Assembly (NCBI GenBank): GCA_963676235.1
Contig: OY781044.1
Coordinates: 558,181-622,180 of the forward strand
Direction of reading: 5' to 3'
Source of the DNA: Candidatus Methanomethylophilaceae archaeon
Lineage (GTDB): Archaea; Thermoplasmatota; Thermoplasmata; Methanomassiliicoccales; Methanomethylophilaceae
DNA length: 64,000 nt
Part shown: one piece after another, positions 1-64,000 of the stretch
How the letters are laid out: each line of letters starts with the position of its first letter
Numbering within the stretch: the first letter of the stretch is position 1
Notes under the pieces: model-generated
The model's input: only the letters and a program-made list of their open reading frames with translations
Database searches by the model: none
Told to the model about the DNA's origin: nothing
Made by a program: the position numbers and the translations under genes

Positions 1-1063
1 CGAAGACAGCCTGCTTCTTCTTGTTCTCTGTCATAATAGCATCAGTATGATGCGATCCATGAATATTGATGAAATCGATCGCCTCTGTGATATCCTTTAC
101 GACCTTGATGGAGATTATGAGATCGTTATACTCCGAGTCCCAATCCTTTGCAGTCGCTTTTGTAGTCGGTAACGTTTTAGAAACATATATCTTGGCGTCC
201 GCATCCAATCTTACTTCCACGCCGTTCTTAATGAACTCTGCGCACATCTTCGGAAGGAATTCCTCTGCGATGTTGGAATTGACAAGGAGAGTCTCCACTG
301 CATTGCAGACTGCCGGATACTGTATCTTAGAATCAAGCGTTGTCCTCACGGCGAGATCTACGTCCGCGTCATCATCCACATATATGTGACAGATACCTGC
401 GGCATGTCCGAGCACCGGGATCTTCGTGTTGTTCTGAATATATTGAACAAAAGCATTGGAACCTCTCGGGATGAGAAGATCTATGTACTGATCGAGACTC
501 AGTATCTCCGAGATATCGTCTCTTGTCTCCATAAGGACGAATGCATCTTTCGGAACGCCCTCTGCAATTGCCGCTTTGGTCAGAAGATCGAATAATATGC
601 GATTCGAATTGGCTGCTTCGGAACCGCCCTTGAAAGCCACTCCGTTGCCGCTCTTGAGACACAGTGAAAGTATCTGGGGAACTACATCAGGACGTGACTC
701 GAATATCACTCCGAGCATTCCGATCGGACATTTGATCTGATACAAAGTTAGACCTTTGTCTAATTTCACAGTGGACATTGTCTCTCCGACAGGATCGTTC
801 AATTTTACAACATCGAGTATACCGTCTATCATACCGGTGATCTTCTCATCGGTTACCTTGAGTCTTTTGATAAGAGCATCAGAAAGACCTGCTTTCACAG
901 ATGACTCGACATCCTTTGCATTAGCGACAAGGATCCTGTGACGATTATCATCCAGAGCTTTGGCCATTGCACGAAGTGCGGAATCCTTTGTCTCACTATC
1001 TAATGCTGCAAGTATAAGTGCGGCTGATTTTGCTTTTACGATGTCTTCTGTTATCTTAGCCAT
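1..1063 (-). CDS. proA: gamma-glutamyl phosphate reductase (ProA), C-terminal part cut by the window start
   Basis: Absent from the ORF track because it runs off the edge. My minus-strand translation from ATG (1063..1061) reads MAKITEDIVKAKSAALILAALDSETKDSALRAMAKALDDNRHRILVANAKDVE...FKGGSEAANSN...LIPRGSNAFVQYI...IQYPAVCNAVETLLV, which is the ProA catalytic-Cys context. The plus-strand ORFs 66..389, 386..595, 756..941 and 960..1178 are shadows of it. Confidence 0.85.
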   Translation of the reverse strand, partial: MAKITEDIVKAKSAALILAALDSETKDSALRAMAKALDDNRHRILVANAKDVESSVKAGLSDALIKRLKVTDEKITGMIDGILDVVKLNDPVGETMSTVKLDKGLTLYQIKCPIGMLGVIFESRPDVVPQILSLCLKSGNGVAFKGGSEAANSNRILFDLLTKAAIAEGVPKDAFVLMETRDDISEILSLDQYIDLLIPRGSNAFVQYIQNNTKIPVLGHAAGICHIYVDDDADVDLAVRTTLDSKIQYPAVCNAVETLLVNSNIAEEFLPKMCAEFIKNGVEVRLDADAKIYVSKTLPTTKATAKDWDSEYNDLIISIKVVKDITEAIDFINIHGSHHTDAIMTENKKKQAVF

Positions 1064-1155
1064 GCTCTCACTGCTCCCCGATACACGTTCATATCTTAAG
1101 GTATTTGATGAAACCTATGATGTTTTAAATAGAAGAATTGGATTGTTAGAATTGA

Positions 1156-1242
1156 GCCGAGATGGCCCAGCCCGGTAAGGCGGCGGTCTCGAAAACCGCT
1201 GGTTTCACGACCTCGGGAGTTCGAATCTCTCTCTCGGCGCCA
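1156..1242 (+). tRNA. tRNA-Ser (anticodon CGA), class II, CCA encoded
   Basis: Cloverleaf folded by eye. Acceptor GCCGAGA/TCTCGGC; anticodon stem GCGGT/ACCGC with loop CTCGAAA; long variable arm (GGT..ACC); T arm GGGAG-TTCGAAT-CTCTC; discriminator G followed by CCA. Confidence 0.9.
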
Positions 1243-1561
1243 TTTTTCATTATTTTAAAAACATAGTATCTATTCCAACAAACGTGATGGTCTCGTTTGT
1301 ATCAGTCAAAATCAGTCTCATATTCTATCGACCTAAATAGGTATCAAAATATTCTAACCTATTTATGATACACACAAGTTCTACACCCATATATAAAAAT
1401 CACAATTATACACACCTTAATGAATTCAAATTGAAAATGTCAATTTTATATAACAGACAATTTCTCCAATTATATATGATATTCATCAATTTACTTCCAT
1501 GATGTCGAATTATGTTACCTTTACCGAGAAACATTCATTACGTAAACAACGATGCCCCCAT

Positions 1562-3007
1562 ATGAGTGACACTAATCAGTCACTGCCTTATGACGACAGC
1601 GATGAAAAATCTATTTTATTGTATGCTGGTAAACTAAACGGACATACTCTCAAAGAAATTGCATCATTTGACATCGAATCGGCACGCACATCCACCCATT
1701 CCAAAGGTTTCTTTGGTCAAGCCCTTGAGGAATTCTATTTCTATATCAAAAACAACAACATCGCCGCACCTGACTTCATTAATGTCGGCATGGAACTTAA
1801 ATCAACACCGATGAAGAAAACTAAAGGTAAAGGCATTGTTTCGAAAGAACGCCTGGTCTTAAGCATCATTGACTACATGACAATAAATCAATTAGAATTC
1901 GAAGGATCATTCAAAAAGAAGAACGGAAAACTCTTGATTGTATTCTACCAGTCTAATAACGATGTACAATATTATGATCAAAAGATCTTAAAGGTTGTCC
2001 ATTGGACCTACCCTCCTGAGGATTTGAGAATTATAGAGGAAGATTGGAATACTATATCAAAGATGGTAACAGAAGGAAGGTCTCATGAATTATCAGAAAG
2101 GTTTACACATTATCTAGGAGCCTGTACAAAAGGAATGGGACATGAACGCGATTATCGTGAACAACCCAACTCCGATATACCGGCACGCCAACGGGCATTA
2201 TCCTTAAAATCATCCTATGTCAACAAGATATTCAGAGAATCCACACAAGAAGAATACACAGGTGTATTCACCTCGGAAGCACTCATCGAAAATAAAGTAG
2301 GAGCATTCCAATCAGTATTCGCTAACAGAGATTGGACTGATGACAATTTCGAATCGTTCGTACTCAAAGCATTCGATAAATTCATTGGAATGAAGTGTAG
2401 CGACATTGAAAAAGAAATAGGCATATCACTAAATGTAGCATCAAAATCATACAGATCGCAACTTACCCTTAACATGATGGGTATCAAAACAAAAAAGGCT
2501 AAAGAATTTGTAGACTCAGACATAGAAATGAAGACCATATTCCTCAAACCAAACAATACGTCTCAGGAAAGTATGTCATTCTCATATTTCGATTATATAG
2601 AATTGACAAAACAAACTTGGGAAACATCGGATTTTTATGAAGTCCTAGATAAGAGATTCTTTTTCCCAGTATTCCAAAGACCAAAAAAGAATGGTGACGT
2701 GGTCTTCAAAGGCGCATTCTTCTGGTCGATGCCATATTTAGATATGTGTGAAGCAAAAATAGTATGGGAAGACACACTTGAAAAAATCAAGATGTCAGAT
2801 ATTGACAACCTTATTACATCCAAACAAAACCGTGTCGCTCACGTAAGACCACACGCTAGAAATTCAAAAGATACCTGTATGGCACTGAATGGACAATATT
2901 ATATGAAAAAATGCTTTTGGCTGAATAGGAACTATATAAGTGATGTCGTAAAAAATAGTGGCATTCTTAACAAAAATCAACAATCAAATCTTACAGACCT
3001 TTATTGA
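1562..3007 (+). CDS. type II restriction endonuclease, Sau3AI/MutH-like (GATC-type specificity predicted)
   Basis: The ORF runs 1499..3007. It matches remembered Sau3AI blocks: KSTPMKK..SKERLVLSIIDY, EDWNTISKMVTEGRSHELSE, YLGACTKG, RQRALSLKSSY, HVRPHARNSKD, FWLNRNYI. By N-terminal alignment to Sau3AI the likely start is the ATG at 1562 (MSDTNQ...). Confidence 0.75.
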   Translation: MSDTNQSLPYDDSDEKSILLYAGKLNGHTLKEIASFDIESARTSTHSKGFFGQALEEFYFYIKNNNIAAPDFINVGMELKSTPMKKTKGKGIVSKERLVLSIIDYMTINQLEFEGSFKKKNGKLLIVFYQSNNDVQYYDQKILKVVHWTYPPEDLRIIEEDWNTISKMVTEGRSHELSERFTHYLGACTKGMGHERDYREQPNSDIPARQRALSLKSSYVNKIFRESTQEEYTGVFTSEALIENKVGAFQSVFANRDWTDDNFESFVLKAFDKFIGMKCSDIEKEIGISLNVASKSYRSQLTLNMMGIKTKKAKEFVDSDIEMKTIFLKPNNTSQESMSFSYFDYIELTKQTWETSDFYEVLDKRFFFPVFQRPKKNGDVVFKGAFFWSMPYLDMCEAKIVWEDTLEKIKMSDIDNLITSKQNRVAHVRPHARNSKDTCMALNGQYYMKKCFWLNRNYISDVVKNSGILNKNQQSNLTDLY

Positions 3008-4205
3008 TCTCCAAAATTCTTTCTCCCATCTTTTTTATCAACGGCACCACAAGTGCATTTCCCATTGTGAAATACCTTGAACGCTCAGACATGCCCTCGG
3101 TCCAGTTATCCGGAAATCCATTCAAACGCTCACATTCAATCGGTGTCAATTTACGATATCTTTTGGTCTCCGGATCTAAAATTAGGTGACTAGACCGGTT
3201 CGTCGTACCTTCACTAGTCAACATTGTACGCCCAGGAGTATCAAGATTGTCTGGAAATGGTATGGATCCTTCAGAATAACAATATTTAGCCCCATCTTTT
3301 CTAGTACGCTGAATCCGTTTTGAACCTTTCAAATACTGCCACTTTATCGTATCATCGACATAGTATTTCTCATCCACATCTTGCTGTAGAATATCCCCTA
3401 ATGTGGTCATTTTCTTGGATTTAACAGATACACACTCACGAGTATACACAATGTTATCTTTCATTACACCAGAGTTGTAGAACTTACCCTCAAACGAATC
3501 AGAGATCTCTACCAATGTTGAGAACTGTTTAGAGCCTATCTTAAATTCAGAGACCTTCTTTTGAATTGGCATACGATTAACTGGAAAGGTCTTCGCAAAA
3601 AAACCTTTAGAATTTACAATATCCTCATAATATGACTCTTCCATCAACCTCGCAAACGGCGTATTATTTTTACACGCAAATATGAATACTCTGCGCCTCT
3701 TCTGAGGAAAACCATAATCTGCAGCATTGACGACCCGCCATTCAACATAATAGCCATCATCCGCGAGACATCTTAGTATTATACCAAAATCCCGACCCCT
3801 TTGAGGGACTGGTGATTTCAATAACCTATCTACATTCTCCAGAATCACATATTTTGGACTATGCTTTTGCAGTATCTCGTTTATATGCCACCAAAGAACG
3901 CCCTTCTTTCCCTCAATACCTTTAGCATTCGAACTTGCCACCGAATAATCTTGGCAAGGGAAACCACCTACAAGAAGGTCATGATCAGGTACGTTCTCTA
4001 TTTCTTTACCTATATCATTATTGATATTTACAGACCCTCTGTCTGCAAAATGTCTATTATAACAATTAAATGCAAATTGATCTTTTTTTCCAGGCTCCCA
4101 CTGATTTGCCCAAATTGTTGTAAACTTGCTCGATGCCTCCTCTAGCCCAACACGGAACCCGCCGACACCTGCGAACAACTCCACAACCCTGATCTCATCT
4201 ACCAT
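2991..4205 (-). CDS. DNA (cytosine-5)-methyltransferase
   Basis: C5-MTase motifs are present: I FAGVGGF, IV GGFPCQDYS, VI ENV, VIII QKRRRVFIF, X GNALVVP. It is convergent with the REase and their 3' ends overlap by 17 nt. Confidence 0.9.
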   Translation of the reverse strand: MVDEIRVVELFAGVGGFRVGLEEASSKFTTIWANQWEPGKKDQFAFNCYNRHFADRGSVNINNDIGKEIENVPDHDLLVGGFPCQDYSVASSNAKGIEGKKGVLWWHINEILQKHSPKYVILENVDRLLKSPVPQRGRDFGIILRCLADDGYYVEWRVVNAADYGFPQKRRRVFIFACKNNTPFARLMEESYYEDIVNSKGFFAKTFPVNRMPIQKKVSEFKIGSKQFSTLVEISDSFEGKFYNSGVMKDNIVYTRECVSVKSKKMTTLGDILQQDVDEKYYVDDTIKWQYLKGSKRIQRTRKDGAKYCYSEGSIPFPDNLDTPGRTMLTSEGTTNRSSHLILDPETKRYRKLTPIECERLNGFPDNWTEGMSERSRYFTMGNALVVPLIKKMGERILEINKGL

Positions 4206-4231
4206 TGATGAAAGGTATACTAAGGATCTTA

Positions 4232-4693
4232 TTAATGGTTTGGATCGGTTCGAAAATTGAGTAGGTCGACGAGAGTTCTAACTACATTCTGGATATCATT
4301 CTCTATTTCACATTCCCACACTGTGACCACAGTCCAATTTTCTGACTCCAAAGCTTTGATCTTGTTTTTGTCCCGATTTATATTCCTTTGAAACTTCTCA
4401 TTCCAGAATTCATTATTCGTCTTCGGTAAGGGCAGATTACATTTGGGACATCTGTGCCAAAAACAACCATTAACAAATATTGCTATCCTCTTTCCAGGAT
4501 AACATATATCAGGATGCCCTGGAACCTTATTCCAATAAAGGCGATATCCTGGAAAACCAGCCTCCCGAAGAGCATGACGTAAAATTAATTCAGGCTTCGT
4601 ATCTACGCCTTTATTAGAACTCATAACGTGAGAAACAGCCTCGTTCAAAGGTATGGGAGATCTCTTATCCCGAACATAACTCTGTTTTACCAT
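4232..4693 (-). CDS. vsr: very short patch repair endonuclease (Vsr)
   Basis: Vsr hallmarks: TKPELILRHALREAGF.YRL, PGHPDI, IAIFVNGCFWH, WNEKFQRN..RD. It lies 26 nt downstream of the C5-MTase on the same strand. Confidence 0.85.
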   Translation of the reverse strand: MVKQSYVRDKRSPIPLNEAVSHVMSSNKGVDTKPELILRHALREAGFPGYRLYWNKVPGHPDICYPGKRIAIFVNGCFWHRCPKCNLPLPKTNNEFWNEKFQRNINRDKNKIKALESENWTVVTVWECEIENDIQNVVRTLVDLLNFRTDPNH

Positions 4694-4936
4694 ATTACAC
4701 CTAACCTCACTTCAAATATGAAGCATTGACTTTCAAACATACACTAAAGTAATTTACTACAATATAATTAATTTCGATAATATCTTAAAAAATCTAATGT
4801 TTGTAACACATAAAATAAACCAATTCCGATTTCAATAGTGCCTTGTGTAAATTCTAATATTCAAATAAAAACTACTGAATCTAAAACACAGCAACTATTT
4901 ATCCCCCAACATCCATAGATTCTTCCAGAGAGTCTC

Positions 4937-5392
4937 ATGTTCTGCCATAAATGCGGTAAAGAGGTCGAAGATGGAATATTCTTCTGTCCGTTCTGCGGAG
5001 TAAGTCTGAAACCATCCGATCAGAACCATTCACAGCAGTATTGCAATGATAATTTCCAGGGTGCGTACGCCCTTAAAGATAAGAATGAAGGCATTGCTCT
5101 GATCCTTTCCCTATTGATATCTGGTTTAGGCCAGATATATGTCGGAAAGATCGTCAGAGGCATTATATTCATTATTGCCAGAATTGCACTCAGCCTTGTT
5201 TCCATGACCGTCGTCTTCAGTCCTGGTTTTATCATAAACAACTCGATCGTTCTGAGTTCGGGCGCGATCGTATCTCTCGTGTTCATAAGCATACTATCAC
5301 TCGCATTGTGGATCTATGGTATGTATGACGCTTACACCCTTGCAAAACAGTACAATGATTACTTAGATAAAAATCATCAAAAACCTTGGTGA
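4937..5392 (+). CDS. Zn-ribbon + TM2-like membrane protein, paralog 1 of 3
   Basis: N-terminal CxxC-N11-CxxC (CHKCG...CPFCG), then NEGIALILSLLISGLGQIYVGK, two or three TM helices, and a C-terminal WIYGMYDAY..YN.Y...NHQKPW. Confidence 0.75.
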   Translation: MFCHKCGKEVEDGIFFCPFCGVSLKPSDQNHSQQYCNDNFQGAYALKDKNEGIALILSLLISGLGQIYVGKIVRGIIFIIARIALSLVSMTVVFSPGFIINNSIVLSSGAIVSLVFISILSLALWIYGMYDAYTLAKQYNDYLDKNHQKPW

Positions 5393-5436
5393 ATCCTTAT
5401 ATCCTCACAATCATATCAACATGTTGGTAATTGACC

Positions 5437-5877
5437 ATGTTCTGTTCTAAATGTGGAAAGGAAGTGCATGACGACGAAGTGTATTGTCCGTTTTGTGGCG
5501 ATAATCTCAGATCCTCAACCAACACCACTACACAACAAGGACCGACCTTTTATGCAGTAAGTGAAAGGAATGAGGGTATTGCTCTGATACTATCGCTACT
5601 CATACCAGGTGTCGGACAGATGTATGTCGGAAAGATCGGCAGAGGCATAGCATTCATTCTTTCAGGATTATTTATCTTTGGACTAATGATTTGTTGCTAC
5701 GTACTCATGGGCATTTCATCCAACAATACAAATACGTTGACTGCAGGAATCGTTGCAATCACCGCCATTGCTATGATGGCATACATCGCGATTTGGATCT
5801 ACAGCATGTATGACGCTTACAAATTGGCACAACAGTACAACGATTACGTTTATCGTAATCATCAAAAACCTTGGTAA
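5437..5877 (+). CDS. Zn-ribbon + TM2-like membrane protein, paralog 2 of 3
   Basis: Same architecture as paralog 1. The track starts at TTG 5431, but the ATG at 5437 gives MFCSKCGKEV, matching its paralogs. Confidence 0.75.
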   Translation: MFCSKCGKEVHDDEVYCPFCGDNLRSSTNTTTQQGPTFYAVSERNEGIALILSLLIPGVGQMYVGKIGRGIAFILSGLFIFGLMICCYVLMGISSNNTNTLTAGIVAITAIAMMAYIAIWIYSMYDAYKLAQQYNDYVYRNHQKPW

Positions 5878-6037
5878 TCATGTTATCTAAAAACCCTTTA
5901 TTTTTAGCTCTTTTTGATTCGATACAGCAAACCCTGAGCAAATATGAATGTAAACACATATCGAACTGTGGATCGGTTATGCTTTTTCGATAATCAAGTA
6001 TATATTCTAATGCTCAGATATAATTGTAGGAACAATT

Positions 6038-6421
6038 ATGTTTTGCTCTAAATGCGGTAAAGAAGTGGAGAACGGTCTGATATACTGTCCACACTGCGGT
6101 GCAAGTTTGGACCCAGTGTCTCAACAGAAACAACAGTGTAACAATAATGGTCAAACCGTGTACGCCATAAGGGACAAGAATGAAGGTGTCGCTCTGATTC
6201 TATCTCTTCTCATTCCTGGAATTGGCCAGATGTACGTCGGAAAGATCATGAGAGGATTCTTATTCCTGTTTTCAACAATAATTATAGCAATAATATCTGT
6301 ATTTGTATTCTTCACTTGGATTGTATATCTTGCAATATGGATCTACGGTATGTATGATGCTTACAGCCTTGCAAAAGAATACAATGAGTATGTGTTCACA
6401 AATCATCAGAAACCCTGGTGA
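6038..6421 (+). CDS. Zn-ribbon + TM2-like membrane protein, paralog 3 of 3
   Basis: Same architecture and the same C-terminal NHQKPW. It is shorter, with one TM segment fewer. Confidence 0.75.
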   Translation: MFCSKCGKEVENGLIYCPHCGASLDPVSQQKQQCNNNGQTVYAIRDKNEGVALILSLLIPGIGQMYVGKIMRGFLFLFSTIIIAIISVFVFFTWIVYLAIWIYGMYDAYSLAKEYNEYVFTNHQKPW

Positions 6422-6520
6422 AAAAATAAACCCTGGCTGGAAACAGCCCAAATATTTTACTTTTTAAAATATTCAAATCATACAGAAAATCATAAATCCG
6501 TTTAGTCTCATAGCCCAATT

Positions 6521-6625
6521 ATGAAATTTAAAGAAATGGACAAAAGTCTGCATGTGGTGGGAACGATTGTAATAGTTGCACTGATTATTGTCATAGCGTG
6601 GGGATTCGTATTCCATCCAACATAA
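6521..6625 (+). CDS. possible 34-aa single-TM peptide (MKFKEMDKSLHVVGTIVIVALIIVIAWGFVFHPT)
   Basis: My own reading of an ATG..TAA ORF below the track cutoff. It has a hydrophobic core. There is no clear RBS and no recognisable homology. Confidence 0.2.
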   Translation: MKFKEMDKSLHVVGTIVIVALIIVIAWGFVFHPT

Positions 6626-6665
6626 AACAAAAAATCATTGAATGATGACGTTTAAGAGATGCCAC

Positions 6666-6682
6666 ATATGTTTGAAACATAT
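6666..6682. promoter_or_regulatory. perfect inverted repeat ATATGTTT-G-AAACATAT
   Basis: Read directly from the sequence. A near-identical 16-mer lies at 12241..12256, upstream of cfbC. Confidence 0.25.
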
Positions 6683-6911
6683 TCTAGATTTATCTATTTG
6701 ATTCCCTAAAGTTTGCATTATGAATGATATCAGCCGAATTTATGTAAACAGAAAAAAATCTCTGTAGATTGAAACATGCCCACTGCAATATTGCAAACAC
6801 ATGAAATTAATTCCAAAAAATATAACATTATAGATATCAAAAACTTACAGAGATGAACTTCGAGATACTCTGTTTAAAAGAACATATCCTAAACACTATA
6901 AAGATCCGCGA

Positions 6912-8249
6912 TCATTTTAAACTCATCGTTATCTGTTCAACCCAATTCTCAGAAGAGAGAGCATGTTGATGCATATATGTTCCAAGACTTTTTTTGAATA
7001 CGAGTCCGTCATTGGAACCGTCGATCCCTGCACCTCTTTTCATCGAAAATCCAAATTCATGCTCTTTGTTCAGAATAACATCCGAATAATGATATTCATG
7101 TCCCTTCACACTATTCCTGAAAATAGGATTTGCCCGTAACGGATCCGCTATGACATAACATGGCCCATGACGTACACCTGACATCTTCGCTTCTGCATCG
7201 AACACTCCTGACATCTTATGCTTGACGCCGTTCTTATCAACGATATTGTTACACATCGTCATCAGGCCGCCACATTCTCCGATGATCGTTCTTCCTTCTT
7301 CGGATACATTCTTCAAGCCCTGGAGGAAATCCGTGTTCTCGGATATCCTGTCGACAAACAGTTCCGGATATCCCCCGCCCAGATAGTAGATGTCCGCATT
7401 CGGAAGAGGATCCCCGTTCACGGGCGAGAATTCTATGATGTCCATTCCCGTGTGTCTCATGCTCTCGATGTTATCATGATAGTAGAAACAATAAGCTTCA
7501 TCTACCGGAACAGCGACCTTCAAACCATTTCCGTCAGCGTCTCCATACGGAGACCTGCTATCGAAACCATCAGGAACGTGCATCTCTGCAGCGTTGATCA
7601 ACCGATCGAGGTCTATTGATTCCGTGAGCCCTTCCAATGGAGTTATCGCCTTGCTGTCAAAGGTCTTGAGTGTCTTGAGGCCCAGATACCTTTGTTCCAA
7701 CGAATTTTCTCTATCTTTCCTTACACAGCCCAGGATCTCTATATCTGAATAATGTTCCATCGCCTCTCTGAGTTTCCTCTCATGCTGGGATCCGGAAACA
7801 TTGTTCATGATCACTCCTGCGATCTTGATCTCCTTATCGAAATCACGGAAACCATTCACCATTGCAACTGCACTTCTGGTGAGAGAACCGGCATCGATCA
7901 CCAAGACGACCGGGAATCCCAATATCTTCGCTATGTCTGCTGTTGAACCTTCATCGCCCGTTCCCGTAGACCCTTCATAAAGACCACGGACGCCTTCCAC
8001 TATCGCTATATCGGCATCCTTGGAAGAATATGCAACGAGATTTCTGATGACATCCTTACCCATCATGAAAGTATCCAGATTCCTGGAATGATTCCCTGTA
8101 GCTGCGGAATGATACATCGGATCTATAAAATCCGGCCCTACTTTGAATGGTTGGACCTTCATGGTCTTTGATAATCTCGACATCAGACCCGTAGTAACAG
8201 ATGTCTTGCCTACTCCGCTTCCTGTCCCCGAGATTATCAGCCCTTTCAT
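6912..8249 (-). CDS. cfbB: Ni-sirohydrochlorin a,c-diamide synthase (CbiA/CobB-family amidotransferase)
   Basis: N-terminal GTGSGVGKT P-loop and a C-terminal GATase domain with GECGGLM. ATGA overlap with cfbD. Last gene of the cfb cluster. Confidence 0.85.
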   Translation of the reverse strand: MKGLIISGTGSGVGKTSVTTGLMSRLSKTMKVQPFKVGPDFIDPMYHSAATGNHSRNLDTFMMGKDVIRNLVAYSSKDADIAIVEGVRGLYEGSTGTGDEGSTADIAKILGFPVVLVIDAGSLTRSAVAMVNGFRDFDKEIKIAGVIMNNVSGSQHERKLREAMEHYSDIEILGCVRKDRENSLEQRYLGLKTLKTFDSKAITPLEGLTESIDLDRLINAAEMHVPDGFDSRSPYGDADGNGLKVAVPVDEAYCFYYHDNIESMRHTGMDIIEFSPVNGDPLPNADIYYLGGGYPELFVDRISENTDFLQGLKNVSEEGRTIIGECGGLMTMCNNIVDKNGVKHKMSGVFDAEAKMSGVRHGPCYVIADPLRANPIFRNSVKGHEYHYSDVILNKEHEFGFSMKRGAGIDGSNDGLVFKKSLGTYMHQHALSSENWVEQITMSLK

Positions 8250-9316
8250 AACAACAGCTCTCTTATCGTGTCTCCCGTTTCCAACGGAACTATCTTATGC
8301 GTACCCATCACCCTAGAATGCGATGATATCTCACCGACAGCATTATCGTAACCTGCATTGAGATAATTAGTCAACTGTCTAGGCTGATCGGTTATCATGA
8401 TGTCCTTTTTATCTGGTTTGGGATAGGCGTGCGGTATCCCGACCAGGATCGACATATCAGGCTCATATGCTTCCACGGCCTTCTGAACCTCTTCCCCGAT
8501 GATCGCATATTCATCCAAACCGCCTATGATATTATCGATCTTCACACCTTTGAGAGCTAATTCTGAGAGTATGTCGACAGCATATCCTCTGATCCTCGGA
8601 AGACCTTTAGAAACATCCAGATTAGCAACGAAGAACACTGATCCTCCACAGGCTTTCTGTGCTTCGCTGACTGCGAGGAAAATATCTGCAAATCTGTATG
8701 CAAGCTCTTTCTTCGCAAGCATGACGACAGCTATCTTCTTTCCTTCTTTCAGAGCCTCGACGATCATTTTGCTTACTTTGAATTTCGTAGGTCCCGATGT
8801 AGGTGACAGATAATCCTTTGATGCCATTCCGACAGACCTTTCCATCAGAGTCGCGGCTGTCAATAAGTTCACCTGTCTTTCTGCTTCCGCCTTGGATATT
8901 ATACCTGCGGCGGATGCAGCATTGATCGCAGCTATCGCGCCTTTGGTATTATCCCCCATGCATCCATTGCAATTAACAGGGAACACATTGCAACCTATGT
9001 TCGCTTCCATGATTGTGGCTTCCATATCCTCTCCGATTATCATACTTGAACAGGTGCCTACTACAGCAACCGTCTTCGGATCGAACTTTTCTTTCACTGC
9101 TTTCAATGTGTTTATCAAGGACTCTGAACCGCCGAATACAAGATCGTTCTCCTTCATTCCCGAAGTCACAACCCTTATACCTGCTTCCTCCAACATCCTG
9201 GCCGCCATGAACCCGCATCCTGCGGGGCCATGGATGACTATCACGTCGATGTTCATATCCCTCAGCGTATACATCGCAGCTATGATCGGATTGGGTCTGG
9301 GATGGATCGTATTCAT
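8246..9316 (-). CDS. cfbD: Ni-sirohydrochlorin a,c-diamide reductive cyclase, NifD/K-like subunit
   Basis: Nitrogenase component-1-like fold (VIHGPAGCGF). ATGA overlaps with both neighbours. A NifH-like partner sits in the same operon. Confidence 0.8.
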   Translation of the reverse strand: MNTIHPRPNPIIAAMYTLRDMNIDVIVIHGPAGCGFMAARMLEEAGIRVVTSGMKENDLVFGGSESLINTLKAVKEKFDPKTVAVVGTCSSMIIGEDMEATIMEANIGCNVFPVNCNGCMGDNTKGAIAAINAASAAGIISKAEAERQVNLLTAATLMERSVGMASKDYLSPTSGPTKFKVSKMIVEALKEGKKIAVVMLAKKELAYRFADIFLAVSEAQKACGGSVFFVANLDVSKGLPRIRGYAVDILSELALKGVKIDNIIGGLDEYAIIGEEVQKAVEAYEPDMSILVGIPHAYPKPDKKDIMITDQPRQLTNYLNAGYDNAVGEISSHSRVMGTHKIVPLETGDTIRELLL

Positions 9317-10530
9317 TGAAAACCTTCTTTGATGAATTCTATTATCTCGGTCTTTCCCTTTGGAATATCTGGCCTTACACCGTCACCTGCGGTAACGATC
9401 ATTTCAACACCGAAACTTTCCACTACAGACCTTATCTGATCTATATCCATCTTGTCGCAGACCTTTTTACTGACAGGATCCAGAATTATTAGTGTTCTCT
9501 CATTCAACTGATCCAGAATATTCAGACAGTCAAGTGTCCTTCTGATGGAAATATGAGAGATGCCCGGATTACGTTCCCTTATCACGGTCAATCCATTATC
9601 GTGTATTATCTCGCCTCTACCAGGAACACCTTTGAAATCAGACAATGCCTTCAGAACTGCTTCCTTAGATATGTTCATGGACTTGCACACTTCCAGTGCC
9701 AGATCCATTGAATCTATGTATCCTATTGATAGATATGAACCATCCAATGATATCTCAGAGATACCATCATAATCTACAGATACTTCGAGAACCTCGCCGA
9801 ACCTCGGTTTTTTCAGGATCTTTATGCGCCCGCCGTATCCGATCAATTCGTGGCTCCCATATCTTGACCACATCTCCTTCTCGACATCCAATACTATATT
9901 GACCTTGTCTGTGAGTATACTAGCCTTCGCGTCGGATGCCTTTCTTGTATTCTTCGCTATTCCATAATCCTCTACCAAATTGGTAATGACCGCAACATCT
10001 GCTTTTCCTGAACCGCCGAGGGAACATTCTGCGATTATAACATCATAATCCCCCTTCGGAAGTCTGAGCAATGATGTGGGTGCAATACTCATTTTGCACT
10101 CGATCCTGTGACGGCCGCTGATAAAAGGTCCTTGACCTCTGGATGTGTGAAGGAATACTTTCTTCCCTGCAACGTCTAGCATAGTAGCTAAAAGATAACA
10201 TGAACTCGTCTTTCCTTTCACTCCAGTGACCTCAATGCGGAATCTATCATCGTCTATACACTGATTCACCGCTTCCGAGAATGTCATCTCCTTGTCCCAT
10301 CTTGAACCATCCGCAAAAATGTCAGGACAATGCGCAGGAGCTATCTTCAGATCGTAGTATCCCTCGGGAACCAGAGGATGCGCCTCTGCACCCAAAGATC
10401 TGATATGATCCATTTGTTCTTCTGTAGCAATATTGTAAACATCCGCACAGACAACATGATACCCTCTCTTCGTATATTCTTCAGCGAGAATATCTCCGCC
10501 GTGAGTCATATCCATGATCAAGGCACGCAT
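9313..10530 (-). CDS. cfbE: coenzyme F430 synthetase (Mur-ligase family)
   Basis: Mur-ligase P-loop VTGVKGKTSS and its position inside the cfb cluster. Confidence 0.8.
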   Translation of the reverse strand: MRALIMDMTHGGDILAEEYTKRGYHVVCADVYNIATEEQMDHIRSLGAEAHPLVPEGYYDLKIAPAHCPDIFADGSRWDKEMTFSEAVNQCIDDDRFRIEVTGVKGKTSSCYLLATMLDVAGKKVFLHTSRGQGPFISGRHRIECKMSIAPTSLLRLPKGDYDVIIAECSLGGSGKADVAVITNLVEDYGIAKNTRKASDAKASILTDKVNIVLDVEKEMWSRYGSHELIGYGGRIKILKKPRFGEVLEVSVDYDGISEISLDGSYLSIGYIDSMDLALEVCKSMNISKEAVLKALSDFKGVPGRGEIIHDNGLTVIRERNPGISHISIRRTLDCLNILDQLNERTLIILDPVSKKVCDKMDIDQIRSVVESFGVEMIVTAGDGVRPDIPKGKTEIIEFIKEGFQ

Positions 10531-10536
10531 TAACGA

Positions 10537-11322
10537 TCACCCATAATATTTTCTGATCTTCTCAGCCAAGATATCACTAAGACGCGGATCGGAACCGATA
10601 GGCAAAGCGTAAGAGATGATAACATCCCTCCCATCATAATGATACACACCTCTCTTCTCCATCATACTCAAATGCAGTCTGGGGGGGACATCTTCTATCA
10701 AATGTTTTCCTGCTGCGATGAATAAAGGAAGTACGATTATCTGCTTCATACCGTCATCCAACATTTTTTGCATCGTCTCATCGATATCGGGATGATTCAT
10801 CTCGTTGAATCCGATGTATGTATTGTATCCCATCTCTCTGAGGCGGCCTGCATGGAAATTCATGACCTCTGAATTATATGGTAATTTCGAACCGTGACCA
10901 ATTATCATAATACCCAGACTCTGCTTTTCTTCACAGAGTTCGATTATCTTCTCTTTCAGAATGTTCGTAAGAAGAGGGTCGTTTCCAAAGGGCGTCTCAA
11001 AATACAATTTTACATCCTTACCGTTGACCGAGACGACTGATTCTGGAAAATTGGTCTTCAATCCCAATTTTTTAGGAATATCCCTGGTCATATGTAAACC
11101 CGAAGCTATGAAGAACGGAAGACATACGATCTCATTGATACCATCATTTACCATATTCTCCAATATTTCAGATATAGAGGGAATGGATGATTCGTTATAT
11201 CCTATGTAGATATTATCGAATCCCTTCTCTGCAAGAAGTTCGGCCTGTCTATCCATTATCGCTTTGTTGTAAAACATTGTGGATCCGTGACCCATTATCA
11301 TAATTCCTTGCTGTTTATTCAT
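10537..11322 (-). CDS. cfbA: sirohydrochlorin nickelochelatase, internally duplicated CbiX-type
   Basis: Two CbiX halves, each with GHGS and a second His motif (IMGHGS...ASGLH and IIGHGS...AAGKH). The track start is GTG 11331; the ATG at 11322 gives MNKQQGIMIMGHGS. Confidence 0.8.
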   Translation of the reverse strand: MNKQQGIMIMGHGSTMFYNKAIMDRQAELLAEKGFDNIYIGYNESSIPSISEILENMVNDGINEIVCLPFFIASGLHMTRDIPKKLGLKTNFPESVVSVNGKDVKLYFETPFGNDPLLTNILKEKIIELCEEKQSLGIMIIGHGSKLPYNSEVMNFHAGRLREMGYNTYIGFNEMNHPDIDETMQKMLDDGMKQIIVLPLFIAAGKHLIEDVPPRLHLSMMEKRGVYHYDGRDVIISYALPIGSDPRLSDILAEKIRKYYG

Positions 11323-11356
11323 GATTATCACTATTACACATTTTTAAAATACCGGA

Positions 11357-12157
11357 TCATTCACCTTTCATGCCACCGGCATATCCTTTTGTCAAGGAGA
11401 GGATCTTCTTTGCTAATTCACGATAAAGGTCTGCCTGAACAGAATCAGGAGCACCTTCAACGACTGTCATTTTCTTTGATTCACAGGTCTGTACGATCTT
11501 GTCTCTAGGCATACGGAATATCACATCCGTACCGATCTCCTCTGTAGCTGCATCTACTACATCGTTCTCACATTCAATATCTCTTGAATTCTGTATTATG
11601 CCGCCCAATCTGGCATAACCCTTAGAACTCATGTCATTCACAGCTATTGCAATATTGTTTGCAGCATACAGAGCCATCAACTCGCCCGATGTCACGATGA
11701 AAACATCTCTTGTATATCCATGCCTTATGGGCATTGCGAAACCACCGCAGACAACATCACCCAAAACATCATAGATTATAACGTCCGGTTGACATACACG
11801 GATAACATCCTTCGCTTCTAGGGTTTCGAATGCCACTATTATGCCTCTTCCGGCACATCCTGTTCCCGGCCTGGGCCCTCCGCACTCTGCACACATGATG
11901 CCTTTATACCCTTCGTGGATCATGCTTAGAAGCTCTGTGTTGCCTTCTTTTACACAATCAAGAATAGTCTTTATAGGCATATCGTGAAGAAGCATCTTCG
12001 TAGAATCCGCTTTCGGATCGCAACCTATCTGAAGGACCCTGTATCCAAGGTCAGCCAATGCTGCCGAAATATTCGCGGCCGTCGTTGATTTTCCTATTCC
12101 ACCCTTACCATACAAGGCTATCCGGCGTACCGGCTTTGAGAATTCATTACTGCTCAT
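11357..12157 (-). CDS. cfbC: Ni-sirohydrochlorin a,c-diamide reductive cyclase, NifH-like ATPase subunit
   Basis: NifH-type motifs: [42 protein letters not shown]. First gene of the cluster. Confidence 0.85.
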
Positions 12158-12240
12158 TCGAATCCCGTAATGTTTTTAGTAATACTCTTCCAGTATAAGT
12201 AATACGTTGATAATATGTTTGTGTTACTATAAACACATGA

Positions 12241-12256
12241 ATATGTTTGAAAACAT
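12241..12256. promoter_or_regulatory. ATATGTTTGAAAACAT motif, 84-99 nt upstream of the cfbC ATG
   Basis: Inverted half-sites ATGTTT / AAACAT. AATATGTTTG recurs at 12212..12221, and a near-identical copy lies at 6666..6682. Confidence 0.3.
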
Positions 12257-12340
12257 GCTACTATATTACAAATGGGTATTCTACAACAACTGAATTATGC
12301 TCTGGCAATTCAAATGATTGTGCTTGAAATTGCCAAAAAA

Positions 12341-12952
12341 TTATTGAGCACATTTCTGCCCTACGATTATGAAATAATCCTCGTCATCCTGTGTAAATAA
12401 GATCTCGAGTCCATTATCAACAAACATTTTCTTCATTGTTTCCATACACGGAAGATAATCCTTAGAAATAACCTCTCCTCCGGTCCTGTGAACTTGATTG
12501 ATCTTATCCCTTGAACATGAATGAGATATCATTAGCTTTCCTCCGTATTTCAGCGCCTTACACAATATTGAAACCGCCAAGGACTGATCAGGAAAATGCG
12601 GAAAACAAGAATAACATACTATTGTATCAAAAGCCATAAAAGAATCGATATCATATAGATCTTTGACCTCAAACCAGATCATAGAATGCTCTTTGGATGG
12701 ATACTTCTTCTTGGCAATAGCTACCATATTCTCGGAATAATCCACGGCCAATACACTCCCCGATGTCAAATATTTCTCATAAAAAGGAATCATTATACCT
12801 GTGCCGGTGCCGACATCCATAATACGTTCTTCTCCCTTCAATTTCAATAATGATGTGATGTAGTCAACTCTTTTCAGATCATGCACTGAAATTACATCCC
12901 ATTGTTCAGCATTTTTATTGAAAAATTCTTTCTGCATTGGATTCTTTATCAT
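12341..12952 (-). CDS. class I SAM-dependent methyltransferase
   Basis: Motif I (MDVGTGTG). It starts 4 nt after the ABC ATPase stop, so it is the last gene of the transporter operon. Confidence 0.7.
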   Translation of the reverse strand: MIKNPMQKEFFNKNAEQWDVISVHDLKRVDYITSLLKLKGEERIMDVGTGTGIMIPFYEKYLTSGSVLAVDYSENMVAIAKKKYPSKEHSMIWFEVKDLYDIDSFMAFDTIVCYSCFPHFPDQSLAVSILCKALKYGGKLMISHSCSRDKINQVHRTGGEVISKDYLPCMETMKKMFVDNGLEILFTQDDEDYFIIVGQKCAQ

Positions 12953-12956
12953 GATC

Positions 12957-13721
12957 TCACCGCGTATATGATTTTGGAACTATTATCGGGATTCCGTGTA
13001 TCTCTTCGACATAAGAATCCATATTGTAAACAGCTTTGATATTCTCAGGAGTGATTATTTCTCTGCCTCCGGCAGCATATATCTTTCCTGATTTCATAAG
13101 AATGAATTTATCAGAATGACGAACAGCCAGATTCAGATCGTGTACGACCATCACGGCAGCCATACCGTTATTCTTGACAATTTTCTGAATAAGATGCATC
13201 ATGGCATGCTGATTCGACGGATCCAGATTGCTTGTAGGTTCATCCAATAATATTATCTTGGGTTGCTGAACAAATACCCTGGCTATCTGCACTAATTGAT
13301 ACTCTCCACCACTTATTTCATCTATATATTTCATAGACAGATCATTTAGACCAACAAGATCTATGACCTTACTCGTAATTCTAAGATCCTTTTCTGATGC
13401 ATCTATAGTTATGTGAGGTTTCCTTCCGAGAAGAACCGATTCGAATACGGTCATCCTGGAGACCTCACCTCTCTGCGACACATATCCGATATTCTTAGCA
13501 ACATCATTACGGCTCATACTGTTCAGATCGACCTTATCAAGTTCTACAAGACCGGATTTAGGATGAAGAATATTATCCATGCATTTTAAGAGAGTCGTCT
13601 TTCCAACTCCGTTGGGGCCGAGAAGCGACACTATATCTCCCTCCTCAACCTCAAATGTGATATCCTCGAGAGTGTTCTTGCCTGCATAGGAGAATTTTAC
13701 ACCATTTGCATTGAACATCAT
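12957..13721 (-). CDS. ABC transporter ATP-binding protein (FepC/BtuD-type)
   Basis: Walker A GPNGVGKTT, signature ISGGEYQ, Walker B ILLDEP. Confidence 0.9.
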   Translation of the reverse strand: MMFNANGVKFSYAGKNTLEDITFEVEEGDIVSLLGPNGVGKTTLLKCMDNILHPKSGLVELDKVDLNSMSRNDVAKNIGYVSQRGEVSRMTVFESVLLGRKPHITIDASEKDLRITSKVIDLVGLNDLSMKYIDEISGGEYQLVQIARVFVQQPKIILLDEPTSNLDPSNQHAMMHLIQKIVKNNGMAAVMVVHDLNLAVRHSDKFILMKSGKIYAAGGREIITPENIKAVYNMDSYVEEIHGIPIIVPKSYTR

Positions 13722-13722
13722 T

Positions 13723-14823
13723 TTATCTGTACCTCTTGATCAGAAGATATATGAATAAAGGTCCTCCCAGAAGAGATGTTATTATCCCTACTGGAATGAC
13801 CTCCGGCGCCAAGATCCTCTTTCCCACCAGATCTGCAAATACCAAGATTATAGCACCGATTATCATTGAAGCCGGAATAAGATATCTGTGGTCCCCTCCG
13901 ATTATCATACGTGCTATGTGTGGCCCCAATAACCCTACAAAAGCTATGATTCCAAAAAAAGATACTATGACCGAGCATAATAATGAAGAAAGGATCATTC
14001 CTATTATCCTTTCTCTTTCAGTATTCACTCCCAGACCTTTAGCTGTATCCTCTCCTGCATCCATCGCATTGTATTCCCAACGCCTGAACATGAAGTAAGT
14101 AACTACAACCAGCAATGTTGCAAACACGAAAAGGTCCCACGTCCATGTGCCTCTTCCGAGATCGCCGAAACTCCAAGATACGATGTTGGCCAATTGAGAA
14201 TCGGTCGCAATAAACTGAACAAACGATAAAGCCGCAGAGAAAATAGCACTGATTGCAATTCCTGCCAACACCATGGTCTCTGCTGTGATCTTTGTTATTT
14301 TAGTAAGCAAAAGGATTAGCCCTGTTGCAAGCATACTGAAAAAGAACGCAAAACCTGTTGTTAAAAAAGGATTATCGATCGAGATAGAGGACGTTATCAT
14401 TGATCCTGTACCCACAAAGACGATCGAGAATGCCGCACCGAATGCTGCGGCACTTGAAAGTCCCAGAGTATATGGAGAAGCCAAAGGATTCCTCAATATA
14501 CATTGCATAACCACGCCGGATACTGCAAGACCTGCGCCTATCAGTACAGCTCCAATTATACGAACCAATCTGGCATTCCAAACTATACGACCGAATCCGT
14601 TAGTATCAAATGTAAAAATATATTTTAAAATATCTACAAATGAAATGTGGATGGGTCCAACATATACTGCTACCATGATTGAAACGATCAGTATTACGAT
14701 CGCACCTACCATGAACAGATTCTTATGCCTTACATATCCTTTATATGTCTTGGAAGACGCGGATTCAAGACCCTGATCATAATCATCATAGATCTTGTAC
14801 TTATTATCCATTTCACTACTCAT
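13723..14823 (-). CDS. FecCD/BtuC-family ABC permease
   Basis: Polytopic membrane protein with typical FecCD blocks: RNPLASPYTLGLSSAAAFGA, GIIAFVGLLGPHIAR. The track start is TTG 14826; there is an ATG at 14823. Confidence 0.85.
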   Translation of the reverse strand: MSSEMDNKYKIYDDYDQGLESASSKTYKGYVRHKNLFMVGAIVILIVSIMVAVYVGPIHISFVDILKYIFTFDTNGFGRIVWNARLVRIIGAVLIGAGLAVSGVVMQCILRNPLASPYTLGLSSAAAFGAAFSIVFVGTGSMITSSISIDNPFLTTGFAFFFSMLATGLILLLTKITKITAETMVLAGIAISAIFSAALSFVQFIATDSQLANIVSWSFGDLGRGTWTWDLFVFATLLVVVTYFMFRRWEYNAMDAGEDTAKGLGVNTERERIIGMILSSLLCSVIVSFFGIIAFVGLLGPHIARMIIGGDHRYLIPASMIIGAIILVFADLVGKRILAPEVIPVGIITSLLGGPLFIYLLIKRYR

Positions 14824-14869
14824 CAATTACCTTCCAATTAGTCTTCCAAGACTATTTAACTTTTTCAGA

Positions 14870-15949
14870 TCAAATGGTTACCTGTCCACACCCCCCTCCT
14901 GTCTGCAAGGCCGCCAGATCGTCGTATGTCAGATCGGTCGAATAGAGAAGATCTATTACTTCATTCGCCTTATCATCAAATGCCCAGCTGTAATGGCTTC
15001 CGTTAACAACAGATGCGACATAAAAACAATTGATCAATTGAGCATCCCATTGTGTTCCCCAAACCTTGTAAGTCATGAGCTTGTAAACATCACCATTTAT
15101 GATTGCTGGTTCATTGCCCAATGTACTGGATCCGATATAATCCTTTATCTGACCCGTGGTCGTTGAAACTGAACTTCCATCGATGAATATGTAATCGAAC
15201 GTCGTTGCTACAATGTCTTCGATTGTCGTATTATACGGCTGTCCAGTACCTGACGGATTAGATGGCATTACATTTGTAACACCTGAATATGTGAAAGGCA
15301 AATAATCTCCTGCTCCAGATGTCTTGAGGAAGTTTCCAGCACCGTAGAACATCATTCCACACGCATATGCGCTTACGTCTGAAACACTTTCTGATGTGAT
15401 GTCTCCGATAAGATCCTTGATACCGTTGTTGATCTCTGCTGCTCTGCTCTCTTCTTTGAAAAGTATCCCAAGCTTGGTGATCTGCACAAACCATGCTTCC
15501 GATCCAAATTCAAGATCTGCGTTGATTCCATAGACTGGGACACCATATGTTGTCTGTTCCCGGTTCAAATCCTCTACTGAAACAGTAGATGATATTACAA
15601 CGCTCGGATGTAAAGCTATTATCTCTTCAGCATTACTGACCGTTATAACCTTAAGAGAACTCAAGAACTGGCTATAAACTTGAGTGTAGATCTTGTTCCC
15701 TATTATCGCATCATTGGAATCCCTTGCACATACCTTGTGCATAGCATCGAAATAACTGACAAGTTCCAATGAACAACAATCAATACAGAAAATTGTATCG
15801 ATATCTCCGTCTATAGATATTGTCCTTCCACGAGAATCTACAATATCCCCATTAGAATTATTGCCGTTCAATGCATAGATACCGATACCTACAGCAGCGG
15901 CAGCAATAATCACTACTGCAACAACTGCGAAAATTTTGTTCTTATCCAT
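14870..15949 (-). CDS. membrane-anchored periplasmic-binding-protein-type substrate-binding protein (BtuF/FepB-like)
   Basis: N-terminal TM anchor followed by a Peripla_BP_2-like domain, within the ABC operon. ATG at 15949; the track start is TTG 15952. Confidence 0.7.
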   Translation of the reverse strand: MDKNKIFAVVAVVIIAAAAVGIGIYALNGNNSNGDIVDSRGRTISIDGDIDTIFCIDCCSLELVSYFDAMHKVCARDSNDAIIGNKIYTQVYSQFLSSLKVITVSNAEEIIALHPSVVISSTVSVEDLNREQTTYGVPVYGINADLEFGSEAWFVQITKLGILFKEESRAAEINNGIKDLIGDITSESVSDVSAYACGMMFYGAGNFLKTSGAGDYLPFTYSGVTNVMPSNPSGTGQPYNTTIEDIVATTFDYIFIDGSSVSTTTGQIKDYIGSSTLGNEPAIINGDVYKLMTYKVWGTQWDAQLINCFYVASVVNGSHYSWAFDDKANEVIDLLYSTDLTYDDLAALQTGGGCGQVTI

Positions 15950-15962
15950 CAAATCACCATGA

Positions 15963-16304
15963 TCAGGCAGCGGATTCGACGTTCGAAGTCTTCACTTCGA
16001 CCGAAACATAATGATTATAGATCAATACCATTGCGGCCCAAACTGCTGTGATCGCGAGAAGCATGGGAACACCGATAGTTGCCATTTCGTGAAGCATCGC
16101 AGATGTATCTGCGGAATTCGACATTGCCGTGAGGAAGGGAAACCATGGAACCACTTCTCCATGCCAAATATGTTCAACAAGAAGTGCGAGAACCGCTCCC
16201 CATGCCATTATATTGAACCATTGAATATGATACTTCTCCGGAATTTGTTTTCTGAATACTGTCGTGCATACTGCTGCTGCTGCAGGAACTAAGAAACATG
16301 CCAT
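15963..16304 (-). CDS. small integral membrane protein, unknown function
   Basis: Three or four hydrophobic helices, with His/Trp-rich LVEHIWHGEVVPWFPF. It abuts the upstream gene's stop. Confidence 0.5.
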   Translation of the reverse strand: MACFLVPAAAAVCTTVFRKQIPEKYHIQWFNIMAWGAVLALLVEHIWHGEVVPWFPFLTAMSNSADTSAMLHEMATIGVPMLLAITAVWAAMVLIYNHYVSVEVKTSNVESAA

Positions 16305-16306
16305 TT

Positions 16307-16615
16307 TCAATCAACCTCTGAATTTACATTTACTTTATCTACTGTGCTTACTGCACCCATTTTGAGTTTCTGTATGATAAGATACGCTTCCCATACCGCA
16401 AATATTGGAATCAACATCGCGATGCTTAGAACAAGCGAATCTGCACTTATATCAAAAAAGGCCCCATCCTCATAACCGAGGACGTGATCGACAAAGATAC
16501 AAGTTGTAAGGCCCCAAAGAGCCAATGATAAAATATCGAATCTATAAAACCTGGGCGCTACGAACCAAGCGGCAGTGACCGCCAGGGCTGCCAGTGCGGA
16601 AATTATAAGCCACAT
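16307..16615 (-). CDS. small integral membrane protein, unknown function
   Basis: Three predicted TM helices. First gene of the ABC operon, with an ATG start. Confidence 0.5.
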   Translation of the reverse strand: MWLIISALAALAVTAAWFVAPRFYRFDILSLALWGLTTCIFVDHVLGYEDGAFFDISADSLVLSIAMLIPIFAVWEAYLIIQKLKMGAVSTVDKVNVNSEVD

Positions 16616-17318
16616 TTTGTTTTTCTCCAGTAATACTAATATATTACTTGCACGTCAGTATAACATACTAATTATAAATTATTATGCTATAAATAACATC
16701 TATTTGAAATACATGTAATATTATAAAAAAAATCTTAATCATACCCTTCATTTGTCGTAATCAAACTCTCGTACATCTTATTAAAAATTCTCTTAAAATA
16801 TTCTCAATCCCTTCATTCCACTACCGATAATCTTGTTTAAGAAATATGTGTACTAAAAAATTTCCTTATCTTGAAATAATTCATCTGCATGTAAAAAGAT
16901 TTTTTACATTGTTCTTTGACGATTGAAATGACATTCCTCTACCTTCGCATGATCAGATTCCACCTTGACATCGATAAGAGTTCTGTTCGCTCTGCATGAT
17001 CTTTTACACATCGTTTTACAACCACCAATGATCCGTTTTATTTGATTTTTATAAATCACAAAATAATATAATAAATAAGTTTATATATTAAATTTGCAAC
17101 AAAATGGTTTATTTATATACTATTTTTTCGTACAATTTACAATAATCAACCATAAAAACAGTTAACAGGGGTTTAATATACTTTGTTTAAATACTAAACT
17201 ACCTAAAAAATAGTTATAACATATTTTTTAAACGGATTATACATCCATCCATAAATTTACTATAAATATGTACAACGTAAATGATAATCTGGACCAAAAA
17301 GGCCTATGAGGAAAATAT

Positions 17319-17957
17319 ATGACCAAACAACAAATCCTAGATGAACTGTGTAGTGCAGTAGAAAATTGTAAGGCAGACCTTGCAAAAAATGCTGCAGAAA
17401 AAGCACTGAAAGAAGGAGTTAATCCATTAGACGCCATCAATGATGGACTCGTAAAAGGGATGTCCGTTATCGGAGACAAGTACGCTGCACATACAGTATA
17501 CCTACCTCAAGTACTGGTTGCAGCACATGCAATGTACGCTGGACTTGATATTCTACTTCCAGCAATACCTAGAGAGGACCTGAAAGACAGCAAAACCTGT
17601 ATGACCGCTGTTGTAGAAGGGGATGTCCATGACATCGGAAAGAACATTGTTAAAACAATGATGGTCGCAGGCGGATTCCTTGTTACTGATCTCGGAAAAG
17701 ACATTTCTCCGACAGACATCGCAAAAGCCGTTAAGGATAATAAAACTAACATCGTAGCACTCAGCACACTCATGACTCCCACCATGGATAACATGAAAGC
17801 AACTATTGATGCACTCAAGGAGAACGGATACCGCGGAAACTGTACTATTACCATCGGCGGACCTCCAACGTCGCCGTCCTTTGCAAAAGAGATCGGAGCA
17901 GACCACAGAGACACTAACGCTCAAGACTGCGTCAACTGGCTCAAGGGGGCGAGGTAA
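17319..17957 (+). CDS. methyltransferase cognate corrinoid protein (MtbC/MtsB-size class)
   Basis: B12-binding DxHxxG motif (GDVHDIGKNIV), then LSTLMTPTM and GGPP. GAGG RBS 8 nt upstream. Confidence 0.9.
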   Translation: MTKQQILDELCSAVENCKADLAKNAAEKALKEGVNPLDAINDGLVKGMSVIGDKYAAHTVYLPQVLVAAHAMYAGLDILLPAIPREDLKDSKTCMTAVVEGDVHDIGKNIVKTMMVAGGFLVTDLGKDISPTDIAKAVKDNKTNIVALSTLMTPTMDNMKATIDALKENGYRGNCTITIGGPPTSPSFAKEIGADHRDTNAQDCVNWLKGAR

Positions 17958-19049
17958 ATGAAGACCATGACACCGATGGAAAGAAGCATGGCTGCCCTCA
18001 AAAATGAGAAGGTCGACAGGCTTTCTGCATATCCTATCGCATGCGGTGTCTGTAGAAAACTCATTGGAGACGGACACATCACATATCACGAGTGGGCAAA
18101 CGATCCCAAACTCTTTGCTCAAGCATTCATTGAAGGACAAAAGAAGTTCGGTTTCGATTTTGCCATCGGACTTATGGACCTATCAGTTATGGCTGGAGAT
18201 CTCGGAGCACATGTGAGGATGGACGAGGAAAACACCCCGTTCGTCGATGGGCATATCATTCACAGCATGGAAGACTACGAGAAATTAACTGTACCTGACA
18301 TCAAAAAAGGAAGAACAAATGTCCTCATCGAAGGAACAAAATTAATTGCAGATAATCTCAATGGAACTTGCGTAACATCTGCATTCGTTGAAGGACCACT
18401 ATTGGCACTTTCACAAACAGCTGGTGCAGAAAGACTGTTCATGGATATGTTCACCGATCCCGCTCCGGTGCACAAAGCACTCAAGGTGATGACCGAATAT
18501 GACTCTCAGATCGTAAAGGCGATGGGAGAGACGAAGATCAATGGATTGTGTTGGGATTACCTGTGGGGTAATTATGCATGTCTCGGAGATTCCGAATACG
18601 GAGAATTCGAAGCAAACACCTATGCAAAAAGACTTAACAAAGAAACCATCGAGAATGGAATGGCACTCGCGATCCATAACTGTGCAGATCTTCCTCATCT
18701 CGATACTCAGATCAAGAAGTACAAACCATCGATCTATTCTATGGCCTACTACCCATTGATCGAAGGATCCCCCAGTGCAACAGAGACCATCGAGAAAGGA
18801 TACGCAGACCATTGCCTTATCGCAGGTCAACTCGATCCTCAGTTATTCATCAGAGGAACTGAAGAGAAGATCACTGCTGTAACAAAAGATCTCTGCCATG
18901 AAGTCAAAACTGCATTATGCAAACGCGGACTGAATTCAAGCTACTGTATTGCATCTGGATGTGAAGTTCCACCTGACATAAACTGTAAGCTAGAAAACAT
19001 TACAGCTGTCATGAATGCAGTCGAAAAATATGGAAGAATGGATAACTGA
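17958..19049 (+). CDS. URO-D-family (MtaA/CmuA-like) zinc methyltransferase
   Basis: Uroporphyrinogen-decarboxylase-fold family. Zn ligand pattern H-x-C (AIHNCAD) plus a distal Cys (ASGCEVP). The start abuts the corrinoid gene stop (TAAATG). Confidence 0.8.
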   Translation: MKTMTPMERSMAALKNEKVDRLSAYPIACGVCRKLIGDGHITYHEWANDPKLFAQAFIEGQKKFGFDFAIGLMDLSVMAGDLGAHVRMDEENTPFVDGHIIHSMEDYEKLTVPDIKKGRTNVLIEGTKLIADNLNGTCVTSAFVEGPLLALSQTAGAERLFMDMFTDPAPVHKALKVMTEYDSQIVKAMGETKINGLCWDYLWGNYACLGDSEYGEFEANTYAKRLNKETIENGMALAIHNCADLPHLDTQIKKYKPSIYSMAYYPLIEGSPSATETIEKGYADHCLIAGQLDPQLFIRGTEEKITAVTKDLCHEVKTALCKRGLNSSYCIASGCEVPPDINCKLENITAVMNAVEKYGRMDN

Positions 19050-19068
19050 ACTGAACAGCCATTTACAA

Positions 19069-19143
19069 ACTCCTCCAAATAAATAAACTCTTTACTCCTC
19101 CTAATAAATAAACTCTTTACTCCTCCTAATAAATAAACTCTTT
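19069..19143. repeat. 3 x 25-nt perfect-to-near-perfect tandem repeat (ACTCCTCC[A/T]AATAAATAAACTCTTT)
   Basis: Read directly: units at 19069..19093, 19094..19118 and 19119..19143. Units 2 and 3 are identical; unit 1 differs at one base. Confidence 0.9.
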
Positions 19144-19178
19144 ATAATAAAAATACAAAAATAAATTGAGATGAAAGG

Positions 19179-19493
19179 ATGAATGGACATTACGAAGCAA
19201 TGAGAGCACAAGGATTTGGATACAATACAACAGCATCTGTCAGAAAATTCGCGTGTCCCCGCTGCGGTTTTCAATTCTCACTCGTATATGCGAGAACCTT
19301 TGCATGCCAAGGATGTTCTGAATCAGTAAAAGGATGCCCTAAAATCAGATGTAATAAGTGTGATCTTGAATTCCCTATAGCAGACATGCCAGAGATACAT
19401 GGAAAAGAACAGCAGAAAACAATGGCAGACCACATATGTCAGATTGTATCAGAAAGAAATTCTGATCTTGGTATTATTTCTGCCAAGAGGTGA
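19179..19493 (+). CDS. small Cys-rich (Zn-ribbon or Fe-S) protein
   Basis: Seven Cys within about 36 residues (CPRC...CQGC...C.....C..C). RBS GAAAGGA. Its stop overlaps the next gene's start (GTGA). Confidence 0.6.
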   Translation: MNGHYEAMRAQGFGYNTTASVRKFACPRCGFQFSLVYARTFACQGCSESVKGCPKIRCNKCDLEFPIADMPEIHGKEQQKTMADHICQIVSERNSDLGIISAKR

Positions 19494-21490
19494 AGATTAT
19501 GTTGCTCGGCCTTGGTTTTGATACGGGCGGTACGTACACTGATGCTGTGATCATGAATTTAGAAACAGATCAAATACTGATGAGTTCAAAAGCGCTCACA
19601 ACGCGTTACGATCTCTCGATTGGAATAAAGAACTCCATTAAAAATTTTAACTGCGACGTTTTGAACAAAATCTCTCTCGTATCATTATCATCTACTTTGG
19701 CAACTAATTCAATCGTAGAAGGAAAAGGGTGTAGAGTGGGACTCATATGTATTGGTGAAAAATATGATAACGCCGTAAGCGTAGATGCATACGCTTGCAT
19801 AAAAGGATGTCATGATTTATCCGGAAATGAATCTGAACCGCTAGATATCGATGCCGCTGAAAAATTCTTCAATTCTATAAAAGGAAAGGTTGATGGACTT
19901 GCAATCACCGGATATTTAAGTGTAAGGAATCCAGAACATGAGATCTGCATAAAGAAATTAGCTAACCGCATTCTAAATATACCTGCAGTATGTGGACATG
20001 AACTTTCTTCCGGACTGGGTTTCAACGAACGTACAACAACGTGTATAATGAACGCTCGTCTTATCCCGATCATTAAAGACCTTATAGATTCAGTCAACAA
20101 AGTCCTTTACGACAATAATATCAAAGCACCCCTTATGATCGTGAAGGGAGATGGATCAATAATGGACCAAAAAATGGCGAAGGAAAGACCTGTCGAGACA
20201 ATATTATCTGGTCCAGCCGCAAGTATGATCGGTGCAAGAAAACTCACCGGTCAGGACAATGCGATAGTAATGGATATCGGTGGCACAACTACAGATATCG
20301 GAATATTAAGAAACGGTCGCCCAAGATTAGAAAAAGAAGGAGCATTAATAGGCGAAAAAAGAACTAAAGTCCTTGCAGCAGACATAGCAACCTCCGGAAT
20401 AGGAGGAGATAGCCGTATTGTTGTCAACGGACAGAATATTCTTCTAATGCCTACAAAAGCCATCCCATTATGTGTAGCAGCCAACAAATGGCCTGATCTT
20501 AAGAGACGTCTCGAAAAGATAGCTACAGAAAAAGTACGTCCTACTCCAGAAGCGGTCAAAGAAGAGAATATTATACAGGAAACCGAATTCTTCATAAAAA
20601 TCAAGAATCCTTCATCAGACACACTATCGAGTATGGATCTGAAATTCCTAGATATTATCAAACATGAACCTCTGTCATTATCTGAAGCAGGAGAGAAACT
20701 GAACGTACATCCACTCGCGTTCAATGCATCTAAATTAGAAGGAATGGAACTTATTCAAAGAATAGGTCTCACTCCCACAGATCTTCTGCATGCTGAAGGA
20801 AGCTACTTAATATATGATGCAGAAGCATCAAAACTAGGTATACTCCATCAGGCAACTAAACTCAGGATAGCAACTGAGGAATTCATATTCAAGACGAAGA
20901 AAAAATTCATCGATAAACTGTGCATGGAACTCATGAAGAAGTTGATGTTCGAAGAGACTGGTTTACTTAATATGGATTGCAGCGAAAAGATACTTATTAT
21001 GAAGGCCATCGAACAAACATCTAATACAGAATTTGATTGCATGATCAAATTGAACAAACCAATTATAGGTATTGGAGCGCCTGTCGCAGCATATCTTCCA
21101 GCCGTTGCCAAAAGATTCAATACAAAACTATACATCCCAGAATATTCCGAAGTAGGCAACGCGATAGGTGCACTTACAAGCAGTATAATAGAAAGTATAG
21201 AGGTACTCGTAAAACCTAATCAGACTGGAAATTCTGATGACTCACCCTGTCTAGTGTTCGCAACATTTGGAAAGACTACGACCACTAGTTACGAAGAAGG
21301 TCTTGAATTGGCCAAATTCAAAGGTAAAATGTTCGTGAAAGAACTTGCTGAAAAAGCAGGTGCTGTTGACATCACAGTATCTTATGATGTCAATGAAAAA
21401 AGATATTCCACAGGTGATGATATGAACAATGTTCTGTTGGAAACTATCGTCACTGTGACTGCTGTAGGAAAACCCAAGCAATTCTCATAA
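19490..21490 (+). CDS. hydantoinase/oxoprolinase A-family (ASKHA-fold) ATPase-like protein
   Basis: N-terminal GFDTGGTYTDAV and central DIGGTTTDIG phosphate-binding motifs typical of HyuA. No HyuB partner in the window. The start is either GTG 19490 or ATG 19499. Confidence 0.75.
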   Translation: MKIMLLGLGFDTGGTYTDAVIMNLETDQILMSSKALTTRYDLSIGIKNSIKNFNCDVLNKISLVSLSSTLATNSIVEGKGCRVGLICIGEKYDNAVSVDAYACIKGCHDLSGNESEPLDIDAAEKFFNSIKGKVDGLAITGYLSVRNPEHEICIKKLANRILNIPAVCGHELSSGLGFNERTTTCIMNARLIPIIKDLIDSVNKVLYDNNIKAPLMIVKGDGSIMDQKMAKERPVETILSGPAASMIGARKLTGQDNAIVMDIGGTTTDIGILRNGRPRLEKEGALIGEKRTKVLAADIATSGIGGDSRIVVNGQNILLMPTKAIPLCVAANKWPDLKRRLEKIATEKVRPTPEAVKEENIIQETEFFIKIKNPSSDTLSSMDLKFLDIIKHEPLSLSEAGEKLNVHPLAFNASKLEGMELIQRIGLTPTDLLHAEGSYLIYDAEASKLGILHQATKLRIATEEFIFKTKKKFIDKLCMELMKKLMFEETGLLNMDCSEKILIMKAIEQTSNTEFDCMIKLNKPIIGIGAPVAAYLPAVAKRFNTKLYIPEYSEVGNAIGALTSSIIESIEVLVKPNQTGNSDDSPCLVFATFGKTTTTSYEEGLELAKFKGKMFVKELAEKAGAVDITVSYDVNEKRYSTGDDMNNVLLETIVTVTAVGKPKQFS

Positions 21491-21491
21491 A

Positions 21492-23387
21492 TTAATTTAT
21501 AGAATAATTATCGGGCGGAATAGTTATCTCGAACACCACGCCCTTGCCCGGAGATCCTACTTCTTCCAATGTGAATTCTGTTGCAGCCAGTATACTTCCG
21601 ACCAGGAACATTCCAAACTTTCCGTTCTCTATCCTTCCCTTAACGATATCGTCTTTCGTATCTACAGGCAATCCTATTCCGTTGTCACTATAAACCAGAA
21701 TCAGATTTCCGCGATCTATCCTGTACTTAACAATTATCTCGGAAACATGCCCACCATGCATGATAGAATTCGACAATAAATGATAAAATACGTTGTAAAA
21801 TGTAGGATCTGCCAACACTCTCAAACCATCCGTCCTGATTTTGACGAGTTCTTTCGGTACATTAAAAATATCCATGGCACGTTCTACCACAACATATACA
21901 TCCTGCCATATCGGATCTATCATACCCACATTGTGATAATCGCGTACAAATCCTACAGCTTCATTGATATTATTAAGCTGACAATCAATTTCCAGTTCAG
22001 CTATCCCTCCCACAGAAACCATAGCTTTCTTGATACCTTTCAAAGACCTCAATATCTCTTCAGTCACAAATTCATCGAGAGTGTTGATGTGTTCTACCGC
22101 TTCCCGCATTATAGAATTCGTTTTATTCAATTCAGATACATCATCAAATGTAACGACATAACCTGACTGGTCAGCCCCGATATCCTTCACGGACGACACT
22201 GAAATCATATAATCCTTGCCAGTGACCTGATTTCGAACAGGTGTTAGCGAAACATGCGTATTACCATCTATTATGACGGAATTCACGACTGCTTGAATCT
22301 CTTTTGATATATTATTTTGGAAAAATCTTATTCCTGGCTGATTCGAAGCATCCCCGCACCCTACCAATTTGGATGAAATGCTATTACATAGGATGATGTC
22401 AAGTTTACTGTTCAGAACTAGCATTCCTATCGGTGCACTATCGATAATATTACGAAGTTTATTTTCTGTTGCCAGAGTCTTTCCTTTAAGGATTATCTCA
22501 GCATAAATGCTAAACAATCCGTCCATTAAAAGAGTCAATTGTTTTTCATCTGTCCACGTGTAGTTACGTTTTTTGTTCGCTACACCAGCCGTTGCAACGA
22601 GTACCCCGTCATGATAGATAGGTATCATCAGCAATTTATTCAAAGGCAGATGTCCCATGGGAGTTCCCTTTTTAGGATAGTTTCTTTCAGTATTGTAATC
22701 ATTGATGATCACTGTAGCTCCACGTCGTATGGGCTCTCCCCATAACCCAGTGGTATCGAGATTATACACCATCGGAACATTCTCCACCTTACAGGATTCC
22801 ATGCAAGAATTAGACCATGATAACATATTGAGTTTCCTGTTCTTCGAGTCATATGTAGCGACATATCCAATCTGACTCTCTGTAAGCCTTACACTCTCAC
22901 TCAGTGCATAATCCAAAATATCTTCGAATGACCTTCCATTGAGTTTGGCGAGACGAATTAAAGCTTTCATCCTCTCTTGATTGAGTTCGTTTTCATATTC
23001 CTGCTGTTTCCTTTCGACACAGAATGTTATCTTCTGGGCTAATTCCATGAAAACATTCAGTTTGGTCTTATCACGACTCATGTAATAATCTATTCTTTCT
23101 TCAAAGGCCCTTATAGCGATCTCACCATCTACTTCTTTGGAAACAATTATGTAAGGAAGTTCCACGCGGTTACGACTGAGAAATTCAAAAAGAGCCAGAG
23201 AATCTAATTTTTCATGATCGTGATCACATACTATAACGTCGATGTCCTTTGAATCCGTTACCGCTTTTAAAGCACCGTCCTGGTCATAAGTACAGACGAT
23301 CTTAATATTAGGATTAAGATTCGGGAGGAATGTCCTAGCACTCTCCAAGAACTTTTTATCGATACTTACAATCAGTACGCTGTACAT
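21492..23387 (-). CDS. sensor protein: receiver-like + GAF + PAS + HATPase_c histidine-kinase-like domain
   Basis: N-terminal CheY-like region (DVIVCDHD) and a GAF-like block (SQIGYVATYD...). C-terminal ATPase boxes LLSNSIMHGG, DNGIGLP, GKFGMFLVGS. The track start is TTG 23396; there is an ATG at 23387. Confidence 0.75.
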   Translation of the reverse strand: MYSVLIVSIDKKFLESARTFLPNLNPNIKIVCTYDQDGALKAVTDSKDIDVIVCDHDHEKLDSLALFEFLSRNRVELPYIIVSKEVDGEIAIRAFEERIDYYMSRDKTKLNVFMELAQKITFCVERKQQEYENELNQERMKALIRLAKLNGRSFEDILDYALSESVRLTESQIGYVATYDSKNRKLNMLSWSNSCMESCKVENVPMVYNLDTTGLWGEPIRRGATVIINDYNTERNYPKKGTPMGHLPLNKLLMIPIYHDGVLVATAGVANKKRNYTWTDEKQLTLLMDGLFSIYAEIILKGKTLATENKLRNIIDSAPIGMLVLNSKLDIILCNSISSKLVGCGDASNQPGIRFFQNNISKEIQAVVNSVIIDGNTHVSLTPVRNQVTGKDYMISVSSVKDIGADQSGYVVTFDDVSELNKTNSIMREAVEHINTLDEFVTEEILRSLKGIKKAMVSVGGIAELEIDCQLNNINEAVGFVRDYHNVGMIDPIWQDVYVVVERAMDIFNVPKELVKIRTDGLRVLADPTFYNVFYHLLSNSIMHGGHVSEIIVKYRIDRGNLILVYSDNGIGLPVDTKDDIVKGRIENGKFGMFLVGSILAATEFTLEEVGSPGKGVVFEITIPPDNYSIN

Positions 23388-23543
23388 AAGCTTCAATGTG
23401 TTTTTGTCTTTATATTATGTACGTTATCATTTAATTATCATCATGGCCAAAGTACCAAATCTCATGTTTAGGCCACCATCTTATATATGGTGGTGATTCT
23501 ATATTCTTGTAGACAAATGTTTTACACAATAGGAAGCAAATAC

Positions 23544-23987
23544 ATGATAGAATACAAAAAGATATTATTAGCAACGGACGGTAGCGAGAACAACCAATCC
23601 GCTGTGTATCACTGTATTGCTCTCGCCAAAGCAGTCGGTGCAGAGGTCACTGTCGTCTCTGTCGTAGAACTTACAGGACTGGTCCCAGCTCCGATCGTAA
23701 CAAAAGCCGGCATCGAAAAAGCCTCTATGGAAGCAGAAAAATTAGCTACAGACATAACCAACAATACCGTTGAAAAATGCAAGAGTGCAGGCGTCAAAGC
23801 AAACAGTATGATCCTACTTGGGGTTCCAGCAACAGAAATCATTAATGCTTCTAAGGATTATGATTTAATTGTTATGGGAACACTCGGACGTACGGGATTT
23901 AATCACCTAATACTCGGAAGCGTTGCAGAACGGGTAATTAAATTCAGTAGTTGTCCCGTGTTTGTTGTTCGTAGCAACAATGAATAA
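23544..23987 (+). CDS. universal stress protein (UspA family)
   Basis: KKILLATDGSE...LIVMGTLGRTG...GSVAERV. The ATG at 23544 follows an AGGAAG; the upstream extension from 23487 is unlikely. Confidence 0.85.
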   Translation: MIEYKKILLATDGSENNQSAVYHCIALAKAVGAEVTVVSVVELTGLVPAPIVTKAGIEKASMEAEKLATDITNNTVEKCKSAGVKANSMILLGVPATEIINASKDYDLIVMGTLGRTGFNHLILGSVAERVIKFSSCPVFVVRSNNE

Positions 23988-23993
23988 GTACTT

Positions 23994-24037
23994 AGTGAAA
24001 TTGTGTTCATGCAATTTCACTTTGATTTCTTTTTTTA
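23994..24037 (+). terminator. hairpin (10-bp stem AGTGAAATTG/CAATTTCACT) followed by a T-run
   Basis: Read directly. It begins 7 nt after the usp stop, and a T7 run follows at about 24030. Confidence 0.45.
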
Positions 24038-24248
24038 ATATTTTAGGTCTTTTATTCTGTTTCAATATGAATTCCAAAATGAAAAAAACACCCATCAAAA
24101 ATGAATAGTGCAAAACACTTTTCTCGATGTTGATTCCCACACCATATTAATGCATATGATGATAACTAATCAATAATATCATGTTAACGTTTGTTATAAG
24201 ATAATATTCATATCTATTGACTGCTTCAAAGCCTTACGAGGAAATGAT

Positions 24249-24827
24249 ATGATAACAATAAGAGATATCAGAAAAGAAGATGTGCCAGCCGCATTGGAGA
24301 TATCTCTCGCTGAATTAGGCACAGATTATCTTACAAAACAGGATTTCCTCGAAACCATACATGCAAACGACAAATTCTGCATGATAGCATTAGACGATGG
24401 GATCTTAGCAGGATTTGCGATCTGCCAGCTATTCGGTCCAGAAAAAGTAGATGAGATGCTCAAACTCCCGAACTCTCCCGACAGAGATTCTCTATTAAAA
24501 GTAAAAAAGATCGGACTTCTGGATTCGGTCTCCGTATCACAGAAAATGAAGGGAAAAGGAGTAGGACGTAAACTCGGAGAAGCATGCTACAAAAGATTCC
24601 AGATGGAAGAATGCAATGTCATTACTGCGATGGCCTGGGAAGATATCAATGGACATACCAATATCAAGAACATATTGGAACACGGACTTAACATGACTCC
24701 ATCAATAGGGATTAAAGGATACTGGAACCTTTTCGTATCTTCTCCAGAAGGTCACCACTGTCCGATGTGCGGTGCACCGTGCAAATGCTATGGAAGACTC
24801 TATTCAGTAAAAATGAAAAAGTTTTGA
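24249..24827 (+). CDS. GNAT-family N-acetyltransferase with a C-terminal Cys/His cluster
   Basis: Acetyl-CoA motif QKMKGKGVGRKLG. C-terminal HHCPMCGAPCKC. Confidence 0.7.
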   Translation: MITIRDIRKEDVPAALEISLAELGTDYLTKQDFLETIHANDKFCMIALDDGILAGFAICQLFGPEKVDEMLKLPNSPDRDSLLKVKKIGLLDSVSVSQKMKGKGVGRKLGEACYKRFQMEECNVITAMAWEDINGHTNIKNILEHGLNMTPSIGIKGYWNLFVSSPEGHHCPMCGAPCKCYGRLYSVKMKKF

Positions 24828-24835
24828 AAAAGATT

Positions 24836-25480
24836 TCAAAGATGCATATTGGTATCTACAATATTACAATACATAATAAGCATGTAGGTCTCGTATCCAT
24901 TGCTTATATTCATGTACTGGTAAAGCAAATAAGTTGTACCATATGTACTGAGAACCATGTGAAATCCGATACTAAATACCTCGCTGGACATATTGATCGA
25001 TATGTCTACAACATTCCTCTCACCCATTGGCGTAGAAATAGATCTGTCTGAAACATATCCTCCGTATGTCTCGCGAATTTCATCCATGTCTGACATAAAC
25101 ACAATAGATAATGATGTGAAAGTAGTTTCAACATCGTAAGATCCCTTGAGAACATCAATAAATTCTTCATGAGTATATGTGTTATTTACGACTCCTTCGT
25201 CGTGTTCATCTCCTGAATCTTCAACATATTTGAAATCGATAGAATACACATTAACATCTATCGCAGCCAACGTGATCTGACCACTCACCGTGACAGAATT
25301 ATTGTTCATATCAACCTTATAATATGAAATATCGTATCTCGCATAGTCACCGACCTTCATATCTGTAAGATCTTCAGGCGCATCCGTAGGAAAATAAATC
25401 GCTGCAAGACCTGCGAATAAAAGCGTAAATACAGTCACACCTGCAACTATCGCGGCTACAATCTTTGTTTCCTTGTACAT
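24836..25480 (-). CDS. membrane-anchored hypothetical protein
   Basis: N-terminal TM helix (IVAAIVAGVTVFTLLFAGLAAIY) followed by a beta-rich ectodomain. No recognisable family. Confidence 0.5.
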   Translation of the reverse strand: MYKETKIVAAIVAGVTVFTLLFAGLAAIYFPTDAPEDLTDMKVGDYARYDISYYKVDMNNNSVTVSGQITLAAIDVNVYSIDFKYVEDSGDEHDEGVVNNTYTHEEFIDVLKGSYDVETTFTSLSIVFMSDMDEIRETYGGYVSDRSISTPMGERNVVDISINMSSEVFSIGFHMVLSTYGTTYLLYQYMNISNGYETYMLIMYCNIVDTNMHL

Positions 25481-25512
25481 ATCATAATAATGGAATGAAC
25501 ACCGTATATACG

Positions 25513-26445
25513 TTACTCTTTGAGATTTTTTGATTTGAAATTCTGCTTGGTCTTTAATAGAGAAAATGCGATTGTTATCAACAAAACACCAACAATAACG
25601 ACCAATGATGTTACAACGTTGATTTCTATTATATCTGAAAGAAGCATCTTCATACCTACAAATGCCAAAATGACACCCAGGCCGTATTTCAAATATTCTA
25701 AAGATTCCATCGTTCCTCTGAGTGCAAAATACAATGACCTCAGACCAAGTATGGCAAAGATGTTCGATGTGTATACTATGAACATGTCAGTCGTTATTGC
25801 CAAACATGCAGGTATGGAGTCCACTGCGAACATAATGTCAGTAAGTTCGATGACGATGATGCAAAGCATCAGCGGAGTCATCCTGCGAACACCTTCTTTG
25901 AATGTGAAAAGCTTGTCACCGTCAAGTCCGGAAGATACACGTGTGTGCCTGCTAAGTATCATTGCGAATTTATTCGCCTTGTTTGGATCTTCTTTCTTTA
26001 CAACCGTCTTTATCGCGGTATAGATCAATATCGCGCCGAATATGTACATGACGAATTTGAAATTGTCCAACAACTCCGCACCCGCAAAGATAAACAATGC
26101 ACGGAAAACCAATGCTCCTATTATACCGTAAAACAACGCCTTGTGCTGATATTCATCAGGTATCCTGAAATATGCGAATATTACGATGAATATGAACAGA
26201 TTATCGATACTCATCGCCTTCTCTACAGAATATGTAGCAAGGTATTCCACTGCCTTATCAGAACCCATCTCGACATAGATGAACACTGCGAACAGCAAAG
26301 AGATCGCTATCCAGAACGCTGTCATCAAAAGTGCTTTCTTGACAGAGATGTGCTTAGACTTACGATTGAATACACCAAGATCCAACGCTAAGAGCACAGC
26401 TACTACTACTCCAAAAACGGCCCACATCATGTAGCTGTCGATCAT
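25513..26445 (-). CDS. TerC-family integral membrane protein
   Basis: Polytopic, with TerC-like blocks (EKAMSIDNLFIFIVIF, DSIPA..AIT.D.FIVYTSNIFAILGLRSLYF). Confidence 0.8.
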   Translation of the reverse strand: MIDSYMMWAVFGVVVAVLLALDLGVFNRKSKHISVKKALLMTAFWIAISLLFAVFIYVEMGSDKAVEYLATYSVEKAMSIDNLFIFIVIFAYFRIPDEYQHKALFYGIIGALVFRALFIFAGAELLDNFKFVMYIFGAILIYTAIKTVVKKEDPNKANKFAMILSRHTRVSSGLDGDKLFTFKEGVRRMTPLMLCIIVIELTDIMFAVDSIPACLAITTDMFIVYTSNIFAILGLRSLYFALRGTMESLEYLKYGLGVILAFVGMKMLLSDIIEINVVTSLVVIVGVLLITIAFSLLKTKQNFKSKNLKE

Positions 26446-26485
26446 ACATTGTTTTTCCTTGATTAAATGTGAATTGGAAATTGTT

Positions 26486-27634
26486 TTATTTCATATCTGC
26501 AATTTTGGATCTGAGTTTGGACTTTTTTGCAGAAGTTTTCTTACCTGCTTCGCCGTCCAACTTAGCCAAAAGCTCTTTTTCCAATGCAGTTGGCTTTGTC
26601 GGTATATCCATACGCACGCGTGCGTAGAGATTTCCACGGACAGATTGGTTGAGTTTTGGTAATCCTTTTCCAGATATTCTGAGCACTCCGCCGATCTGTG
26701 TTCCTGCAGGAATGCTTACTGATATGGTCTCGCCATCGAGAGTTTTGATGCTTTCCTCGCCTCCGAGTACCAAACGCGAATATGTGGTAGTGACCTCTGA
26801 CCATAGATTGATGCCATCACGCTCGAATGCCTTGTTCTCCTTCACGCTTATTACTACGTAGAGATCTCCTGCGGGACCTCCGTTATATCCTGCATCCCCT
26901 GCACCAGCTACTCTGATGCGAGCTCCATCATCGATTCCCTTGGGGATATTGATGGATATTTTTGACGTTACATTATTACGGCCGGTTCCATGACATTTCT
27001 GACACTTCTCCGTTGCCATACGGCCGGTTCCATGACATCTGGGACAATCTGATACTGACATCATATTGCCGAAAGGTGTACGTGTAACGTTCTGAACTTG
27101 ACCCTGACCGTTACACTGGGTACATCTTTCCACCTTACCGTCCTTTCCACCTGTTCCCTTACAGTCAGGGCATGTTGCAGAATGTGGAACAGATATCTCA
27201 ACGGTTTTGCCGTTGAGTACATCCTCCAACGTTATCTGCATATTATACGCCAGAGACTCACCCGTAGCAGGTGAATTGCTACGGGATCTGCCTTGACGTC
27301 TTCCGCCTCCGAATATGCCTCCGAAGATATCCCCGAAGATATCGTTGATATCATCTCCATGAGTGAAATCATCCCACGAGAATCCACCGTTGCTGAACTG
27401 ACTGTTCACACCGGCATGTCCGTACTTATCGTACGTCTGACGCTTCTCAGCATCAGACAGTACCTCGTAAGCCTCAGATATCTCTTTGAACTTGGCTTCG
27501 GCCACTTCTTTGGATTCAGTAGATACATCCGGATGATACTTCTTAGCAAGCGTGCGATACGCGCTCTTTATCTCATCGGGTGATGCGGTCTTACTGACGC
27601 CCAGGACCTCGTAGTAATCTCTTTGCTCTGGCAT
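26486..27634 (-). CDS. dnaJ: molecular chaperone DnaJ
   Basis: J domain (DYYEVLGV...YHPD), G/F region, and four CxxCxGxG zinc motifs. Confidence 0.95.
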
Positions 27635-27649
27635 ATTTATTACTCGACC

Positions 27650-29509
27650 TTACTCATCGTCGACTATTTTATAGTCTGCGTCGACACATCCATCGTCACT
27701 CTTACCGGTTCCCTTGTGCTCTGTTGATCCACTGGGGGCTTCCTGGGTCTGTGCGCTCTGCTGTGCCTGAGAGTATATCTTCTCGCTTATCGGCCCCATG
27801 ACTTTCATCAAAGCCTCGAGCTTTGTTTTTATGGCCTCGGTATCGTCGCCTTTGAGAACACCCTCGAGATCGCTGATCGCAGATTCGATATTGGTCCTTT
27901 CTTCCTGTGTGACCTTCTCACCGAGCTCATCCATAGATTTACGGATAGAAGCTACAGCTGTCTCGGCCTGGTTACGGACCTCGATGTTCTCGACCTTCTT
28001 TTTATCCGCTTCTTTGAACTGCTCTGCCTGCTTGACGAGATCATCTATCTCATCCTTGCTCAACTTGTTGGCAGATGCGATTGTTATCTTCTGTTCTTTA
28101 CCGGTCCCCTTGTCTTTCGCAGACACGTTGATGATGCCGTTCGCATCTATATCGAACGTTACCTCGATCTGTGGAAGTCCGCGGCGTGCAGGCAATATAC
28201 CTTCGAGAATGAATCTTCCCAAAGACGTATTATCTGTTGCCATCTTCCTCTCACCCTGAACGACATTGATCTCGACCGAAGGCTGGTTATCCGCTGCTGT
28301 GGAGAACACCTGTGATTTCTTTGTCGGAATTGTGGTATTCCTCTCGATGAGGGTTGTTGCAACTCCTCCGAGTGTCTCGATACCGAGCGACAGGGGTGTG
28401 ACATCCAACAAGAGAACATCTTTGACCTCTCCTGAAAGCACTGCACCCTGAACCGCTGCTCCCATTGAAACGCATTCCATCGGATCGATACCACGCTGGA
28501 TCTTGGGTCCAACAATGCTTTCAACGAAATTCTGGACGATAGGCATCCTCGTAGGACCTCCCACCATGATGATCTTATTGATGTTATCGTTGTTGAACTT
28601 TGCATCTGACATTGCCTGCTGGATGGATTGTTTACACCTGCTTACGATCGGCTCTACGAGCTCTTCAAGTTTTGCACGTGTTATTACTTGTACCAAGTGC
28701 TTGGGTCCGGATGCATCTGATGCTATGAAAGGCAGATTGACCTCGGTCTGCATTGTCGTAGACAATTCGATCTTTGCTTTCTCACATGCTTCTCTTACTC
28801 TCCAGAAGGCCATGTTATCCTTTGAAAGGTCTATTCCTGTCTCTTTCTGGAACTGGTTGAGGACGTATTTCGTAAGTATCTCATCCATATCGGATCCACC
28901 TAACTGAGTGTCTCCTGATGTTGATATTACCTCGAATACACCGTCGCTGAAATCCATGATGGTCACATCGAGGGTTCCTCCTCCTAGGTCGAATACCATG
29001 ATCTTCTGGGACTGACCGGATTTGTCCAATCCGTATGCAAGCGCTGCGGCTGTTGGTTCATTTATTATACGAACAACATCCAATCCTGCGATTGCACCCG
29101 CATCTTTGGTTGCCTGCCTCTGATTATCATTGAAATATGCCGGCACTGTGATAACAGCTTTCTCTACGGTTTCACCGAGATATGATTCTGCATCCTTCTT
29201 TATCTTCTGAAGTATGAATGCTGAGATCTGCTGTGGCGTGTACTCCTTTCCGAGTGCCTTTACCTTATCATTAGATCCCATTTTCCTCTTGACATTCTTG
29301 ATGGTTCCATCTGGGTTGGTGACTGCCTGCCTTCTTGCAGGCTCACCTACCAGCAATTGACCATCCTTTGTGAAAGCCACATATGATGGGAAAGATTTTC
29401 CACCAGCACTTGTTCCCTCTGCACTTGGGATCATTGTCGGCCTTCCACCTTCCATTACAGAGGCGGCCGAGTTGCTTGTTCCTAAATCGATTCCTATGAT
29501 TCTTGACAT
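27650..29509 (-). CDS. dnaK: molecular chaperone DnaK (Hsp70)
   Basis: [19 protein letters not shown], and full-length Hsp70 similarity. Confidence 0.97.
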
Positions 29510-29522
29510 TTCTACTCACCTT

Positions 29523-30056
29523 TTACTCTTCTTTTTTCTTGGTCACTCTGACCTTTGAATATCTCAGAACACGACCGTTCATATGATATCCCTTTTGGAA
29601 CACCTCGGCGATCATATCGTCAGCATCCCCTTCAGTCACACAGAGCGCTTCGTGAATATTCGGATCGAACTTTCCCTCCGTTGGGATCTCTGTCAATCCG
29701 TGCTCTTCCAGGACCTTCATCAGATTCTGTCTGATGCCTCTGATCCCTTTGACGAACTCTGTCTCTTCCTTCACTGTATTGAGAGCGCGGTCCATGTCAT
29801 CGACGATGGTCAGCAACTCTTTGGCCATTCCCTCTGTTGCGAATTTTCTGAACTCTTCTGTTTCCTTCTGAGTCCTTTTACGGTAGTTGTCAAAATCCGC
29901 CTGAAGCCTTCTAGCCATATCCAAATATTTTTCAGCATCTGCCTTTGCAAGTGCCAACTCATCTACATTGAGTTGTTCTTTAGATTTTTTAGGCTCTTCC
30001 TTTGTAAGAGTTTCTTCTGGTTCTTCAGTGGATTTTTTTCTAGACTTCTCAGTCAT
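29523..30056 (-). CDS. grpE: nucleotide exchange factor GrpE
   Basis: RLQADFDNYRKR and the C-terminal GrpE beta domain. It sits immediately upstream of dnaK. Confidence 0.9.
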   Translation of the reverse strand: MTEKSRKKSTEEPEETLTKEEPKKSKEQLNVDELALAKADAEKYLDMARRLQADFDNYRKRTQKETEEFRKFATEGMAKELLTIVDDMDRALNTVKEETEFVKGIRGIRQNLMKVLEEHGLTEIPTEGKFDPNIHEALCVTEGDADDMIAEVFQKGYHMNGRVLRYSKVRVTKKKEE

Positions 30057-30125
30057 AAGGGGGCCTCTTTCAATTAGATTTTAAAGTAAAGGGGAAGAAG
30101 ATCTCCCCCTTGTTTGGTTTAAGGT

Positions 30126-31766
30126 TTAATCTTCCATTCCGCCAGGCATTCCGCCTTCGCCCATCTGGGGTTGCGGGCTTCCGCGTGATGCAATGACATC
30201 ATCGATCCTGAGGATCATGACTGCCGCATCTGTTGCTGAGTTGATTGCCTGTTTTCCGATCCTGTAGGGCTCGATAACATCCAATTTCAGCATATCCTCT
30301 ACTTTTCCCGTGAATGGGTTCAGACCTGCATTAACCTTTCCTGCCTTGTGCTGTTTCCTCATCTCGATAGTTATGTTGATGGGGTCCAATCCTGCATTCT
30401 CCGCAAGTGTGGTAGGAATTACTTCCATTGCCGAAGCGAATGCTTCAATCGCGATCTGCTCTCTGCCACCGACGGTCTGCGCGTAATCTCTAAGGTTCAT
30501 TGCGATCTCCATTGCTGTGGATCCGCCACCTGTTACGATCATTCCGTCTTCTATTGAGACCTTTACAACAGACCATGCATCAACGAGTGATCTCTCGACT
30601 TCGTCTGTTACATGGTTGGTTCCGCCTCTTATGAGGATAGAAACTGTCTTAGGATCTTTGCATCCAGTGATGAATGTGTAATACTCATCCTCGACGTGCC
30701 TGAGCTCGACTGTTGCCGCATATCCGAGATCCTCTTTGCTGATCTCCTCGATCTTGTTGCAAATAGATGCTCCGGTAGACCTTGCGAGTCTCTCCATGTC
30801 GCTCTTCTTTACACGCCTGCAGGCATATATGCCCTCTTTGGCGAAAAAGTGCTGTGCCAGATCATCGATTCCTTTCTGACAGAAGATGACGTTTGCTCCA
30901 GATTTCTTGATCTGCGCGACCATTCTCTTAAGCATGTTCTCTTCTTCTGCAACGTAACCGGCAAGCTGGCTTGGATCTGTGATCTGGATCTTTGCCTCGG
31001 TCTCGGTTTTCTTAACTTCGAATGCCGCATCGATAAGAGCGATCTTCGCGTCTTTGATGAGCTTGGGCATTGAAGGTGAGACTGGCTCTTTATCGATTAT
31101 GAGTCCTTTGATCATAATTGACTCTTCCATGTTGCCTCCAGACTTCTTTACGGTCTGGATATTCTTCAGATCTGCGAAGTAGTTGCCTTTCTCATCTTTG
31201 TCGATGATTGTCTTGACCGCGTCAACGACCATATCTGCAAAGACCTCTTTGGATTTGTTAACGGATTTGCTGATCATTGCTGTGCAGGCGATCTGTTTCA
31301 AAAGTTTTTCATCGTTGATGGTTACCTTCTTTGAAACTTTCTTGAGGATCTCCTGTGCTTTGATGTTGGCAAGCCTATATCCTGCTGTTATAAGGGTCGG
31401 ATGAACATTTGCATCGATCATGTCGATTGCTTTTTTAAGAAGCTCTCCTGCGATGATCACGGATGTTGTGGTTCCGTCTCCTACCTCTGCATCCTGTGTC
31501 TTTGCAACCTCAACCAACATTTTTGCTGCGGGGTGCTGGACATCCATTTCCTTTAGAATTGTCACACCGTCATTGGTAATGACCACATCTCCCATGGAAT
31601 CTACAAGCATCTTGTCCATTCCTCTTGGACCGAGGCTGCTTCTGACAGAATCAGCGATGACCCTGGCTGCCGAGATGTTGTTGAACTGTGCGTCTTTTCC
31701 TTTATCTCTCTTGGTTCCTTCTCTGAGAATCAAGATAGGTGCGTTACCCATACCCATGTTTTTCAT
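30126..31766 (-). CDS. ths: thermosome subunit (group II chaperonin)
   Basis: [25 protein letters not shown], and a C-terminal GGMPGGM tail. Confidence 0.95.
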
Positions 31767-32079
31767 TCCTCCGAATATTTATTTCACTTATGTGGTGAAA
31801 TTCTAGAAGGTTATTGTTTGTTCTTCTATATAAATCTAATCTTCAATATCAACAATTCGTAGGAAACAAATATCTGCTCAATCCAGACATATCGATGAAT
31901 AAGAAAATAAAAAGAACTGGTTTTAATCCTCTTCAAAATCCAAGGATCATTCTGATACCTACGCCAGATAATGGTAAGAAGCCTCGTGACACAATAAATC
32001 CATACCTATGCGGACAAATATGCAACTATATTGCATACATGTAGATCTTACTCGACCCGAATCTTGAATTCACACCTGC

Positions 32080-35000
32080 TTATATCTTGATCTGAACCTC
32101 TTTGGATTCCAAGAGTTTCTTGTATCCTATGGGCATGACCTTGAGGAATCTTCCGATGTTTCCTTCCCAATCCGCCAATATCTCCTTGGCCTTCCGGCTT
32201 CCAGTATATTTCACATGATTCTCCAGGATCTTCTTCAATTCATTGCGGTCGGTCTGGGCTTCCACTAAAGAAAGTTCTACCATGTCCATGTTGCAGTGCC
32301 TATCGAAATCACCGCCATCATTCAATACATAGGCTATTCCAGCAGACATCCCTGCAGCGAAATTCCTTCCCGCCTCACCGATGACGACCACGCGACCGCC
32401 TGTCATATATTCGCAGGCGTGGTCACCCACACCTTCAGCAACGGCGATCGCGCCGCTATTACGGACACAGAATCTTTCTCCGACCTTTCCTGAGATGTAT
32501 ACTTCACCGGATGTCGCACCATACAGCGCAGTATTCCCCGCGATAACATTGCATCTGGGAACATGTTCCTCATGGAATATCATTATCTTTCCTCCAGACA
32601 AACCTTTTCCGACATAATCGTTGGCCTGACCCTTCAATATGAACGATATTCCTTTGTAAAGGAACGCCCCGAAACTCTGTCCTGCCGTTCCGTTGAATGT
32701 TATCTGGATCGTATTATCCTTGAACTGCTTGTCTCTTCTTGCAGCCTCTCCTGAAAGCATCGTTCCCACTGAACGATCAATATTGCATATACCATATTCC
32801 AGCTTAACAGGCGTTCCTGCATCCAGAGAGATGTTCGCATCCTTGATCAGACGTCTGTCGAGAATATCCTTGGTGATATCTTCCTGACCTATCGTACAGA
32901 TCCTTGTTCCAGGAACTGTCTCCGTTATCAATGATATGTCTACGGTGGATGCCTTCTTTCCGTCAACATGCTTGCGGACAATCAGGTCGGCACGTCCGAT
33001 TATCTCATCTATGGAGCGGAATCCCATTGCTGAAAGCTGTCTTCTGACATCCTCAGCAAGGAACCTGAAATAATTTATGAGATTCTCTGGTGTTCCCTTG
33101 AACTTGGAACGCTTATCGGGATCCTGAGTTGCAATACCTACGGGACATGTGTTGGTCTGACATTTACGGCACATGATGCAACCCAACGCGACCATGGGTG
33201 CAGTTGCAAAACCATATTCCTCCGCGCCTAGGAGAGCGGATATTATAACGTCCCTTCCGGTCTTCATCTGACCATCCACCTGGAGCCTTACCTTTCCTCT
33301 CAGACCACTTATCATGAGGGTCTGCTGAGCTTCAGCGATTCCAAGTTCCCACGGCAAACCTGCATATCTTATAGAGGACAAGGGGCTTGCGCCTGTTCCA
33401 CCATCCGCTCCCGAGATCAGAATGATATCTGCACCGGCTTTTGCAACACCCGCTGCTACTGTTCCTACTCCTGCCTCAGCTACGAGCTTGACGCTTACTT
33501 TAGCAGTAGGATTGATGCATTTCATATCGAAGATCAATTGCTTAAGATCCTCAATAGAATAAATATCGTGATGAGGAGGTGGGGAAATAAGCGTTATTCC
33601 TGGAATCGTATGCCTTGTAGCTGCGATCACCTCATCGACTTTGAATCCTAACAGCTGTCCACCCTCACCGGGTTTTGCTCCCTGTGCTACCTTGATCTGT
33701 ATCTCTTCCGCATTGACGAGATACTGCGCAGTCACACCGAATCTTCCAGATGCGATCTGCTTGATCTTTGAACCGAGATCCCTGCCGTCGGCGGTCAGTT
33801 TGAACCTTGCGGGATCCTCTCCGCCTTCTCCTGTGTTGCTACGGGAGCCGATCCTGTTCATCGCATCCGCAAATGTTTCATGTGATTCCTTGCTAATCGC
33901 ACCGAACGATATACCCTCACCGATGAATCTCTTCATTATCGATGCTGCTGGTTCGACTTCCTTCAGAGGAACAGGCGTTCCCTTCTTGACCTCCATGAGG
34001 TCACGGATGAAGAATGCACCTGAATCTTCCAATTCTGCGAAAGCCTTGTAGGATTCCTCATCGTTCTCACGAACAGCTGAATGCAGTGCCTTGACTGATT
34101 CAGGATTCCAAGAATGCTTCTCTCCGCCTTTTTTGTAATTGTAAACTCCTCTGTCTTCTGACAAGGGATCCTTTTCCCCGGAAGAGAATGCCGCTTTATG
34201 CGACGACATCGCTTCTTCCGATATCTCCTTCAATTTCAATCCATTTATGCGCGAGACCGTATTCCCGAAATATTTGTTCGCAACATCCTTGTCTATACCA
34301 ACGGCCTCGAACAGCCTCGAGCCACGATACGATCTTATCGTAGCGATACCCATCTTGGACATTATCTTGAGGATTCCCTTTTCCAATGCCTTGACGTAGT
34401 TGTGTTCCGCCGTACTGACATCGATCCTAAGGGTCTCGTCCTTTACCATATTCTCGATCAGCGCATATGGTATGTATGGATTGACGACATTTGCACCGTA
34501 TCCGAACAACAATGCAAAATGCATGACCTCCCTAGGTTCTCCTGACTCCAATATTATACTTGTCTGAACACGCTTCTTCTTGGCTACCAGGCTCTGATGA
34601 ACAGCCGATACGGCCAATAATGAAGGAATCGAAACATTATCTTTATCGACACACCTATCTGAAAGGATAATATACGAATTACCAGCATCTACCGCTGCTT
34701 CAGCCTTCCTGCAGATGTCTTTCAGGGTCTTTTCCATTCCTTCCGGACCGTCAACCATGGGAAATGTTATCGGAATGACTGCGGCATTGAAACCTCTGTA
34801 TTTCAAATTCTTAAGGAGATCCAATTCCCTATTGGTTATAACAGGATGCCTGACCTTCACGATATTGCAATGCATAGACGTTGGATCAAGGACATTTTGA
34901 TGAATGGAACCTATGTATCCGGTTATCGACATTACCAACTCCTCTCTGATAGGATCTATCGGAGGGTTAGTGACCTGAGCAAATGATTGTCTGAAATAAT

Positions 35001-36525
35001 TGAATAATCTCTGAGGCTTGTCGGAAAGGACGGCCAGTGGAGCATCGAATCCTGTTGAACCCACAGGTTCCTTGCCCTGAGATGCCATTGGCTCTATGAT
35101 CTTGGTGATATCTTCTTGAGTGTAACCGAACTCAAGAAGTTTCTTGTTCAGATCTGGAACAGAACGTCCAACCTCCCTTCCAGAGGACACCTCATCCAAT
35201 TCCACTCTTTTTTTCTCTAACCAGTCTCTATAAGGATATGCAGATGCAAGTTCATTTTTGATTTCAGAATCATACATGATCTTGCCTTTCTGAGTATCGA
35301 TTATCATCATCTTTCCTGGCATCAAACGACCCGTTTCCTCTACATCAGACTCTGGTATCTGTATAACACCAGATTCCGATGCCAGGATGAACAACCCATC
35401 CTTTGTCAGCGAATATCTTGCCGGACGAAGACCGTTCCTGTCAAGCATACCGCCTGCATATCTTCCGTCTGTGAACAGAACTGCTGCCGGACCGTCCCAC
35501 GGCTCCATGAGAATACTATGATATTCGTAGTAAGCCTTCAAACTGTCAGATATGGGATTTTTATTGTTCCAAGACTCCGGGATCATGATAGACAATGCGT
35601 TGGGCATTGACTTTCCGGACATGGTCAGGAATTCGAACACATTATCGAGCGTGGCACTGTCGCTCATACCTCCCTGCATTATCGGGAACAATGATTTGAT
35701 ATCAGGAAGGACTGAAGATTCTAAAACACTCTCCCTTGCTTTCATCCATGATCTGTTACCGCGGATGGTGTTGATCTCACCGTTGTGGCAGAGCATCCTG
35801 AAAGGCTGTGCTAGTTTCCACATGGGTAATGTGTTTGTACTGAACCTTGAATGCACCATTGCGATCGCTGATTTGAAATTTGGATCTGTAAGATCCTTAT
35901 AATAAGTTCTAATCTGAGCAGGCGTGAGCATTCCCTTGTATGTTATAGAACGTGTCGAAAGGCTGCAGATATAGAAATCCTCAGCAGAATCGATCTTTGA
36001 TGCTTCTATCCTGTTGCCAACTCTTTTTTGAACAGCGTACAGCTTATGCTCCAGAATATCAGAACTATCATAACTTGTGAGGAAAACCTGGATTATCCTT
36101 GGCTCGGTGTCGAGTGCTAAAGGTCCTGGAACCGTATGATCGATAGGAACTTCACGATTTGCGATCTTATGCAGACCATAACGTTCACATTCTTCATCCA
36201 AGATTTCCAAACAAGCATCCTGATCCTTCTTATTCTTAGGTAAAAAGATCAGCCCTGTTCCGTATCTTCCCAATTCCGGAACAGGTATATCTAGGGTCTT
36301 GATGAAATCATGGGGGATCTGCACCGTTATTCCTGTACCGTCACCAGTCTTACCATCTGCATTCTCTGCACCACGATGAGCCATGTTCTCAAGGATCTGG
36401 AGTCCATACTCCACAATCCTATGATCCTTGCTACCGCTGACATTCACTGCGAGTCCTACTCCGCATGAATCTCTCTCGTTTATCGGATCGTAGAGACCCA
36501 AAGTACCTCTCATGACAGACACCAT
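32080..36525 (-). CDS. gltB: glutamate synthase large subunit, fused bacterial-type (amidotransferase + FMN/Fe-S + GXGXG domains)
   Basis: Ntn Cys context GLYDP..ERDSCGVG, and a central CRKCQTNTCPVGIATQ 3Fe-4S motif. The track start is GTG 36573, which overlaps glnN. The ATGs at 36525 or 36513 fit the usual short propeptide. Confidence 0.9.
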   Translation of the reverse strand: MVSVMRGTLGLYDPINERDSCGVGLAVNVSGSKDHRIVEYGLQILENMAHRGAENADGKTGDGTGITVQIPHDFIKTLDIPVPELGRYGTGLIFLPKNKKDQDACLEILDEECERYGLHKIANREVPIDHTVPGPLALDTEPRIIQVFLTSYDSSDILEHKLYAVQKRVGNRIEASKIDSAEDFYICSLSTRSITYKGMLTPAQIRTYYKDLTDPNFKSAIAMVHSRFSTNTLPMWKLAQPFRMLCHNGEINTIRGNRSWMKARESVLESSVLPDIKSLFPIMQGGMSDSATLDNVFEFLTMSGKSMPNALSIMIPESWNNKNPISDSLKAYYEYHSILMEPWDGPAAVLFTDGRYAGGMLDRNGLRPARYSLTKDGLFILASESGVIQIPESDVEETGRLMPGKMMIIDTQKGKIMYDSEIKNELASAYPYRDWLEKKRVELDEVSSGREVGRSVPDLNKKLLEFGYTQEDITKIIEPMASQGKEPVGSTGFDAPLAVLSDKPQRLFNYFRQSFAQVTNPPIDPIREELVMSITGYIGSIHQNVLDPTSMHCNIVKVRHPVITNRELDLLKNLKYRGFNAAVIPITFPMVDGPEGMEKTLKDICRKAEAAVDAGNSYIILSDRCVDKDNVSIPSLLAVSAVHQSLVAKKKRVQTSIILESGEPREVMHFALLFGYGANVVNPYIPYALIENMVKDETLRIDVSTAEHNYVKALEKGILKIMSKMGIATIRSYRGSRLFEAVGIDKDVANKYFGNTVSRINGLKLKEISEEAMSSHKAAFSSGEKDPLSEDRGVYNYKKGGEKHSWNPESVKALHSAVRENDEESYKAFAELEDSGAFFIRDLMEVKKGTPVPLKEVEPAASIMKRFIGEGISFGAISKESHETFADAMNRIGSRSNTGEGGEDPARFKLTADGRDLGSKIKQIASGRFGVTAQYLVNAEEIQIKVAQGAKPGEGGQLLGFKVDEVIAATRHTIPGITLISPPPHHDIYSIEDLKQLIFDMKCINPTAKVSVKLVAEAGVGTVAAGVAKAGADIILISGADGGTGASPLSSIRYAGLPWELGIAEAQQTLMISGLRGKVRLQVDGQMKTGRDVIISALLGAEEYGFATAPMVALGCIMCRKCQTNTCPVGIATQDPDKRSKFKGTPENLINYFRFLAEDVRRQLSAMGFRSIDEIIGRADLIVRKHVDGKKASTVDISLITETVPGTRICTIGQEDITKDILDRRLIKDANISLDAGTPVKLEYGICNIDRSVGTMLSGEAARRDKQFKDNTIQITFNGTAGQSFGAFLYKGISFILKGQANDYVGKGLSGGKIMIFHEEHVPRCNVIAGNTALYGATSGEVYISGKVGERFCVRNSGAIAVAEGVGDHACEYMTGGRVVVIGEAGRNFAAGMSAGIAYVLNDGGDFDRHCNMDMVELSLVEAQTDRNELKKILENHVKYTGSRKAKEILADWEGNIGRFLKVMPIGYKKLLESKEVQIKI

Positions 36526-36530
36526 CGGAC

Positions 36531-38714
36531 TCAGCTGACGAACAGAAGTTCTCTGTACTTGGGCAGAGGCCACATCTCATCATCTACGATCATTTCCAAT
36601 GCATCGAGGTGTTTTCTTATATCTTCTATGCGAGGTACGACCTCGTCATGATATCCAACAGCCATCTTACGGCCTTCTTCTGACAAAGCCAACTTATCGC
36701 ATATATCGTCCATCTGATATGCTATATCCCTCGAAGCACAAATATGCTCAGAGATCTCCTTTATCATAGCAAGTTCATGTGAAGCAAGTTGCTCGAACTC
36801 ATTCTCTGAATATAGTTCCTTGATCTTGAACACATTGTCCAAAAGAATGGATTGATATCTTGTTGCCACAGGTATGATGTGGTTCGATGTGAGATCACTT
36901 AAAACACGGGCCTCGATCTCAACCTTCTTACAATAGAGTTCCCAACGTACCTCGTTCCTTGCATTGAGTTCGACATCGGTCATCACACATGTGTCTTTGT
37001 ATATGCCGATGGTCTGTGCTGTTGTACATACATCATAGATCACAGGTACAGATGTCTCGCAATCGAGTCCGCGCTTCAAAGCCTCGACCTTCCACTCATC
37101 GGAATATCCATTTCCATCAAAACATACAGGCTTTGCAGCTCTGTATGTCTCACGTACTTCATCGAGAACTGCCTGCATAACTGGTGTTCCTGCTTTGATT
37201 CTACTATCCACTGCCTTCTTGAATTGTTTAAGCTGATATGCAACGACGGTATTTAGTACGGTCATCGGTGCCGCACAATTAGCTGAGGAACCGACTGCCC
37301 TGAACTCGAACCTGTTTCCAGTGAACGCAAACGGAGATGTTCTGTTCCTGTCTGTGTTATCCACTAGAAGTTCGGGAATCTGCGGAATGCCTAAGCTATA
37401 TCCCTTCTTGGATCCGATCTTAACCATGTCTTTAGTGTTCAGAAGCTCTTCGAATGCCTCGGTGACCTGTCTTCCCAGGAATGAGGAGATGATCGCCGGG
37501 GGCGCCTCGTTAGCTCCAAGCCTGTGGGCGTTGGTCGCTGTTGAAATAGAGGCCTTCATCAGACCGTTGTTATCGTAAACAGCTTTGAGTACGTTAGCCA
37601 TGAACGTCAAGAATCTAAGATTCTCCTCATCTGTCTTACCGGGTGACATCAATCCGATGCCATCGGTTGTACCCAGTGACCAGTTACAGTGTTTTCCTGA
37701 ACCGTTGATGCCGCCAAACGGCTTCTCGTGAAGCAATGCTTTGAATCCGTGACGCTCCGCAACCGTTTTCATTATTGACATCAACAATAAATTATGATCG
37801 TTTGCAAGGTTAACTTCCTCGTACACAGGTGCAAGTTCAAACTGGTTAGGTGCGACCTCGTTGTGTCTCGTCTTGACTGGGATCCCAAGCTTGTATGCTT
37901 CGTATTCCAGATCCTTCATGAATTCTAGTGCTCTCTTCGGAATAGACCCGAAGTAATGGTCGTCAAGCTGCTGATTCTTCGCACTGTCGTGACCCAAAAG
38001 TGTGCGCTCCGAAAGTATTAGATCCGGACGTTGCGCCCATAATGCAGTATCAATAAGGAAATATTCCTGTTCCCAACCTAAATATGATTCGACTGCTGCA
38101 TTCTTCATTCCGAAATATTCCAAGACCTCGGATGTTGCCTTTGAAACTGCAGTGATGGATTTCAGAAGAGGTGTCTTATAATCAAGTGCCTCCCCAGTGT
38201 ATGAAATGAATACAGTAGGGATACAAAGTACATCGCCTAGAATAAATGCAGGCGACGACGGATCCCATGCGGTATATCCTCTTGCCTCAAAAGTATTCCT
38301 TAATCCCCCGCTGGGAAATGATGATGCATCCGGTTCCTGCTGACAAAGAAGCTTTCCGCTGAAATTCTCGAGCGATGTGCCCTGTCCGTGCGGTTCCGCG
38401 AAAGAATCGTGTTTCTCTGCAGTTCCTCCAGTCAAAGGCTGGAACCAATGCGTATAATGCGTTGCGCCCATATCCATTGCCCAACGCTTCATGCCGACTG
38501 CTACATACTCTGCTACAGATTTATCAAGGGTAACGCCCTGTTCGATCGATTCATAAACGACTCTTCTGGTCTCAGAAGAAAGGTATTTTCTCATCGTCTC
38601 CCTGTTGAAAACATTACATCCATAATAATCAGATGTTGCAGGCGCCGGCGGTGCTACGATCACAGGTTCCTTGCGAAATGCTTCTTCGACTGCTCTGAAT
38701 CTGCTGTTGCTCAT
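36531..38714 (-). CDS. glnN: glutamine synthetase type III
   Basis: The 727-aa length class is that of GSIII. GS catalytic blocks are present: NGSGKHCNWS, NAHRLGANEAPP, NRTSPFAFTGNRFEFR. Confidence 0.85.
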   Translation of the reverse strand: MSNSRFRAVEEAFRKEPVIVAPPAPATSDYYGCNVFNRETMRKYLSSETRRVVYESIEQGVTLDKSVAEYVAVGMKRWAMDMGATHYTHWFQPLTGGTAEKHDSFAEPHGQGTSLENFSGKLLCQQEPDASSFPSGGLRNTFEARGYTAWDPSSPAFILGDVLCIPTVFISYTGEALDYKTPLLKSITAVSKATSEVLEYFGMKNAAVESYLGWEQEYFLIDTALWAQRPDLILSERTLLGHDSAKNQQLDDHYFGSIPKRALEFMKDLEYEAYKLGIPVKTRHNEVAPNQFELAPVYEEVNLANDHNLLLMSIMKTVAERHGFKALLHEKPFGGINGSGKHCNWSLGTTDGIGLMSPGKTDEENLRFLTFMANVLKAVYDNNGLMKASISTATNAHRLGANEAPPAIISSFLGRQVTEAFEELLNTKDMVKIGSKKGYSLGIPQIPELLVDNTDRNRTSPFAFTGNRFEFRAVGSSANCAAPMTVLNTVVAYQLKQFKKAVDSRIKAGTPVMQAVLDEVRETYRAAKPVCFDGNGYSDEWKVEALKRGLDCETSVPVIYDVCTTAQTIGIYKDTCVMTDVELNARNEVRWELYCKKVEIEARVLSDLTSNHIIPVATRYQSILLDNVFKIKELYSENEFEQLASHELAMIKEISEHICASRDIAYQMDDICDKLALSEEGRKMAVGYHDEVVPRIEDIRKHLDALEMIVDDEMWPLPKYRELLFVS

Positions 38715-38788
38715 AGAAAGGTATTGAGACTTACGTATTAATATAGTTTTCGAATAAACTTACTAAATGTTCGTAAATAATCAATCTG

Positions 38789-38806
38789 ATTAGACAAATG
38801 TCTAAT
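38789..38806. promoter_or_regulatory. inverted repeat ATTAGACA-AA-TGTCTAAT in the glnN / 38966-operon divergent region
   Basis: Read directly. 8-bp perfect arms, 75-92 nt upstream of the glnN ATG. Confidence 0.3.
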
Positions 38807-38965
38807 AGAAATAAATCTTAAAACTGTTATTGACAGGATGCGCACCTATATTAGTAATTTTACACAATTAATATATGAAGAAACGAGATGAGTTCAGACA
38901 ACTACTCTAACAACAAAGAAAGATATATCCCCTAAACAACATGCACCGGCACAGAAAGTGAGAAC

Positions 38966-39886
38966 ATGGCGTTGATATTCAAATCAGGAGACGAACTGTT
39001 CGATCAAGGTGTAGACCTTATCAAACGCAAGGAATTTGCCAAAGCAAAATCTAACTTCCAGAAATCCGTGGAAAAAGACGGAAAGAACGCAGAGATCGCA
39101 AACATCTACATTTCAATCATAGATGTATATTCCGATCCCAATTCTGCAGATCGCCTAGAATTCTTGGCAAGCAGACTCGAAGCAACAAACATAGGAGAAT
39201 TCGAATTCGGACTGACAAGCATAGAATCGAAGAAATTCGCCGTAGAACTTAGACTCACAGCCGAACGTATAAGAATATTCGCAATGAATGGAAATTCCAA
39301 TGTCAGAGAAGAAAAGGGAAATAAACTTCTCCAACTCGCACAAAAATTCCAGATGCAGATTGGAAATGACGGCCTTAAGCTTAATGAATTGATATCTAAC
39401 GATGTAAGCATAACAGGTATCAGAGAAAGTCTCAGTATCCAAGCTCTAGGTTATGAGACCTTAGCATCTGCCGTCGTCCTTACAGATCCCAAGAAAGCAG
39501 CGGAGATGTTGCAGAACGCATACAACTACCGCAGACAGACCGGAGAGGACGTAGGGGATGACATGAACCTCATTAAAGCCTATTCCAAAACAGCAAAATG
39601 CTGGATCTGCGGGAGATCTACGACCGGTGAAGGGATACATTTCATAACCATGTCCAGCGAGATCACTCCTTTCATGAGGACAGGACAAGATGACATCCAG
39701 AAATCAGCTCCCGAGAACTTCGAATCTGTCTATGTGTGCCGTCCCTGTTATTCAGCGATTTCAAGAAGGGCTGATGTAATATCTAAACAATATTTCGATA
39801 GAGGTATGCAAGAACTGCGCAACACTGAGGCCAGACTTCAAATGGAAATTGCAGAAGTACGCGCGTACGCTTCGATGAGACGGTGA
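38966..39886 (+). CDS. hypothetical helical protein with a C-terminal-half Zn ribbon (gene 1 of a 5-gene operon)
   Basis: CWIC-N37-CRPC, with a coiled-coil tail. RBS GAAAGTGAG. Confidence 0.6.
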   Translation: MALIFKSGDELFDQGVDLIKRKEFAKAKSNFQKSVEKDGKNAEIANIYISIIDVYSDPNSADRLEFLASRLEATNIGEFEFGLTSIESKKFAVELRLTAERIRIFAMNGNSNVREEKGNKLLQLAQKFQMQIGNDGLKLNELISNDVSITGIRESLSIQALGYETLASAVVLTDPKKAAEMLQNAYNYRRQTGEDVGDDMNLIKAYSKTAKCWICGRSTTGEGIHFITMSSEITPFMRTGQDDIQKSAPENFESVYVCRPCYSAISRRADVISKQYFDRGMQELRNTEARLQMEIAEVRAYASMRR

Positions 39887-41433
39887 ATATATTGGATGAT
39901 ATTGTCACACTCAGATGTAAATACTGCGGAGCACCACTGGACAAAAAGGATCTGGAGTCGAACGACCCATACGTCACATGTTCAAGCTGTGGTACAACAC
40001 AGCAGAGAATCGATGCAAAAGCATACCTCGATCAAATGATGGGGCAAGTCCAGAATTGGATTAGCAAAGCACTTCCGGGCGGATTCTCATTGTCTCAGTC
40101 TGAAAATGTAGATTCGGTTGCCAGGTATAATATCTTCAACACCAATATAAAACCCAAGATAGACGCAGAATACACCGAATACAAGTTCGCAACGAACACA
40201 CTCATCTCAAATCCGATGATGGTACTGCCGTTCACTACGGACAATTCAGCAGTACCTGTACATTCTTCAACCAAGGCGTTCGAATTCAATGCCAAAGCAA
40301 AAAGTGTTGAAGCTTTAGCAGTAGATGTGAACAGTAAGGCACTCATTACTGATGCTGAGGACCTTGCCTCCGCTTACGCCCTGATCATCAACAATACAAA
40401 ACTTTTACAAGAAGACAAGCCTGGAAGATATATTCTGCTAGCTAACAACTTCACCGAGGCCGCAAAGGCCTTTTCAAAAGTCAAAGGATACGGTTCGGCA
40501 ACAACACGTTTCGAAGCACTGGCACAAATCTCTACAGGATGTGAAAAACTCCTGAACGGAGATGCCATGGGTTCTCAGTCATATTTTGAACAAGGCACAA
40601 CCAAGCTAGAAGCATTGAAGACAAATCTCTTCAGCGATATGAATCTAGGTATCATGTACCAAGCCGTGAACCTTGAGATCTCACAAGCACATATACTTAC
40701 AGACATATCGAGATTCATAACCACTGGAGTGAGCAGCGATCCTCTAAAGATCCTGAACGTCATCAAAAAAGTATTCACATTCCAATATGCGAAATCAGGA
40801 AACTGGGGTTACCTCTTAAGCAATAAAGACAGATTCAATGAGATCTTCGAATACCTTTCCAATGCGATGAGCGCAAAGAACGGCAAAACACTGCCTATCA
40901 CAGCAGGAAGCGGAGATTATCTCATTCCATTTTGGGATATCGACCTGAAATACAGCTTCCAGACAGGAATGGCATGGAAAAAGAAAAGCGTTGAAGTCTC
41001 TGAGGACATTCTGGTTCCCGCAGATTTTGTGATCGACAGTGCATGTTTATCCAATCCATCATCAGCGCTTACAGATATATTCTCTATACGTCCTGAAAAA
41101 AGCATTCTTGCAGGCATCAGCGGAAGTGAAACAAGCATTAGTGGAGGAGAAGGTATCGGTAAATTATCGATGGCTTCTCAGAATTCTCCAGGAGCAAGAA
41201 AGATCGTAATACCATTAAGTACAAAGAAAGAGGCTGAGAAGGTAGTCACCGATTATCTTACAAACCGTATGAGCAGCGATTCCAAGCTCAAATTAAGCAA
41301 ACCATACGTCAAATGCCTGATATACATACCATGCAAAATTAACGGCGATAATCTCGCAGTACCAGAAGAGTTCGGATCGCTTATACCCGAACGGACAAGA
41401 AGAACTAAAGTCTCAGAATTAATAACAATATAA
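39883..41433 (+). CDS. hypothetical 516-aa protein with an N-terminal Zn ribbon (gene 2)
   Basis: CKYC-N16-CSSC at the N terminus. The GTG start overlaps the upstream stop (GTGA). Confidence 0.6.
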   Translation: MNILDDIVTLRCKYCGAPLDKKDLESNDPYVTCSSCGTTQQRIDAKAYLDQMMGQVQNWISKALPGGFSLSQSENVDSVARYNIFNTNIKPKIDAEYTEYKFATNTLISNPMMVLPFTTDNSAVPVHSSTKAFEFNAKAKSVEALAVDVNSKALITDAEDLASAYALIINNTKLLQEDKPGRYILLANNFTEAAKAFSKVKGYGSATTRFEALAQISTGCEKLLNGDAMGSQSYFEQGTTKLEALKTNLFSDMNLGIMYQAVNLEISQAHILTDISRFITTGVSSDPLKILNVIKKVFTFQYAKSGNWGYLLSNKDRFNEIFEYLSNAMSAKNGKTLPITAGSGDYLIPFWDIDLKYSFQTGMAWKKKSVEVSEDILVPADFVIDSACLSNPSSALTDIFSIRPEKSILAGISGSETSISGGEGIGKLSMASQNSPGARKIVIPLSTKKEAEKVVTDYLTNRMSSDSKLKLSKPYVKCLIYIPCKINGDNLAVPEEFGSLIPERTRRTKVSELITI

Positions 41434-41445
41434 GGGGGAACAGAA

Positions 41446-41811
41446 ATGGCTATGAACAACAAAACGATGTCTGCGGTACTATTAGGCGCAGCCATCATCG
41501 CGCTCGCTATTGGATTGATAATCTACAGCGTCGTAAGGAAAGATTTCTTCGTGATCATCTGGTCCTTTGCACTGATATTTGGTATCGCTATCTGTATCAC
41601 TGTATCGGCATACAGCAACGCTGAGAAACATGGACCTTCTGAAATGATGTATAGACTCAGCACCGGAATGGTAATGGTACTCATCGGAATCATAGGGTTC
41701 ATCAATATATTCGCATCAATAGACGCATTGATCCTGATTGCAATATTCCTTATCGGACTTGCATTCATAGGCATGATGGTAGCAATTACAAACAGTAAGA
41801 AGGTGGCATAA
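41446..41811 (+). CDS. small 4-TM membrane protein (gene 3)
   Basis: Four hydrophobic helices. GGGGGA RBS. Confidence 0.6.
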   Translation: MAMNNKTMSAVLLGAAIIALAIGLIIYSVVRKDFFVIIWSFALIFGIAICITVSAYSNAEKHGPSEMMYRLSTGMVMVLIGIIGFINIFASIDALILIAIFLIGLAFIGMMVAITNSKKVA

Positions 41812-42348
41812 ATGACTACAGATAAAGTAGTTGGGGACCAGATGGACAAGAATAAATCTCTCATCGAGAGGATATGCCTTTACATCCCCGGGTATAGAGG
41901 GTACAAGCAGAAAAACCTCAGAAGAGATGAGGACAGAGCAGTCAGAACAGAAGTTGCCCGTGCTCTTGAAGCAACTAAGATGGATCTTGCAACCGTACAG
42001 AGAGCAACTGTAGGAAATCTGGATCTCATGAGAGATACTGAGAGAATCAGAACAAAAACAGACAAATATTACATCGATGTGAAAAAAGCTGTCAACGGAT
42101 ACAGTGCATTGCACGACTCAGTGAAGATCATGGAATCCGAATTGGACAATCTCATAGAATGGGATGCAAAACTCATGGATGACGCTGTCGCATTAAAAGA
42201 AGAGACATCTGCCATAGTAGATTCCATTGACAAAGGAAATACAGATATCAAAAAACCACTCAGAGACCTCGAGAGGACCATTGACCAACTTTTAGAGGAT
42301 TATAACGGCAGAGAAAAGATCATGAAAGGATTCCAAGAAAAGGAGTGA
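41812..42348 (+). CDS. charged all-helical/coiled-coil protein (gene 4)
   Basis: The start abuts the previous stop (TAAATG). GGTGG RBS. Heptad-like charged sequence. Confidence 0.6.
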   Translation: MTTDKVVGDQMDKNKSLIERICLYIPGYRGYKQKNLRRDEDRAVRTEVARALEATKMDLATVQRATVGNLDLMRDTERIRTKTDKYYIDVKKAVNGYSALHDSVKIMESELDNLIEWDAKLMDDAVALKEETSAIVDSIDKGNTDIKKPLRDLERTIDQLLEDYNGREKIMKGFQEKE

Positions 42349-42353
42349 ATTAA

Positions 42354-43478
42354 ATGGCAGCAGAAAAAAAATCTAATGTTGTATTTTGGAAAGATCAGGG
42401 ACCTGACGATATCATCTACAACTCAGAGTACGATGACCTCAGGACGATCACCTCTGTGACAGTTCCTGAACACGCAGTCGCATTGTTCATCAGGGATGGA
42501 CAGCTCGTCGGAACTCTCGAACCAGGAAGACATGTCATCACTTCCGCAAATATTCCATGGTTGACAAAACTGTACAACCTGGCACTCGGTTACAAAGAGA
42601 CTCCATTCAAAGTCTGGATCGTTTTCATCTCGCTGAAAATGTTTAACGGAAGATGGGGCATCAGATCGATGATCAAAGCCTCTGAGGAATATCAAGTTCC
42701 TATCGTTCTCATGGCTAATGGAGATTTCCAGTTCCGTATCAATGATGTCTCGGTTTTCTACACACAGATACTCGGCGGAATGAGCACATATTCCACCGGA
42801 GATGTCAACGCGTTCATGAAGAGCTTCATCAACGAGCAGATCATCCAACAGATGACCTCTCAATACTACATGGACATCATGAACAATCTCGAAAAGGCAT
42901 CCACAACAACGAAGATCCTTATCGAGCCCTACTTCACACAGAGAGGCATAGAGCTACTTTCGTTGAAGATCAGCGAAGCACAAACAACCGATGAAGACAG
43001 GACCAAAGTATTCGAATATCTCCAATTCAGCAGCAAGAACGGAGAATCCTTCAAGAAATACGAGGTCATGGATAGGATGGCAGATGCAATAGGAACGTCG
43101 ACGGGAGGCGCAGCAATGGGCTCAGGAATGCTCTTATTCCCTCAAATGTACCAACAACTCCAACAACAACCTATTAATGGTGTACAAAGTCAGAATCAAC
43201 AGCCACAACAACAGAAGGTCATGTGTCCTACATGCGGTGCATTGAATGACTATCCGTACAAATTCTGTAGCAGCTGCGGTCAACCGTCACCGATGATGAA
43301 CCGCACCGGACAACCTGTGATGATGGCTGGTAACAATACAGCACCTGTCACAGGAACAACTCCTGCAGCAACTAGTACAGGAAAGAAATTCAAGCTCTGT
43401 CCGTATTGCGGAATGGACATAAGTTCTCTTCCGAAGACGCCTAAATTCTGCCCATATTGTGCAGAACAGCTTAATTAA
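42354..43478 (+). CDS. SPFH (Band_7_1 / YdjI-like) domain protein with a Q-rich linker and two C-terminal Zn ribbons (gene 5)
   Basis: The N-domain pattern VPEHAVALFIRDGQLVGTLEPGRHVITSANIPWL...FKVWIVFIS...RWG resembles the YdjI family. It is followed by QQLQQQP..QNQQPQQQ, CPTCG..CSSCG and CPYCG..CPYC. AAGGAG RBS. Confidence 0.7.
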   Translation: MAAEKKSNVVFWKDQGPDDIIYNSEYDDLRTITSVTVPEHAVALFIRDGQLVGTLEPGRHVITSANIPWLTKLYNLALGYKETPFKVWIVFISLKMFNGRWGIRSMIKASEEYQVPIVLMANGDFQFRINDVSVFYTQILGGMSTYSTGDVNAFMKSFINEQIIQQMTSQYYMDIMNNLEKASTTTKILIEPYFTQRGIELLSLKISEAQTTDEDRTKVFEYLQFSSKNGESFKKYEVMDRMADAIGTSTGGAAMGSGMLLFPQMYQQLQQQPINGVQSQNQQPQQQKVMCPTCGALNDYPYKFCSSCGQPSPMMNRTGQPVMMAGNNTAPVTGTTPAATSTGKKFKLCPYCGMDISSLPKTPKFCPYCAEQLN

Positions 43479-43479
43479 C

Positions 43480-43513
43480 TTTTTTTCAGGACCGGTTTCA
43501 ACCCGGTCCTTTT
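43480..43513 (+). terminator. T7 tract plus hairpin AGGACCGG/CCGGTCCT plus TTT
   Basis: Read directly, immediately after the operon's last stop codon. Confidence 0.5.
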
Positions 43514-43857
43514 CTACATCTCGGGTACTCTGAGAGATTTAACCAGAATCGCTATTGCATACATCTTTGATCCTAAATCGACAGATCCAGCATAATATAG
43601 ACAGCACAAGATTCGAATTTGGTAAGATATTCCTAAAGTCGGTTTATCGCGTAAAACAAATTATATCCAGATTGTACCAAAACCTAACAAAAATGAATCG
43701 ATATGTCTCTCTTTCATTTTCTTCATACTTGACATGAACCGTCATAAAATAATCAATATGATTCGACCAAAATGTCACAGATATCGATCATTTATTAAAG
43801 TTTATCAAACATGATAATAGCGTTTTATTTATAAATCCATAATTACGTACATATCAA

Positions 43858-44334
43858 ATGGTTATTAAAATGATAAAAAATTGGCAACTATTGCTATTAT
43901 GTGTTATCGGCTGTATGGCTGTAGGTGCAACATCCGGTATAATCTCCGGAGACAGTATGAAGATGTATTCTGATCTCAAATTACCCGATATATATCCCCC
44001 TGGATACTTATTCCCAATAGTTTGGACAATACTGTATGCACTTATGGGTGTCTCTCTGTATTTAATAATCAAAGATGGAATTTACAAGAATGAAATACCA
44101 TTGGCCATATTTGGAATTCAATTGGTACTGAATTTCTGTTGGTTACCTATATTCTTTGTTATGTCAAATTATCTCGCTGCATTCATATTATTAGTGGTTA
44201 TATGGATATTCGTATTGATGATGATATATACATTCTGGAAAGTAGACAAATATGCCGGTGCGATTCAGATACCATATCTGATTTGGGTCACGTTTGCGGG
44301 ATATTTGAGCTACAGCGTATACATTCTAAATTGA
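43858..44334 (+). CDS. tspO: TspO/MBR family tryptophan-rich sensory protein
   Basis: PPGYLFPIVWTILYALMG, and a five-TM Trp-rich pattern. Confidence 0.85.
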   Translation: MVIKMIKNWQLLLLCVIGCMAVGATSGIISGDSMKMYSDLKLPDIYPPGYLFPIVWTILYALMGVSLYLIIKDGIYKNEIPLAIFGIQLVLNFCWLPIFFVMSNYLAAFILLVVIWIFVLMMIYTFWKVDKYAGAIQIPYLIWVTFAGYLSYSVYILN

Positions 44335-44407
44335 CACAACAAGTTACTTTGTACTATATCTCTAAACTCGAGGAATAATGCCTATTTGAGACAACTATCA
44401 GAAACAT

Positions 44408-44425
44408 CTGCGGGAAATCCCGCAG
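44408..44425. terminator. hairpin CTGCGGG-AAAT-CCCGCAG between convergent genes
   Basis: Read directly. It sits between the 3' ends of tspO and the ferredoxin-flavodoxin gene. Confidence 0.35.
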
Positions 44426-44593
44426 TGAAATACTTTATTGTTTGAGATTGGACTGATTATTTCTTAACGCATTGTAAAAATATGACAACTGTAACTAATG
44501 TCGCAATTGTAATATTTATAATCAGAACTGTCGTATGGATATGCCCCGCAAAATTTCCACAGTCGTAGAACTTATCACAATATCAGAACACTA

Positions 44594-45352
44594 TCAAAAT
44601 TTCACATTCGGATTGAAATATCTGCCTTTCTTCTCTGTCTTCTTGCTATATTGAATAGCTTCAACTGGGCATCTATGCAGACATCCCAAACAAAGAATGC
44701 ATTGATCCTTTACCCATAGAGGCTTCTCATCTGTGATCTTTATCGCCTTCGCCGGACATATCTTCTCACATAAACCACAACCTATGCAAGCCTTAGTAAC
44801 ATAGAATTTATAGGTTTTTCTTCCACCTTTATACATCGAATAAAGTATTGGAGTTATCAACGCAGGAACCATGCCACGATGCACATTCATATCACCGATG
44901 GCTCTGTTCTTTATATTCTCTATTACACGACCTATCTCGATATCAGCTTTCTCTAGCTTATTCTTGATCTCCTCGTCTGAACCTATGTGATATAATATCA
45001 CATAATTGTCCGGCATAACAACAGAATGCTGAGCGGACAGCTTGATCCCTTTATCTTGCATAAGCTTTGCACACGCACGGATCGCATTACCTGTAGCAAG
45101 TCCGCAAGTCAGAACAACAAACACATAAGGCTTACAACCGTCTTTCAATTGAATCTTTGAAATAAATTCTGTTACTATCGTGGGCAAACCATAGAAATAG
45201 GTTGGAGTAACGATTCCGATAAATTCTGTATTGATAAGAACCTGATCGTTGTCTTTCAAATCTTGAATATTAGTAACCGATATGCCTAACGCTTTGGATA
45301 TCTGATTCGCTACATACATACTATTACCCGTCGCTGAAAAACAAAATATCAT
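44594..45352 (-). CDS. flavodoxin-like + 2x[4Fe-4S] ferredoxin-domain protein (EFR1-type)
   Basis: MIFCFSATGNS flavodoxin-like N terminus. CIGCGLCEKICP and CILCLGCLHRCP cluster motifs. ATG at 45352; the track start is TTG 45418. Confidence 0.7.
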   Translation of the reverse strand: MIFCFSATGNSMYVANQISKALGISVTNIQDLKDNDQVLINTEFIGIVTPTYFYGLPTIVTEFISKIQLKDGCKPYVFVVLTCGLATGNAIRACAKLMQDKGIKLSAQHSVVMPDNYVILYHIGSDEEIKNKLEKADIEIGRVIENIKNRAIGDMNVHRGMVPALITPILYSMYKGGRKTYKFYVTKACIGCGLCEKICPAKAIKITDEKPLWVKDQCILCLGCLHRCPVEAIQYSKKTEKKGRYFNPNVKF

Positions 45353-45807
45353 ACAGTTCCGAATAACATCAGAGTACTTATGATTACCGTCTGGCTTGCA
45401 AACATTAAATGAATCCAATTATGGTATTTCGTAATTTATCTACGAATTACATACATAAAATTACGATTATCAACGAATTAATTGAATGAATTGTTATATA
45501 TAGTAGTAATACGATGACAATAGTGGAGGAAAGTAAAATCGCAAAACCAAATATGTCTAGAACCTGCGGCGAGAACGAATCTAGTATGGAGATATGTTCG
45601 AAAAGGAATGACTGGTCGATTGACGCTTTTCTTTGATCGTTGCGCTCCTTGGATTCTGTTCGCAAGACTCGACGGATGACCGCCACAACCTACTTACCCC
45701 ATTTTGGGGGCGTGAATCTTCTTTGAATCACCTGTTTTCATGAACATCTTCTACAGAGAACTATTTCCTCCAAATGTTATGAAAATAGGGACTTTTTCTT
45801 ACAAAAA

Positions 45808-46368
45808 TTACTCAGAATAGAATACTTTTCCATCGATTATCTCCACTTTCAAAAGCGTCTTGATCTTAACACCGATTTCTTCTTCCATTTCCTTCTTATT
45901 CTTGGTCTTCTCGAATACAATTAAAACATCAACTACCTCGGCACCAATTATGTTCTTCAGTGCATGCACTATCGCACGTATTGTACCACCTGTACTAAGA
46001 ACGTCATCCACAATTACGACGCGATCTCCTTTTTTGATACCGTTTATGAACATCTCAGATTTTGAATAACCTGTATACTGCGCGATGTTAACTTCTCCTG
46101 GCAAATTGTATTTTCTTTTCCTTATGATATTATACGGTATCCCCGTCCTTAGTGACAACCCAACAGCCAACGGAATTCCCATTGCCTGAGGCCCCAGAAT
46201 ATAATCGCAGTTAAAGTCAACTTTTGCCTGTATGACATCCAGGACCTCGTTCAAAATATCCGGTTCCATGTATGGTATACCGTCCGTAACAGGATGGACA
46301 AAATAATGATAACCGTTCATATCTACGATCGGACACTCATCTAAACTCTTCTTCAACAGTTCTAACAT
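45808..46368 (-). CDS. hpt: hypoxanthine/guanine phosphoribosyltransferase (archaeal type)
   Basis: PRPP motif VVIVDDVLSTGGT. The ATG at 46368 gives MLELLKKSLDECPIV.. and removes the overlap with ade. Confidence 0.75.
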   Translation of the reverse strand: MLELLKKSLDECPIVDMNGYHYFVHPVTDGIPYMEPDILNEVLDVIQAKVDFNCDYILGPQAMGIPLAVGLSLRTGIPYNIIRKRKYNLPGEVNIAQYTGYSKSEMFINGIKKGDRVVIVDDVLSTGGTIRAIVHALKNIIGAEVVDVLIVFEKTKNKKEMEEEIGVKIKTLLKVEIIDGKVFYSE

Positions 46369-46372
46369 ATCA

Positions 46373-48013
46373 TCACTCAAATTGATAATCCAATTCTGTG
46401 AATTTAAACTCAGTGTTATCGAACAGACCCCTGTCACTCATCTTCAGCGCAGGAACCACTAATAAACACTGGAATCCCAGCGTCATGAACGGTGCCTTGA
46501 ATTTACATCCGCAACTTTCTGCCATCGCGATCATCTTCTGTTCTGTCGCTGCCACCAGTACCCCTGGTTCTGTGGTCATCAATCCCGCAACTGGAAGCGG
46601 GAGGATCAATTCATTCATTCCATCAGTAACATAATGCCCTCCGTGGATTGAAACAGCATTCACCGCTTTAGACAGAAGTTCATAAGATGTCGCCACAACA
46701 ACAATATTGTGAGAATCATGAGAAACCGTAGATGCCAAAGCACCTTTCTTCAACCCAAATCCTGATACGAATCCTACTGTGGGCTTAGATACTTCATACC
46801 TGTTTACAACTGCCATCAAAAGCACATCCTTACCCACATCAGGCATCAGTATCCCATTATCGGTTTTCAGAACAGCAGACTCCTTGGTGCTGTAGATCTT
46901 CTTATCCTCTACACCTATTACCTTCACCCTGATACGGTCAACTTCACGATAAATGTAAAAATCCTTAGAAACTGTATGATACGTTACAATATTTGTATCG
47001 CACGTGAGCGGCCTGATGTTGAATGTGATCTTTCCATTTTCGGCCACTAGTGTACCATTGATATACACCTTCAAAACATCAAAATCCTTTAGGTCAGATA
47101 CTATGACCATATCTGCCGGACCGTCTTTGTATATCGCTCCGCCTCTCAATCCGTAATGGAGTGATGGCCACAGAGAAGCTGCTTTGATCGCCCTCATAGG
47201 TTCTATTCCAAAGGCAACTGCCATGCGGAGAAGCTTGTCCATATATCCATTGTTTATGCAATCATTAGCTTGCATATCATCGGTAGAGAAGAAAAAATCA
47301 TAATCCTTGGCTACCGGTATCAAAGCCTCCATGTTAGAACACGCAGAACCTTCTCTTACTTGGATTATCATTCCTTTCTCTGCTTTTTCTCTTGCTTCTT
47401 CCTCGGTGACACATTCATGATCGGTTGTTATTCCCGCATCAATGTATTTATCCAGATCATTTCCACTAAGACCTGGCGCATGTCCATCGATCGGTTTGTT
47501 ATATTTCTTGGCTATAGCGATCTTCTCCATAACTTCTGGATCACGATTAATAACGCCAGGATAGTTCATGACCTCTGCTAATCCGAATATCTTGGGTCTG
47601 CTCAGAAGATCCTCTATCTCTTTGGAACCCAATCTGCAACCTGCAGTCTCAAAACTTGTCGCAGGAACGCATGATGGTGCCATATATCTGAATTTCAAAG
47701 GAACACTTTCAGAATCCTTTATCATGTATTCCACTCCTTCTATTCCAAGAACGTTAGCTATTTCATGAGGATCTGCGACTACTGCCACGACTCCTCGTGG
47801 AACTGCCAGTTCCGCAAAACGAGAAGGAACGAGCATAGAAGATTCCACATGAACATGAGAATCTACCAATCCTGGAAGGATATAATTAGAAAAGGTTCCC
47901 TCTATCTCTTCTACAGAAGAAATCCTTCCATTCAATGCCCTTATTCTTGCAGGATATATCCTATTTTCTAACACATCAACTAAGTTACCTTCCACGGTGA
48001 CTGGACTGTGCAT
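46373..48013 (-). CDS. ade: adenine deaminase
   Basis: Amidohydrolase metal motif LPGLVDSHVHVESS, and the 546-aa Ade length class. Confidence 0.85.
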   Translation of the reverse strand: MHSPVTVEGNLVDVLENRIYPARIRALNGRISSVEEIEGTFSNYILPGLVDSHVHVESSMLVPSRFAELAVPRGVVAVVADPHEIANVLGIEGVEYMIKDSESVPLKFRYMAPSCVPATSFETAGCRLGSKEIEDLLSRPKIFGLAEVMNYPGVINRDPEVMEKIAIAKKYNKPIDGHAPGLSGNDLDKYIDAGITTDHECVTEEEAREKAEKGMIIQVREGSACSNMEALIPVAKDYDFFFSTDDMQANDCINNGYMDKLLRMAVAFGIEPMRAIKAASLWPSLHYGLRGGAIYKDGPADMVIVSDLKDFDVLKVYINGTLVAENGKITFNIRPLTCDTNIVTYHTVSKDFYIYREVDRIRVKVIGVEDKKIYSTKESAVLKTDNGILMPDVGKDVLLMAVVNRYEVSKPTVGFVSGFGLKKGALASTVSHDSHNIVVVATSYELLSKAVNAVSIHGGHYVTDGMNELILPLPVAGLMTTEPGVLVAATEQKMIAMAESCGCKFKAPFMTLGFQCLLVVPALKMSDRGLFDNTEFKFTELDYQFE

Positions 48014-48100
48014 AGAATAGTATCAAAGTATAAGGTTATCATACTTCCGAAAGATGGACCGACAATACCTGATATATACCCGAAATATAATTTGCGAAAC

Positions 48101-48625
48101 ATGGCAGATCTTAAAGACTTCATAACTACAATCCCGAATTTCCCAAAAGAAGGAATCATGTTCAGAGACATAACATCTATGATCCAGGATCCAATCGGCT
48201 TCAAAATGGCAGTTGATGGATTGGTAGACCTTCTTAAAGACATTGATTATGATGTCATATTAGGTTCAGAATCCAGAGGTTTCGTATTCGGTGCACCTGT
48301 CGCATACGCTATGAACAAAGGATTCATCCTTGTACGTAAAAAAGGAAAACTTCCCAGAGCAACCATCTCCGAAGAATATGCATTGGAATACGGCACAGCA
48401 ACACTAGAGATGCATGTGGACAGTTTCGTAAAAAATGCTAAAGTCGTAATCATCGATGACCTCATAGCTACCGGCGGTACCACAAAGGCCATAGTCGATA
48501 TGGTAGAGAAGTTGGGCGGAAAGATCGTAAAAATATGTTTCGTTATGGAACTGGTAGGACTCAACGGAAGAGATCAGCTCAAAGGCTACGACGTAGAATC
48601 CCTGATTACATACGAAGGAAGGTAA
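48101..48625 (+). CDS. apt: adenine phosphoribosyltransferase
   Basis: IPNFPKEGIMFRDIT and VVIIDDLIATGGT. The ATG at 48101 (MADLKDF...) is more likely than the track start at 48008. Confidence 0.9.
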   Translation: MADLKDFITTIPNFPKEGIMFRDITSMIQDPIGFKMAVDGLVDLLKDIDYDVILGSESRGFVFGAPVAYAMNKGFILVRKKGKLPRATISEEYALEYGTATLEMHVDSFVKNAKVVIIDDLIATGGTTKAIVDMVEKLGGKIVKICFVMELVGLNGRDQLKGYDVESLITYEGR

Positions 48626-48636
48626 ACCTCATTGTT

Positions 48637-48670
48637 GCTTCCTCATGAAGGAAGCGACTCCGCCTTTTTC
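48637..48670 (+). terminator. hairpin GCTTCCT-CATGA-AGGAAGC followed by a T5 run
   Basis: Read directly, 12 nt after the apt stop. Confidence 0.4.
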
Positions 48671-48775
48671 AAATATATTTAGAGAAGACATGAGACTATG
48701 CGTCATTACTAATCTCTATCATTTCGATTGTACCGGAAATACCTGATTTAAAAACATCAATCTGAAAATCATGAG

Positions 48776-48850
48776 AGGGCTTGCCGGGATTCGAACCCGG
48801 GTTTTTGGCTCCGAAGGCCGAAAGGATTATCCATGCTACCCCACAAGCCC
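48776..48850 (-). tRNA. tRNA-Arg (anticodon UCG), no encoded CCA
   Basis: Reverse complement is GGGCTTG TG GGGT..TCCT T TCGGC CTTCGGA GCCAA AAAC CCGGG TTCGAAT CCCGG CAAGCCC T. There is one C.A mismatch in the anticodon stem and a 4-nt variable loop. The isotype call is less certain than the tRNA call. Confidence 0.75.
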
Positions 48851-48954
48851 GATATACATCATCATGCACTCTGTATTATTTATCATTGAGTAAATAAACG
48901 TGAATTACCGAATACAAGACAAAACCTATATTCCTGAAAACAATAACCGATACA

Positions 48955-50001
48955 ATGTCAAAGATAGTAATGAATCACGGAGCAGGCGGAGAGGTAATGC
49001 AAGATTTCCTTTCCAAACACATTATATCTCATTTTCCTAAAATGAACTCGGAAGTTCCCTTGGACTCCATGGATGACTCCGCTATCGTCGACGACATTGT
49101 CTTTACTATAGACGGACACACAGTAAAACCATTGTTTTTCCCTGGAGGAGATATAGGAAAGATTGCTGTTTCCGGAACTGTTAATGATATCTCCGTCATG
49201 GGAGCGAAACCTCTGGCACTCGGATGTTCGCTTATCATGGAAGAGGGACTCACTTTTGACATTGTTGACAGAATCATGGAAAGCGTGGGACAAACGGCTG
49301 CAAGTTGCGGCGTACCTATTGCGACAGGAGATACAAAGGTCATGGAATCGGGAGCTCTTGATCAGATGATCATTACAACTTCAGCTATCGGAAAAAGATC
49401 ACCATTCCTTGACGATGATCTCGAAGTGGCTTCACAATACAGAAAAGTAGAGCACAGATGGTGCACAGATTCCAATGTCAAGCCAGGCGATGCAATAATC
49501 GTATCCGGATACGTAGGAGACCACGGTGTGGCAATACTATCTTCTCGTGAAGGATACGGCTTTGATAGTGAGATCAAGAGTGATGTCGCTCCACTCAACA
49601 AGATGATTGAGAAAGGACTCAGAGCAGGCGGCATAGTCTCTATGAAGGACCCAACTCGCGGAGGTCTTGCGAACACACTCAATGAATGGTGCTCTAAATC
49701 CCATATCGGAATGGAAATCGAAGAATGCAAGATTCCACTAAGAGACGGTGTTGTCAATGCATGCGACCTTTTGGGTATAAATCCCCTGAACATAGGAAAC
49801 GAAGGAAAAGCTGTTATAGCGGTAGTTTCTGAAATGGCAGAGACAGTTCTAGAAGCTATCAGGAAAACTCCGGAAGGCCAGAATGCCCAGATCATCGGAT
49901 ATGCATCGAAAGGCCCCGAAAGGGTCATTCTCAGAACAGAGATCGGGGGAAAAAGGATATTGGAAGCTCCATCGGGTGACCCCGTTCCCAGGATCTGCTG
50001 A
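48955..50001 (+). CDS. hypE: hydrogenase maturation protein HypE
   Basis: AIR-synthase-like fold and the diagnostic C-terminal PRIC. Confidence 0.9.
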   Translation: MSKIVMNHGAGGEVMQDFLSKHIISHFPKMNSEVPLDSMDDSAIVDDIVFTIDGHTVKPLFFPGGDIGKIAVSGTVNDISVMGAKPLALGCSLIMEEGLTFDIVDRIMESVGQTAASCGVPIATGDTKVMESGALDQMIITTSAIGKRSPFLDDDLEVASQYRKVEHRWCTDSNVKPGDAIIVSGYVGDHGVAILSSREGYGFDSEIKSDVAPLNKMIEKGLRAGGIVSMKDPTRGGLANTLNEWCSKSHIGMEIEECKIPLRDGVVNACDLLGINPLNIGNEGKAVIAVVSEMAETVLEAIRKTPEGQNAQIIGYASKGPERVILRTEIGGKRILEAPSGDPVPRIC

Positions 50002-50126
50002 ATATTTTCATATCATCAACTGTGCCGGCAAATATGCTGACACAGTCTTTTGAGTTTATATTATAATGAATTGTAATCTCGTTCAATTGAAATATGAACA
50101 GTACATTATGAAATACAGGCATTAAA

Positions 50127-51314
50127 ATGGTAACATTCATTCCATTTCCAGGTTACAGACCAGCACTGAGAATTAACGAACCAATTGGAAACCGCATATC
50201 ACCACCTTATGACGTAATCGGCGAAGACTACCTCAAAGAACTTCAGAGCCACAAGAATAATATTACGAATCTTACTCTGAAACCGGATGCGGACAAAAGG
50301 TATCACGAAGCCAGAAAAGAATTGGATAGAATGGTCACTGACGGCAGCTTAAAACAGGATACAGACTCATTCTATCTTTACGAACAGACCTTCGATGATA
50401 ACGGTATCACTAAAACCCGGATAGGATTGGTGGGGGCCCTTAAGACCGAAGAATATGGTGCAGGCCATATCATTCCTCATGAAGAAACCTTCTCCAAAGT
50501 AAAAGAGGACCGCTTAAATCTTCTGAGAGATATGGAATGCCACTTAGAATCTATTTTTGGAATATTCGAGGGATTTACGCCTGAACTCAGCAAAAAAATC
50601 TCTGGAACCGCACAACTGGTCTACAGATATGTTGACAATCAAAAAGTCGAACACAAATACTTCAGGATCTGCGATGAGAATGTCATCAAAGAGATCGAAT
50701 CACAGCTAGCTGACCAAAAAATGCTCATTGCGGACGGTCATCACAGATACGAAACAGCTTTGAACTACGCAAAAGAGAACCCAGATGATGAGAAAAAACA
50801 ATATGTTCTCGCAACGCTCGTAGCGGCAGACGACAAAGGGCTGATAATCTGGCCTACACATAGGCTCGTGGACTCTGATGAAATATCAGAAAAGAACGTC
50901 ATCTCGAAGATCTCTAAAGAAATGAATGTAAAAGAGGTCACAGAAACAGAGATGGAAACTCAATTGAAAGACCACATGATGGGATTTATATTCAAATCTG
51001 GAAAATGTTTTATTGCAGATTACAACAAAAAAGATGATCCGATGTGGAAACTTGATACTTACGTAGCACAAGAACTCATCCTCAAAGACATTTACAAATC
51101 GGATGAGGGTAAAGCCACGATCTCATACGATGCAGAACTCTCGTCCGTAAAAATCAAGATGACCGAAAAGAAACACGATCTGGCCATAATATTGAATGAT
51201 CCGAAACTTCAGACGATTTGGGATCTTTCCATGATTGGAAAAAGGATGCCTAAAAAGACTACATTCTTCTTCCCGAAGATCTGGTCTGGATTCGTACTAT
51301 ACAAAATGAACTGA
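50127..51314 (+). CDS. DUF1015 family protein
   Basis: Characteristic SPPYDVI...LIADGHHRYETAL blocks. Confidence 0.7.
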   Translation: MVTFIPFPGYRPALRINEPIGNRISPPYDVIGEDYLKELQSHKNNITNLTLKPDADKRYHEARKELDRMVTDGSLKQDTDSFYLYEQTFDDNGITKTRIGLVGALKTEEYGAGHIIPHEETFSKVKEDRLNLLRDMECHLESIFGIFEGFTPELSKKISGTAQLVYRYVDNQKVEHKYFRICDENVIKEIESQLADQKMLIADGHHRYETALNYAKENPDDEKKQYVLATLVAADDKGLIIWPTHRLVDSDEISEKNVISKISKEMNVKEVTETEMETQLKDHMMGFIFKSGKCFIADYNKKDDPMWKLDTYVAQELILKDIYKSDEGKATISYDAELSSVKIKMTEKKHDLAIILNDPKLQTIWDLSMIGKRMPKKTTFFFPKIWSGFVLYKMN

Positions 51315-51337
51315 TGCATTACAATCAGAAATTAACT

Positions 51338-51391
51338 CAGACCGACCACTCTGCTTTGACTGTGAATCAAAAAGTGGTCGTCTGAATTTTT
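51338..51391 (+). terminator. long hairpin (CAGACCGACCACT ... AGTGGTCGTCTG) followed by T5
   Basis: Read directly, 24 nt after the DUF1015 stop. One bulged C in the stem. Confidence 0.4.
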
Positions 51392-51903
51392 ATATGAACC
51401 AATTTCTCTGCACTTAACTCTGATCTGTTTGAAATCCTGCGTATGCAAGAACCAAATCGTAAATTCAATCGGAAGGGAACATTATCCCCCATAGATTTAC
51501 TACACGAATGAAAATACTACGCACTCAGAAGATGTAGAAAATATATTAGAATGCCCATACCTGAGAAAATCTTCATATGAAATTCTATATCTGTATGTCT
51601 CCAACTATGCGATTGTTAATTGGTATCACGATATTAAATAACCTTCTTTCTATCGTTCCCAACGGTCTTTTCCGTTCCCCTCGTCGACTTGAATCTATAC
51701 ATGCATTATCTCAAAATCATTCTTCTATTTCTTCAACCTCACTTTGTCCAAAACATTTGTACAACATTTCTGCATTTAAGATATTACACTGAAGGTTGAA
51801 TCAACTCTTAAAACTCTTAAGCCTACCTAATTTATAAAAGAACTAATTGCCGAATTGGATTCATTACTTTAACTTTATATTTATATCAAGTGCATTACTC
51901 TCC

Positions 51904-52563
51904 ATGCATTGTTACAAAATATTATTAGATAGGACTGGCAATGTTAACGAACATCCTTGTCACAGCATTATTCCTGTAGAATTCGAAACAGAAGGTGTTT
52001 CGATGCAGATACTAACCTGTTCCATGCTCAATCAGAGCACCGGGTATTCGATAATCAAGATCGTAGACGAAAAAGACAATAATATTCAAGAGGGCTTTCA
52101 TGAAGCTGAATTCGGTGAATGCACCATTAACAAACTATTCTCCAAATGCTATCTTGCTATGGTCATAAATAAGAATTGTCTTCTATCAAAACTGATTAAC
52201 GAATCTGGTTGCTTTCTAACATCTGCCATCCCGAAAACGGATACTTTGATTGAATGGACATTAGTTGGATCAAATAGCAAAGCACTTCATAATTTAACCG
52301 ATAATATGAGAGAAAATGGATATAAATTTGAGATAATCTCAAGTGAAAACCTATTAGTAAAGACTACATTGACACCCAAACAAGAACAATATTTTAACAT
52401 AGCCATGAACCTGGGTTATTATGATATTCCAAAAAAAATAGATCTTGATGAATTGTGCTGTATTCTCGGATGTTCCAAATCAACACTTAATGTCGTATTG
52501 AGAACGGCAGAAAAAAAAATATTCGATTACTATCGTATCGCGAGCGGCAAAATACGTTTTTGA
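51904..52563 (+). CDS. HTH_10 (Bat-like) DNA-binding transcriptional regulator
   Basis: C-terminal LTPKQEQYFNIAMNLGYYDIPKKIDLDELCCILGCSKSTLNVVLRTAEKKI. The start is uncertain: track TTG 51847, or ATG 51904. Confidence 0.7.
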   Translation: MHCYKILLDRTGNVNEHPCHSIIPVEFETEGVSMQILTCSMLNQSTGYSIIKIVDEKDNNIQEGFHEAEFGECTINKLFSKCYLAMVINKNCLLSKLINESGCFLTSAIPKTDTLIEWTLVGSNSKALHNLTDNMRENGYKFEIISSENLLVKTTLTPKQEQYFNIAMNLGYYDIPKKIDLDELCCILGCSKSTLNVVLRTAEKKIFDYYRIASGKIRF

Positions 52564-52598
52564 CTGGAACTCATAATATTTCGATGTATAGTTTGGCT

Positions 52599-52614
52599 CG
52601 AACATGTTCGTAAT
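52599..52614. promoter_or_regulatory. palindrome CGAACATGTTCG + TAAT upstream of the MFS gene (site 1 of 2)
   Basis: GAACATGTTCGTAAT is identical to 54450..54464. It lies about 87 nt upstream of the start codon, just 5' of an AT-rich TATA-like stretch. Confidence 0.45.
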
Positions 52615-52691
52615 TGTAATTAAATATTAATCTGGTGAATATCTGCGTAATGGTCTGATGAACCCTCCGCCTACCAAATGGAGGTTAAAAT

Positions 52692-54023
52692 TTGACTATA
52701 GATCCACAAAAGAAAAAAAAGATGCTGTCCTACAGATGGGCTGTATTCGCGGTCATGGCATTAGCGTATTTCTTCGTCTATTTCCATAGAACCACAGGAG
52801 GTGCCATATCTGATAATTTACAAGATTATTTTGGCGTAGGTACCGCATCGATAGCATTGTTGGCTTCAGCATACCTATATGCATACACCTTGATGCAGAT
52901 TCCCAGCGGAATTCTTACAGATAAAATGGGACCGAGGCGGGCTGCGACGATTTTCGTCTTTCTTATCGCCGTAGGTTCTTTGATCAGCGCATATTCCGCC
53001 ACATGCAATGATTTCACATTGATGATAGTCGGAAAATTCATCATCGGTATCGGTGCAGCAGTAGTATATATCCCAATAATGAAAATATTAGCTGTATGGT
53101 ACAGAAAAGATGAATTCGCATCCATGAGCGGCATATTGTTACTTGTCGGTAATGTGGGTGGAATTGCAGCCGCAACCCCTATGGTGCTGATGATGGATAA
53201 TCTCGGGATACAGAATACATACATCGTACTTGCCATTATCACAGCTGCTATCGCATTACTCTGCTGGTTCATTGTAAGAAATCATCCTTCTGAAAAAGAC
53301 CTTCCGAGTATGGAAGAGATCGTCTCCGAGGAAACAGGGAAACCGATATCTGAATCAACATCAGCAAAAATGGGCACCGTCGTTGCACTGAAAACAACCT
53401 TTGGCAGCGGAAGAAAATTCTGGCCCCTTGCGATATGGTTCTTTTTCATGTATGGTACTATAATGCTCTGGCAAGCCTCTCAATCCGGTTCATTTTACAA
53501 GAATATCTATGACTTCTCCAGTGGTAACGCAGCTCTAATGGTTACCATGGTTGGAGTCGGAATGGTATTCGGCTGCCCATTAGCAGGACGTCTTTCAGAT
53601 AAGATATTACATTCCAGAAAAAAAGTAATTCTTATCGGAACAACAGCATATACTGTAATATGGGCCATAATATGGTTGACTGCAGGTAAAGATTACATGA
53701 ACAGTACTACCATACAGATGATCATTAATTTCCTCTTCGGCTTTTTCGGAGGCTTCTTTGTTGTAGCATATGCACAGATCAAAGAACTATATCCAATCGC
53801 GATGGCTGGTACATCGACTGCAGCCCTAAATCTATTCCCCTTTGCTGGGGGTGCAATCCTAATCACCATCGCAGGACTAATTGTGACAGAAAAGACATTA
53901 GCACAGTATCAGACAGTATGGTTAATGGCATTTATTATGATGATAATAGCATTAATCTGTGCATTTCTGTCTGTTGAAAAAGAATCTACAAAGAAACCTG
54001 AAAAAAAGACTGAAGATAATTGA
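52692..54023 (+). CDS. MFS transporter
   Basis: About 12 TM helices and the MFS loop motif (TDKMGPRR). TTG start with a GGAGGT RBS 7 nt upstream; an alternative ATG is at 52722. Confidence 0.85.
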   Translation: MTIDPQKKKKMLSYRWAVFAVMALAYFFVYFHRTTGGAISDNLQDYFGVGTASIALLASAYLYAYTLMQIPSGILTDKMGPRRAATIFVFLIAVGSLISAYSATCNDFTLMIVGKFIIGIGAAVVYIPIMKILAVWYRKDEFASMSGILLLVGNVGGIAAATPMVLMMDNLGIQNTYIVLAIITAAIALLCWFIVRNHPSEKDLPSMEEIVSEETGKPISESTSAKMGTVVALKTTFGSGRKFWPLAIWFFFMYGTIMLWQASQSGSFYKNIYDFSSGNAALMVTMVGVGMVFGCPLAGRLSDKILHSRKKVILIGTTAYTVIWAIIWLTAGKDYMNSTTIQMIINFLFGFFGGFFVVAYAQIKELYPIAMAGTSTAALNLFPFAGGAILITIAGLIVTEKTLAQYQTVWLMAFIMMIIALICAFLSVEKESTKKPEKKTEDN

Positions 54024-54449
54024 TTTCCTCCAATAAATCGATTAAAACCACTTCTAAACCATTTTTATTTTTATATTATCATCAATCGTAATGATATAAA
54101 CTACATAAATGGCTCAAGAATAATCAATACTCTTAGAAATGCTCGATCTCTCTACCATCATCTTTTAGCTCAGAATTCTATAAATTTTGAATTCCACCCT
54201 ACATTGAAATCCTATAATAATCTAATAGCATTTGGTAATAGAACTTAACATCCAACGTAAATGCCTAGTAATCTACAATCCTACTCATTTAACCCGATTC
54301 CCTAAATTAATATTCAAAGTCCGTATCAAAATCAATATCTCAATTGGATAATTTTCATCGTACTTTCAAATTAAAGTAGATAAACTATCATTTCTACTTA
54401 ACGTTCAAAATATTGACAATTTTTTAATTGCCTTTATCGAGATGAAAAT

Positions 54450-54464
54450 GAACATGTTCGTAAT
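54450..54464. promoter_or_regulatory. GAACATGTTCGTAAT upstream of the corrinoid-protein gene (site 2 of 2)
   Basis: 15/15 identical to site 1. It lies about 93 nt upstream of ATG 54548 and is followed by TTTATATT. Confidence 0.45.
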
Positions 54465-54547
54465 GTTCTTTATATTCGCAATAGTAAATACTATATATGG
54501 TAGGCGGAAAAATCACAGATCACTAACCCCATTAGGAAAGTGATGGA

Positions 54548-55201
54548 ATGAACGATAAAGAATTATTGAAAGAATTAGCAGACTCAGTTGTAGCATGCGA
54601 TCCGAATAGAGCCAGAATTGCGTCTGAAAAGGCCTTGAAAGAAGGTATTGACCCGGTTGAAGCGATAAATAAAGGATTGGTGATAGGTATGGGCGTAATC
54701 GGAAATGACTATGCCGAACACAAAATATACCTGCCACAGGTCCTTGTAGCTGCTCATAGTATGTACGAAGGACTGAACGTACTCCTTCCAGCAATACCCA
54801 AAGGAGATCTGTCAGATGCAAAAACAGCCATCACAGCCGTAGTTCAAGGTGATGTTCACGACATAGGCAAGAATATCGTAAAAACAATGTTGACTGCTGG
54901 CGGCTATATTGTCAACGACCTCGGAAAAGATGTGCCACCTTCATCGATAGCAAATACTGCAAAAGAAACCAGCGTAAATGTCGTATGTCTTTCTACATTG
55001 ATGACTCCAACCATGGACAGTATGCAAGAAGCAGTGAAACTGATTAACGATAATGGCTATCATAAAAATTGTATCATAACCATTGGAGGACCACCCACAT
55101 CAGAAAAATTTGCAAAGGAGATCGGAGCAGATCACAGAGACGATGACGCTCAATCCTGTGTAAAATATGTTAACAGCAAAATGAAAAAGGAAGTGAAGTA
55201 A
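54548..55201 (+). CDS. methyltransferase cognate corrinoid protein (paralog of 17319..17957)
   Basis: GDVHDIGKNIV, LSTLMTPTMD, ITIGGPPTS, FAKEIGADHRD. Confidence 0.9.
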   Translation: MNDKELLKELADSVVACDPNRARIASEKALKEGIDPVEAINKGLVIGMGVIGNDYAEHKIYLPQVLVAAHSMYEGLNVLLPAIPKGDLSDAKTAITAVVQGDVHDIGKNIVKTMLTAGGYIVNDLGKDVPPSSIANTAKETSVNVVCLSTLMTPTMDSMQEAVKLINDNGYHKNCIITIGGPPTSEKFAKEIGADHRDDDAQSCVKYVNSKMKKEVK

Positions 55202-55202
55202 T

Positions 55203-56231
55203 ATGGTCATGTCATGTAGAGACAGAGTTTTAGCTGCAATAAATCAAGAAACCTTGGACAGGCCTCCTGTAGCTGTGTTCACAACATGTGACACCATCGG
55301 TATGATGAAAGCAAGTGGAGCTTCGTGGCCAGAAGCACATTCCGACCCACAAAAAATGGCGACCCTCGGATGCGCTCAAGCAGACTATTTTGGCTTGGAA
55401 TCAGTCAGAGCTGGATTTTGCCTTACGGAGGAAGCGGAGGCTTTGGGATGCCCAATCGACATGGGAACAAGTCATTCTTCACCTATGCTAAAAGGACACA
55501 GAAACAAGTACGATCCCATGAAAAAAATCTATGATGAACCTAATGACCTTCCGGATATTGATGTTTTCCTTAACACTAAAAGAGTGAAAACAACCATTGA
55601 AGCTATGAAGATCATGAAAAAAACACACGGAGAAAAGTATTGTGTGGTTGGCGGGAATACCGGTCCTTTCACACTCTGCGGACATCTCTTAAACACAGAA
55701 AATTTGGTGTATTCTGTATGGACAGATCCAAAAGAGGCTCAAAAATGGGTTGCAGCTATCGCACCTTATTGTAAAGCATTCGGACAAGCACTACTTGATG
55801 CGGGAGCAGATATCGTTCAGATGTCAGAACCATCCGCTTCCACTGATATTTTAGCACCTAGTGATTTTCCAATACAATCGGGACAGTTTGTAAAACATGC
55901 ATTAGGAGATTTGACAGGACATACAATTCTTCATATATGCGGAGATTCCGCACCCATAATTCCATTCATGTTCGATACAGGTGTGACAGGAATATCTGTT
56001 GAAGAAAAAGTACCACCGGAAAAAGCTGTAAAAATAGCTAACAAGAGAGGTGCATTGGTAGGAAACGTAGGGTGTGCTATGCCCCTTTACAAAGGGACTC
56101 CACAGGAGGTAGCAAAAGCTGCAAGAGCAAGCAGAGATGCAGGATTTAACGTTATATCGGCAGGCTGCGGAGTACCTATAGGAACTCCAGACGACAACAT
56201 ACGTGCACTCGTGAAAGCTATTACCGGTTAA
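55203..56231 (+). CDS. URO-D-family methylcobamide methyltransferase (MtaA/MtbA/MtpA-like)
   Basis: H-x-C (LHICGDS) plus a distal Cys (SAGCGVP) as Zn ligands. It starts 2 nt after the corrinoid gene. Confidence 0.85.
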   Translation: MVMSCRDRVLAAINQETLDRPPVAVFTTCDTIGMMKASGASWPEAHSDPQKMATLGCAQADYFGLESVRAGFCLTEEAEALGCPIDMGTSHSSPMLKGHRNKYDPMKKIYDEPNDLPDIDVFLNTKRVKTTIEAMKIMKKTHGEKYCVVGGNTGPFTLCGHLLNTENLVYSVWTDPKEAQKWVAAIAPYCKAFGQALLDAGADIVQMSEPSASTDILAPSDFPIQSGQFVKHALGDLTGHTILHICGDSAPIIPFMFDTGVTGISVEEKVPPEKAVKIANKRGALVGNVGCAMPLYKGTPQEVAKAARASRDAGFNVISAGCGVPIGTPDDNIRALVKAITG

Positions 56232-56456
56232 AACTCTTCCAATCGATCTGAAAAATTAACAATTTTATCAGATCGAAATTTTTTATTATTATCTTTCCTC
56301 CTAATCTTACAAATGGTAGAATTCCATTTTGTTTATTCGATATATGCAGATATATAGACTCATAAGATGTGTCGTTTTAAAAAAATCAAATCTGAAATAA
56401 ACGAACTAAAGAATTACCATACCTTGTTGATCAAAGGTAAAAAAACAAAAAAGGAA

Positions 56457-56531
56457 TGGAGCCGCTGGAGGGAATTGAACCCTCGACCTACGCCTTACCA
56501 AGGCGTCGCTATACCCCTTAGCCACAGCGGC
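56457..56531 (-). tRNA. tRNA-Thr (anticodon GGU), CCA encoded
   Basis: Reverse complement is GCCGCTG TG GCTA AGGGGTA TAGC G ACGCC TTGGTAA GGCGT AGGTC GAGGG TTCAATT CCCTC CAGCGGC T CCA. Confidence 0.9.
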
Positions 56532-56645
56532 CTGTGTAAAATGCCTAATAAGGCATGTATTGATAAATCTTTCTGAAAAATAAAATATCCTTTAACCTGA
56601 TTATATTACGAAAGTTTATTTTAATGACACACCTAACCCATTCCT

Positions 56646-58586
56646 ATGAAGAAGGAAATGAGTTCTTTCGATGTCCGTTCCATAGTATCGGAACTTTCAT
56701 TACTAGAGGGTGCCCACATGGACAAGATCTATCAGTGGGGAGCGGGAAACGTTCTCTTCCGCATAAACGTCCAAGGTGAAGGAAAGAAAGAAGTCTTCTT
56801 CAAAGACAAAAAATGGCTATATATCTCACCTGAGAAACCGGAAACGTCTATATCTCCGAGTTCTTTCGCCACTTTTCTAAGAAAATACATCGACAATGCA
56901 CGTGTCGGAAAAACCATTCAAGCGGGTTTTGACAGGATCGTCATAATGGAGATCTTCAAAGCTGACGCTGAATATAAATTAATATTCGAGATGTTCGGCG
57001 GAGGAAACTGTCTTCTTGTCCTTGACGGCAAGATCGTGAACTGTCTCATACACAAAACATACAGGGATCGTTCCACACGTCCAGGCGAGGACTACCGCGC
57101 ACCCAAAGAAAGATTCAATCCCATTGATTCTACATTCGAAGAATTCAGCGAAACGTTCCATTCATCAGAATCGGATGCCGTCAGAACATTGGCCACGGTA
57201 GCCAACTTGGGAGGACAGTACGCAGAGGAGATCTGCAAACGTTCAGGTGTAGACAAGAACACACTCTCTGTCGGAATGTCCGACGAGGACCTTGAGAAAC
57301 TATACTCTGCACTTCACGACGTGGTAAGATGCGTCATCAAAGACAACGAACCAACGGTTTTCCTGAAAAACGGAAAGATCGATGATATCGCCCCTGTGGA
57401 TCTGATGATCTATCAGGATGAGGAAAGACGTAGATATGACACCATGTCTCAGGCTATAGATGCGTTCCTGCAAGAAATTGATGTAGATATCGAAGAAGCC
57501 TATGTCGATCCCGAAATAGAGAAACTCAAGAACAGGGTCTCCAAACAGCAGGAGACCGTCGACGAGTACAAACTTGAAGGTGCAGACCTTAAACTCCGTG
57601 CAGATGCCATCTACGCCAACTATCAGACCGTTACAGACCTTCTCAAAGTCCTCAATGAACAATCAAAGAAGATCAGCTGGGATAAATTGACCGAGGGCGC
57701 CAAAAAGATCCCCTTCATCGTGAGCATAGACCCGAATAAGAACCTAGTAACCGGTAAATTCTCCGACCTAAATGTAACACTGGATTACACAAAAGGCCTA
57801 GATGCCAATGCTTCAGATCTATATCAAAAAAGCAAAGATATCATTGAGAAAGCAAAAAGAGCCGAAGAAGCACTTGCTGAAAGCCAGACAGAACTTACTA
57901 AGAAACAGAAAGGCCTCGATAAAACCAAAGCCCTCAACGCTTCAAAAGTAGCACCTACAAAGGAATTCTGGTTCGAAAGATACAAGTGGTTCATATCCTC
58001 TTCCAATAAGCTCGTAATCGCCGGAAGGGATGCTCATAGCAACGATAACGTAGTTAAGAAGCATCTCAAAGAGACCGATGTATTCGCACATGCAGACGTA
58101 CACGGTGCACCTTCAGTTGTGCTGAAAGAAGGAGCTAATGCCACACCCGATGAATTCAGAGAGGCGTGCACATTCGCTTTGGCTCAATCCAAAGCGTGGG
58201 TAGCAGCACTTGCTGAAGGAACAGCATTTTGGGTCTATCCTGATCAAGTAAGCAAAACCCCTAACCCAGGAGAATTCGTTCCCCGCGGAGCATTCATTGT
58301 TCGTGGAAAAAGGAATTACGAACATCATATAGCAATCGAATTAGGAGTTGGAGAGATTTTCTACGACGGCAACAGAAAGGTCATGTGTGGTCCCGTCAGC
58401 CTGTTCGAAAAATGCGAGAAATATTTTATCATACATCCTGGACGTGGAAAAAGCGGGAGAAAATCTGGAGAAATGGCAAGAGATTTCAATGTTCCTGAAG
58501 AGGAAATATCAAGGATCTTACCTCCAGGAGATGTAGAGATCGTAAAGAAAATATGGCCTGAAACACCTGCTGAAGAACAAGAATGA
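56646..58586 (+). CDS. NFACT-family protein (archaeal Rqc2/RqcH/FbpA homolog)
   Basis: NFACT-N start (SSFDVRSIVSEL..L.GAHMDKIYQ), a central coiled coil, and an NFACT-R/DUF814 block (GRDAHSNDNVVKKH...FAHADVHGAPSVVLK). Confidence 0.8.
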   Translation: MKKEMSSFDVRSIVSELSLLEGAHMDKIYQWGAGNVLFRINVQGEGKKEVFFKDKKWLYISPEKPETSISPSSFATFLRKYIDNARVGKTIQAGFDRIVIMEIFKADAEYKLIFEMFGGGNCLLVLDGKIVNCLIHKTYRDRSTRPGEDYRAPKERFNPIDSTFEEFSETFHSSESDAVRTLATVANLGGQYAEEICKRSGVDKNTLSVGMSDEDLEKLYSALHDVVRCVIKDNEPTVFLKNGKIDDIAPVDLMIYQDEERRRYDTMSQAIDAFLQEIDVDIEEAYVDPEIEKLKNRVSKQQETVDEYKLEGADLKLRADAIYANYQTVTDLLKVLNEQSKKISWDKLTEGAKKIPFIVSIDPNKNLVTGKFSDLNVTLDYTKGLDANASDLYQKSKDIIEKAKRAEEALAESQTELTKKQKGLDKTKALNASKVAPTKEFWFERYKWFISSSNKLVIAGRDAHSNDNVVKKHLKETDVFAHADVHGAPSVVLKEGANATPDEFREACTFALAQSKAWVAALAEGTAFWVYPDQVSKTPNPGEFVPRGAFIVRGKRNYEHHIAIELGVGEIFYDGNRKVMCGPVSLFEKCEKYFIIHPGRGKSGRKSGEMARDFNVPEEEISRILPPGDVEIVKKIWPETPAEEQE

Positions 58587-58626
58587 CTGCAGCATCAAAC
58601 ATCTTAAAAATCCTTTGAAAAGGAAA

Positions 58627-58703
58627 TGGCGCCCATGCTGGAATTCGAATCCAGGTCAAGAGATCCGCAATCTCACAGGATATCCAAGCTACCCCACATG
58701 GGC
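58627..58703 (-). tRNA. tRNA-Arg (anticodon GCG), CCA encoded
   Basis: Reverse complement is GCCCATG TG GGGT AGCTTGGATA TCCT G TGAGA TTGCGGA TCTCT TGAC CTGGA TTCGAAT TCCAG CATGGGC G CCA. Confidence 0.85.
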
Positions 58704-58746
58704 TAATGCTGCGGAAAACACCTTAGTCTCTAAGTAAATAGTTTAT

Positions 58747-58938
58747 TCAGATCTCAGGACGAGACAAGTAACGTGTGACGTAACCTGCTATTCTGTTCCT
58801 CATTTTGACTGAGGAAACGTCTGTAAGAGCGTTAACCATCTCTTTGTTAGCGTCGAAATCCCTGCTGAAAGCCTGGGGATACTTGTTAACAAGTTCGATT
58901 GCTACCCTCTTGATATATGTGGGTCTTATTCTTCCCAT
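58747..58938 (-). CDS. rps17e: 30S ribosomal protein S17e
   Basis: MGRIRPTYIKRVAIELVNKYPQAFSRDFDANKE. ATG at 58938; the track start at 58950 adds 4 residues. Confidence 0.9.
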   Translation of the reverse strand: MGRIRPTYIKRVAIELVNKYPQAFSRDFDANKEMVNALTDVSSVKMRNRIAGYVTRYLSRPEI

Positions 58939-58988
58939 ATCATTCACCAACTAATCCGGATTAAGAATATTCCTTATATAAGCTTTTG

Positions 58989-59642
58989 TCAAACTTTTCT
59001 CGGCTTTCCACAAGATAACTTGCCTTCAGGGCACGGCCCTCTGACACAAGGAGGGCCCGCGGTCTTGAAAACAGTGGGTGAAACCTCTTTGCAAAACCTC
59101 AACATCTCATCTGCCATCTCCCTTATCTCCCACTGAGCACGGTTACAACATCTTAGCGAGAAAAAATGTAAGAGTTCACGTGCATTCATCGTGATCGTGA
59201 TATTGGTCGTACATCCATTTGGAAGTACATATCTTGCATCCTCCGGAGGAATCACCTTCTGAAGTTCATTATACGATTCCCATATCATATCCATGGTCTT
59301 GATGTACAACTCTTTGGACTTCTCATCGGCCTCGATAGTATTCGGTATAACATATGTAGGCTTATCTAGAGAAACGTACCTCTGGCTCTGTTGAGAGAAT
59401 GATGCTATTCTGTGCCTTACCAACTGATGAGTGAGCGCACGTGATACACCCTCGACAGAGAATGTGAAACTTGCATGTTCAATCACAGAGTTGTGACCCA
59501 TCCCGACGATCCTTTCCAAGATCTTATTAGGATCTCCGCGACCTAAAAGATCTGCAGATGATTCTTCCGAATAACATGATCTTCCTGCTGCAGCACATAT
59601 CGCATCTGCATTTTGCGTATAAGCTAAAAGTATGACTTTCAT
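58989..59642 (-). CDS. thyX: FAD-dependent thymidylate synthase ThyX
   Basis: ThyX signature RHRIASFSQQSQRY. Confidence 0.9.
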   Translation of the reverse strand: MKVILLAYTQNADAICAAAGRSCYSEESSADLLGRGDPNKILERIVGMGHNSVIEHASFTFSVEGVSRALTHQLVRHRIASFSQQSQRYVSLDKPTYVIPNTIEADEKSKELYIKTMDMIWESYNELQKVIPPEDARYVLPNGCTTNITITMNARELLHFFSLRCCNRAQWEIREMADEMLRFCKEVSPTVFKTAGPPCVRGPCPEGKLSCGKPRKV

Positions 59643-60400
59643 TTTGACTCTTCCGTGTACGTTCTATCATTCCAAACTTGCGATTTTAGCTTATCCAAAC
59701 TTTCCTTATCAAGCAATTCGGTCAATCTTACCTTCTTAATGGGAATATCATTCAAGATCTTGCACAACCCCTCTACGTGAGCATCTCCGACGACTATTAT
59801 CAAAGACTTGTATTTATCTGATGCTTCCCTGATCTTTTTGGCCATGTACTCATTCCTTTCATCTATGAGCTTTTTCACCAGAGTCGGATATTTCTTTCTC
59901 ATCTCTTCTATGTAATAATTCTCATCCGCAGAGAATTCTTTTTGAGTCTTGTCTATCTTCTTCTTTCCGAATATATTGTCAGTAAAAATGGAGAATGAAT
60001 ATTTTCTTCTTTCCATGAAAGACATCTCTTCCCAGAGTTCTTTCATGACTTTCTCTGCATCCTTGTCGATACAGATTATTTCAGCCTCAACGAGTTTTCC
60101 AGTATTTATCGCAGCCAATAATTCTCCACCTGTCTGAGTATCGTTCTTTTCAGACATCCTATCCTGATATTTTGCAGATTTCAGATATATCTTCGAAACA
60201 CCCTTTGGCGAAGTGATTGCTGTATCTTCAATCTTCGGATCGGTAAGTGCTTTGTACCTCTTCTCATCCAATTCAACAAGAACTGCTTCAGGCCATGAAT
60301 TCTTGATGATAAAAGACACAGAATCCGCTATGCGAAATACGTGCCCTGTGCCTATCATCGTTATCATGTTGAACTGTATGGTCTGCCTGATATAACTCAA
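59639..60400 (-). CDS. TraB/PrgY/GumN-family protein
   Basis: IGTGHV motif near the N terminus. The start is either TTG 60400 (TTGA overlap with the MORN gene) or ATG 60367. ATGA overlap with thyX. Confidence 0.65.
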   Translation of the reverse strand: MSYIRQTIQFNMITMIGTGHVFRIADSVSFIIKNSWPEAVLVELDEKRYKALTDPKIEDTAITSPKGVSKIYLKSAKYQDRMSEKNDTQTGGELLAAINTGKLVEAEIICIDKDAEKVMKELWEEMSFMERRKYSFSIFTDNIFGKKKIDKTQKEFSADENYYIEEMRKKYPTLVKKLIDERNEYMAKKIREASDKYKSLIIVVGDAHVEGLCKILNDIPIKKVRLTELLDKESLDKLKSQVWNDRTYTEESK

Positions 60401-60852
60401 TTGTTCTGATCTTCAAAATGATTCACCGGACAGCTTTCAACCCATTCTCCATCATATATGATCGAACCATCGGCCGCATAATGGATTCCGTTTCCGTCCA
60501 TCATGCCATTGAGAAAATCTCCGACATATTTTTCACCATTGGACCAAAACAATACTCCTTTTCCAGACTGAAAACCGTTCTCGAAATCCCCCTCGTAATG
60601 ATCCCCGCTGGGCCAGGATATCTTTCCTTTTCCTGTTCTGACGTCATCCACAAAGTCTCCTTCATAACGATTTCCATTAGCCCATGTGAATATGCCTTTT
60701 CCGGTTCTGGTACCATTGACAAAATTACCTTGATACGTATCTCCATTTTCCCAGAAGAACATACCTACCCCATCCTCGATTGGATCGTCTTCAGAACCTA
60801 TGACATCTCCGAAATAGTATCCGTTGTCGTATTGTAATCTAAGAATTGGCAT
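60397..60852 (-). CDS. MORN-repeat protein
   Basis: About five tandem YxGxFxxGxxxGxG repeats (YQGNFVNGTRTGKG, YEGDFVDDVRTGKG, YEGDFENGFQSGKG, YVGDFLNGMMDGNG). Confidence 0.8.
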   Translation of the reverse strand: MPILRLQYDNGYYFGDVIGSEDDPIEDGVGMFFWENGDTYQGNFVNGTRTGKGIFTWANGNRYEGDFVDDVRTGKGKISWPSGDHYEGDFENGFQSGKGVLFWSNGEKYVGDFLNGMMDGNGIHYAADGSIIYDGEWVESCPVNHFEDQNN

Positions 60853-60956
60853 ATTGATACTTAGTATGGAATAGAACGTACATATAATATTATCTGCCTA
60901 TATTTTGACCGAAAACACTACAAATAAAATCATCATACCTAGTCTTGGGTTCAAAG

Positions 60957-61622
60957 ATGAGAAAATACGATCTGGTATGTTTTGACATGGACGGCGTCCT
61001 TACGAAATTAAGAAGCTCATGGTGCTGGATACATCAATGCTTAGAGGTGGATAACGAACCTTCATACCAAGCATACTGCAACGGAGACATCGATGAACCT
61101 GAATTCATGAGAAGGGATATCGGACTGTGGAAGACCATAAAACCAGATGTCAACATCTCGGACCTTATACGTTTTTTCAAAGACATGCCCATAATCGATG
61201 GAATTCAAGAGACAATTGCGTGTCTAAGTGACAACAGTATCCACAGTGTGATAGTCAGTGGCGGTATAGATCTTGCAGCTAAGATGCTCACAAATGAATT
61301 CGGATTCGACGATTATGTAGCCGATTCCATTTGTATAGATGAAAACGGAAAACTTACCGGAGAAGGCATCATGAACGTAGACCTGAAAGACAAAGGCATA
61401 AACGTCAGAGAATACATCAAAAAATACAACACAACTCCAGAACGCACCGTTGCTATAGGAAATTCTTACACGGATATCCCCATGTTCAAGAACAGTGGAA
61501 TGTCGATTGCGTTCAACCCTACGGATATTTACACCGAAGAAGCTGCCACTCATACGCTGAGGACCGACAACATCTCCGATGTATTGGATCTTATTTTGGA
61601 TAATGAAGAGGAACTTCACTGA
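60957..61622 (+). CDS. HAD-superfamily (subfamily IB, SerB-like) phosphatase
   Basis: Motif I CFDMDGVL, motif II VIVSGG, and a C-terminal GNSYTDIPM. ATG at 60957; the track start is TTG 60945. Confidence 0.7.
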   Translation: MRKYDLVCFDMDGVLTKLRSSWCWIHQCLEVDNEPSYQAYCNGDIDEPEFMRRDIGLWKTIKPDVNISDLIRFFKDMPIIDGIQETIACLSDNSIHSVIVSGGIDLAAKMLTNEFGFDDYVADSICIDENGKLTGEGIMNVDLKDKGINVREYIKKYNTTPERTVAIGNSYTDIPMFKNSGMSIAFNPTDIYTEEAATHTLRTDNISDVLDLILDNEEELH

Positions 61623-62410
61623 GTGTCTTCTTCATCCCCAAAATCGAAGTCTTGATCTTCATCATCGAAGACGGGCTTATTGGATTTCGAAGCCTTCTTA
61701 CCGGCAACAGCCTTGTAATCATCCTTGTCATCATCCTCATCGGAAATGTCATAATCAGCTTCATTGAATTCAGCATTGTCATCCTCGTCGCCGAAATCAA
61801 GAACGTCATACTCCTTTCTCCTTATCTTTCCGTAGATCCTGACGATCTCTCTTGCTTCCGCAGTACCGTTCTTAAGAAGACGCTCTTTGGTTTTGATCGC
61901 GTGTATCACTGCGTTAAAATCCTCGAATAAAAGCATCATTCCACATGTGTATTCATCATCGGGTTCAGAATCAATACGAAGTGAATATGTCCTGCGTACA
62001 TCATTCACTGAGACTTTGAGACTCAAGACATCATAACTCTTGACCCAGAGTTTTTTGATATGGGTTGCCTGAGCTCTCTTCACACGTTTTCCACCCTCAA
62101 CATCCAAGAAAGTAACGCATACCCTCCTTCCGTCATCTAGATAAAACTCATCACCGATAACAACTATATCGTCGCTTTCCAACTGTGTCTGTGTCTTACC
62201 TGTCAAATCTCCATCACTGAACAGAACCGGCACAACGAGTGTCTTGGGAATCCTTATTGTATCTGAGAACGTACGGTTACACTCCGTACAGCGGAATGTC
62301 CCTGTAACATTATCTTTTCCGATCCTTGCTTTAAGGATGGCATGCTCTGTAATATCTTTACAATTCGGACACTCGTAGTAAATGAATTCAGGCATATCTT
62401 TGCTGACCAT
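61616..62410 (-). CDS. Zn-ribbon protein with an extremely acidic C-terminal tail
   Basis: CPNC-N21-CTEC, then a beta-rich middle region, then about 70 residues dominated by D/E. The start is GTG 62419 (GTGA overlap) or ATG 62410. Confidence 0.6.
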   Translation of the reverse strand: MVSKDMPEFIYYECPNCKDITEHAILKARIGKDNVTGTFRCTECNRTFSDTIRIPKTLVVPVLFSDGDLTGKTQTQLESDDIVVIGDEFYLDDGRRVCVTFLDVEGGKRVKRAQATHIKKLWVKSYDVLSLKVSVNDVRRTYSLRIDSEPDDEYTCGMMLLFEDFNAVIHAIKTKERLLKNGTAEAREIVRIYGKIRRKEYDVLDFGDEDDNAEFNEADYDISDEDDDKDDYKAVAGKKASKSNKPVFDDEDQDFDFGDEEDTQ

Positions 62411-62415
62411 GTAAA

Positions 62416-62991
62416 TCACCTTTCGGTCATGAATGGGAAATCGTGTCCCGGGACGACCATATCTGCATAATTGCTTATTGCTTTTATACTTTCTAACGCA
62501 AGTTCAGAATCGCAATTGACCGCGGGTGGTTTCATCTTCGTGAAATTATCCCTTAAAGGTATAGCATCTCCAGCTATAACATACTTGATGTCAGCATCTA
62601 TGAAAACACTCATAGAGCCCATTGTATGGCCCGGTGTATGAACAAGTCTAACACCTTTTGAAAGCTCTATATCATGATCTATGAGCTTTACCCCGGGGAT
62701 CTCTGTTTCCTCACCGGTATGCATCAAAATCTGCGCCTTGGGAAACATATCGATATTTCCTGTATGATCGGCATGAGAATGCGTCAAAACTACAGTATCC
62801 ACATCTTTTGGAAGGACCATCAATTGTTTGAATGATGTTTTGATAGCCGATTTCATCTCTTTCGTGCTGGTGTCAACCACTATCGTTCTATCGTCTGCTC
62901 TTATGAGAACCGATGTAGAATTCGAAGTGATGATCGAACCATCTTCACCTCTTTCGAGATTCCCTATCGCCAAAACATCCAAACTTATCAT
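62416..62991 (-). CDS. MBL-fold metallo-hydrolase
   Basis: THSHADHTGN metal motif, and downstream HTPGHT and GHD. Confidence 0.85.
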   Translation of the reverse strand: MISLDVLAIGNLERGEDGSIITSNSTSVLIRADDRTIVVDTSTKEMKSAIKTSFKQLMVLPKDVDTVVLTHSHADHTGNIDMFPKAQILMHTGEETEIPGVKLIDHDIELSKGVRLVHTPGHTMGSMSVFIDADIKYVIAGDAIPLRDNFTKMKPPAVNCDSELALESIKAISNYADMVVPGHDFPFMTER

Positions 62992-63068
62992 AATTCGTTA
63001 TATATCTCTCATCTAAAACTACCTTCCTATCCGTACATTTTATTTGTAGATATTACATCAGATACTTG

Positions 63069-63641
63069 ATGAAATACGATCCACTCATCAAGATAACAGA
63101 AAACGAAGAAGTATATCCGCCATCAGATGACAGCATTATGCTTATAAGATCCTTCGATGTAAAGGATGATGAATCTGTTTTAGAATTGGGATGCGGATCC
63201 GGTATCGTATCTATACACTGTGCTAGGGATGGCGCAAAGGTCACGTGTGGAGATATCAATCCAAAAGCAGTTGAATTGACAAAACTCAATGCCAGCAATA
63301 ATGGTGTGGTCTTGGATGTAAGAGAAACGGACATTTATTCTGATATTGATGGAATGTACGACACTATAATCTTCAATCTCCCATATCTTCCAGTACAAGA
63401 TAAGGGAGAACTTGCCAAAGCATGGTCTGGCGGAGAAGATGGCATGGGGCCACTACCGGAACTATTGGAATATGCGCCTGCATACCTCAACTCAGACGGC
63501 AGAGTCATCATCGTCGTCTCCTCCCTTATGAATGAGAGAAAACTCTCAAACCTGCTCTCTAACTATGAAGTCAAAGAACTTTCAGAACTCCCGCTGTTCT
63601 TTGAGAAATTGAAGGTGTTGGAGATAACATTCAACCGATGA
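63069..63641 (+). CDS. HemK/Mtq2-like class I methyltransferase
   Basis: Motif I LELGCGSG and an NPPY-like FNLPYLP. Confidence 0.7.
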   Translation: MKYDPLIKITENEEVYPPSDDSIMLIRSFDVKDDESVLELGCGSGIVSIHCARDGAKVTCGDINPKAVELTKLNASNNGVVLDVRETDIYSDIDGMYDTIIFNLPYLPVQDKGELAKAWSGGEDGMGPLPELLEYAPAYLNSDGRVIIVVSSLMNERKLSNLLSNYEVKELSELPLFFEKLKVLEITFNR

Positions 63642-64000
63642 GTTTGGTTATTTCCTGAGCAAGCAGATCGTTTGCCTGTTTACCGTCTATCTTTCCTCTC
63701 AATGCACCCATCACAGGCCCCATAAGGGGGCCGATAGCGTCCAATCCCTTGCTGCGTATGAAATCCTCGCGTTCTTTGACTATCTTTGCGATGATTGCAA
63801 CAGCTTCATCTGCATCAACGGACTCCAATCCCAATTTCTTGATGGCCTTCTCGATATCTGTTCCGACAGCTAATTCTCTAAGAAGTACGGGTATGGCCTC
63901 TTTGGAGAACCGATTCTGCTTCAGCATCGAGAACATCTCGAAGATCACATCGTGCGAAACAGCATTCATATCCAATCCGTCGTGTTCCAATTCTGTGAAT
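63631..64000 (-). CDS. C-terminal GatB/YqeY domain of an aminoacyl-tRNA amidotransferase subunit (GatE or GatB); 5' part lies outside the window
   Basis: The reading frame stays open to the window end (..FTELEHDGL..). It ends with PLMGPVMGALRGKIDGKQANDLLAQEI, typical of GatB_Yqey. Confidence 0.65.
   Translation of the reverse strand, partial: FTELEHDGLDMNAVSHDVIFEMFSMLKQNRFSKEAIPVLLRELAVGTDIEKAIKKLGLESVDADEAVAIIAKIVKEREDFIRSKGLDAIGPLMGPVMGALRGKIDGKQANDLLAQEITKLIG

What the first reader, a model, noticed from the sequence alone, without database searches (positions are those of the whole stretch)
17319..21490. MT1-less corrinoid methyltransferase module coupled to a Cys-rich mini-protein and a hydantoinase-like ASKHA ATPase (candidate non-canonical corrinoid activase or substrate-processing step)
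Seen in sequence: the cluster starts with a corrinoid protein (DxHxxG) and a 363-aa URO-D-family Zn methyltransferase, start-abutted (TAAATG). After a 130-nt spacer come a 104-aa protein with 7 clustered Cys and a 666-aa HyuA-family protein whose start overlaps the small gene's stop (GTGA). No MtaB/MtmB/MtbB/MttB-type substrate methyltransferase is present. No amber-interrupted ORF is nearby either; the 700-nt upstream region is AT-rich and non-coding. Established knowledge: corrinoid proteins need ATP-dependent reductive reactivation by RamA/RACE-type enzymes, which combine Fe-S clusters with an ASKHA-fold ATPase. Hydantoinase A is also ASKHA-fold and normally works with a HyuB partner, which is absent here. 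Some URO-D-type enzymes (MtsA, MtpA) perform both methyl-transfer half-reactions. Inference, option (a): the Cys-rich protein plus the ASKHA ATPase form a split, non-canonical reductive activase for this corrinoid protein. Inference, option (b): the HyuA-like enzyme opens a cyclic methylated substrate (N-methylhydantoin-like) that feeds the methyltransferase. Either would be undescribed for methanogens.
Basis: partly seen in the sequence, partly recalled or inferred. Interest (0 to 1): 0.7.

Follow-up and report, generated by a model that had tools for sequence, protein, structure and literature searches.

The report
Corrinoid methyltransferase module with HyuA-like ATPase
A four-gene cluster conserved in one order of gut and environmental methanogens pairs a vitamin-B12 protein and its methyltransferase with a small cysteine-rich protein and an ATPase of the hydantoinase-A type; relatives of that ATPase sit inside B12 methyltransferase operons across bacteria and archaea, so it is probably an undescribed helper that keeps B12 proteins working.

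Summary
At 17319-21490 (+) lie a DxHxxG corrinoid protein, a divergent Zn-type URO-D methyltransferase, a 104-aa protein with 7 invariant Cys, and a 666-aa HyuA-fold ASKHA ATPase. The 64-kb window has no MT1, HyuB or RamA.

The four genes are syntenic in Methanomassiliicoccales genomes whose flanks are otherwise unrelated, so they form a real module.

New evidence: the ATPase belongs to a large stand-alone family (over 1000 representatives).
- In 33 of 80 species-level loci it lies beside corrinoid-system genes: corrinoid proteins, MttB, MtaB, URO-D, pterin MT2, RACo/RamA, or a MetH-activation-like domain.
- 70 of 74 such genes share its strand, and their share falls from 24% of ORFs within 500 nt to 5% at 4.5-6 kb.
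- Many relatives are N-terminally fused to DUF1638, a domain genetically tied to B12 reactivation.
- No recurrent HyuB partner was found.

Because the family accompanies three unrelated MT1 types, a substrate ring-opening role (option b) is unlikely. Because it sits next to RACo/RamA in 7 loci and has no Fe-S motif, it is probably not a simple RamA replacement (option a as written). It is more likely an additional ATP-driven maintenance factor for corrinoid proteins.

The Cys-rich protein is lineage-specific and looks like a double zinc or iron knuckle. Its role, and all biochemistry, remain untested.

The parts
16616..17318 (.). AT-rich non-coding region upstream of the cluster; presumed promoter region, shared with the divergent upstream genes.
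   Evidence: GC 0.29-0.33. No ORF of 60 aa or more lies within it. No Rfam family hit.
17319..17957 (+). Corrinoid (B12-binding) protein CoP1, 212 aa, His-on DxHxxG type.
   Evidence: PF02607 and PF02310 both above cut-off. TIGR02370 scores 184 bits against a cut-off of 215. DVHDIG motif present in the sequence. 62% identical to the paralogue CoP2 at 54548-55201.
17958..19049 (+). Divergent URO-D-family Zn methyltransferase UROD1, 363 aa, start-abutted to CoP1.
   Evidence: PF01208 E=5e-40. Scores only 83.8 bits against TIGR01463 MtaA/CmuA, cut-off 235.4. His240-x-Cys242 and Cys335 are invariant in the alignment with MtaA-type proteins. Orthologues of 63-99% identity are nearly all from Methanomassiliicoccales. 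22% identical to UROD2.
19069..19144 (.). 25-nt x3 tandem repeat (ACTCCTCCTAATAAATAAACTCTTT) inside the 129-nt spacer. It possibly carries TATA-like elements for the downstream gene pair.
   Evidence: TRF: 3.0 copies, 98% matches; sequence. It is probably specific to this genome, because the spacers in L001-L003 are only about 40-100 nt.
19179..19493 (+). 104-aa Cys-rich mini-protein with two CxxC knuckle hairpins and a C-terminal helix. Probably a double metal (Zn or Fe) binding protein.
   Evidence: Seven invariant Cys plus nearly invariant His85. No Pfam or NCBIfam family. AF2 pLDDT 76, with hairpins at 23-34 and 55-66 and a helix at 76-96. Foldseek gave only non-significant RING or zinc-ribbon matches. 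Homologues are confined to Methanomassiliicoccales, plus two distant ones.
19490..21490 (+). HyuA-like stand-alone ASKHA ATPase (HyuAL), 666 aa from GTG 19490; more likely 663 aa from ATG 19499.
   Evidence: Hydant_A_N and Hydantoinase_A above cut-off, but only positions 1-138 of 291 of the latter are matched. AF2 pLDDT 85. Best Foldseek matches are N-methylhydantoinase, acetone carboxylase beta, acetophenone carboxylase alpha/gamma and caprolactamase alpha, TM 0.55-0.61. ATP-binding motifs DxGGTxTD (x2) and GGD are family-invariant. For the start codon.

Best explanation
The four genes form one conserved Methanomassiliicoccales module.

CoP1 plus UROD1 is a two-component corrinoid methyltransferase of the MtsB/MtsA or MtpC/MtpA design. 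There is no separate MT1. A Zn(His-Cys-Cys) URO-D enzyme handles the methyl-Co chemistry with a thiol-type substrate that is still unknown. This part is inferred.

The HyuA-like protein is not a hydantoinase. It is a stand-alone ASKHA ATPase from a large family whose conserved partners are corrinoid proteins and their maintenance factors (DUF1638, RACo/RamA, a MetH-activation-like domain), whatever the methyl donor. It most likely spends ATP, possibly through a phosphorylated intermediate as in other HyuA-type enzymes, to keep the corrinoid protein in a working state. That could mean assisting activation of Co(II), or loading, exchanging or re-seating the cofactor. It would act alongside a RamA-type reductase rather than replacing it.

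The Cys7 mini-protein is a lineage-specific metal-binding adaptor. It occupies the upstream position that the DUF1638 domain occupies by fusion in bacteria.

Shown: gene content, synteny, fold, motifs, and family-wide gene neighbourhood and fusions. Inferred: every biochemical activity.
For: Synteny:
- CoP, URO-D, small protein and HyuAL appear in the same order in M. intestinalis (L001), L002, L003 and L009, with unrelated flanks.
- The small gene and HyuAL are separated by 8 nt or less in those loci.

Family size: 1007 representatives at E<1e-30, aligning over the full length.

Fusions: DUF1638 is fused N-terminally to the complete HyuAL body in 10 of 10 long relatives tested (weakly in one, P0326) and in 8 species loci. 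DUF1638 is needed for split-MetH function and co-distributes with a RamA-like protein (PMC5764234). It is induced together with RamA on N-osmolytes (PMC12478193).

Neighbourhood of 80 species-level loci:
- 33 have corrinoid-system genes within 6 kb, and 27 have one within 500 nt.
- 70 of 74 such genes are on the HyuAL strand.
- Their share of ORFs falls from 24% within 500 nt to 5% at 4.5-6 kb.
- The associated MT1 types are MttB, MtaB and URO-D, so the common denominator is the corrinoid protein.
- These contexts occur in every clade of the family tree.

Published hints:
- A 668-aa 'Unknown/HydA' protein between MtgB and MtgA is strongly induced on glycine betaine in strain DCMF (PMC9768040). 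L013 shows the same gene order and the same lengths.
- M. acetivorans MA4395/MA4396 lie next to mtaCB2. A frameshift in MA4396 arose in evolution for faster switching between methanol and TMA.

Other: ATPase motifs are intact. No recurrent HyuB was found among the neighbour clusters present in 3 or more loci that were annotated or read.
Against: - No biochemical or genetic test exists for any family member.
- About 60% of the loci show no corrinoid gene within 6 kb. Examples are Rhizobium (hslVU, malate synthase), the Methanomassiliicoccales paralogues L005, L006 and L010, and several Methanosarcina loci. The family may therefore be functionally heterogeneous.
- HyuA-type enzymes normally phosphorylate small molecules, not proteins or cofactors.
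- The glycine betaine system of D. hafniense is, to my knowledge, active in vitro without such a protein, so any role is accessory.
- The distant small-protein homologue (P0194) sits next to another CoP + URO-D pair with no adjacent HyuAL. The mini-protein may therefore serve the methyltransferase rather than the ATPase.
- Whether this genome has a RamA could not be checked.
Confidence: 0.5

Rival explanations
1. First reader's option (a), taken literally. The Cys-rich mini-protein carries an Fe-S or Fe(Cys)4 redox centre. Together with the HyuA-like ATPase it forms a split, non-canonical reductive activase that replaces RamA for this corrinoid protein, coupling ATP hydrolysis to Co(II)->Co(I) reduction.
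For: - The architecture is analogous to RACo/RamA: a metal-Cys module plus an ASKHA ATPase.
- The mini-protein has 7 invariant Cys, including a rubredoxin-like CPxCG knuckle.
- It is tightly coupled to the HyuAL start.
- No RACo/RamA lies in the window or within 10 kb of L001-L003.
- DUF1638, the bacterial fusion partner, also has an invariant Cys3-His set.
Against: - HyuAL sits beside canonical RACo/RamA in L023, L025, L032, L049, L059, L060 and L083. Redundancy is therefore unlikely at family level.
- The mini-protein has no ferredoxin-type CX2CX2CX3C motif, and its best (non-significant) structural matches are zinc RING or ribbon folds.
- It is absent from every other lineage that has HyuAL.
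- It is unrelated to DUF1638 (hhalign probability 0.4%).
- HyuAL itself has only one widely conserved Cys.
Confidence: 0.15
2. First reader's option (b), or a variant of it. HyuAL is a catabolic enzyme that uses ATP to activate or open a small-molecule methyl donor (N-methylhydantoin-like, lactam or ketone), whose product feeds UROD1/CoP1.
For: - The fold and motifs are those of HyuA-type subunits, which phosphorylate lactams or ketones.
- One relative (L011, Desulfosporosinus) lies next to a creatinase/prolidase-type M24 peptidase.
Against: - No HyuB-type partner is present in the window, and none recurs among the neighbour families of the loci.
- A crude HyuB motif search was also negative.
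- The family is linked to MttB (quaternary amines), MtaB (methanol) and URO-D systems, which share no substrate.
- It is fused to DUF1638 and adjacent to RACo and a MetH-activation-like domain, which are cofactor-maintenance functions rather than substrate functions.
- Only the first half of the Hydantoinase_A profile is matched.
Confidence: 0.08
3. The linkage is not mechanistic. The mini-protein is a zinc-ribbon regulator or adaptor of the methyltransferase pair. HyuAL has an unrelated or only loosely related metabolic or regulatory role, such as ATP-dependent control of methylotrophy gene expression through its predicted winged-helix-like insert. It is simply co-regulated with corrinoid genes.
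For: - About 60% of family loci lack corrinoid neighbours.
- The mini-protein homologue P0194 occurs with CoP + URO-D without an adjacent HyuAL.
- The 129-nt spacer, with its repeats and a TATA-like sequence, suggests a separate transcription unit for the small gene plus HyuAL.
- The MA4396 frameshift appeared in a screen that otherwise hit regulators.
- A conserved sensor kinase lies convergent to the cluster here and in L009.
Against: - Gene fusion with DUF1638 and same-strand adjacency in 27 loci across phyla are hard to explain by co-regulation alone.
- Four-gene synteny is retained despite complete turnover of the flanks.
Confidence: 0.2

Closest known systems
RamA / RACo (RACE) reductive activators of corrinoid enzymes (COG3894; Pfam RACo_C_ter PF14574 plus an Fe-S domain)
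   Same: An ASKHA-fold ATPase genetically associated with corrinoid methyltransferase proteins. The presumed role is ATP-dependent maintenance of the cofactor.
   Different: HyuAL belongs to a different ASKHA subfamily (Hydant_A_N/Hydantoinase_A, with no PF14574 hit) and has no Fe-S domain. It co-occurs with RACo in the same operons in 7 loci, so it is probably not an equivalent.
HyuA-type subunits: N-methylhydantoinase A, 5-oxoprolinase, caprolactamase CapA, acetone carboxylase beta, acetophenone carboxylase alpha/gamma
   Same: The same overall fold over the full length (TM 0.55-0.61), the same N-terminal Pfam domains and the same ATP-binding motifs.
   Different: - 14-17% identity in the structural alignments.
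- Only half of the Hydantoinase_A profile is matched.
- No HyuB partner.
- The gene context is corrinoid methyl transfer, not lactam or ketone catabolism.
MtsA/MtsB (methylthiol:CoM) and MtpA/MtpC of Methanosarcina
   Same: A corrinoid protein next to a URO-D-family Zn methyltransferase, with no separate MT1. The His-x-Cys...Cys zinc motif is conserved.
   Different: UROD1 is far below the MtaA/CmuA family cut-off (84 vs 235 bits) and only 22% identical to the MtaA-like UROD2 in the same window. UROD2/CoP2 is the better candidate for the 'MtsAB homologue' described in the literature. M. intestinalis, reported to lack mtsAB, still has this cluster.
DUF1638 plus RamA-like proteins required for split methionine synthase / MtgBCD in Alphaproteobacteria (Price et al. 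2018; PNAS 2025)
   Same: Accessory proteins of unknown mechanism tied to B12 reactivation. DUF1638 is fused to the HyuAL body in many bacteria.
   Different: The window has no DUF1638. The Cys7 mini-protein occupies the equivalent upstream position but is not homologous to it.
GlmL/MutL, EutA and DdrA/GdrA-type ASKHA reactivases or accessory proteins of adenosylcobalamin enzymes
   Same: ASKHA ATPases that service B12 enzymes. HyuAL gives weak MutL/GlmL hits at the two phosphate-binding motifs.
   Different: The hits are below the family cut-offs. Those proteins act on AdoCbl mutases, lyases or dehydratases, not on methyl-transfer corrinoid proteins.
MAP, the methyltransferase activation protein of M. 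barkeri (Daas et al. 1996)
   Same: An ATP-dependent activator of a corrinoid methanol methyltransferase that autophosphorylates (FEMS review). From my own recollection it has no chromophore. That matches what an Fe-S-free HyuA-type ATPase encoded next to mtaCB would look like.
   Different: The subunit sizes, recalled from memory as about 60 + 30 kDa, do not match about 72 kDa. To my knowledge the MAP gene has never been cloned, and genome papers label a gene 'MAP' without saying what it is. Resemblance only.
Archaeal C(P)XCG zinc-finger micro-proteins (e.g. DUF1610 protein, PDB 6ydh)
   Same: A small archaeal protein with CPxCG-type knuckles. There is a weak phmmer match, E=0.14.
   Different: The match is not significant. 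The invariant 7-Cys pattern and the long C-terminal helix are specific to this family.

Membership tests
RamA/RACo (RACE) reductive activases | C-terminal ASKHA domain of the RACo type (Pfam PF14574) with the RACo middle region | tested here: not met
   Pfam and NCBIfam scans of the 666-aa protein give Hydant_A_N/Hydantoinase_A only. Genuine RACo proteins in L023 and other loci do hit PF14574 and PF17651.
RamA/RACo (RACE) reductive activases | Fe-S cluster domain ([2Fe-2S] or 2x[4Fe-4S]) for electron input | tested here: not met
   HyuAL has no Fer2/Fer4 hit, and only Cys168 is conserved family-wide. The separate mini-protein has 7 Cys but no ferredoxin motif or family hit. Its metal content is unknown.
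RamA/RACo (RACE) reductive activases | ATP-dependent reduction of Co(II) to Co(I) on a corrinoid protein | not testable with these tools
   Needs in vitro assay.
Hydantoinase A / oxoprolinase (HyuA) family | Hydant_A_N and Hydantoinase_A domains above the Pfam gathering score | tested here: met
   93.4 and 107.9 bits against cut-offs of 25.2 and 22.9. Only positions 1-138 of 291 of Hydantoinase_A are covered.
Hydantoinase A / oxoprolinase (HyuA) family | Full-length HyuA fold | tested here: met
   Foldseek E 1e-18 to 1e-24 and TM 0.55-0.61 to NMHase, acetone carboxylase beta, Apc alpha/gamma and caprolactamase alpha.
Hydantoinase A / oxoprolinase (HyuA) family | Works with a HyuB-type partner subunit, encoded adjacent or fused | tested here: not met
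   No Hydantoinase_B among the window ORFs of at least 400 aa. None was found among the neighbour clusters present in 3 or more of 83 loci that were annotated or read. A motif search was negative. Genome-wide absence was not tested.
MtaA/CmuA methylcobamide:CoM methyltransferases (TIGR01463) | Score above the NCBIfam cut-off | tested here: not met
   UROD1 scores 83.8 bits against a cut-off of 235.4. UROD2 in the same window scores 248 bits and passes.
MtaA/CmuA methylcobamide:CoM methyltransferases (TIGR01463) | URO-D TIM-barrel with His-x-Cys ... Cys zinc ligands | tested here: met
   PF01208 scores 138 bits. H240, C242 and C335 are invariant in the alignment with MtaA-type sequences.
MtsA/MtsB-type two-component (MT1-less) systems | Corrinoid protein adjacent to a URO-D methyltransferase with no separate substrate methyltransferase | tested here: met
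   no MT1 in the window.
MtsA/MtsB-type two-component (MT1-less) systems | The URO-D enzyme catalyses both half-reactions (substrate->Co and Co->CoM) | not testable with these tools
   Requires enzymology; the substrate is unknown.
Methyltransferase cognate corrinoid proteins (TIGR02370) | B12-binding cap plus Rossmann domain with DxHxxG | tested here: met
   Both Pfam domains are above cut-off and the DVHDIG motif is present. TIGR02370 scores 184 bits, slightly below its 215 cut-off.
GlmL/MutL accessory proteins of glutamate mutase | Score above the family cut-off over the full length | tested here: not met
   Pfam MutL scores 30.6 bits, nominally above its 27-bit cut-off, but with no individually significant stretch; NCBIfam GlmL scores 28.4 bits against a cut-off of 475. 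Only the phosphate-binding motifs are matched.
DUF1638 (PF07796) | Homology of the mini-protein to the DUF1638 domain that is fused to HyuAL elsewhere | tested here: not met
   hhalign probability 0.4%; no Pfam hit.

The most novel reading that the evidence does not exclude
The stand-alone HyuA-like ATPase, paired with DUF1638 in bacteria and with the Cys7 mini-protein in Methanomassiliicoccales, would be a second, previously unrecognised and widespread ATP-dependent system for activating, repairing or loading corrinoid methyltransferase proteins. It would operate beside RamA/RACo in methanogens, acetogens and marine and soil glycine-betaine demethylators. It could also be the Fe-S-free, autophosphorylating 'methyltransferase activation protein' (MAP) purified from M. 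barkeri in 1996, whose gene, to my knowledge, was never identified.
Probability: 0.3. Interest if true: 0.85.

Novelty: new variant of a known kind. Interest (0 to 1): 0.66.

Why it matters
Corrinoid methyltransferases drive several processes:
- methylotrophic methanogenesis, including removal of trimethylamine in the human gut by Methanomassiliicoccales;
- acetogenic demethylation;
- marine glycine-betaine turnover.

Their cofactor inactivates readily. Only one class of activator, RamA/RACo, is known, and DUF1638 remains unexplained.

If this HyuA-like family is a further ATP-dependent maintenance factor, three things follow:
- a large, mis-annotated 'hydantoinase/oxoprolinase' family gets a function;
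- the role of DUF1638 is explained;
- in vitro reconstitution and engineering of methyl-transfer pathways could improve.

The family would also give a concrete candidate for the old MAP activity. The conserved CoP1/UROD1 pair points as well to an unidentified methyl substrate or acceptor used by most Methanomassiliicoccales.

Tried and rejected
- Mini-protein as a remnant of DUF1638: hhalign probability 0.4%. Rejected.
- Analogous small Cys-rich ORFs next to HyuAL in other lineages: only spurious ORFs were found. A DGC-domain protein lies downstream in L008 and L015.
- HyuB partner: the neighbour clusters that were annotated, and a C-terminal motif recalled from memory, both gave nothing. The motif test is weak.
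- Riboswitch or other RNA in the upstream region or the spacer: Rfam found only tRNAs.
- Sigma-70 promoter and terminator scan: counts equal to the shuffled control, and not applicable to an archaeon.
- Look-up of the exact window protein (P0001) to reach the 1.66-Mb contig: not on record. The presence of ramA or hyuB elsewhere in this genome therefore could not be checked.
- Literature searches for hydantoinase with corrinoid, MttB or Methanomassiliicoccales terms: only passing labels, no functional study. Searches for ramA in Methanomassiliicoccales gave no usable statement.
- PDB sequence and fold searches for the mini-protein: nothing significant.
- GlmL/MutL membership: only motif-level hits.
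- A complex prediction (AlphaFold-multimer) was not possible with the tools.

Full report
**1. What is in the sequence**

ORF listing and family scans confirm four co-directional genes.
- CoP1, 17319-17957, 212 aa. It has B12-binding_2 plus B12-binding domains and a DVHDIG motif.
- UROD1, 17958-19049, 363 aa. It matches Pfam URO-D (E=5e-40) but scores only 83.8 bits against the MtaA/CmuA model, whose cut-off is 235.4.
- A 104-aa protein, 19179-19493, with no family hit.
- A 666-aa protein, 19490-21490, with Hydant_A_N and the first half of Hydantoinase_A, plus weak MutL/GlmL hits at the phosphate-binding motifs.

The TAAATG junction and the GTGA overlap are in the sequence. However, the identical database protein is 663 aa and homologues align from residue 4. 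ATG 19499, 5 nt after the small gene's stop, is therefore the likelier start.

The 129-nt spacer contains a 25-nt x3 tandem repeat. The 703-nt upstream region is AT-rich and has no ORF of 60 aa or more lying within it and no Rfam hit.

The window comes from a methanogen of the Methanomassiliicoccales type.
- Best hits for all four proteins come from that order.
- A cfbABCDE-like F430 biosynthesis cluster and a FecCD-type ABC transporter lie just upstream.

No MT1 (MttB, MtaB, MtmB, MtbB), no RACo/RamA and no HyuB occurs among the window ORFs of at least 400 aa.

A second pair lies at 54548-56231. CoP2 is 62% identical to CoP1. UROD2 is only 22% identical to UROD1 but passes the MtaA/CmuA cut-offs. 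That second pair is the better candidate for the 'MtsAB homologues' reported for this order. M. intestinalis, reported to lack mtsAB, nevertheless carries the four-gene cluster.

**2. It is a conserved module**

The order CoP, URO-D, small protein, HyuA-like recurs in M. intestinalis (L001), a 1.59-Mb genome (L002), a fermentation-metagenome contig (L003) and L009. The flanks are completely different in each. The small gene ends 8 nt or less before the HyuA-like start in each.

In Methanomassiliicoccus-type loci (L007, L008, L015) the same genes stay together but are rearranged, in some cases with a second, tandem HyuA-like paralogue.

UROD1 orthologues are 63-99% identical and nearly all come from the order. 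The mini-protein has 76 homologues with 7 invariant Cys and a nearly invariant His85.

Two distant mini-protein homologues (38-41% identity) lie next to another divergent URO-D + corrinoid pair, with no HyuA-like gene adjacent on those short contigs. The mini-protein is therefore linked at least as tightly to the methyltransferase pair as to the ATPase.

**3. The individual proteins**

UROD1 keeps the His-x-Cys...Cys zinc ligands of MtaA-type enzymes (H240, C242, C335). It has insertions and forms its own clade.

The HyuA-like protein (HyuAL) models well (pLDDT 85). Over its full length it resembles N-methylhydantoinase, acetone carboxylase beta, acetophenone carboxylase alpha/gamma and caprolactamase alpha (TM 0.55-0.61; sequence hits). 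It does not resemble RACo. Its two DxGGTxTD motifs and its GGD motif are invariant across the family, so it should bind and hydrolyse ATP. Only one Cys is widely conserved, so it has no Fe-S site of its own.

The mini-protein models as two knuckle hairpins plus a long helix (pLDDT 76). It has no significant structural or sequence neighbour; the best matches are RING or zinc-ribbon folds. Whether it binds Zn or Fe cannot be decided from sequence.

**4. The family-wide picture (the key new evidence)**

An exhaustive profile-free search finds 1007 representatives at E<1e-30. Most are full-length, about 650-690 aa.

A subset of 915-960 aa carries an N-terminal DUF1638 domain fused to the complete HyuAL body; all 10 long relatives tested carried it, though the 859-aa P0326 matched only part of the domain (E=7e-5, below the Pfam cut-off). 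DUF1638 has been tied to B12 function in two studies.
- In Phaeobacter it is required for split methionine synthase and is co-distributed with a RamA-like protein (PMC5764234).
- In Ruegeria it is induced together with RamA on N-osmolytes (PMC12478193).

DUF1638 has an invariant Cys3-His set.

A scan of one genome per species returned 80 loci from Methanomassiliicoccales, Methanosarcinales, Firmicutes, Anaerolineae, and Delta-, Gamma- and Alphaproteobacteria. I clustered the neighbouring ORFs and annotated representatives of the recurrent clusters.
- The commonest neighbours are corrinoid proteins, MttB-family methyltransferases, DUF1638, pterin-binding MT2, RACo/RamA and URO-D enzymes.
- Also present are MtaB, a MetH-activation-domain-like protein, a 596-aa B12-binding protein and BCCT transporters.
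- 33 of 80 loci have at least one such gene within 6 kb, and 27 have one within 500 nt.
- 70 of 74 such genes are on the HyuAL strand.
- Their share of ORFs decays from 24% (0-500 nt) to 5% (4.5-6 kb).
- These contexts occur in all clades of an NJ tree of the family.
- No neighbour cluster found in 3 or more loci that was annotated or read is a HyuB.

The recurring order MttB, CoP, MttB, HyuAL, MT2 (L012-L014, L027, L030) matches the glycine-betaine cluster of strain DCMF. There, a 668-aa 'Unknown/HydA' protein is strongly induced on glycine betaine (PMC9768040).

Methanosarcina carries tandem copies, and so do at least one Methanolobus (L038) and one Methanohalophilus (L042) locus. In M. acetivorans these are MA4395/MA4396, downstream of mtsF and mtaCB2. 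A frameshift in MA4396 arose in a laboratory-evolution line selected for faster switching between methanol and TMA. No paper in the searchable library assigns a function.

**5. Interpretation**

HyuAL accompanies three unrelated MT1 classes with different substrates and has no recurrent HyuB partner. A substrate ring-opening role (option b) is therefore unlikely. The shared element is the corrinoid protein.

HyuAL lies directly beside canonical RACo/RamA in seven loci (L023, L025, L032, L049, L059, L060, L083) and has no Fe-S motif. It is therefore unlikely to be merely an alternative RamA (option a as written).

The best-supported reading is an additional ATP-driven maintenance factor for corrinoid proteins. 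It could assist activation, or load or exchange the cofactor. The nearest analogies are the ASKHA reactivases of adenosylcobalamin enzymes and RACo, and a HyuA-style phosphoryl-transfer mechanism is possible. DUF1638 in bacteria, or the Cys7 mini-protein in Methanomassiliicoccales, would be the metal-binding partner.

CoP1/UROD1 is then an MT1-less, MtsAB-like methyl-transfer pair of unknown substrate. Its universality in the order suggests a core rather than a niche function.

All biochemical steps are inferred.

Caveats:
- Roughly 60% of family loci show no corrinoid gene nearby, for example the Rhizobium loci and the paralogues L005, L006 and L010.
- My ORF calling in high-GC contigs is crude.
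- The presence of ramA elsewhere in this genome could not be checked.

**6. Novelty and score**

The four genes are annotated in databases only as 'corrinoid protein', 'uroporphyrinogen decarboxylase family', 'hypothetical' and 'hydantoinase/oxoprolinase family'.

The link between this HyuA-like clade and corrinoid methyltransferase systems, and its fusion to DUF1638, appears undescribed. I rate it a new variant of a known kind: ASKHA ATPases that service B12 enzymes.

A speculative extension is that this family is the Fe-S-free, autophosphorylating MAP activity of M. barkeri (the sizes, recalled from memory, do not fit well).

Interest is 0.66. The comparative evidence is solid and directly testable, but no mechanism has been demonstrated.

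Noticed in passing
window 54548-55201 and 55203-56231 (+): A second corrinoid protein + URO-D methyltransferase pair. CoP2 is 62% identical to CoP1. UROD2 is only 22% identical to UROD1 but passes the MtaA/CmuA cut-offs. It is probably the 'MtsB/MtsA homologue' of the literature, and it has no mini-protein or HyuA-like partner.
   Followed up: partly
window 19069-19144: A near-perfect 25-nt x3 tandem repeat (ACTCCTCCTAATAAATAAACTCTTT) in the spacer between UROD1 and the mini-protein gene. The spacers in related loci L001-L003 are only about 40-100 nt, so the repeat is probably specific to this genome. It may duplicate a TATA-like element.
   Followed up: partly
window 6912-12157 (-): A cfbB/cfbD/cfbE/cfbA/cfbC-like gene set: CobB-type amidase, nitrogenase-like component 1, Mur-ligase-like protein, CbiX chelatase and NifH-like protein. 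This is a coenzyme F430 biosynthesis cluster. It is followed by a SAM methyltransferase (12341-12952).
   Followed up: no
window 12957-16615 (-): An ABC ATPase, a FecCD permease and a periplasmic binding protein (a BtuCDF-like metal or corrinoid uptake system), plus two small membrane ORFs (15963-16615) with no family. These are transcribed divergently from the corrinoid cluster across the AT-rich region.
   Followed up: no
window 21492-23396 (-); L009 9987-11891 (-): A hybrid receiver-GAF-PAS-histidine kinase lies convergent to the HyuA-like gene. It is conserved at the same position in L009 (38% identity, full length) but not in L001-L003. It is a possible cluster-associated sensor.
   Followed up: partly
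window 19490-21490, residues about 375-426 of the 666-aa protein: The AF2 secondary structure (H381-389, H397-404, H413-418, E422-426) looks like an inserted winged-helix-like unit inside the HyuA-like body. This was not verified by a domain-level fold search.
   Followed up: no
L008 10021-10731 and L015 10192-10728: A Cys-rich DGC-domain protein lies directly downstream of the tandem HyuA-like genes in two Methanomassiliicoccus-type loci. This is another small metal-binding candidate partner.
   Followed up: no
P0225, P0253, P0268 and other fused relatives; L017, L027, L030, L056: The DUF1638 domain, whether fused to HyuA-like proteins or encoded next to them, has invariant Cys8, His36, Cys68, Asp89 and Cys90 (P0225 numbering). 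This suggests a metal or Fe-S site in a domain of unknown function.
   Followed up: partly
L084-L086: A distant homologue of the Cys7 mini-protein (38-41% identity) lies convergent to another divergent URO-D (381 aa, HWC...GCE zinc motif) + corrinoid protein pair in an unidentified archaeal lineage. No HyuA-like gene is present on those short contigs.
   Followed up: partly
L007 (contig labelled Bifidobacteriaceae bacterium): This contig carries the Methanomassiliicoccales-type corrinoid / URO-D / mini-protein / HyuA-like genes at 48-78% identity. It is probably a mis-binned archaeal contig.
   Followed up: no
window 1499-4205: A 502-aa MutH-domain protein lies convergent with, and overlaps by 17 nt, a C-5 cytosine DNA methylase. 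This is probably a restriction-modification or very-short-patch-type pair.
   Followed up: no
window 26486-31766 (-) and 32080-38714 (-): A DnaJ-DnaK-GrpE operon next to a thermosome subunit, followed by a large glutamate synthase (1497 aa) and a type III glutamine synthetase.
   Followed up: no

What the first reader, a model, noticed from the sequence alone, without database searches (positions are those of the whole stretch)
38966..43478. Uncharacterised five-gene operon: two Zn-ribbon proteins, a 4-TM protein, a coiled-coil protein and a YdjI-like SPFH/Zn-ribbon protein (candidate archaeal Psp-like membrane-stress or remodelling system)
Seen in sequence: five same-strand genes are packed as one unit, with a GTGA overlap at 39883..39886, a 12-nt gap, a TAA-ATG abutment at 41809..41814 and a 5-nt gap. 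Genes 1 and 3-5 carry purine-rich RBS sequences (GAAAGTGAG, GGGGGA, GGTGG, AAGGAG). A T7 tract plus hairpin closes the unit at 43480..43513. Gene 1 (306 aa) is helical with CWIC-N37-CRPC and a coiled-coil tail. Gene 2 (516 aa) has an N-terminal CKYC-N16-CSSC ribbon followed by a large domain of unknown type. Gene 3 (121 aa) has four TM helices. Gene 4 (178 aa) is soluble, highly charged and all-helical. Gene 5 (374 aa) has an SPFH/Band_7_1-like N-domain, a poly-Q linker and two more CxxC..CxxC ribbons. Established knowledge: the Band_7_1-type SPFH protein YdjI of Bacillus subtilis is encoded in the pspA-ydjGHI operon and is reported to tether PspA to the membrane. PspA/Vipp1 belong to the ESCRT-III superfamily. 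Inference: by analogy, gene 4 could be a divergent PspA/ESCRT-III-like polymerising protein. Genes 1, 2 and 5 would be Zn-ribbon adaptors and gene 3 the membrane anchor. That would make this a membrane-integrity or remodelling module not described for this archaeal lineage. I recognise no enzymatic domain, so a structural or scaffolding function is most likely. A defence or abortive-infection role cannot be excluded.
Basis: partly seen in the sequence, partly recalled or inferred. Interest (0 to 1): 0.8.

Follow-up and report, generated by a model that had tools for sequence, protein, structure and literature searches.

The report
SPFH scaffold operon with uncharacterised partner

Summary
The five-gene operon is real, at the stated coordinates. 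It is conserved as a block in other Methanomassiliicoccales.

Gene 5 is a solid Band_7_1 SPFH protein with a YdjI-like build: no TM segment, a poly-Q linker and two C-terminal Zn ribbons.

Gene 4 is not detectably PspA or ESCRT-III. It has no PspA_IM30 or Snf7 profile hit. hhalign against PspA gives a probability of 0.3%. The AlphaFold model is a compact four-helix bundle whose Foldseek matches are generic.

Gene 4 instead founds a large unnamed family:
- It comprises at least 1198 clusters at 50% identity, about 175 aa each.
- Its signature is IPGYxGYKEKExRRExD..R … GY.GFFD, and no Pfam model covers it.
- It sits next to a Band_7_1 gene in 78 of 82 archaeal loci and in 5 of 6 bacterial loci.

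The archaeal core cassette is a 4-TM protein (gene 3-like), the four-helix protein, then Band_7_1, with 0–3 Zn-ribbon genes that share gene 2's ribbon. Gene 1 and most of gene 2 are specific to Methanomassiliicoccales.

Best reading: a membrane-anchored SPFH scaffold complex, analogous in logic to B. subtilis PspA-YdjGHI, with a different, non-ESCRT-III partner. No defence or viral signal was found.

Verdict: partly supported. It is a new variant of a known kind and moderately interesting.

The parts
38715..38965 (+). Upstream intergenic region with the candidate promoter. An A/T-rich TATA-like stretch lies around 38847-38879. There is a 5' UTR with the purine-rich GAAAGTGAG before the g1 ATG.
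   Evidence: Read directly. TAnTAGTAAaTTaAaACA is conserved with the syntenic locus L002. Promoter function is inferred, not tested. No Rfam match.
38966..39886 (+). g1: 306-aa soluble protein with one C4 Zn ribbon (CWIC 212 / CRPC 258, nt 39599-39748). It is an accessory subunit specific to Methanomassiliicoccales.
   Evidence: ORF. Cysteine motifs and no TM. Only a weak TPR_2 hit. Orthologs head the cassette in L001 and L002. No profile relationship to the pan-archaeal Zn-ribbon family, to g2 or to g4.
39883..41433 (+). g2: 516-aa soluble protein in three parts: an N-terminal Zn ribbon (residues 12-36, nt 39916-39990), a helical domain (~78-332) and an alpha/beta domain (~337-516).
   Evidence: ORF. 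AF2 model pLDDT 79.8. The Zn ribbon is homologous to that of the recurrent archaeal neighbour family (hhalign prob 95%, E 3.5e-8). The rest has no significant Pfam, PDB or Foldseek match. 257 homologs were found, and those that carry a source name are Methanomassiliicoccales/Thermoplasmatales archaea.
41446..41811 (+). g3: 121-aa protein with four TM segments. Proposed membrane anchor.
   Evidence: Hydropathy. A ~117-aa 4-TM protein occupies the cassette in 70 of 80 other archaeal loci, mostly directly upstream of the g4 homolog. hhalign g3 vs that family: prob 90%, E 1.5e-6.
41812..42348 (+). g4: 178-aa soluble N-terminal helix plus four-helix bundle. It is a member of a large unnamed family with the signature IPGYxGYKxKxxRRxxDxxxR (residues 25-45, nt 41884-41946) and GY.(G)F.D (96-102). 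Proposed obligate partner or adaptor of the SPFH protein.
   Evidence: AF2 pLDDT 81, pTM 0.76. Exhaustive profile search: 1198 clusters at E<1e-3, nearly all ~175 aa and full length. Invariant P26, R38, D41, R45, D118, R167. Adjacent to Band_7_1 in 78/82 archaeal and 5/6 bacterial loci.
42354..43478 (+). g5: 374-aa soluble SPFH protein. It has a Band_7_1 domain (residues 33-214, nt 42450-42995), a low-complexity/poly-Q linker, and two C4 Zn ribbons (291-308, nt 43224-43277; 349-369, nt 43398-43460).
   Evidence: PF13421 E 4e-22, 79 bits against a cutoff of 24, plus DZR/Zn_ribbon hits. No TM; cysteine motifs.
43480..43513 (+). Operon end: a T7 tract, a G+C-rich hairpin, then TTTT.
   Evidence: Sequence. 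RNA fold -14.1 kcal/mol, z = -2.9, with 0 of 200 shuffles as stable. Termination itself is inferred.

Best explanation
The operon encodes a membrane-anchored SPFH (Band_7_1) scaffold complex. It is the Methanomassiliicoccales version of a widespread prokaryotic cassette.

Shown:
- g5 is a soluble YdjI-type SPFH protein with C-terminal Zn ribbons.
- g4 belongs to a large, sharply conserved, unnamed four-helix-bundle family. That family is co-inherited with Band_7_1 genes, usually directly upstream and often translationally coupled, across many archaeal phyla and at least three bacterial phyla.
- A small 4-TM protein (g3-like) and 0-3 proteins carrying the same Zn ribbon as g2 accompany the pair in archaea.
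- In bacteria a different membrane protein, DUF5693 or a small 3-TM protein, often takes the membrane slot.

Inferred mechanism:
- g5 has no membrane anchor of its own, so it is brought to the membrane by its operon partners.
- g3 supplies the anchor.
- g4 acts as the dedicated adaptor or assembly factor. It uses the single conserved polar site at one pole of its bundle (P26, Y31, R38, D41, R45, G96, Y97, D118, R167) to bind the SPFH protein.
- g2 and g1 are lineage-elaborated Zn-ribbon accessory subunits that bridge or regulate the assembly.
- The complex would organise or stabilise a membrane domain, with envelope maintenance or stress as the likely physiological setting. This is by analogy with B. 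subtilis PspA-YdjGHI, where YdjI needs YdjG and YdjH for membrane localisation.
- g4 fills the slot of the non-SPFH soluble partner but is not an ESCRT-III/PspA homolog.
For: - g5 hits Band_7_1 well above the curated threshold, carries Zn ribbons and has no TM segment.
- The five-gene block is conserved with different flanking genes in L001. 27 g2/g4 homolog pairs share the same longest-contig length, and NCBI locus tags place g2 and g4 two genes apart in three further genomes.
- The g4 family has 1198 clusters, nearly all full-length single-domain proteins, and a strict motif.
- A Band_7_1 homolog is present in 78/82 archaeal loci. It is directly downstream in 56, and one Zn-ribbon gene lies between in the other 22.
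- In bacteria, 5/6 loci have the g4 homolog directly upstream of Band_7_1, with gaps of 0-5 nt in five of the eight loci measured, window included.
- The T-H-B core with variable Z genes is seen across the archaeal loci.
- g3 vs the 4-TM family gives prob 90%. The g2 ribbon vs the Z family gives prob 95%.
- All invariant g4 residues map to one pole of the predicted bundle.
- Literature: YdjI is soluble and depends on YdjG/YdjH for membrane foci (PMC8581546). YdjG begins with Zn ribbons (PMC11237479).
- The neighbours are housekeeping genes and there is no composition anomaly.
Against: - No physical interaction, localisation or phenotype has been tested. The adaptor role of g4 rests on gene adjacency alone.
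- The pole clustering of invariant residues is deduced from helix topology, not from coordinates.
- The g3 homology signal could be inflated by TM composition.
- One bacterial locus (L086) has the g4 homolog without Band_7_1. Two archaeal loci with enough flank (L042, L046) lack a detectable Band_7_1.
- The 80 archaeal loci are the best tblastn matches to one sub-profile, so they are not an unbiased sample. The reverse statistic, the fraction of Band_7_1 genes that have a g4-family neighbour, was not measured.
- The physiological role in membrane stress is pure analogy.
Confidence: 0.5

Rival explanations
1. One reading: g4 is a highly divergent PspA/Vipp1/ESCRT-III-type protein. It polymerises on the membrane and is tethered there by the YdjI-like g5, making this an archaeal Psp system.
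For: - g4 sits in an operon with a YdjI-type SPFH protein and an N-terminal-ZnR protein, as PspA does in B. subtilis (PMC8581546, PMC11237479).
- g4 is all-helical with an extra N-terminal helix.
- Some family members are fused to DUF4178, a domain found in PspA operons (PMC11237479).
- JGI labels two members 'phage shock protein A'.
- An ancient SPFH-ESCRT-III link has been proposed (PMC11188069).
Against: - 15 family members show no PspA_IM30 or Snf7 hit, nine scanned to E = 10 and the rest to E = 0.01-1, while the E. coli PspA control scores 9e-49.
- hhalign of the family profile vs PspA gives prob 0.3%.
- The profile matches no PspA, Vipp1 or ESCRT-III chain in the PDB at E<=1.
- Foldseek PDB top 50 are generic four-helix bundles, best E = 0.11.
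- A phage PspA/IM30 model in BFVD matches only at noise level (E 0.9, TM 0.26-0.33, rmsd 27 A).
- The helices are 25-33 residues long and form a compact bundle (pTM 0.76), not a long hairpin.
- The N-terminal helix is hydrophilic (mean H -0.2 to -0.4, against +0.34 for PspA helix a0).
- The strictly invariant polar loop motifs are unlike the loosely conserved PspA family.
Confidence: 0.07
2. [quoted passage not shown]
For: - Makarova et al. report an SPFH protein with coiled-coil and Zn-ribbon domains, Zn-ribbon proteins and helical-bundle modules in archaeal ESCRT neighbourhoods (PMC11188069).
- The g2 helical domain has weak Bro1-like Foldseek hits (prob 0.82, E 1.6).
- Four-helix bundles that bind Zn fingers have a precedent in Vps28-C:Vps36 (PMC11188069).
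Against: - There is no Vps4/AAA ATPase or ESCRT-III gene in the cassette or in any of the 88 loci examined next to it.
- No VPS28, Snf7 or BRO1 Pfam hit.
- The Bro1-like hits are not significant.
- The g4-Band_7_1 pair also occurs in bacteria, which lack ESCRT-I/II.
Confidence: 0.1
3. The cassette is an anti-virus defence or abortive-infection system, or a mobile or viral module.
For: - It has no recognisable housekeeping function.
- It has several Zn ribbons.
- One bacterial relative (L087) lies near AAA/Trypco2 genes on the opposite strand.
Against: - No significant PADLOC hit for any of the five proteins; the best is g2 vs HEC-08 at E 0.004 and 14 bits, over the Zn ribbon.
- PHROGs hits only to the g5 Zn ribbon.
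- No relatives on 2.9 million viral contigs with two different profiles.
- Neighbours are housekeeping genes: glutamine synthetase and GltB, OMP decarboxylase, MCM. The archaeal-locus neighbours resembling lysyl-tRNA synthetase and thymidylate kinase were judged by eye and not scanned.
- G+C content is like the surroundings.
- Conservation is broad and looks vertical, with no effector enzyme.
Confidence: 0.04
4. g4 is primarily a sensor or regulator rather than a structural adaptor. Its conserved pole would bind a small ligand or lipid headgroup, for example a polyamine-related signal, and gate SPFH assembly.
For: - The best Foldseek matches include ligand-binding four-helix sensor domains: Tar (2asr, 1jmw, 4z9i) and a histidine-kinase sensor (4k0d).
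- The invariant Arg/Asp/Tyr cluster sits at one pole.
- Fusions occur to DUF4178, a component of PspA-polyamine operons, and to an anti-sigma-like zf-HC2 (PMC11237479).
Against: - All Foldseek hits are non-significant (E >= 0.1).
- No ligand-binding family matches.
- Strict co-inheritance and translational coupling with Band_7_1 fit a stoichiometric partner at least as well.
Confidence: 0.15

Closest known systems
Bacillus subtilis pspA-ydjGHI operon (PspA, YdjG, YdjH, YdjI)
   Same: Both have a soluble Band_7_1 SPFH protein with a low-complexity linker and a C-terminal Zn ribbon (YdjI vs g5). Both have a partner that starts with a Zn ribbon (YdjG vs g2 and the archaeal Z family). Both have a membrane-protein partner needed as an anchor and an additional soluble helical protein. 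All are in one operon with no enzyme.
   Different: There is no PspA here; g4 is a four-helix-bundle family unrelated to PspA by sequence or predicted fold. There is no TPM-domain YdjH; the membrane protein is a 121-aa 4-TM protein. g2 has no TM segment, and its similarity to the YpeB/PepSY-like part of YdjG could not be shown. Gene order differs, and g1 is an extra component.
Other SPFH-partner gene pairs (stomatin-NfeD, flotillin YqiK-YqiJ/YuaF, HflK/C-FtsH)
   Same: The principle is the same: an SPFH scaffold protein encoded next to, and dependent on, a dedicated partner protein at the membrane.
   Different: Those SPFH proteins carry their own membrane anchor and long coiled-coil regions, and their partners are NfeD-type or protease proteins. 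Here the SPFH protein is soluble, and the partner is a soluble four-helix bundle plus a separate small TM protein.
NCBIfam NF047596 'LIMLP_15305 family protein' (Leptospira)
   Same: g4 and ten distant relatives align over essentially the full 175-position model (E 6e-9 to 3e-17). They belong to the same superfamily and have the same size.
   Different: Scores of 21-63 bits are far below the curated equivalog cutoff of 210 bits. The NCBIfam model names only the Leptospira branch and assigns no function. No paper describes the protein.
Archaeal 'Meth_adaptin' ESCRT loci (Makarova et al. 2024)
   Same: Both contain an SPFH protein with a Zn ribbon, together with Zn-ribbon proteins and small helical-bundle modules, in archaea.
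   Different: Those loci are built around Vps4 and ESCRT-III. This cassette and its relatives contain neither.

Membership tests
PspA/IM30 - ESCRT-III superfamily (for g4) | Significant match to the PspA_IM30 (PF04012) or Snf7 (PF03357) profiles | tested here: not met
   No such hit for g4 (E<=1), for 10 distant relatives (E<=0.01) or for 4 further relatives including the two JGI-labelled 'PspA' proteins (E<=10). The E. coli PspA control scored 9.1e-49 in the same run.
PspA/IM30 - ESCRT-III superfamily (for g4) | Profile-level similarity to a bona fide PspA, or to PspA/Vipp1/ESCRT-III chains of known structure | tested here: not met
   hhalign of the 113-sequence family profile vs E. coli PspA: probability 0.33%. 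hmmsearch of the same profile vs all PDB sequences: only coiled-coil noise at E>=0.002, with no PspA, Vipp1, CHMP or Snf7 chain.
PspA/IM30 - ESCRT-III superfamily (for g4) | ESCRT-III fold: a long a1-a2 helical hairpin with shorter a3-a5 packed on it | tested here: not met
   The AF2 model (pLDDT 81, pTM 0.76) has four helices of 25-33 residues in a compact bundle. Foldseek PDB top 50 are generic four-helix bundles (IncA, Tar, FAT, talin) with best E 0.11. A PspA/IM30 model in BFVD matches only at TM 0.26-0.33 and E 0.9. Caveat: this is a predicted structure in a single conformation.
PspA/IM30 - ESCRT-III superfamily (for g4) | N-terminal amphipathic membrane-binding helix (a0) | tested here: not met
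   The g4 N-terminal helix has mean Eisenberg hydrophobicity of -0.37 to -0.22, against +0.34 for PspA residues 2-19. This region is poorly conserved in the family.
PspA/IM30 - ESCRT-III superfamily (for g4) | Self-assembly into rings, rods or membrane-bound polymers | not testable with these tools
   Needs purified protein and EM, or multimer modelling.
SPFH / Band_7_1 (PF13421), YdjI type (for g5) | Band_7_1 domain above Pfam's gathering score | tested here: met
   PF13421 E 4e-22, 79.3 bits against a cutoff of 24, covering residues 33-214 and profile positions 15-198 of 211. Band_7 (PF01145) also scores above its cutoff.
SPFH / Band_7_1 (PF13421), YdjI type (for g5) | YdjI-like architecture: no TM segment, a low-complexity linker and C-terminal Zn ribbon(s) | tested here: met
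   No hydrophobic segment, QNQQPQQQ at residue 280, two CxxC..CxxC ribbons, and DZR/Zn_ribbon/DUF7577 hits. The YdjI description is from PMC8581546.
SPFH / Band_7_1 (PF13421), YdjI type (for g5) | Formation of large oligomeric rings or cages on membranes | not testable with these tools
pspA-ydjGHI-type Psp operon | A pspA gene in the operon | tested here: not met
   No PspA_IM30 hit among the five proteins. phmmer with E. coli PspA against all six-frame ORFs of the window and 85 loci gave only one 15-bit noise hit.
pspA-ydjGHI-type Psp operon | YdjG-like protein: N-terminal Zn ribbons, a YpeB/PepSY(NTF2)-like domain and a TM segment | tested here: inconclusive
   g2 has the N-terminal ribbon, which is homologous to that of the archaeal Z family (prob 95%). 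Z-family members give only sub-threshold PepSY hits (E 0.17-0.25). The g2 C-terminal domain vs the Z family is not significant (P 0.03-0.09). g2 has no TM segment.
pspA-ydjGHI-type Psp operon | YdjH-like membrane protein with a TPM domain | tested here: not met
   No TPM_phosphatase hit. g3 is a 121-aa 4-TM protein with no soluble domain.
NCBIfam NF047596 LIMLP_15305 family (for g4) | Score at or above the curated equivalog cutoff (210 bits) | tested here: not met
   36 bits, E 6e-9, aligned over profile positions 19-172 of 175. This makes it a relative, not a member of the equivalog.
Archaeal ESCRT (Meth_adaptin-type) locus | Adjacent Vps4-type AAA ATPase and ESCRT-III genes | tested here: not met
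   No AAA, MIT or Snf7 hit in the five proteins. No such genes lie next to the cassette in L001, L002 or among the recurrent neighbour clusters of 80 archaeal loci.
Known anti-phage defence systems (PADLOC) | A significant match to any defence-system protein model | tested here: not met
   Only 12-14-bit hits of the g2 Zn ribbon (E 0.004-0.035), and nothing for the other four proteins.

The most novel reading that the evidence does not exclude
The g4 family and Band_7_1 form an ancient two-protein membrane machine, shared by archaea and bacteria and independent of ESCRT-III. In this reading the four-helix protein is the effector rather than a passive adaptor. For example, it could change conformation or oligomerise at damaged or curved membrane once the SPFH ring has concentrated it there, doing the job that PspA does in the YdjI system. 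Alternatively, it could be a Zn-ribbon-binding hub, comparable to Vps28-C binding the Vps36 zinc finger, that wires the ribbon-bearing subunits together. Either way it would define a new, widespread class of membrane-maintenance system and give the orphan Band_7_1 SPFH subfamily its missing partner.
Probability: 0.15. Interest if true: 0.75.

Novelty: new variant of a known kind. Interest (0 to 1): 0.55.

Why it matters
SPFH proteins (stomatin, prohibitin, flotillin, HflK/C) organise membranes in all domains of life and usually work with a dedicated partner. The Band_7_1 branch has been studied only in B. subtilis, as YdjI, where it tethers PspA.

This analysis shows that across many archaeal phyla and several bacterial phyla the usual neighbour of Band_7_1 is not PspA. 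It is a large family with a sharply conserved motif, no Pfam model and no literature.

Naming that family and its cassette (4-TM protein, four-helix protein, Band_7_1, plus Zn-ribbon proteins) does three things:
- It gives a concrete, testable handle on what soluble SPFH proteins do in archaea.
- It corrects automated 'phage shock protein A' labels.
- It cautions against reading every helical SPFH neighbour as ESCRT-III.

It does not reveal a new kind of biology by itself.

Tried and rejected
- PspA/ESCRT-III identity of g4: rejected after Pfam, hhalign, a PDB profile search, and Foldseek against PDB and BFVD.
- Homology of the g2 C-terminal alpha/beta domain to the helix+beta ('IPFW') modules of the pan-archaeal Zn-ribbon family, and hence to YdjG's YpeB/PepSY-like domain. 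The suggestive motif alignments did not reach significance (P 0.03-0.09), so the question is left open.
- g1 as a paralog of g2, the Z family or g4: no signal.
- g3 as DUF350/YjfL: no Pfam hit.
- LemA and Vps28-C as relatives of g4: no Pfam hit, and neither appears in the Foldseek top 50.
- Bro1-like reading of the g2 helical domain: Foldseek E 1.6-2.5, not significant.
- Defence, viral or mobile origin: PADLOC, PHROGs, BFVD and two viral-contig scans were all negative.
- Structured RNA or riboswitch in the leader or within the operon: no Rfam match at E<=1.
- Sigma-70 and intrinsic-terminator consensus scan: counts no higher than in shuffled sequence, and the scan is not appropriate for an archaeon.
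- The look-up of encoding contigs for the 100%-identical g2 protein found nothing on record.
A narrower sub-alignment was used instead, so the 80 loci returned are biased towards Thermoproteota-type sequences.
- PDB sequence searches for all five proteins and for the Z family gave nothing.

Full report
OBSERVATION. The junctions are as described. There is a GTGA stop/start overlap, a 12-nt gap with GGGGGA, a TAA-ATG abutment behind GGTGG, and a 5-nt gap behind AAGGAG. GAAAGTGAG precedes g1.

The unit ends in a T7 tract plus a G+C-rich hairpin followed by TTTT. The hairpin folds at -14.1 kcal/mol, z = -2.9, with 0 of 200 shuffles as stable. g3 has four hydrophobic segments. g1, g2, g4 and g5 have none. 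The cysteine motifs and the poly-Q stretch of g5 are present. The only corrections concern spacing: 42 rather than 37 residues between the g1 CxxC pairs, and 17 rather than 16 in g2.

G+C content across the operon (0.41-0.43) matches the surroundings. No Rfam family matches the region. The sigma-70/terminator consensus scan is uninformative for an archaeon.

ORGANISM AND OPERON CONSERVATION. Homologs of g2 and g4 that carry a source name come from Methanomassiliicoccales: Methanomassiliicoccaceae, Ca. Methanoplasma, Methanogranum and Methanomethylophilaceae. A 100%-identical g2 protein lies on a 1.66-Mb contig.

The complete five-gene block (309/509/123/169/357 aa and 309/514/123/178/365 aa) recurs in two other contigs. 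L002 has the same upstream glutamine synthetase III and GltB genes. L001 has quite different neighbours: OMP decarboxylase upstream, a phosphatase and MCM downstream. In the hit tables, 27 g2 homologs and 27 g4 homologs share identical longest-contig lengths. NCBI locus tags place g2 and g4 two genes apart in three further genomes: FWH47_05445/05455, FWF07_00310/00320 and GX224_00960/00970. The operon is therefore a conserved unit in this order.

GENE 5. g5 matches Pfam Band_7_1 (PF13421) at E 4e-22 and 79 bits, against a gathering score of 24. It also matches Band_7, and its C-terminus matches several Zn-ribbon models. With no TM segment, a low-complexity Q-rich linker and terminal ribbons, it has the architecture described for B. 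subtilis YdjI (PMC8581546; PMC11237479).

GENE 4 IS NOT PspA/ESCRT-III.
- Pfam gives no PspA_IM30 or Snf7 hit for g4 at E<=1, for ten distant relatives at E<=0.01, or for four more at E<=10. The last four include two that JGI's pipeline calls 'phage shock protein A'.
- hhalign of a 113-sequence family profile against that PspA gives probability 0.33%.
- The same profile finds no PspA, Vipp1, CHMP or Snf7 chain among all PDB sequences at E<=1.
- The AlphaFold2 model, built from a 33-sequence alignment (pLDDT 81, pTM 0.76), has an N-terminal helix (3-22) and four helices of 25-33 residues (38-65, 70-94, 108-140, 147-171). That is a compact up-down bundle, not the long ESCRT-III hairpin.
- Foldseek against the PDB gives nothing below E 0.1. 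The top 50 are generic four-helix bundles: IncA, Tar and sensor-kinase ligand-binding domains, FAT, talin, and designed bundles.
- Against BFVD, a phage 'PspA/IM30 family protein' appears only at E 0.9, TM 0.26-0.33 and rmsd 27 A.
- The N-terminal helix is hydrophilic (mean hydrophobicity -0.2 to -0.4, against +0.34 for PspA helix a0).

The caveat is that this is one predicted conformation. Polymerisation cannot be tested here.

WHAT GENE 4 IS. An exhaustive HMMER search of 1.84 billion cluster representatives with the g4 profile found 1198 clusters at E<1e-3 and 537 at E<1e-10. Nearly all are 160-190 aa and match end to end.

The family has a sharp signature: E..I...IPG(Y/F).GY(K).(K/R)E.RR..D(K/R)..R before and at the start of helix 2, then A..GY.GFFD in the helix 3-4 loop. 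P26, R38, D41, R45, D118 and R167 are invariant, and G30, Y31, G96, Y97 and L111 are above 90% conserved, at a mean identity of only 32%. By helix topology all of these lie at one pole of the bundle, which suggests a single conserved interaction site.

No Pfam family covers the protein. The only library match is NCBIfam NF047596 'LIMLP_15305 family protein'. It aligns over its full length but far below the equivalog cutoff (36 bits vs 210 for g4, and 21-63 bits for ten relatives). LIMLP_15305 appears in the searchable literature only as a flanking-gene label in a Leptospira sRNA table. Occasional fusions exist: a C-terminal DUF4178 (a domain reported in PspA-polyamine operons, PMC11237479), an N-terminal Zn ribbon, and an anti-sigma-like zf-HC2.

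THE CONSERVED PARTNERSHIP. A scan of GTDB species representatives with a sub-profile of the family confirmed 465 loci. The best 80 come from Caldarchaeales, Bathyarchaeia, Nezhaarchaeota, Nitrososphaeria, other Thermoproteota and one Methanobacteriota MAG. I translated all ORFs of these loci plus L001 and L002 and searched them with the five window proteins.

A g5 (Band_7_1) homolog is present in 78 of the 82 loci. It lies directly downstream on the same strand in 56, and in the other 22 it is separated by exactly one gene of about 410 aa. Two of the four exceptions are truncated contigs.

All-against-all clustering of neighbouring ORFs showed two further recurrent same-strand partners:
- A 4-TM protein of about 117 aa, present in 70 loci and mostly directly upstream of the g4 homolog. 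hhalign against g3 gives probability 90%, E 1.5e-6.
- A family of 250-410-aa proteins beginning with, or containing, the ribbon C.NCGAP...C.YCG. It lies upstream in 47 loci and between the g4 and g5 homologs in 22. This ribbon is homologous to that of g2 (hhalign probability 95%, E 3.5e-8).

The architectures reduce to a core T-H-B (4-TM, four-helix, Band_7_1) with 0-3 Zn-ribbon genes (Z): THB, ZTHB, ZTHZB, ZZHBT and so on. The window's Z'-Z-T-H-B arrangement is one variant.

BACTERIA. A profile of bacterial-looking members retrieved 1466 proteins. Those with names are from Planctomycetota (Pirellulales, Thermoguttaceae), Armatimonadota and Bacillota. Of six contexts looked up, five have the g4 homolog directly upstream of a Band_7_1 gene: L083 and L087 (Pirellulales-type, with a longer Band_7_1 lacking a ribbon), L084 (Bacillota), L085 (Armatimonadota) and L088. 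One (L086) has the g4 homolog alone, near an integrase.

The gap between the two genes is 0-5 nt in five of the eight loci measured. In three bacterial loci a 7-9-TM DUF5693 protein lies directly upstream, and in L083 a 114-aa 3-TM ORF follows. The theme in both domains is therefore a membrane protein, then the four-helix protein, then a soluble SPFH protein.

GENES 1 AND 2. The g2 AlphaFold model (pLDDT 79.8) shows the N-terminal ribbon, a helical domain (~78-332) and an alpha/beta domain (~337-516). Foldseek finds nothing significant. The best hits are E>=0.4 helical solenoids, including weak Bro1-domain matches. Neither domain alone hits Pfam.

The pan-archaeal Z proteins give sub-threshold PepSY hits (E 0.17-0.25). 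That agrees with the published description of YdjG as Zn ribbons followed by a YpeB-related domain (PMC11237479). My attempts to link g2's C-terminal domain to the Z family beyond the ribbon were not significant.

g1 has one ribbon and a weak TPR hit. It was detected only in the Methanomassiliicoccales loci and shows no profile similarity to the Z family, g2 or g4. g1 and most of g2 are thus lineage-specific elaborations.

ALTERNATIVES. Defence or viral origin is unlikely. PADLOC gave no significant hit. PHROGs hit only the g5 ribbon. No relatives were found on 2.9 million viral contigs with two profiles. The neighbours are housekeeping genes, and conservation is broad.

An ESCRT-accessory role is conceivable, because Makarova et al. 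found an SPFH+Zn-ribbon protein and helical-bundle modules in 'Meth_adaptin' ESCRT loci and proposed an ancient SPFH-ESCRT-III link (PMC11188069). But neither this cassette nor its relatives contain Vps4 or ESCRT-III, and the pair also occurs in bacteria.

A sensor role for g4 cannot be excluded. It is really a variant of the main model.

MECHANISM (inferred). By analogy with B. subtilis, soluble YdjI reaches the membrane only through YdjG and YdjH, and in turn localises PspA (PMC8581546). I propose the following, none of which is shown:
- g3 anchors the complex in the membrane.
- g4 uses its conserved pole to bind the SPFH protein, acting as its dedicated adaptor or assembly factor.
- g5 oligomerises into an SPFH scaffold.
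- g2 and g1 are accessory Zn-ribbon subunits.

The physiological setting, membrane organisation or envelope stress, rests on analogy alone.

VERDICT. The operon is a Psp-YdjGHI-like SPFH module in logic, but it has no PspA/ESCRT-III component. Its real interest is that g4 defines a large, unnamed family that is the near-constant partner of Band_7_1 SPFH proteins in archaea and bacteria. I found no paper describing this. I class it as a new variant of a known kind, namely SPFH-partner membrane scaffolds, and score interest at 0.55.

Noticed in passing
window 38790-38805: A near-perfect palindrome TTAGACAAATGTCTAA lies in the intergenic region between the divergent glutamine synthetase III gene (36531-38714, - strand) and g1. 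It is conserved in the syntenic locus L002 (ATTAGACATTTGTCTAGT). It is absent from L001, where the cassette has a different upstream neighbour. It is therefore probably an operator belonging to the GS gene, possibly for nitrogen regulation, rather than to the cassette.
   Followed up: partly
L084 2289-4283; L085 909-3116; L088 2176-4230: In three bacterial loci (Bacillota, Armatimonadota and one unassigned) a 664-735-aa DUF5693 protein with 7-9 predicted TM segments lies directly upstream of the g4 homolog and Band_7_1. This suggests a bacterial three-gene version of the module, with a different membrane component.
   Followed up: partly
proteins P0297, P0376, P0260, P0346 (g4-family representatives): Domain fusions of the g4-type bundle: a C-terminal DUF4178 (a domain reported in PspA-polyamine operons), an N-terminal Zn ribbon, and an N-terminal anti-sigma-like zf-HC2. 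Their genomic contexts could not be looked up.
   Followed up: no
proteins P0441, P0505, P0008, P0117, P0401: Automated source annotations of g4-family proteins are inconsistent and, where checked, unfounded. The labels include 'phage shock protein A', 'predicted nucleic acid-binding Zn-ribbon protein' and 'SMC interacting uncharacterized protein'. The two 'PspA' labels have no PF04012 support.
   Followed up: yes
window 40114-40890 (g2 residues ~78-332): The helical domain of g2 gives weak Foldseek matches to Bro1 domains (HD-PTP 5crv_A prob 0.82, E 1.6, TM 0.25/0.34; BROX; yeast Bro1). Bro1 domains bind ESCRT-III in eukaryotes. The match is not significant and may reflect a generic TPR-like solenoid.
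   Followed up: no
L020 8507-9739, L033 8507-9736 and 20 other archaeal loci: In 22 Bathyarchaeia-type loci a second Zn-ribbon protein of about 410 aa is inserted between the g4 and Band_7_1 homologs. Its ribbon is in mid-protein, and it has a Pro-rich linker and a C-terminal 'PWWF...DG.NG' module.
   Followed up: partly
L086 6001-6510: The one sampled bacterial locus where the g4 homolog is not followed by Band_7_1. Fructose-bisphosphate aldolase follows instead, and an rve_3 integrase gene lies 1.5 kb downstream. This is possibly a rearranged locus.
   Followed up: no
window 36531-36573: The mechanically called GltB ORF (32080-36573, GTG start) overlaps the 3' end of the glutamine synthetase III ORF by 43 nt. 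The true GltB start is probably further downstream.
   Followed up: no

Follow-up and report, generated by a model that had tools for sequence, protein, structure and literature searches.

The locus at positions 51904–56231 of the window, a 64,000-nucleotide stretch of contig OY781044.1 from a Candidatus Methanomethylophilaceae archaeon, encodes an HTH_10 transcription regulator, an MFS transporter homologous to MtpP of Methanosarcina acetivorans, a corrinoid protein, and a zinc methyltransferase, with a predicted operator at two promoters. There is an even chance that these genes constitute an inducible module that takes up and demethylates an anionic S-methyl compound, for example methylmercaptopropionate (MMPA). 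The leading candidate substrate would be 3-methylmercaptopropionate, other methionine-derived S-methyl carboxylates being possible. Members of Methanomassiliicoccales are a major source of methane in the rumen and gut, and the substrates usually given for them are methanol and methylamines, plus the 'mtsAB' prediction. The locus provides a concrete, testable gene set for the use of a charged S-methyl compound, comprising transporter, corrinoid protein, methyltransferase, and regulator along with the predicted operator.

ORF analysis placed the four genes on the plus strand at the positions first assigned to them, and together with Pfam it bore out the predicted sizes of 443, 217, and 342 amino acids and the 524-nt spacer. 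The regulator gene (51904–52563, 219 aa) is followed by the MFS transporter gene (52692–54023, 443 aa, TTG start; MFS_1, 175.6 bits), the spacer (54024–54547, 28–30% GC), the corrinoid protein gene (54548–55201, 217 aa; Pfam B12-binding_2 and B12-binding), and the URO-D methyltransferase gene (55203–56231, 342 aa; URO-D, 200 bits). The start of the last gene, originally described as abutting, is indeed located one base past the corrinoid gene stop. A T5AT5 tract is present at 54062–54072, 3′ of the MFS stop; the MFS gene is its own transcription unit, and the locus is organized as two transcription units. No MtaB or MttB gene was found in the locus and TAG read-through yielded no longer ORF, in agreement with the earlier claim that it carries neither an MT1 of the MtaB/MttB type nor an amber-interrupted ORF.

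The ORF of the regulator spans 51847–52563 (238 aa), and alignment of 18 orthologues assigned the true start to ATG 51904. The C-terminal HTH_10 domain (54.5 bits against a Pfam cut-off of 23.1; residues 175–226 of the 238-aa ORF) is preceded by an alpha/beta domain of ∼155 residues, in which Cys19, Cys39, Cys92, and Cys103 are invariant in the orthologue alignment. The label 'Bat-type' given to the protein holds for the HTH_10 domain but not for the sensor domains known from the bacterio-opsin activator, as Pfam detected neither GAF nor PAS in the N-terminal 155 residues. A search with the AF2 model (pLDDT 83) returned no PDB match with TM >0.3 for the N-terminal domain outside the HTH. This Cys-bearing domain may detect the substrate or its thiol product.

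The palindrome GAACATGTTC occurs in just two intergenic copies in the 1.66-Mb genome, one before the MFS gene and the other before the corrinoid gene. Predicted operator 1 (52599–52614) is the palindrome CGAACATGTTCG inside the 15-mer GAACATGTTCGTAAT, positioned 10 bp upstream of the TATA-like TTAAATATTA (52620–52629) and 78 nt upstream of the MFS start. The same 15-mer forms predicted operator 2 (54450–54464), 9 bp upstream of the TATA-like TTTATATT (54469–54476) and 84 nt upstream of the corrinoid gene start; the exact 15-mer has two copies in the whole window. GAACATGTTC is kept across genera upstream of orthologous MFS, corrinoid, and methyltransferase genes, and the regulator and the MFS are likewise conserved across genera. 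The conservation of GAACATGTTC and its intergenic restriction here to the two locus promoters argue for the anionic S-methyl reading. Under this reading, the HTH_10 regulator would bind the palindrome immediately upstream of the TATA boxes, with the first promoter driving the MFS transporter and the second driving the corrinoid protein and the putatively MtaA-derived zinc methyltransferase; the position just upstream of the TATA boxes suggests activation rather than repression. The 10-bp predicted operator could readily be used in gel-shift and reporter assays and to interpret expression in metatranscriptomes.

Comparison of the MFS transporter with MtpP, as proposed in the original prediction, gave a positive result. 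The two proteins were found to share 46% identity and 69% similarity across a full-length alignment of 452 columns (E 2e-139; reference M. acetivorans C2A AE010299.1, L121:5001-6368, region AE010299.1:5081340-5092707), and the tree placed them in one family, outside which the genome's own MFS paralogue (41%) was located. The nearest NCBIfam models were the PgtP, D-galactonate, and lactate transporters, and the nearest PDB relatives were SLC37A4 and DgoT. The protein falls on the anion-transporter branch of MFS, where all relatives of known substrate are anion carriers. Both the identity to MtpP of the mtpC-mtpA-mtpP-msrH locus and the anion-carrying relatives favor an anionic S-methyl substrate, the anion of which would be imported, perhaps by antiport with the thiol product. 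Three lineages have MtpP-family MFS genes adjoining URO-D-family corrinoid methyltransferase genes, namely Methanosarcina (L115, L116, and L121), Methanomassiliicoccaceae (L118), and Methanomethylophilaceae (at least 20 loci with the MFS beside a URO-D-family methyltransferase gene), and this recurrent linkage points to the same reading. The cultured Methanomethylophilus alvi carries an MFS orthologue with 79% identity. In the genome of one relative (MFS 79% identical), the MFS adjoins a housekeeping-type MtaA with neither regulator nor palindrome, an arrangement that counts against the anionic S-methyl reading. Homologues in Methanothrix are 62% identical to the MtpP orthologue of Methanosarcina sp. 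T3 and 54–55% identical to the MFS of the window. No methyltransferase is present near them; hence, the MFS family is not tied to one substrate, and these homologues also weigh against the reading.

It is improbable that the transporter instead scavenges coenzyme M (CoM) or a related thiol sulfonate, its MtaA-type neighbor being linked merely because CoM is the substrate of that enzyme. Scavenging would suit an anion-type transporter that is also found in Methanothrix and whose one constant partner belongs to the MtaA family, although to varying clades of it, and it would also suit the lack of CoM synthesis in many gut Methanomassiliicoccales (PMC5011839); however, cysteate synthase and ComDE are encoded in the present genome. 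Among 61 genomes of the family, the MFS orthologue was present in 10 of the 17 that synthesize CoM and in 16 of the 44 without the pathway; its occurrence is thus not inversely related to CoM synthesis. Moreover, the M. acetivorans orthologue belongs to an operon specific for MMPA, and its host is a CoM prototroph.

The methyltransferase is assigned by sequence to the MtaA/CmuA family of soluble CoM methyltransferases with the URO-D fold. It passed PRK06252 with 285.4 bits (cut-off 244) and TIGR01463 with 248 bits (cut-off 235.4), and scored 285 bits, below the cut-off of 400, on the MtaA_Meth equivalog NF040654, a model built on other orders. Full-length alignment to M. mazei MtaA (PDB 4AY7), covering residues 5–339, showed 35% identity and conservation of the H-x-C...C zinc ligands H244, C246, and C322. 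Within the genome, its closest paralogue is the mcr-linked MtaA (52%). In the ML tree, the enzyme was placed in a Methanomassiliicoccales-only clade beside the mcr-linked MtaA, and not in the MtpA clade, where the original prediction had raised the prospect of finding it; the trees separated the paralogue clade from MtaA with 99–100 support. Unlike MtaA, this clade comes with a corrinoid gene, a transporter, and an operator of its own. An MtpA-like identity was rejected owing to 32% identity to MtpA, below the 35% to MtaA, and the separate clade, the two clades standing apart with 98–99 support, although an AU test in which both were forced into one clade fell short of formally rejecting a sister relation (p 0.076), with MtpA on a long branch. 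The best relatives of MtpA were P0269, P0154, and P0141, and the methyltransferase of the window ranked about twentieth. The enzyme thus placed appears to have been recruited independently of that of the mtp operon. Its closeness to pure MT2 enzymes speaks against the anionic S-methyl reading.

The corrinoid protein carries the motif DxHxxG (DVHDIG) at residue 102 and scored 175 bits on TIGR02370, with the MtbC and MtgC models close behind. It is 62% identical to the other corrinoid protein of the window (17319–17957) and 37% identical to M. acetivorans MtpC, a likeness at the family level; orthologues of at least 65% identity were found solely in type A genomes and G057.

These assignments bear on the view, considered unlikely, that the methyltransferase is a normal MT2 and the corrinoid protein its carrier, together serving an unlinked MT1, perhaps of a new type, the imported compound being a non-thioether anion, e.g., a methoxylated or N-methylated acid. 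Such a role would agree with the position of the enzyme adjoining the housekeeping MtaA clade, its passing of the MtaA/CmuA subfamily cut-offs, and the near-equal MtbC and MtgC scores of the corrinoid protein, and loci of type B, which have no corrinoid gene, are expected of a promiscuous MT2. MT1 and corrinoid genes, however, are normally co-transcribed, whereas the corrinoid gene here is coupled to an MT2-family gene, and the operator is found at two promoters only. The genome encodes two MtaBC pairs and only one MttB, the gene of which contains an in-frame TAG and adjoins its own corrinoid gene, but no orphan MT1 of the MtaB, MttB, MtmB, or MtbB type. In addition, the relative G016 has the same locus, and its other URO-D proteins are only MtaA and MtbA-like, without the divergent URO-D protein MT363; the other module of the window is therefore not the MT1 of the locus. 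The lack of an orphan MT1, along with the gene content of G016, supports the anionic S-methyl reading.

Under the anionic S-methyl reading, the methyltransferase would demethylate the thioether onto Co(I), and the methyl group would pass via the dedicated corrinoid protein into methyl-coenzyme M. CoM could be methylated by the methyltransferase itself, following the example of MtsA, or by the housekeeping MtaA linked to mcr, in the way that MtpA relies on a separate MT2; we infer both the direction of transfer and the enzyme of the CoM step. MtsA/MtsB of Methanosarcina barkeri are alike in architecture, having a corrinoid protein and an MT2-family enzyme with no separate MT1, and are a plausible mechanistic model if the enzyme of the window is bifunctional. 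MtsAB acts on neutral DMS and on MMPA, and we know of no transporter or dedicated regulator for it. In MtsAB and MtpCA, both without an MT1, the MT2-family enzyme demethylates the thioether (bioRxiv 10.1101/548461), and the characterized soluble CoM methyltransferases named in that study and in PMC10418091 all act on thiols or thioethers; the shared architecture and this substrate preference both favor an S-methyl substrate. The description of MtpA as bifunctional is outdated, as the purified protein is an MMPA:cob(I)alamin MT1 that does not methylate CoM (bioRxiv 10.1101/548461). The transfer catalyzed by MtpA is thermodynamically favored from methylcobalamin to mercaptopropionate (10.1101/548461), and MFS transporters are often exporters. 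On such grounds the module could run in reverse, a thiol (mercaptopropionate or sulfide-derived) being methylated by methyl-corrinoid and the product exported by the MFS for detoxification or overflow. This is very improbable, as it would squander methyl groups in an organism living by their reduction, and catabolism is indicated by the Methanosarcina precedent and by a dedicated promoter layout of the activator type.

The mtpC-mtpA-mtpP-msrH locus of M. acetivorans C2A (MA4164-4167; MMPA catabolism) has a similar four-gene content with a dedicated regulator, a homologous transporter, a corrinoid protein with DxHxxG, and no classical MT1. The order differs, being regulator–MFS and then corrinoid–methyltransferase in two transcription units here, unlike C-A-P-regulator there. 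No pairwise similarity was detected between the regulator and MsrH, which is of the FilR1/ArsR type; the Msr regulators of Methanosarcina match FilR1_middle and HTH_5 in Pfam, whereas the present regulator matches HTH_10 only. The resemblance to mtpCAP first suggested for the locus is thus retained in gene content and in the MFS–MtpP homology, but not in the methyltransferase or the regulator.

The partner methyltransferase varies between loci among three clades. Many relatives carry the MFS and regulator with a different methyltransferase clade and without the corrinoid gene, which tells against the anionic S-methyl reading, and Cor212/Cor217-type corrinoid proteins are absent from several of the genomes whose loci lack a corrinoid gene. 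We tentatively suggest, though it is somewhat doubtful, that a fixed chassis of regulator, operator, and MtpP-type importer exists across Methanomassiliicoccales, into which at least three MtaA-family methyltransferases have been plugged, MT2 enzymes having repeatedly turned into demethylases. The three types are the clade of the window with its own corrinoid protein, the order-wide 'type B' without one, and the housekeeping-type MtaA. If so, CoM-methylating MT2 enzymes would repeatedly have become demethylases of an S-methyl acid derived from methionine, be it MMPA or a related compound, and host-associated methyl-reducing methanogens would have a sulfur-linked source of methane omitted from current substrate lists. 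That the methyltransferase clade changes while transporter and regulator stay constant is also relevant to the way in which MT2-type enzymes turn into substrate-specific MT1 enzymes, the change documented for MtpA.

A literature search found no account of the HTH_10 regulator, of an operator common to the two promoters, or of exchanges between methyltransferase clades. The catalogue of Borrel et al. 2014 (PMC4153887), whose main text does not mention the MFS, describes similar 'mtxC / mta-mtbA1' pairs with corrinoid genes beside MtaA/MtbA-type genes. The proposal of a wider substrate range for the order was partly anticipated, as 'mtsAB' homologues and a corrinoid protein designated 'mtxC, uncertain methyl compound' were listed earlier for Methanomassiliicoccales (PMC4153887), and growth of two rumen strains of the order, ISO4-H5 and LGM-RCC1, on methyl 3-methylthiopropionate has been reported (PMC5011839, PMC10804542), which is in line with the anionic S-methyl reading. 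The compound is the methyl ester of MMPA and could simply release methanol.

The locus under study (51904-56231) consists of four plus-strand genes, and the ORF calls confirmed them at the positions of the original prediction. Pfam domains of the encoded proteins were, in gene order, HTH_10 (regulator), MFS_1 (transporter, 443 aa), B12-binding_2 with B12-binding (corrinoid protein, 217 aa) and URO-D (methyltransferase, 342 aa). The predicted start of the regulator at 51904 was upheld, the ATG at this position being the start in an alignment of 18 orthologues, which gives a protein of 219 aa. The MFS and corrinoid genes are separated by 524 nt with a GC content of 28-30%, and neither an Rfam family nor a credible ORF was found in this spacer. 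The methyltransferase start lies one base past the corrinoid gene stop. The corrinoid protein carries DVHDIG at residue 102, and the methyltransferase retains H244, C246 and C322, which align with two M. mazei MtaA motifs, H-x-C and G-C-G. The predicted lack of an amber-interrupted ORF also held, as TAG read-through lengthened none of the ORFs. A tRNA-Thr(GGT) gene on the minus strand (56457-56531), 226 nt past the methyltransferase stop, marks the locus boundary.

The locus had been likened to the methylmercaptopropionate (MMPA) operon mtpCAP-msrH of M. acetivorans. Methanosarcina genomes were reached by a related-locus search with the M. mazei MtaA sequence (4AY7), and the M. acetivorans C2A locus through a member of a 90% cluster. 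Methanosarcina sp. T3 and sp. Mfa9 encode MFS homologues with 46-48% identity, in the gene order corrinoid, URO-D, MFS and FilR1/ArsR regulator. The M. acetivorans protein sharing a 90% cluster with the T3 MFS sits in the same four-gene order in AE010299.1:5081340-5092707, an arrangement that corresponds to the published mtpCAP-msrH layout (PMC7374477). The window MFS showed 46% identity and 69% similarity to M. acetivorans MtpP over the full length (E 2e-139), whereas identity was 37% between the corrinoid protein and MtpC and 32% between the methyltransferase and MtpA, and the regulator had no similarity to MsrH. Hence, the likeness stands for the transporter, but not for the methyltransferase or the regulator. 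Judged by sequence, the locus is a variant of the mtpCAP kind, with a homologous transporter, a methyltransferase apparently recruited independently, a regulator of a different family and a defined putative operator.

Beside mtpCAP, Methanosarcina sp. Mfa9 harbors a second cluster of five genes (L116:11618-19202) coding for a corrinoid protein (213 aa), a divergent URO-D (366 aa), an MtaA-like URO-D (336 aa), an MtpP-type MFS (459 aa) and a FilR1 regulator, apparently a three-component system related to mtp. A similar MFS gene pair is present in Methanosarcina sp. MTP4. Two contigs (L119, L120) of the type of Methanothrix, an acetate-using methanogen, encode an MFS that shares 62% identity with the MtpP orthologue of Methanosarcina sp. 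T3 and 54-55% with its window counterpart; a DinB-type polymerase gene adjoins it in both, and neither a methyltransferase nor a corrinoid gene was found nearby.

Among 1.84 billion representatives searched exhaustively, no protein outside Methanomassiliicoccales matched the methyltransferase above 38% identity. The nearest relatives beyond the order (≤38% identity) belonged to Bathyarchaeota, Methermicoccaceae and Korarchaeota, and cluster look-up revealed no Methanosarcina protein among the relatives. In the trees, the window methyltransferase clade (support 99-100) and the mcr-linked MtaA clade fell within one Methanomassiliicoccales-only clade, and MtpA was placed elsewhere, on a long branch with Methermicoccaceae-type proteins. 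The window enzyme was likewise absent from the best BLAST relatives of MtpA. Forcing the two enzymes into a joint clade cost 44 log-likelihood units (AU test, p 0.076). The best-supported reading is that the window methyltransferase is not orthologous to MtpA, which at this p value stays short of formal proof.

The 15-mer GAACATGTTCGTAAT occurs in exactly two copies in the window, 78 nt upstream of the MFS start and 84 nt upstream of the corrinoid gene start, each followed by a TATA-like box 9-10 bp downstream. Binding sites of archaeal activators are commonly located immediately 5' of the TATA box and BRE. Since the palindrome occupies this position, the putative operator would be expected to work by activation. 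The core palindrome GAACATGTTC is present in eight copies genome-wide, six of them within coding sequence besides the two locus sites. Four of these six lie in the repeats of one 4,924-aa ORF (C1:171026-185800, outside the window) composed of 1,857-bp tandem repeats with one copy each, presumably an adhesin-like protein with no relation to the regulon. Further regulon members were ruled out: no other intergenic exact palindrome was found, and intergenic sites with one mismatch precede unrelated ORFs. The regulon in this genome thus comprises two promoters. The N-terminal domain of the regulator (window 51904-52370) contains the invariant residues Cys19, Cys39, Cys92 and Cys103, and an alpha/beta fold was predicted for it with confidence (pLDDT 83); a fold search against the PDB found no meaningful counterpart. 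The modeled domain may sense a metal or thiols. No published description of the locus transporter, regulator or operator was found in literature searches.

Orthologues of the MFS (at least 60% identity) were present in about 26 of the 61 family genomes compared, and in most of the fetched loci an HTH_10 regulator and a URO-D methyltransferase adjoin it. Type A loci share the window order of regulator, MFS, corrinoid and methyltransferase genes (L008, L010/L017, L012, L013, L022, L023, L028, L029). Type B loci contain a methyltransferase of another clade, which forms a separate branch of the Methanomassiliicoccales-only radiation, an opposite-strand regulator and the MFS, without a corrinoid gene (L016, L018, L019, L021, L024, L030, L031; L020 in a variant layout; L118 in Methanomassiliicoccaceae). 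In type C (L014), the MFS gene and a housekeeping-type MtaA gene are divergent, and regulator and palindrome are both absent; this MFS is 79% identical to that of the window, a value also shown by a protein assigned to M. alvi. The palindrome lies upstream of the MFS, corrinoid and methyltransferase genes in most loci of types A and B. One type A locus (L010:4298-7321 / L017:7217-10240) encodes two tandem window-clade methyltransferases, 67% and 61% identical, the second being preceded at 84 nt by a GAACATGTTC site of its own. Because the three types are intermixed in the MFS tree, the transporter, regulator and operator would appear to be the constant part and the methyltransferase the exchanged one. 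Orthologues of the window corrinoid protein (at least 65% identity) were confined to type A genomes and G057, and several type B genomes lack a Cor212/Cor217-type corrinoid protein. In the type A locus G059:C10:1711-4731, the MFS matches as two separate pieces (81-84% identity), which suggests a disrupted transporter gene. Two metagenome proteins (P0544 and P0573, 685-687 aa) carry HTH_10 and MFS_1 in one gene call, with MFS parts 80-82% identical to the window MFS; these are either true regulator-transporter fusions or read-through gene calls.

The closed genome (1,656,407 bp, GC 42.5%), assigned to Methanomethylophilaceae by its close homologues, encodes a second MtaA, 52% identical to the locus methyltransferase. 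The gene of this housekeeping-type, mcr-linked MtaA is located directly 5' of a DUF169 gene and mcrB (L001:6102-9557, genome C1:1040101-1043556). The remaining inventory includes an MtbA-like gene, two MtaBC pairs, one MttB with an in-frame TAG adjoining its own corrinoid gene, and the divergent URO-D (17958-19049) of the other corrinoid/URO-D module of the window. Only two of the eight corrinoid proteins, both in the window, have URO-D-family enzymes as their sole partners. From this inventory, no orphan substrate:corrinoid methyltransferase (MT1) of a known family is present in the genome to serve the locus corrinoid protein. The other module (17319-21490) was ruled out as the missing MT1, as genome G016 has a type A locus without it.

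The most economical reading, to which we would give an even chance, is an inducible module for the import and demethylation of an anionic S-methyl compound. It is favored by the transporter, which is homologous to MtpP and whose substrate-defined relatives all carry anions; by the coupling of a corrinoid protein to an enzyme of the CoM-methylating (MT2) family, as in MtsAB and MtpCA; by the lack of another MT1 of known family; and by the action on thiols or thioethers of every characterized member of the enzyme family named in 10.1101/548461 and PMC10418091. Two caveats apply: the Methanothrix MFS homologues have no methyltransferase nearby, and the nearest relatives of the locus enzyme are pure MT2 enzymes. 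MMPA is the leading candidate substrate, since it is derived from methionine as well as from DMSP. The latter route has been described (10.1101/548461). Scavenging of CoM by the MFS is a minor alternative; every MFS locus does have an MtaA-type partner, but the genome possesses a CoM pathway (cysteate synthase, ComDE), and no inverse relation between the MFS and these genes was observed across the 61 family genomes, so CoM scavenging was set aside. Through this locus, the use of S-methyl substrates by gut methanogens can be tested directly.

MtpA was initially taken as bifunctional, and the purified enzyme methylates mercaptopropionate but not CoM (10.1101/548461); it is thus an MT1 requiring a separate MT2. 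MtsA of M. barkeri is bifunctional (10.1101/548461). DMS is not used by M. alvi (PMC10673518), and methyl 3-methylthiopropionate supports growth of ISO4-H5 and LGM-RCC1 (PMC5011839, PMC10804542); being an ester, this compound could also release methanol. Borrel et al. listed 'mtsAB' and 'mtxC, uncertain methyl compound' adjacent to mta/mtbA genes in Methanomassiliicoccales (PMC4153887). In G057 (L015, G057:C1:1340000-1353000), an MFS 53% identical to that of the window, preceded at 81 nt by the same palindrome, is divergent from an MtaA/CmuA-type methyltransferase (TIGR01463, 443 bits) followed by a corrinoid gene. Judged by position, this pair probably corresponds to the genes of Ca. M. alvus to which the annotation 'mtsAB' was previously given.
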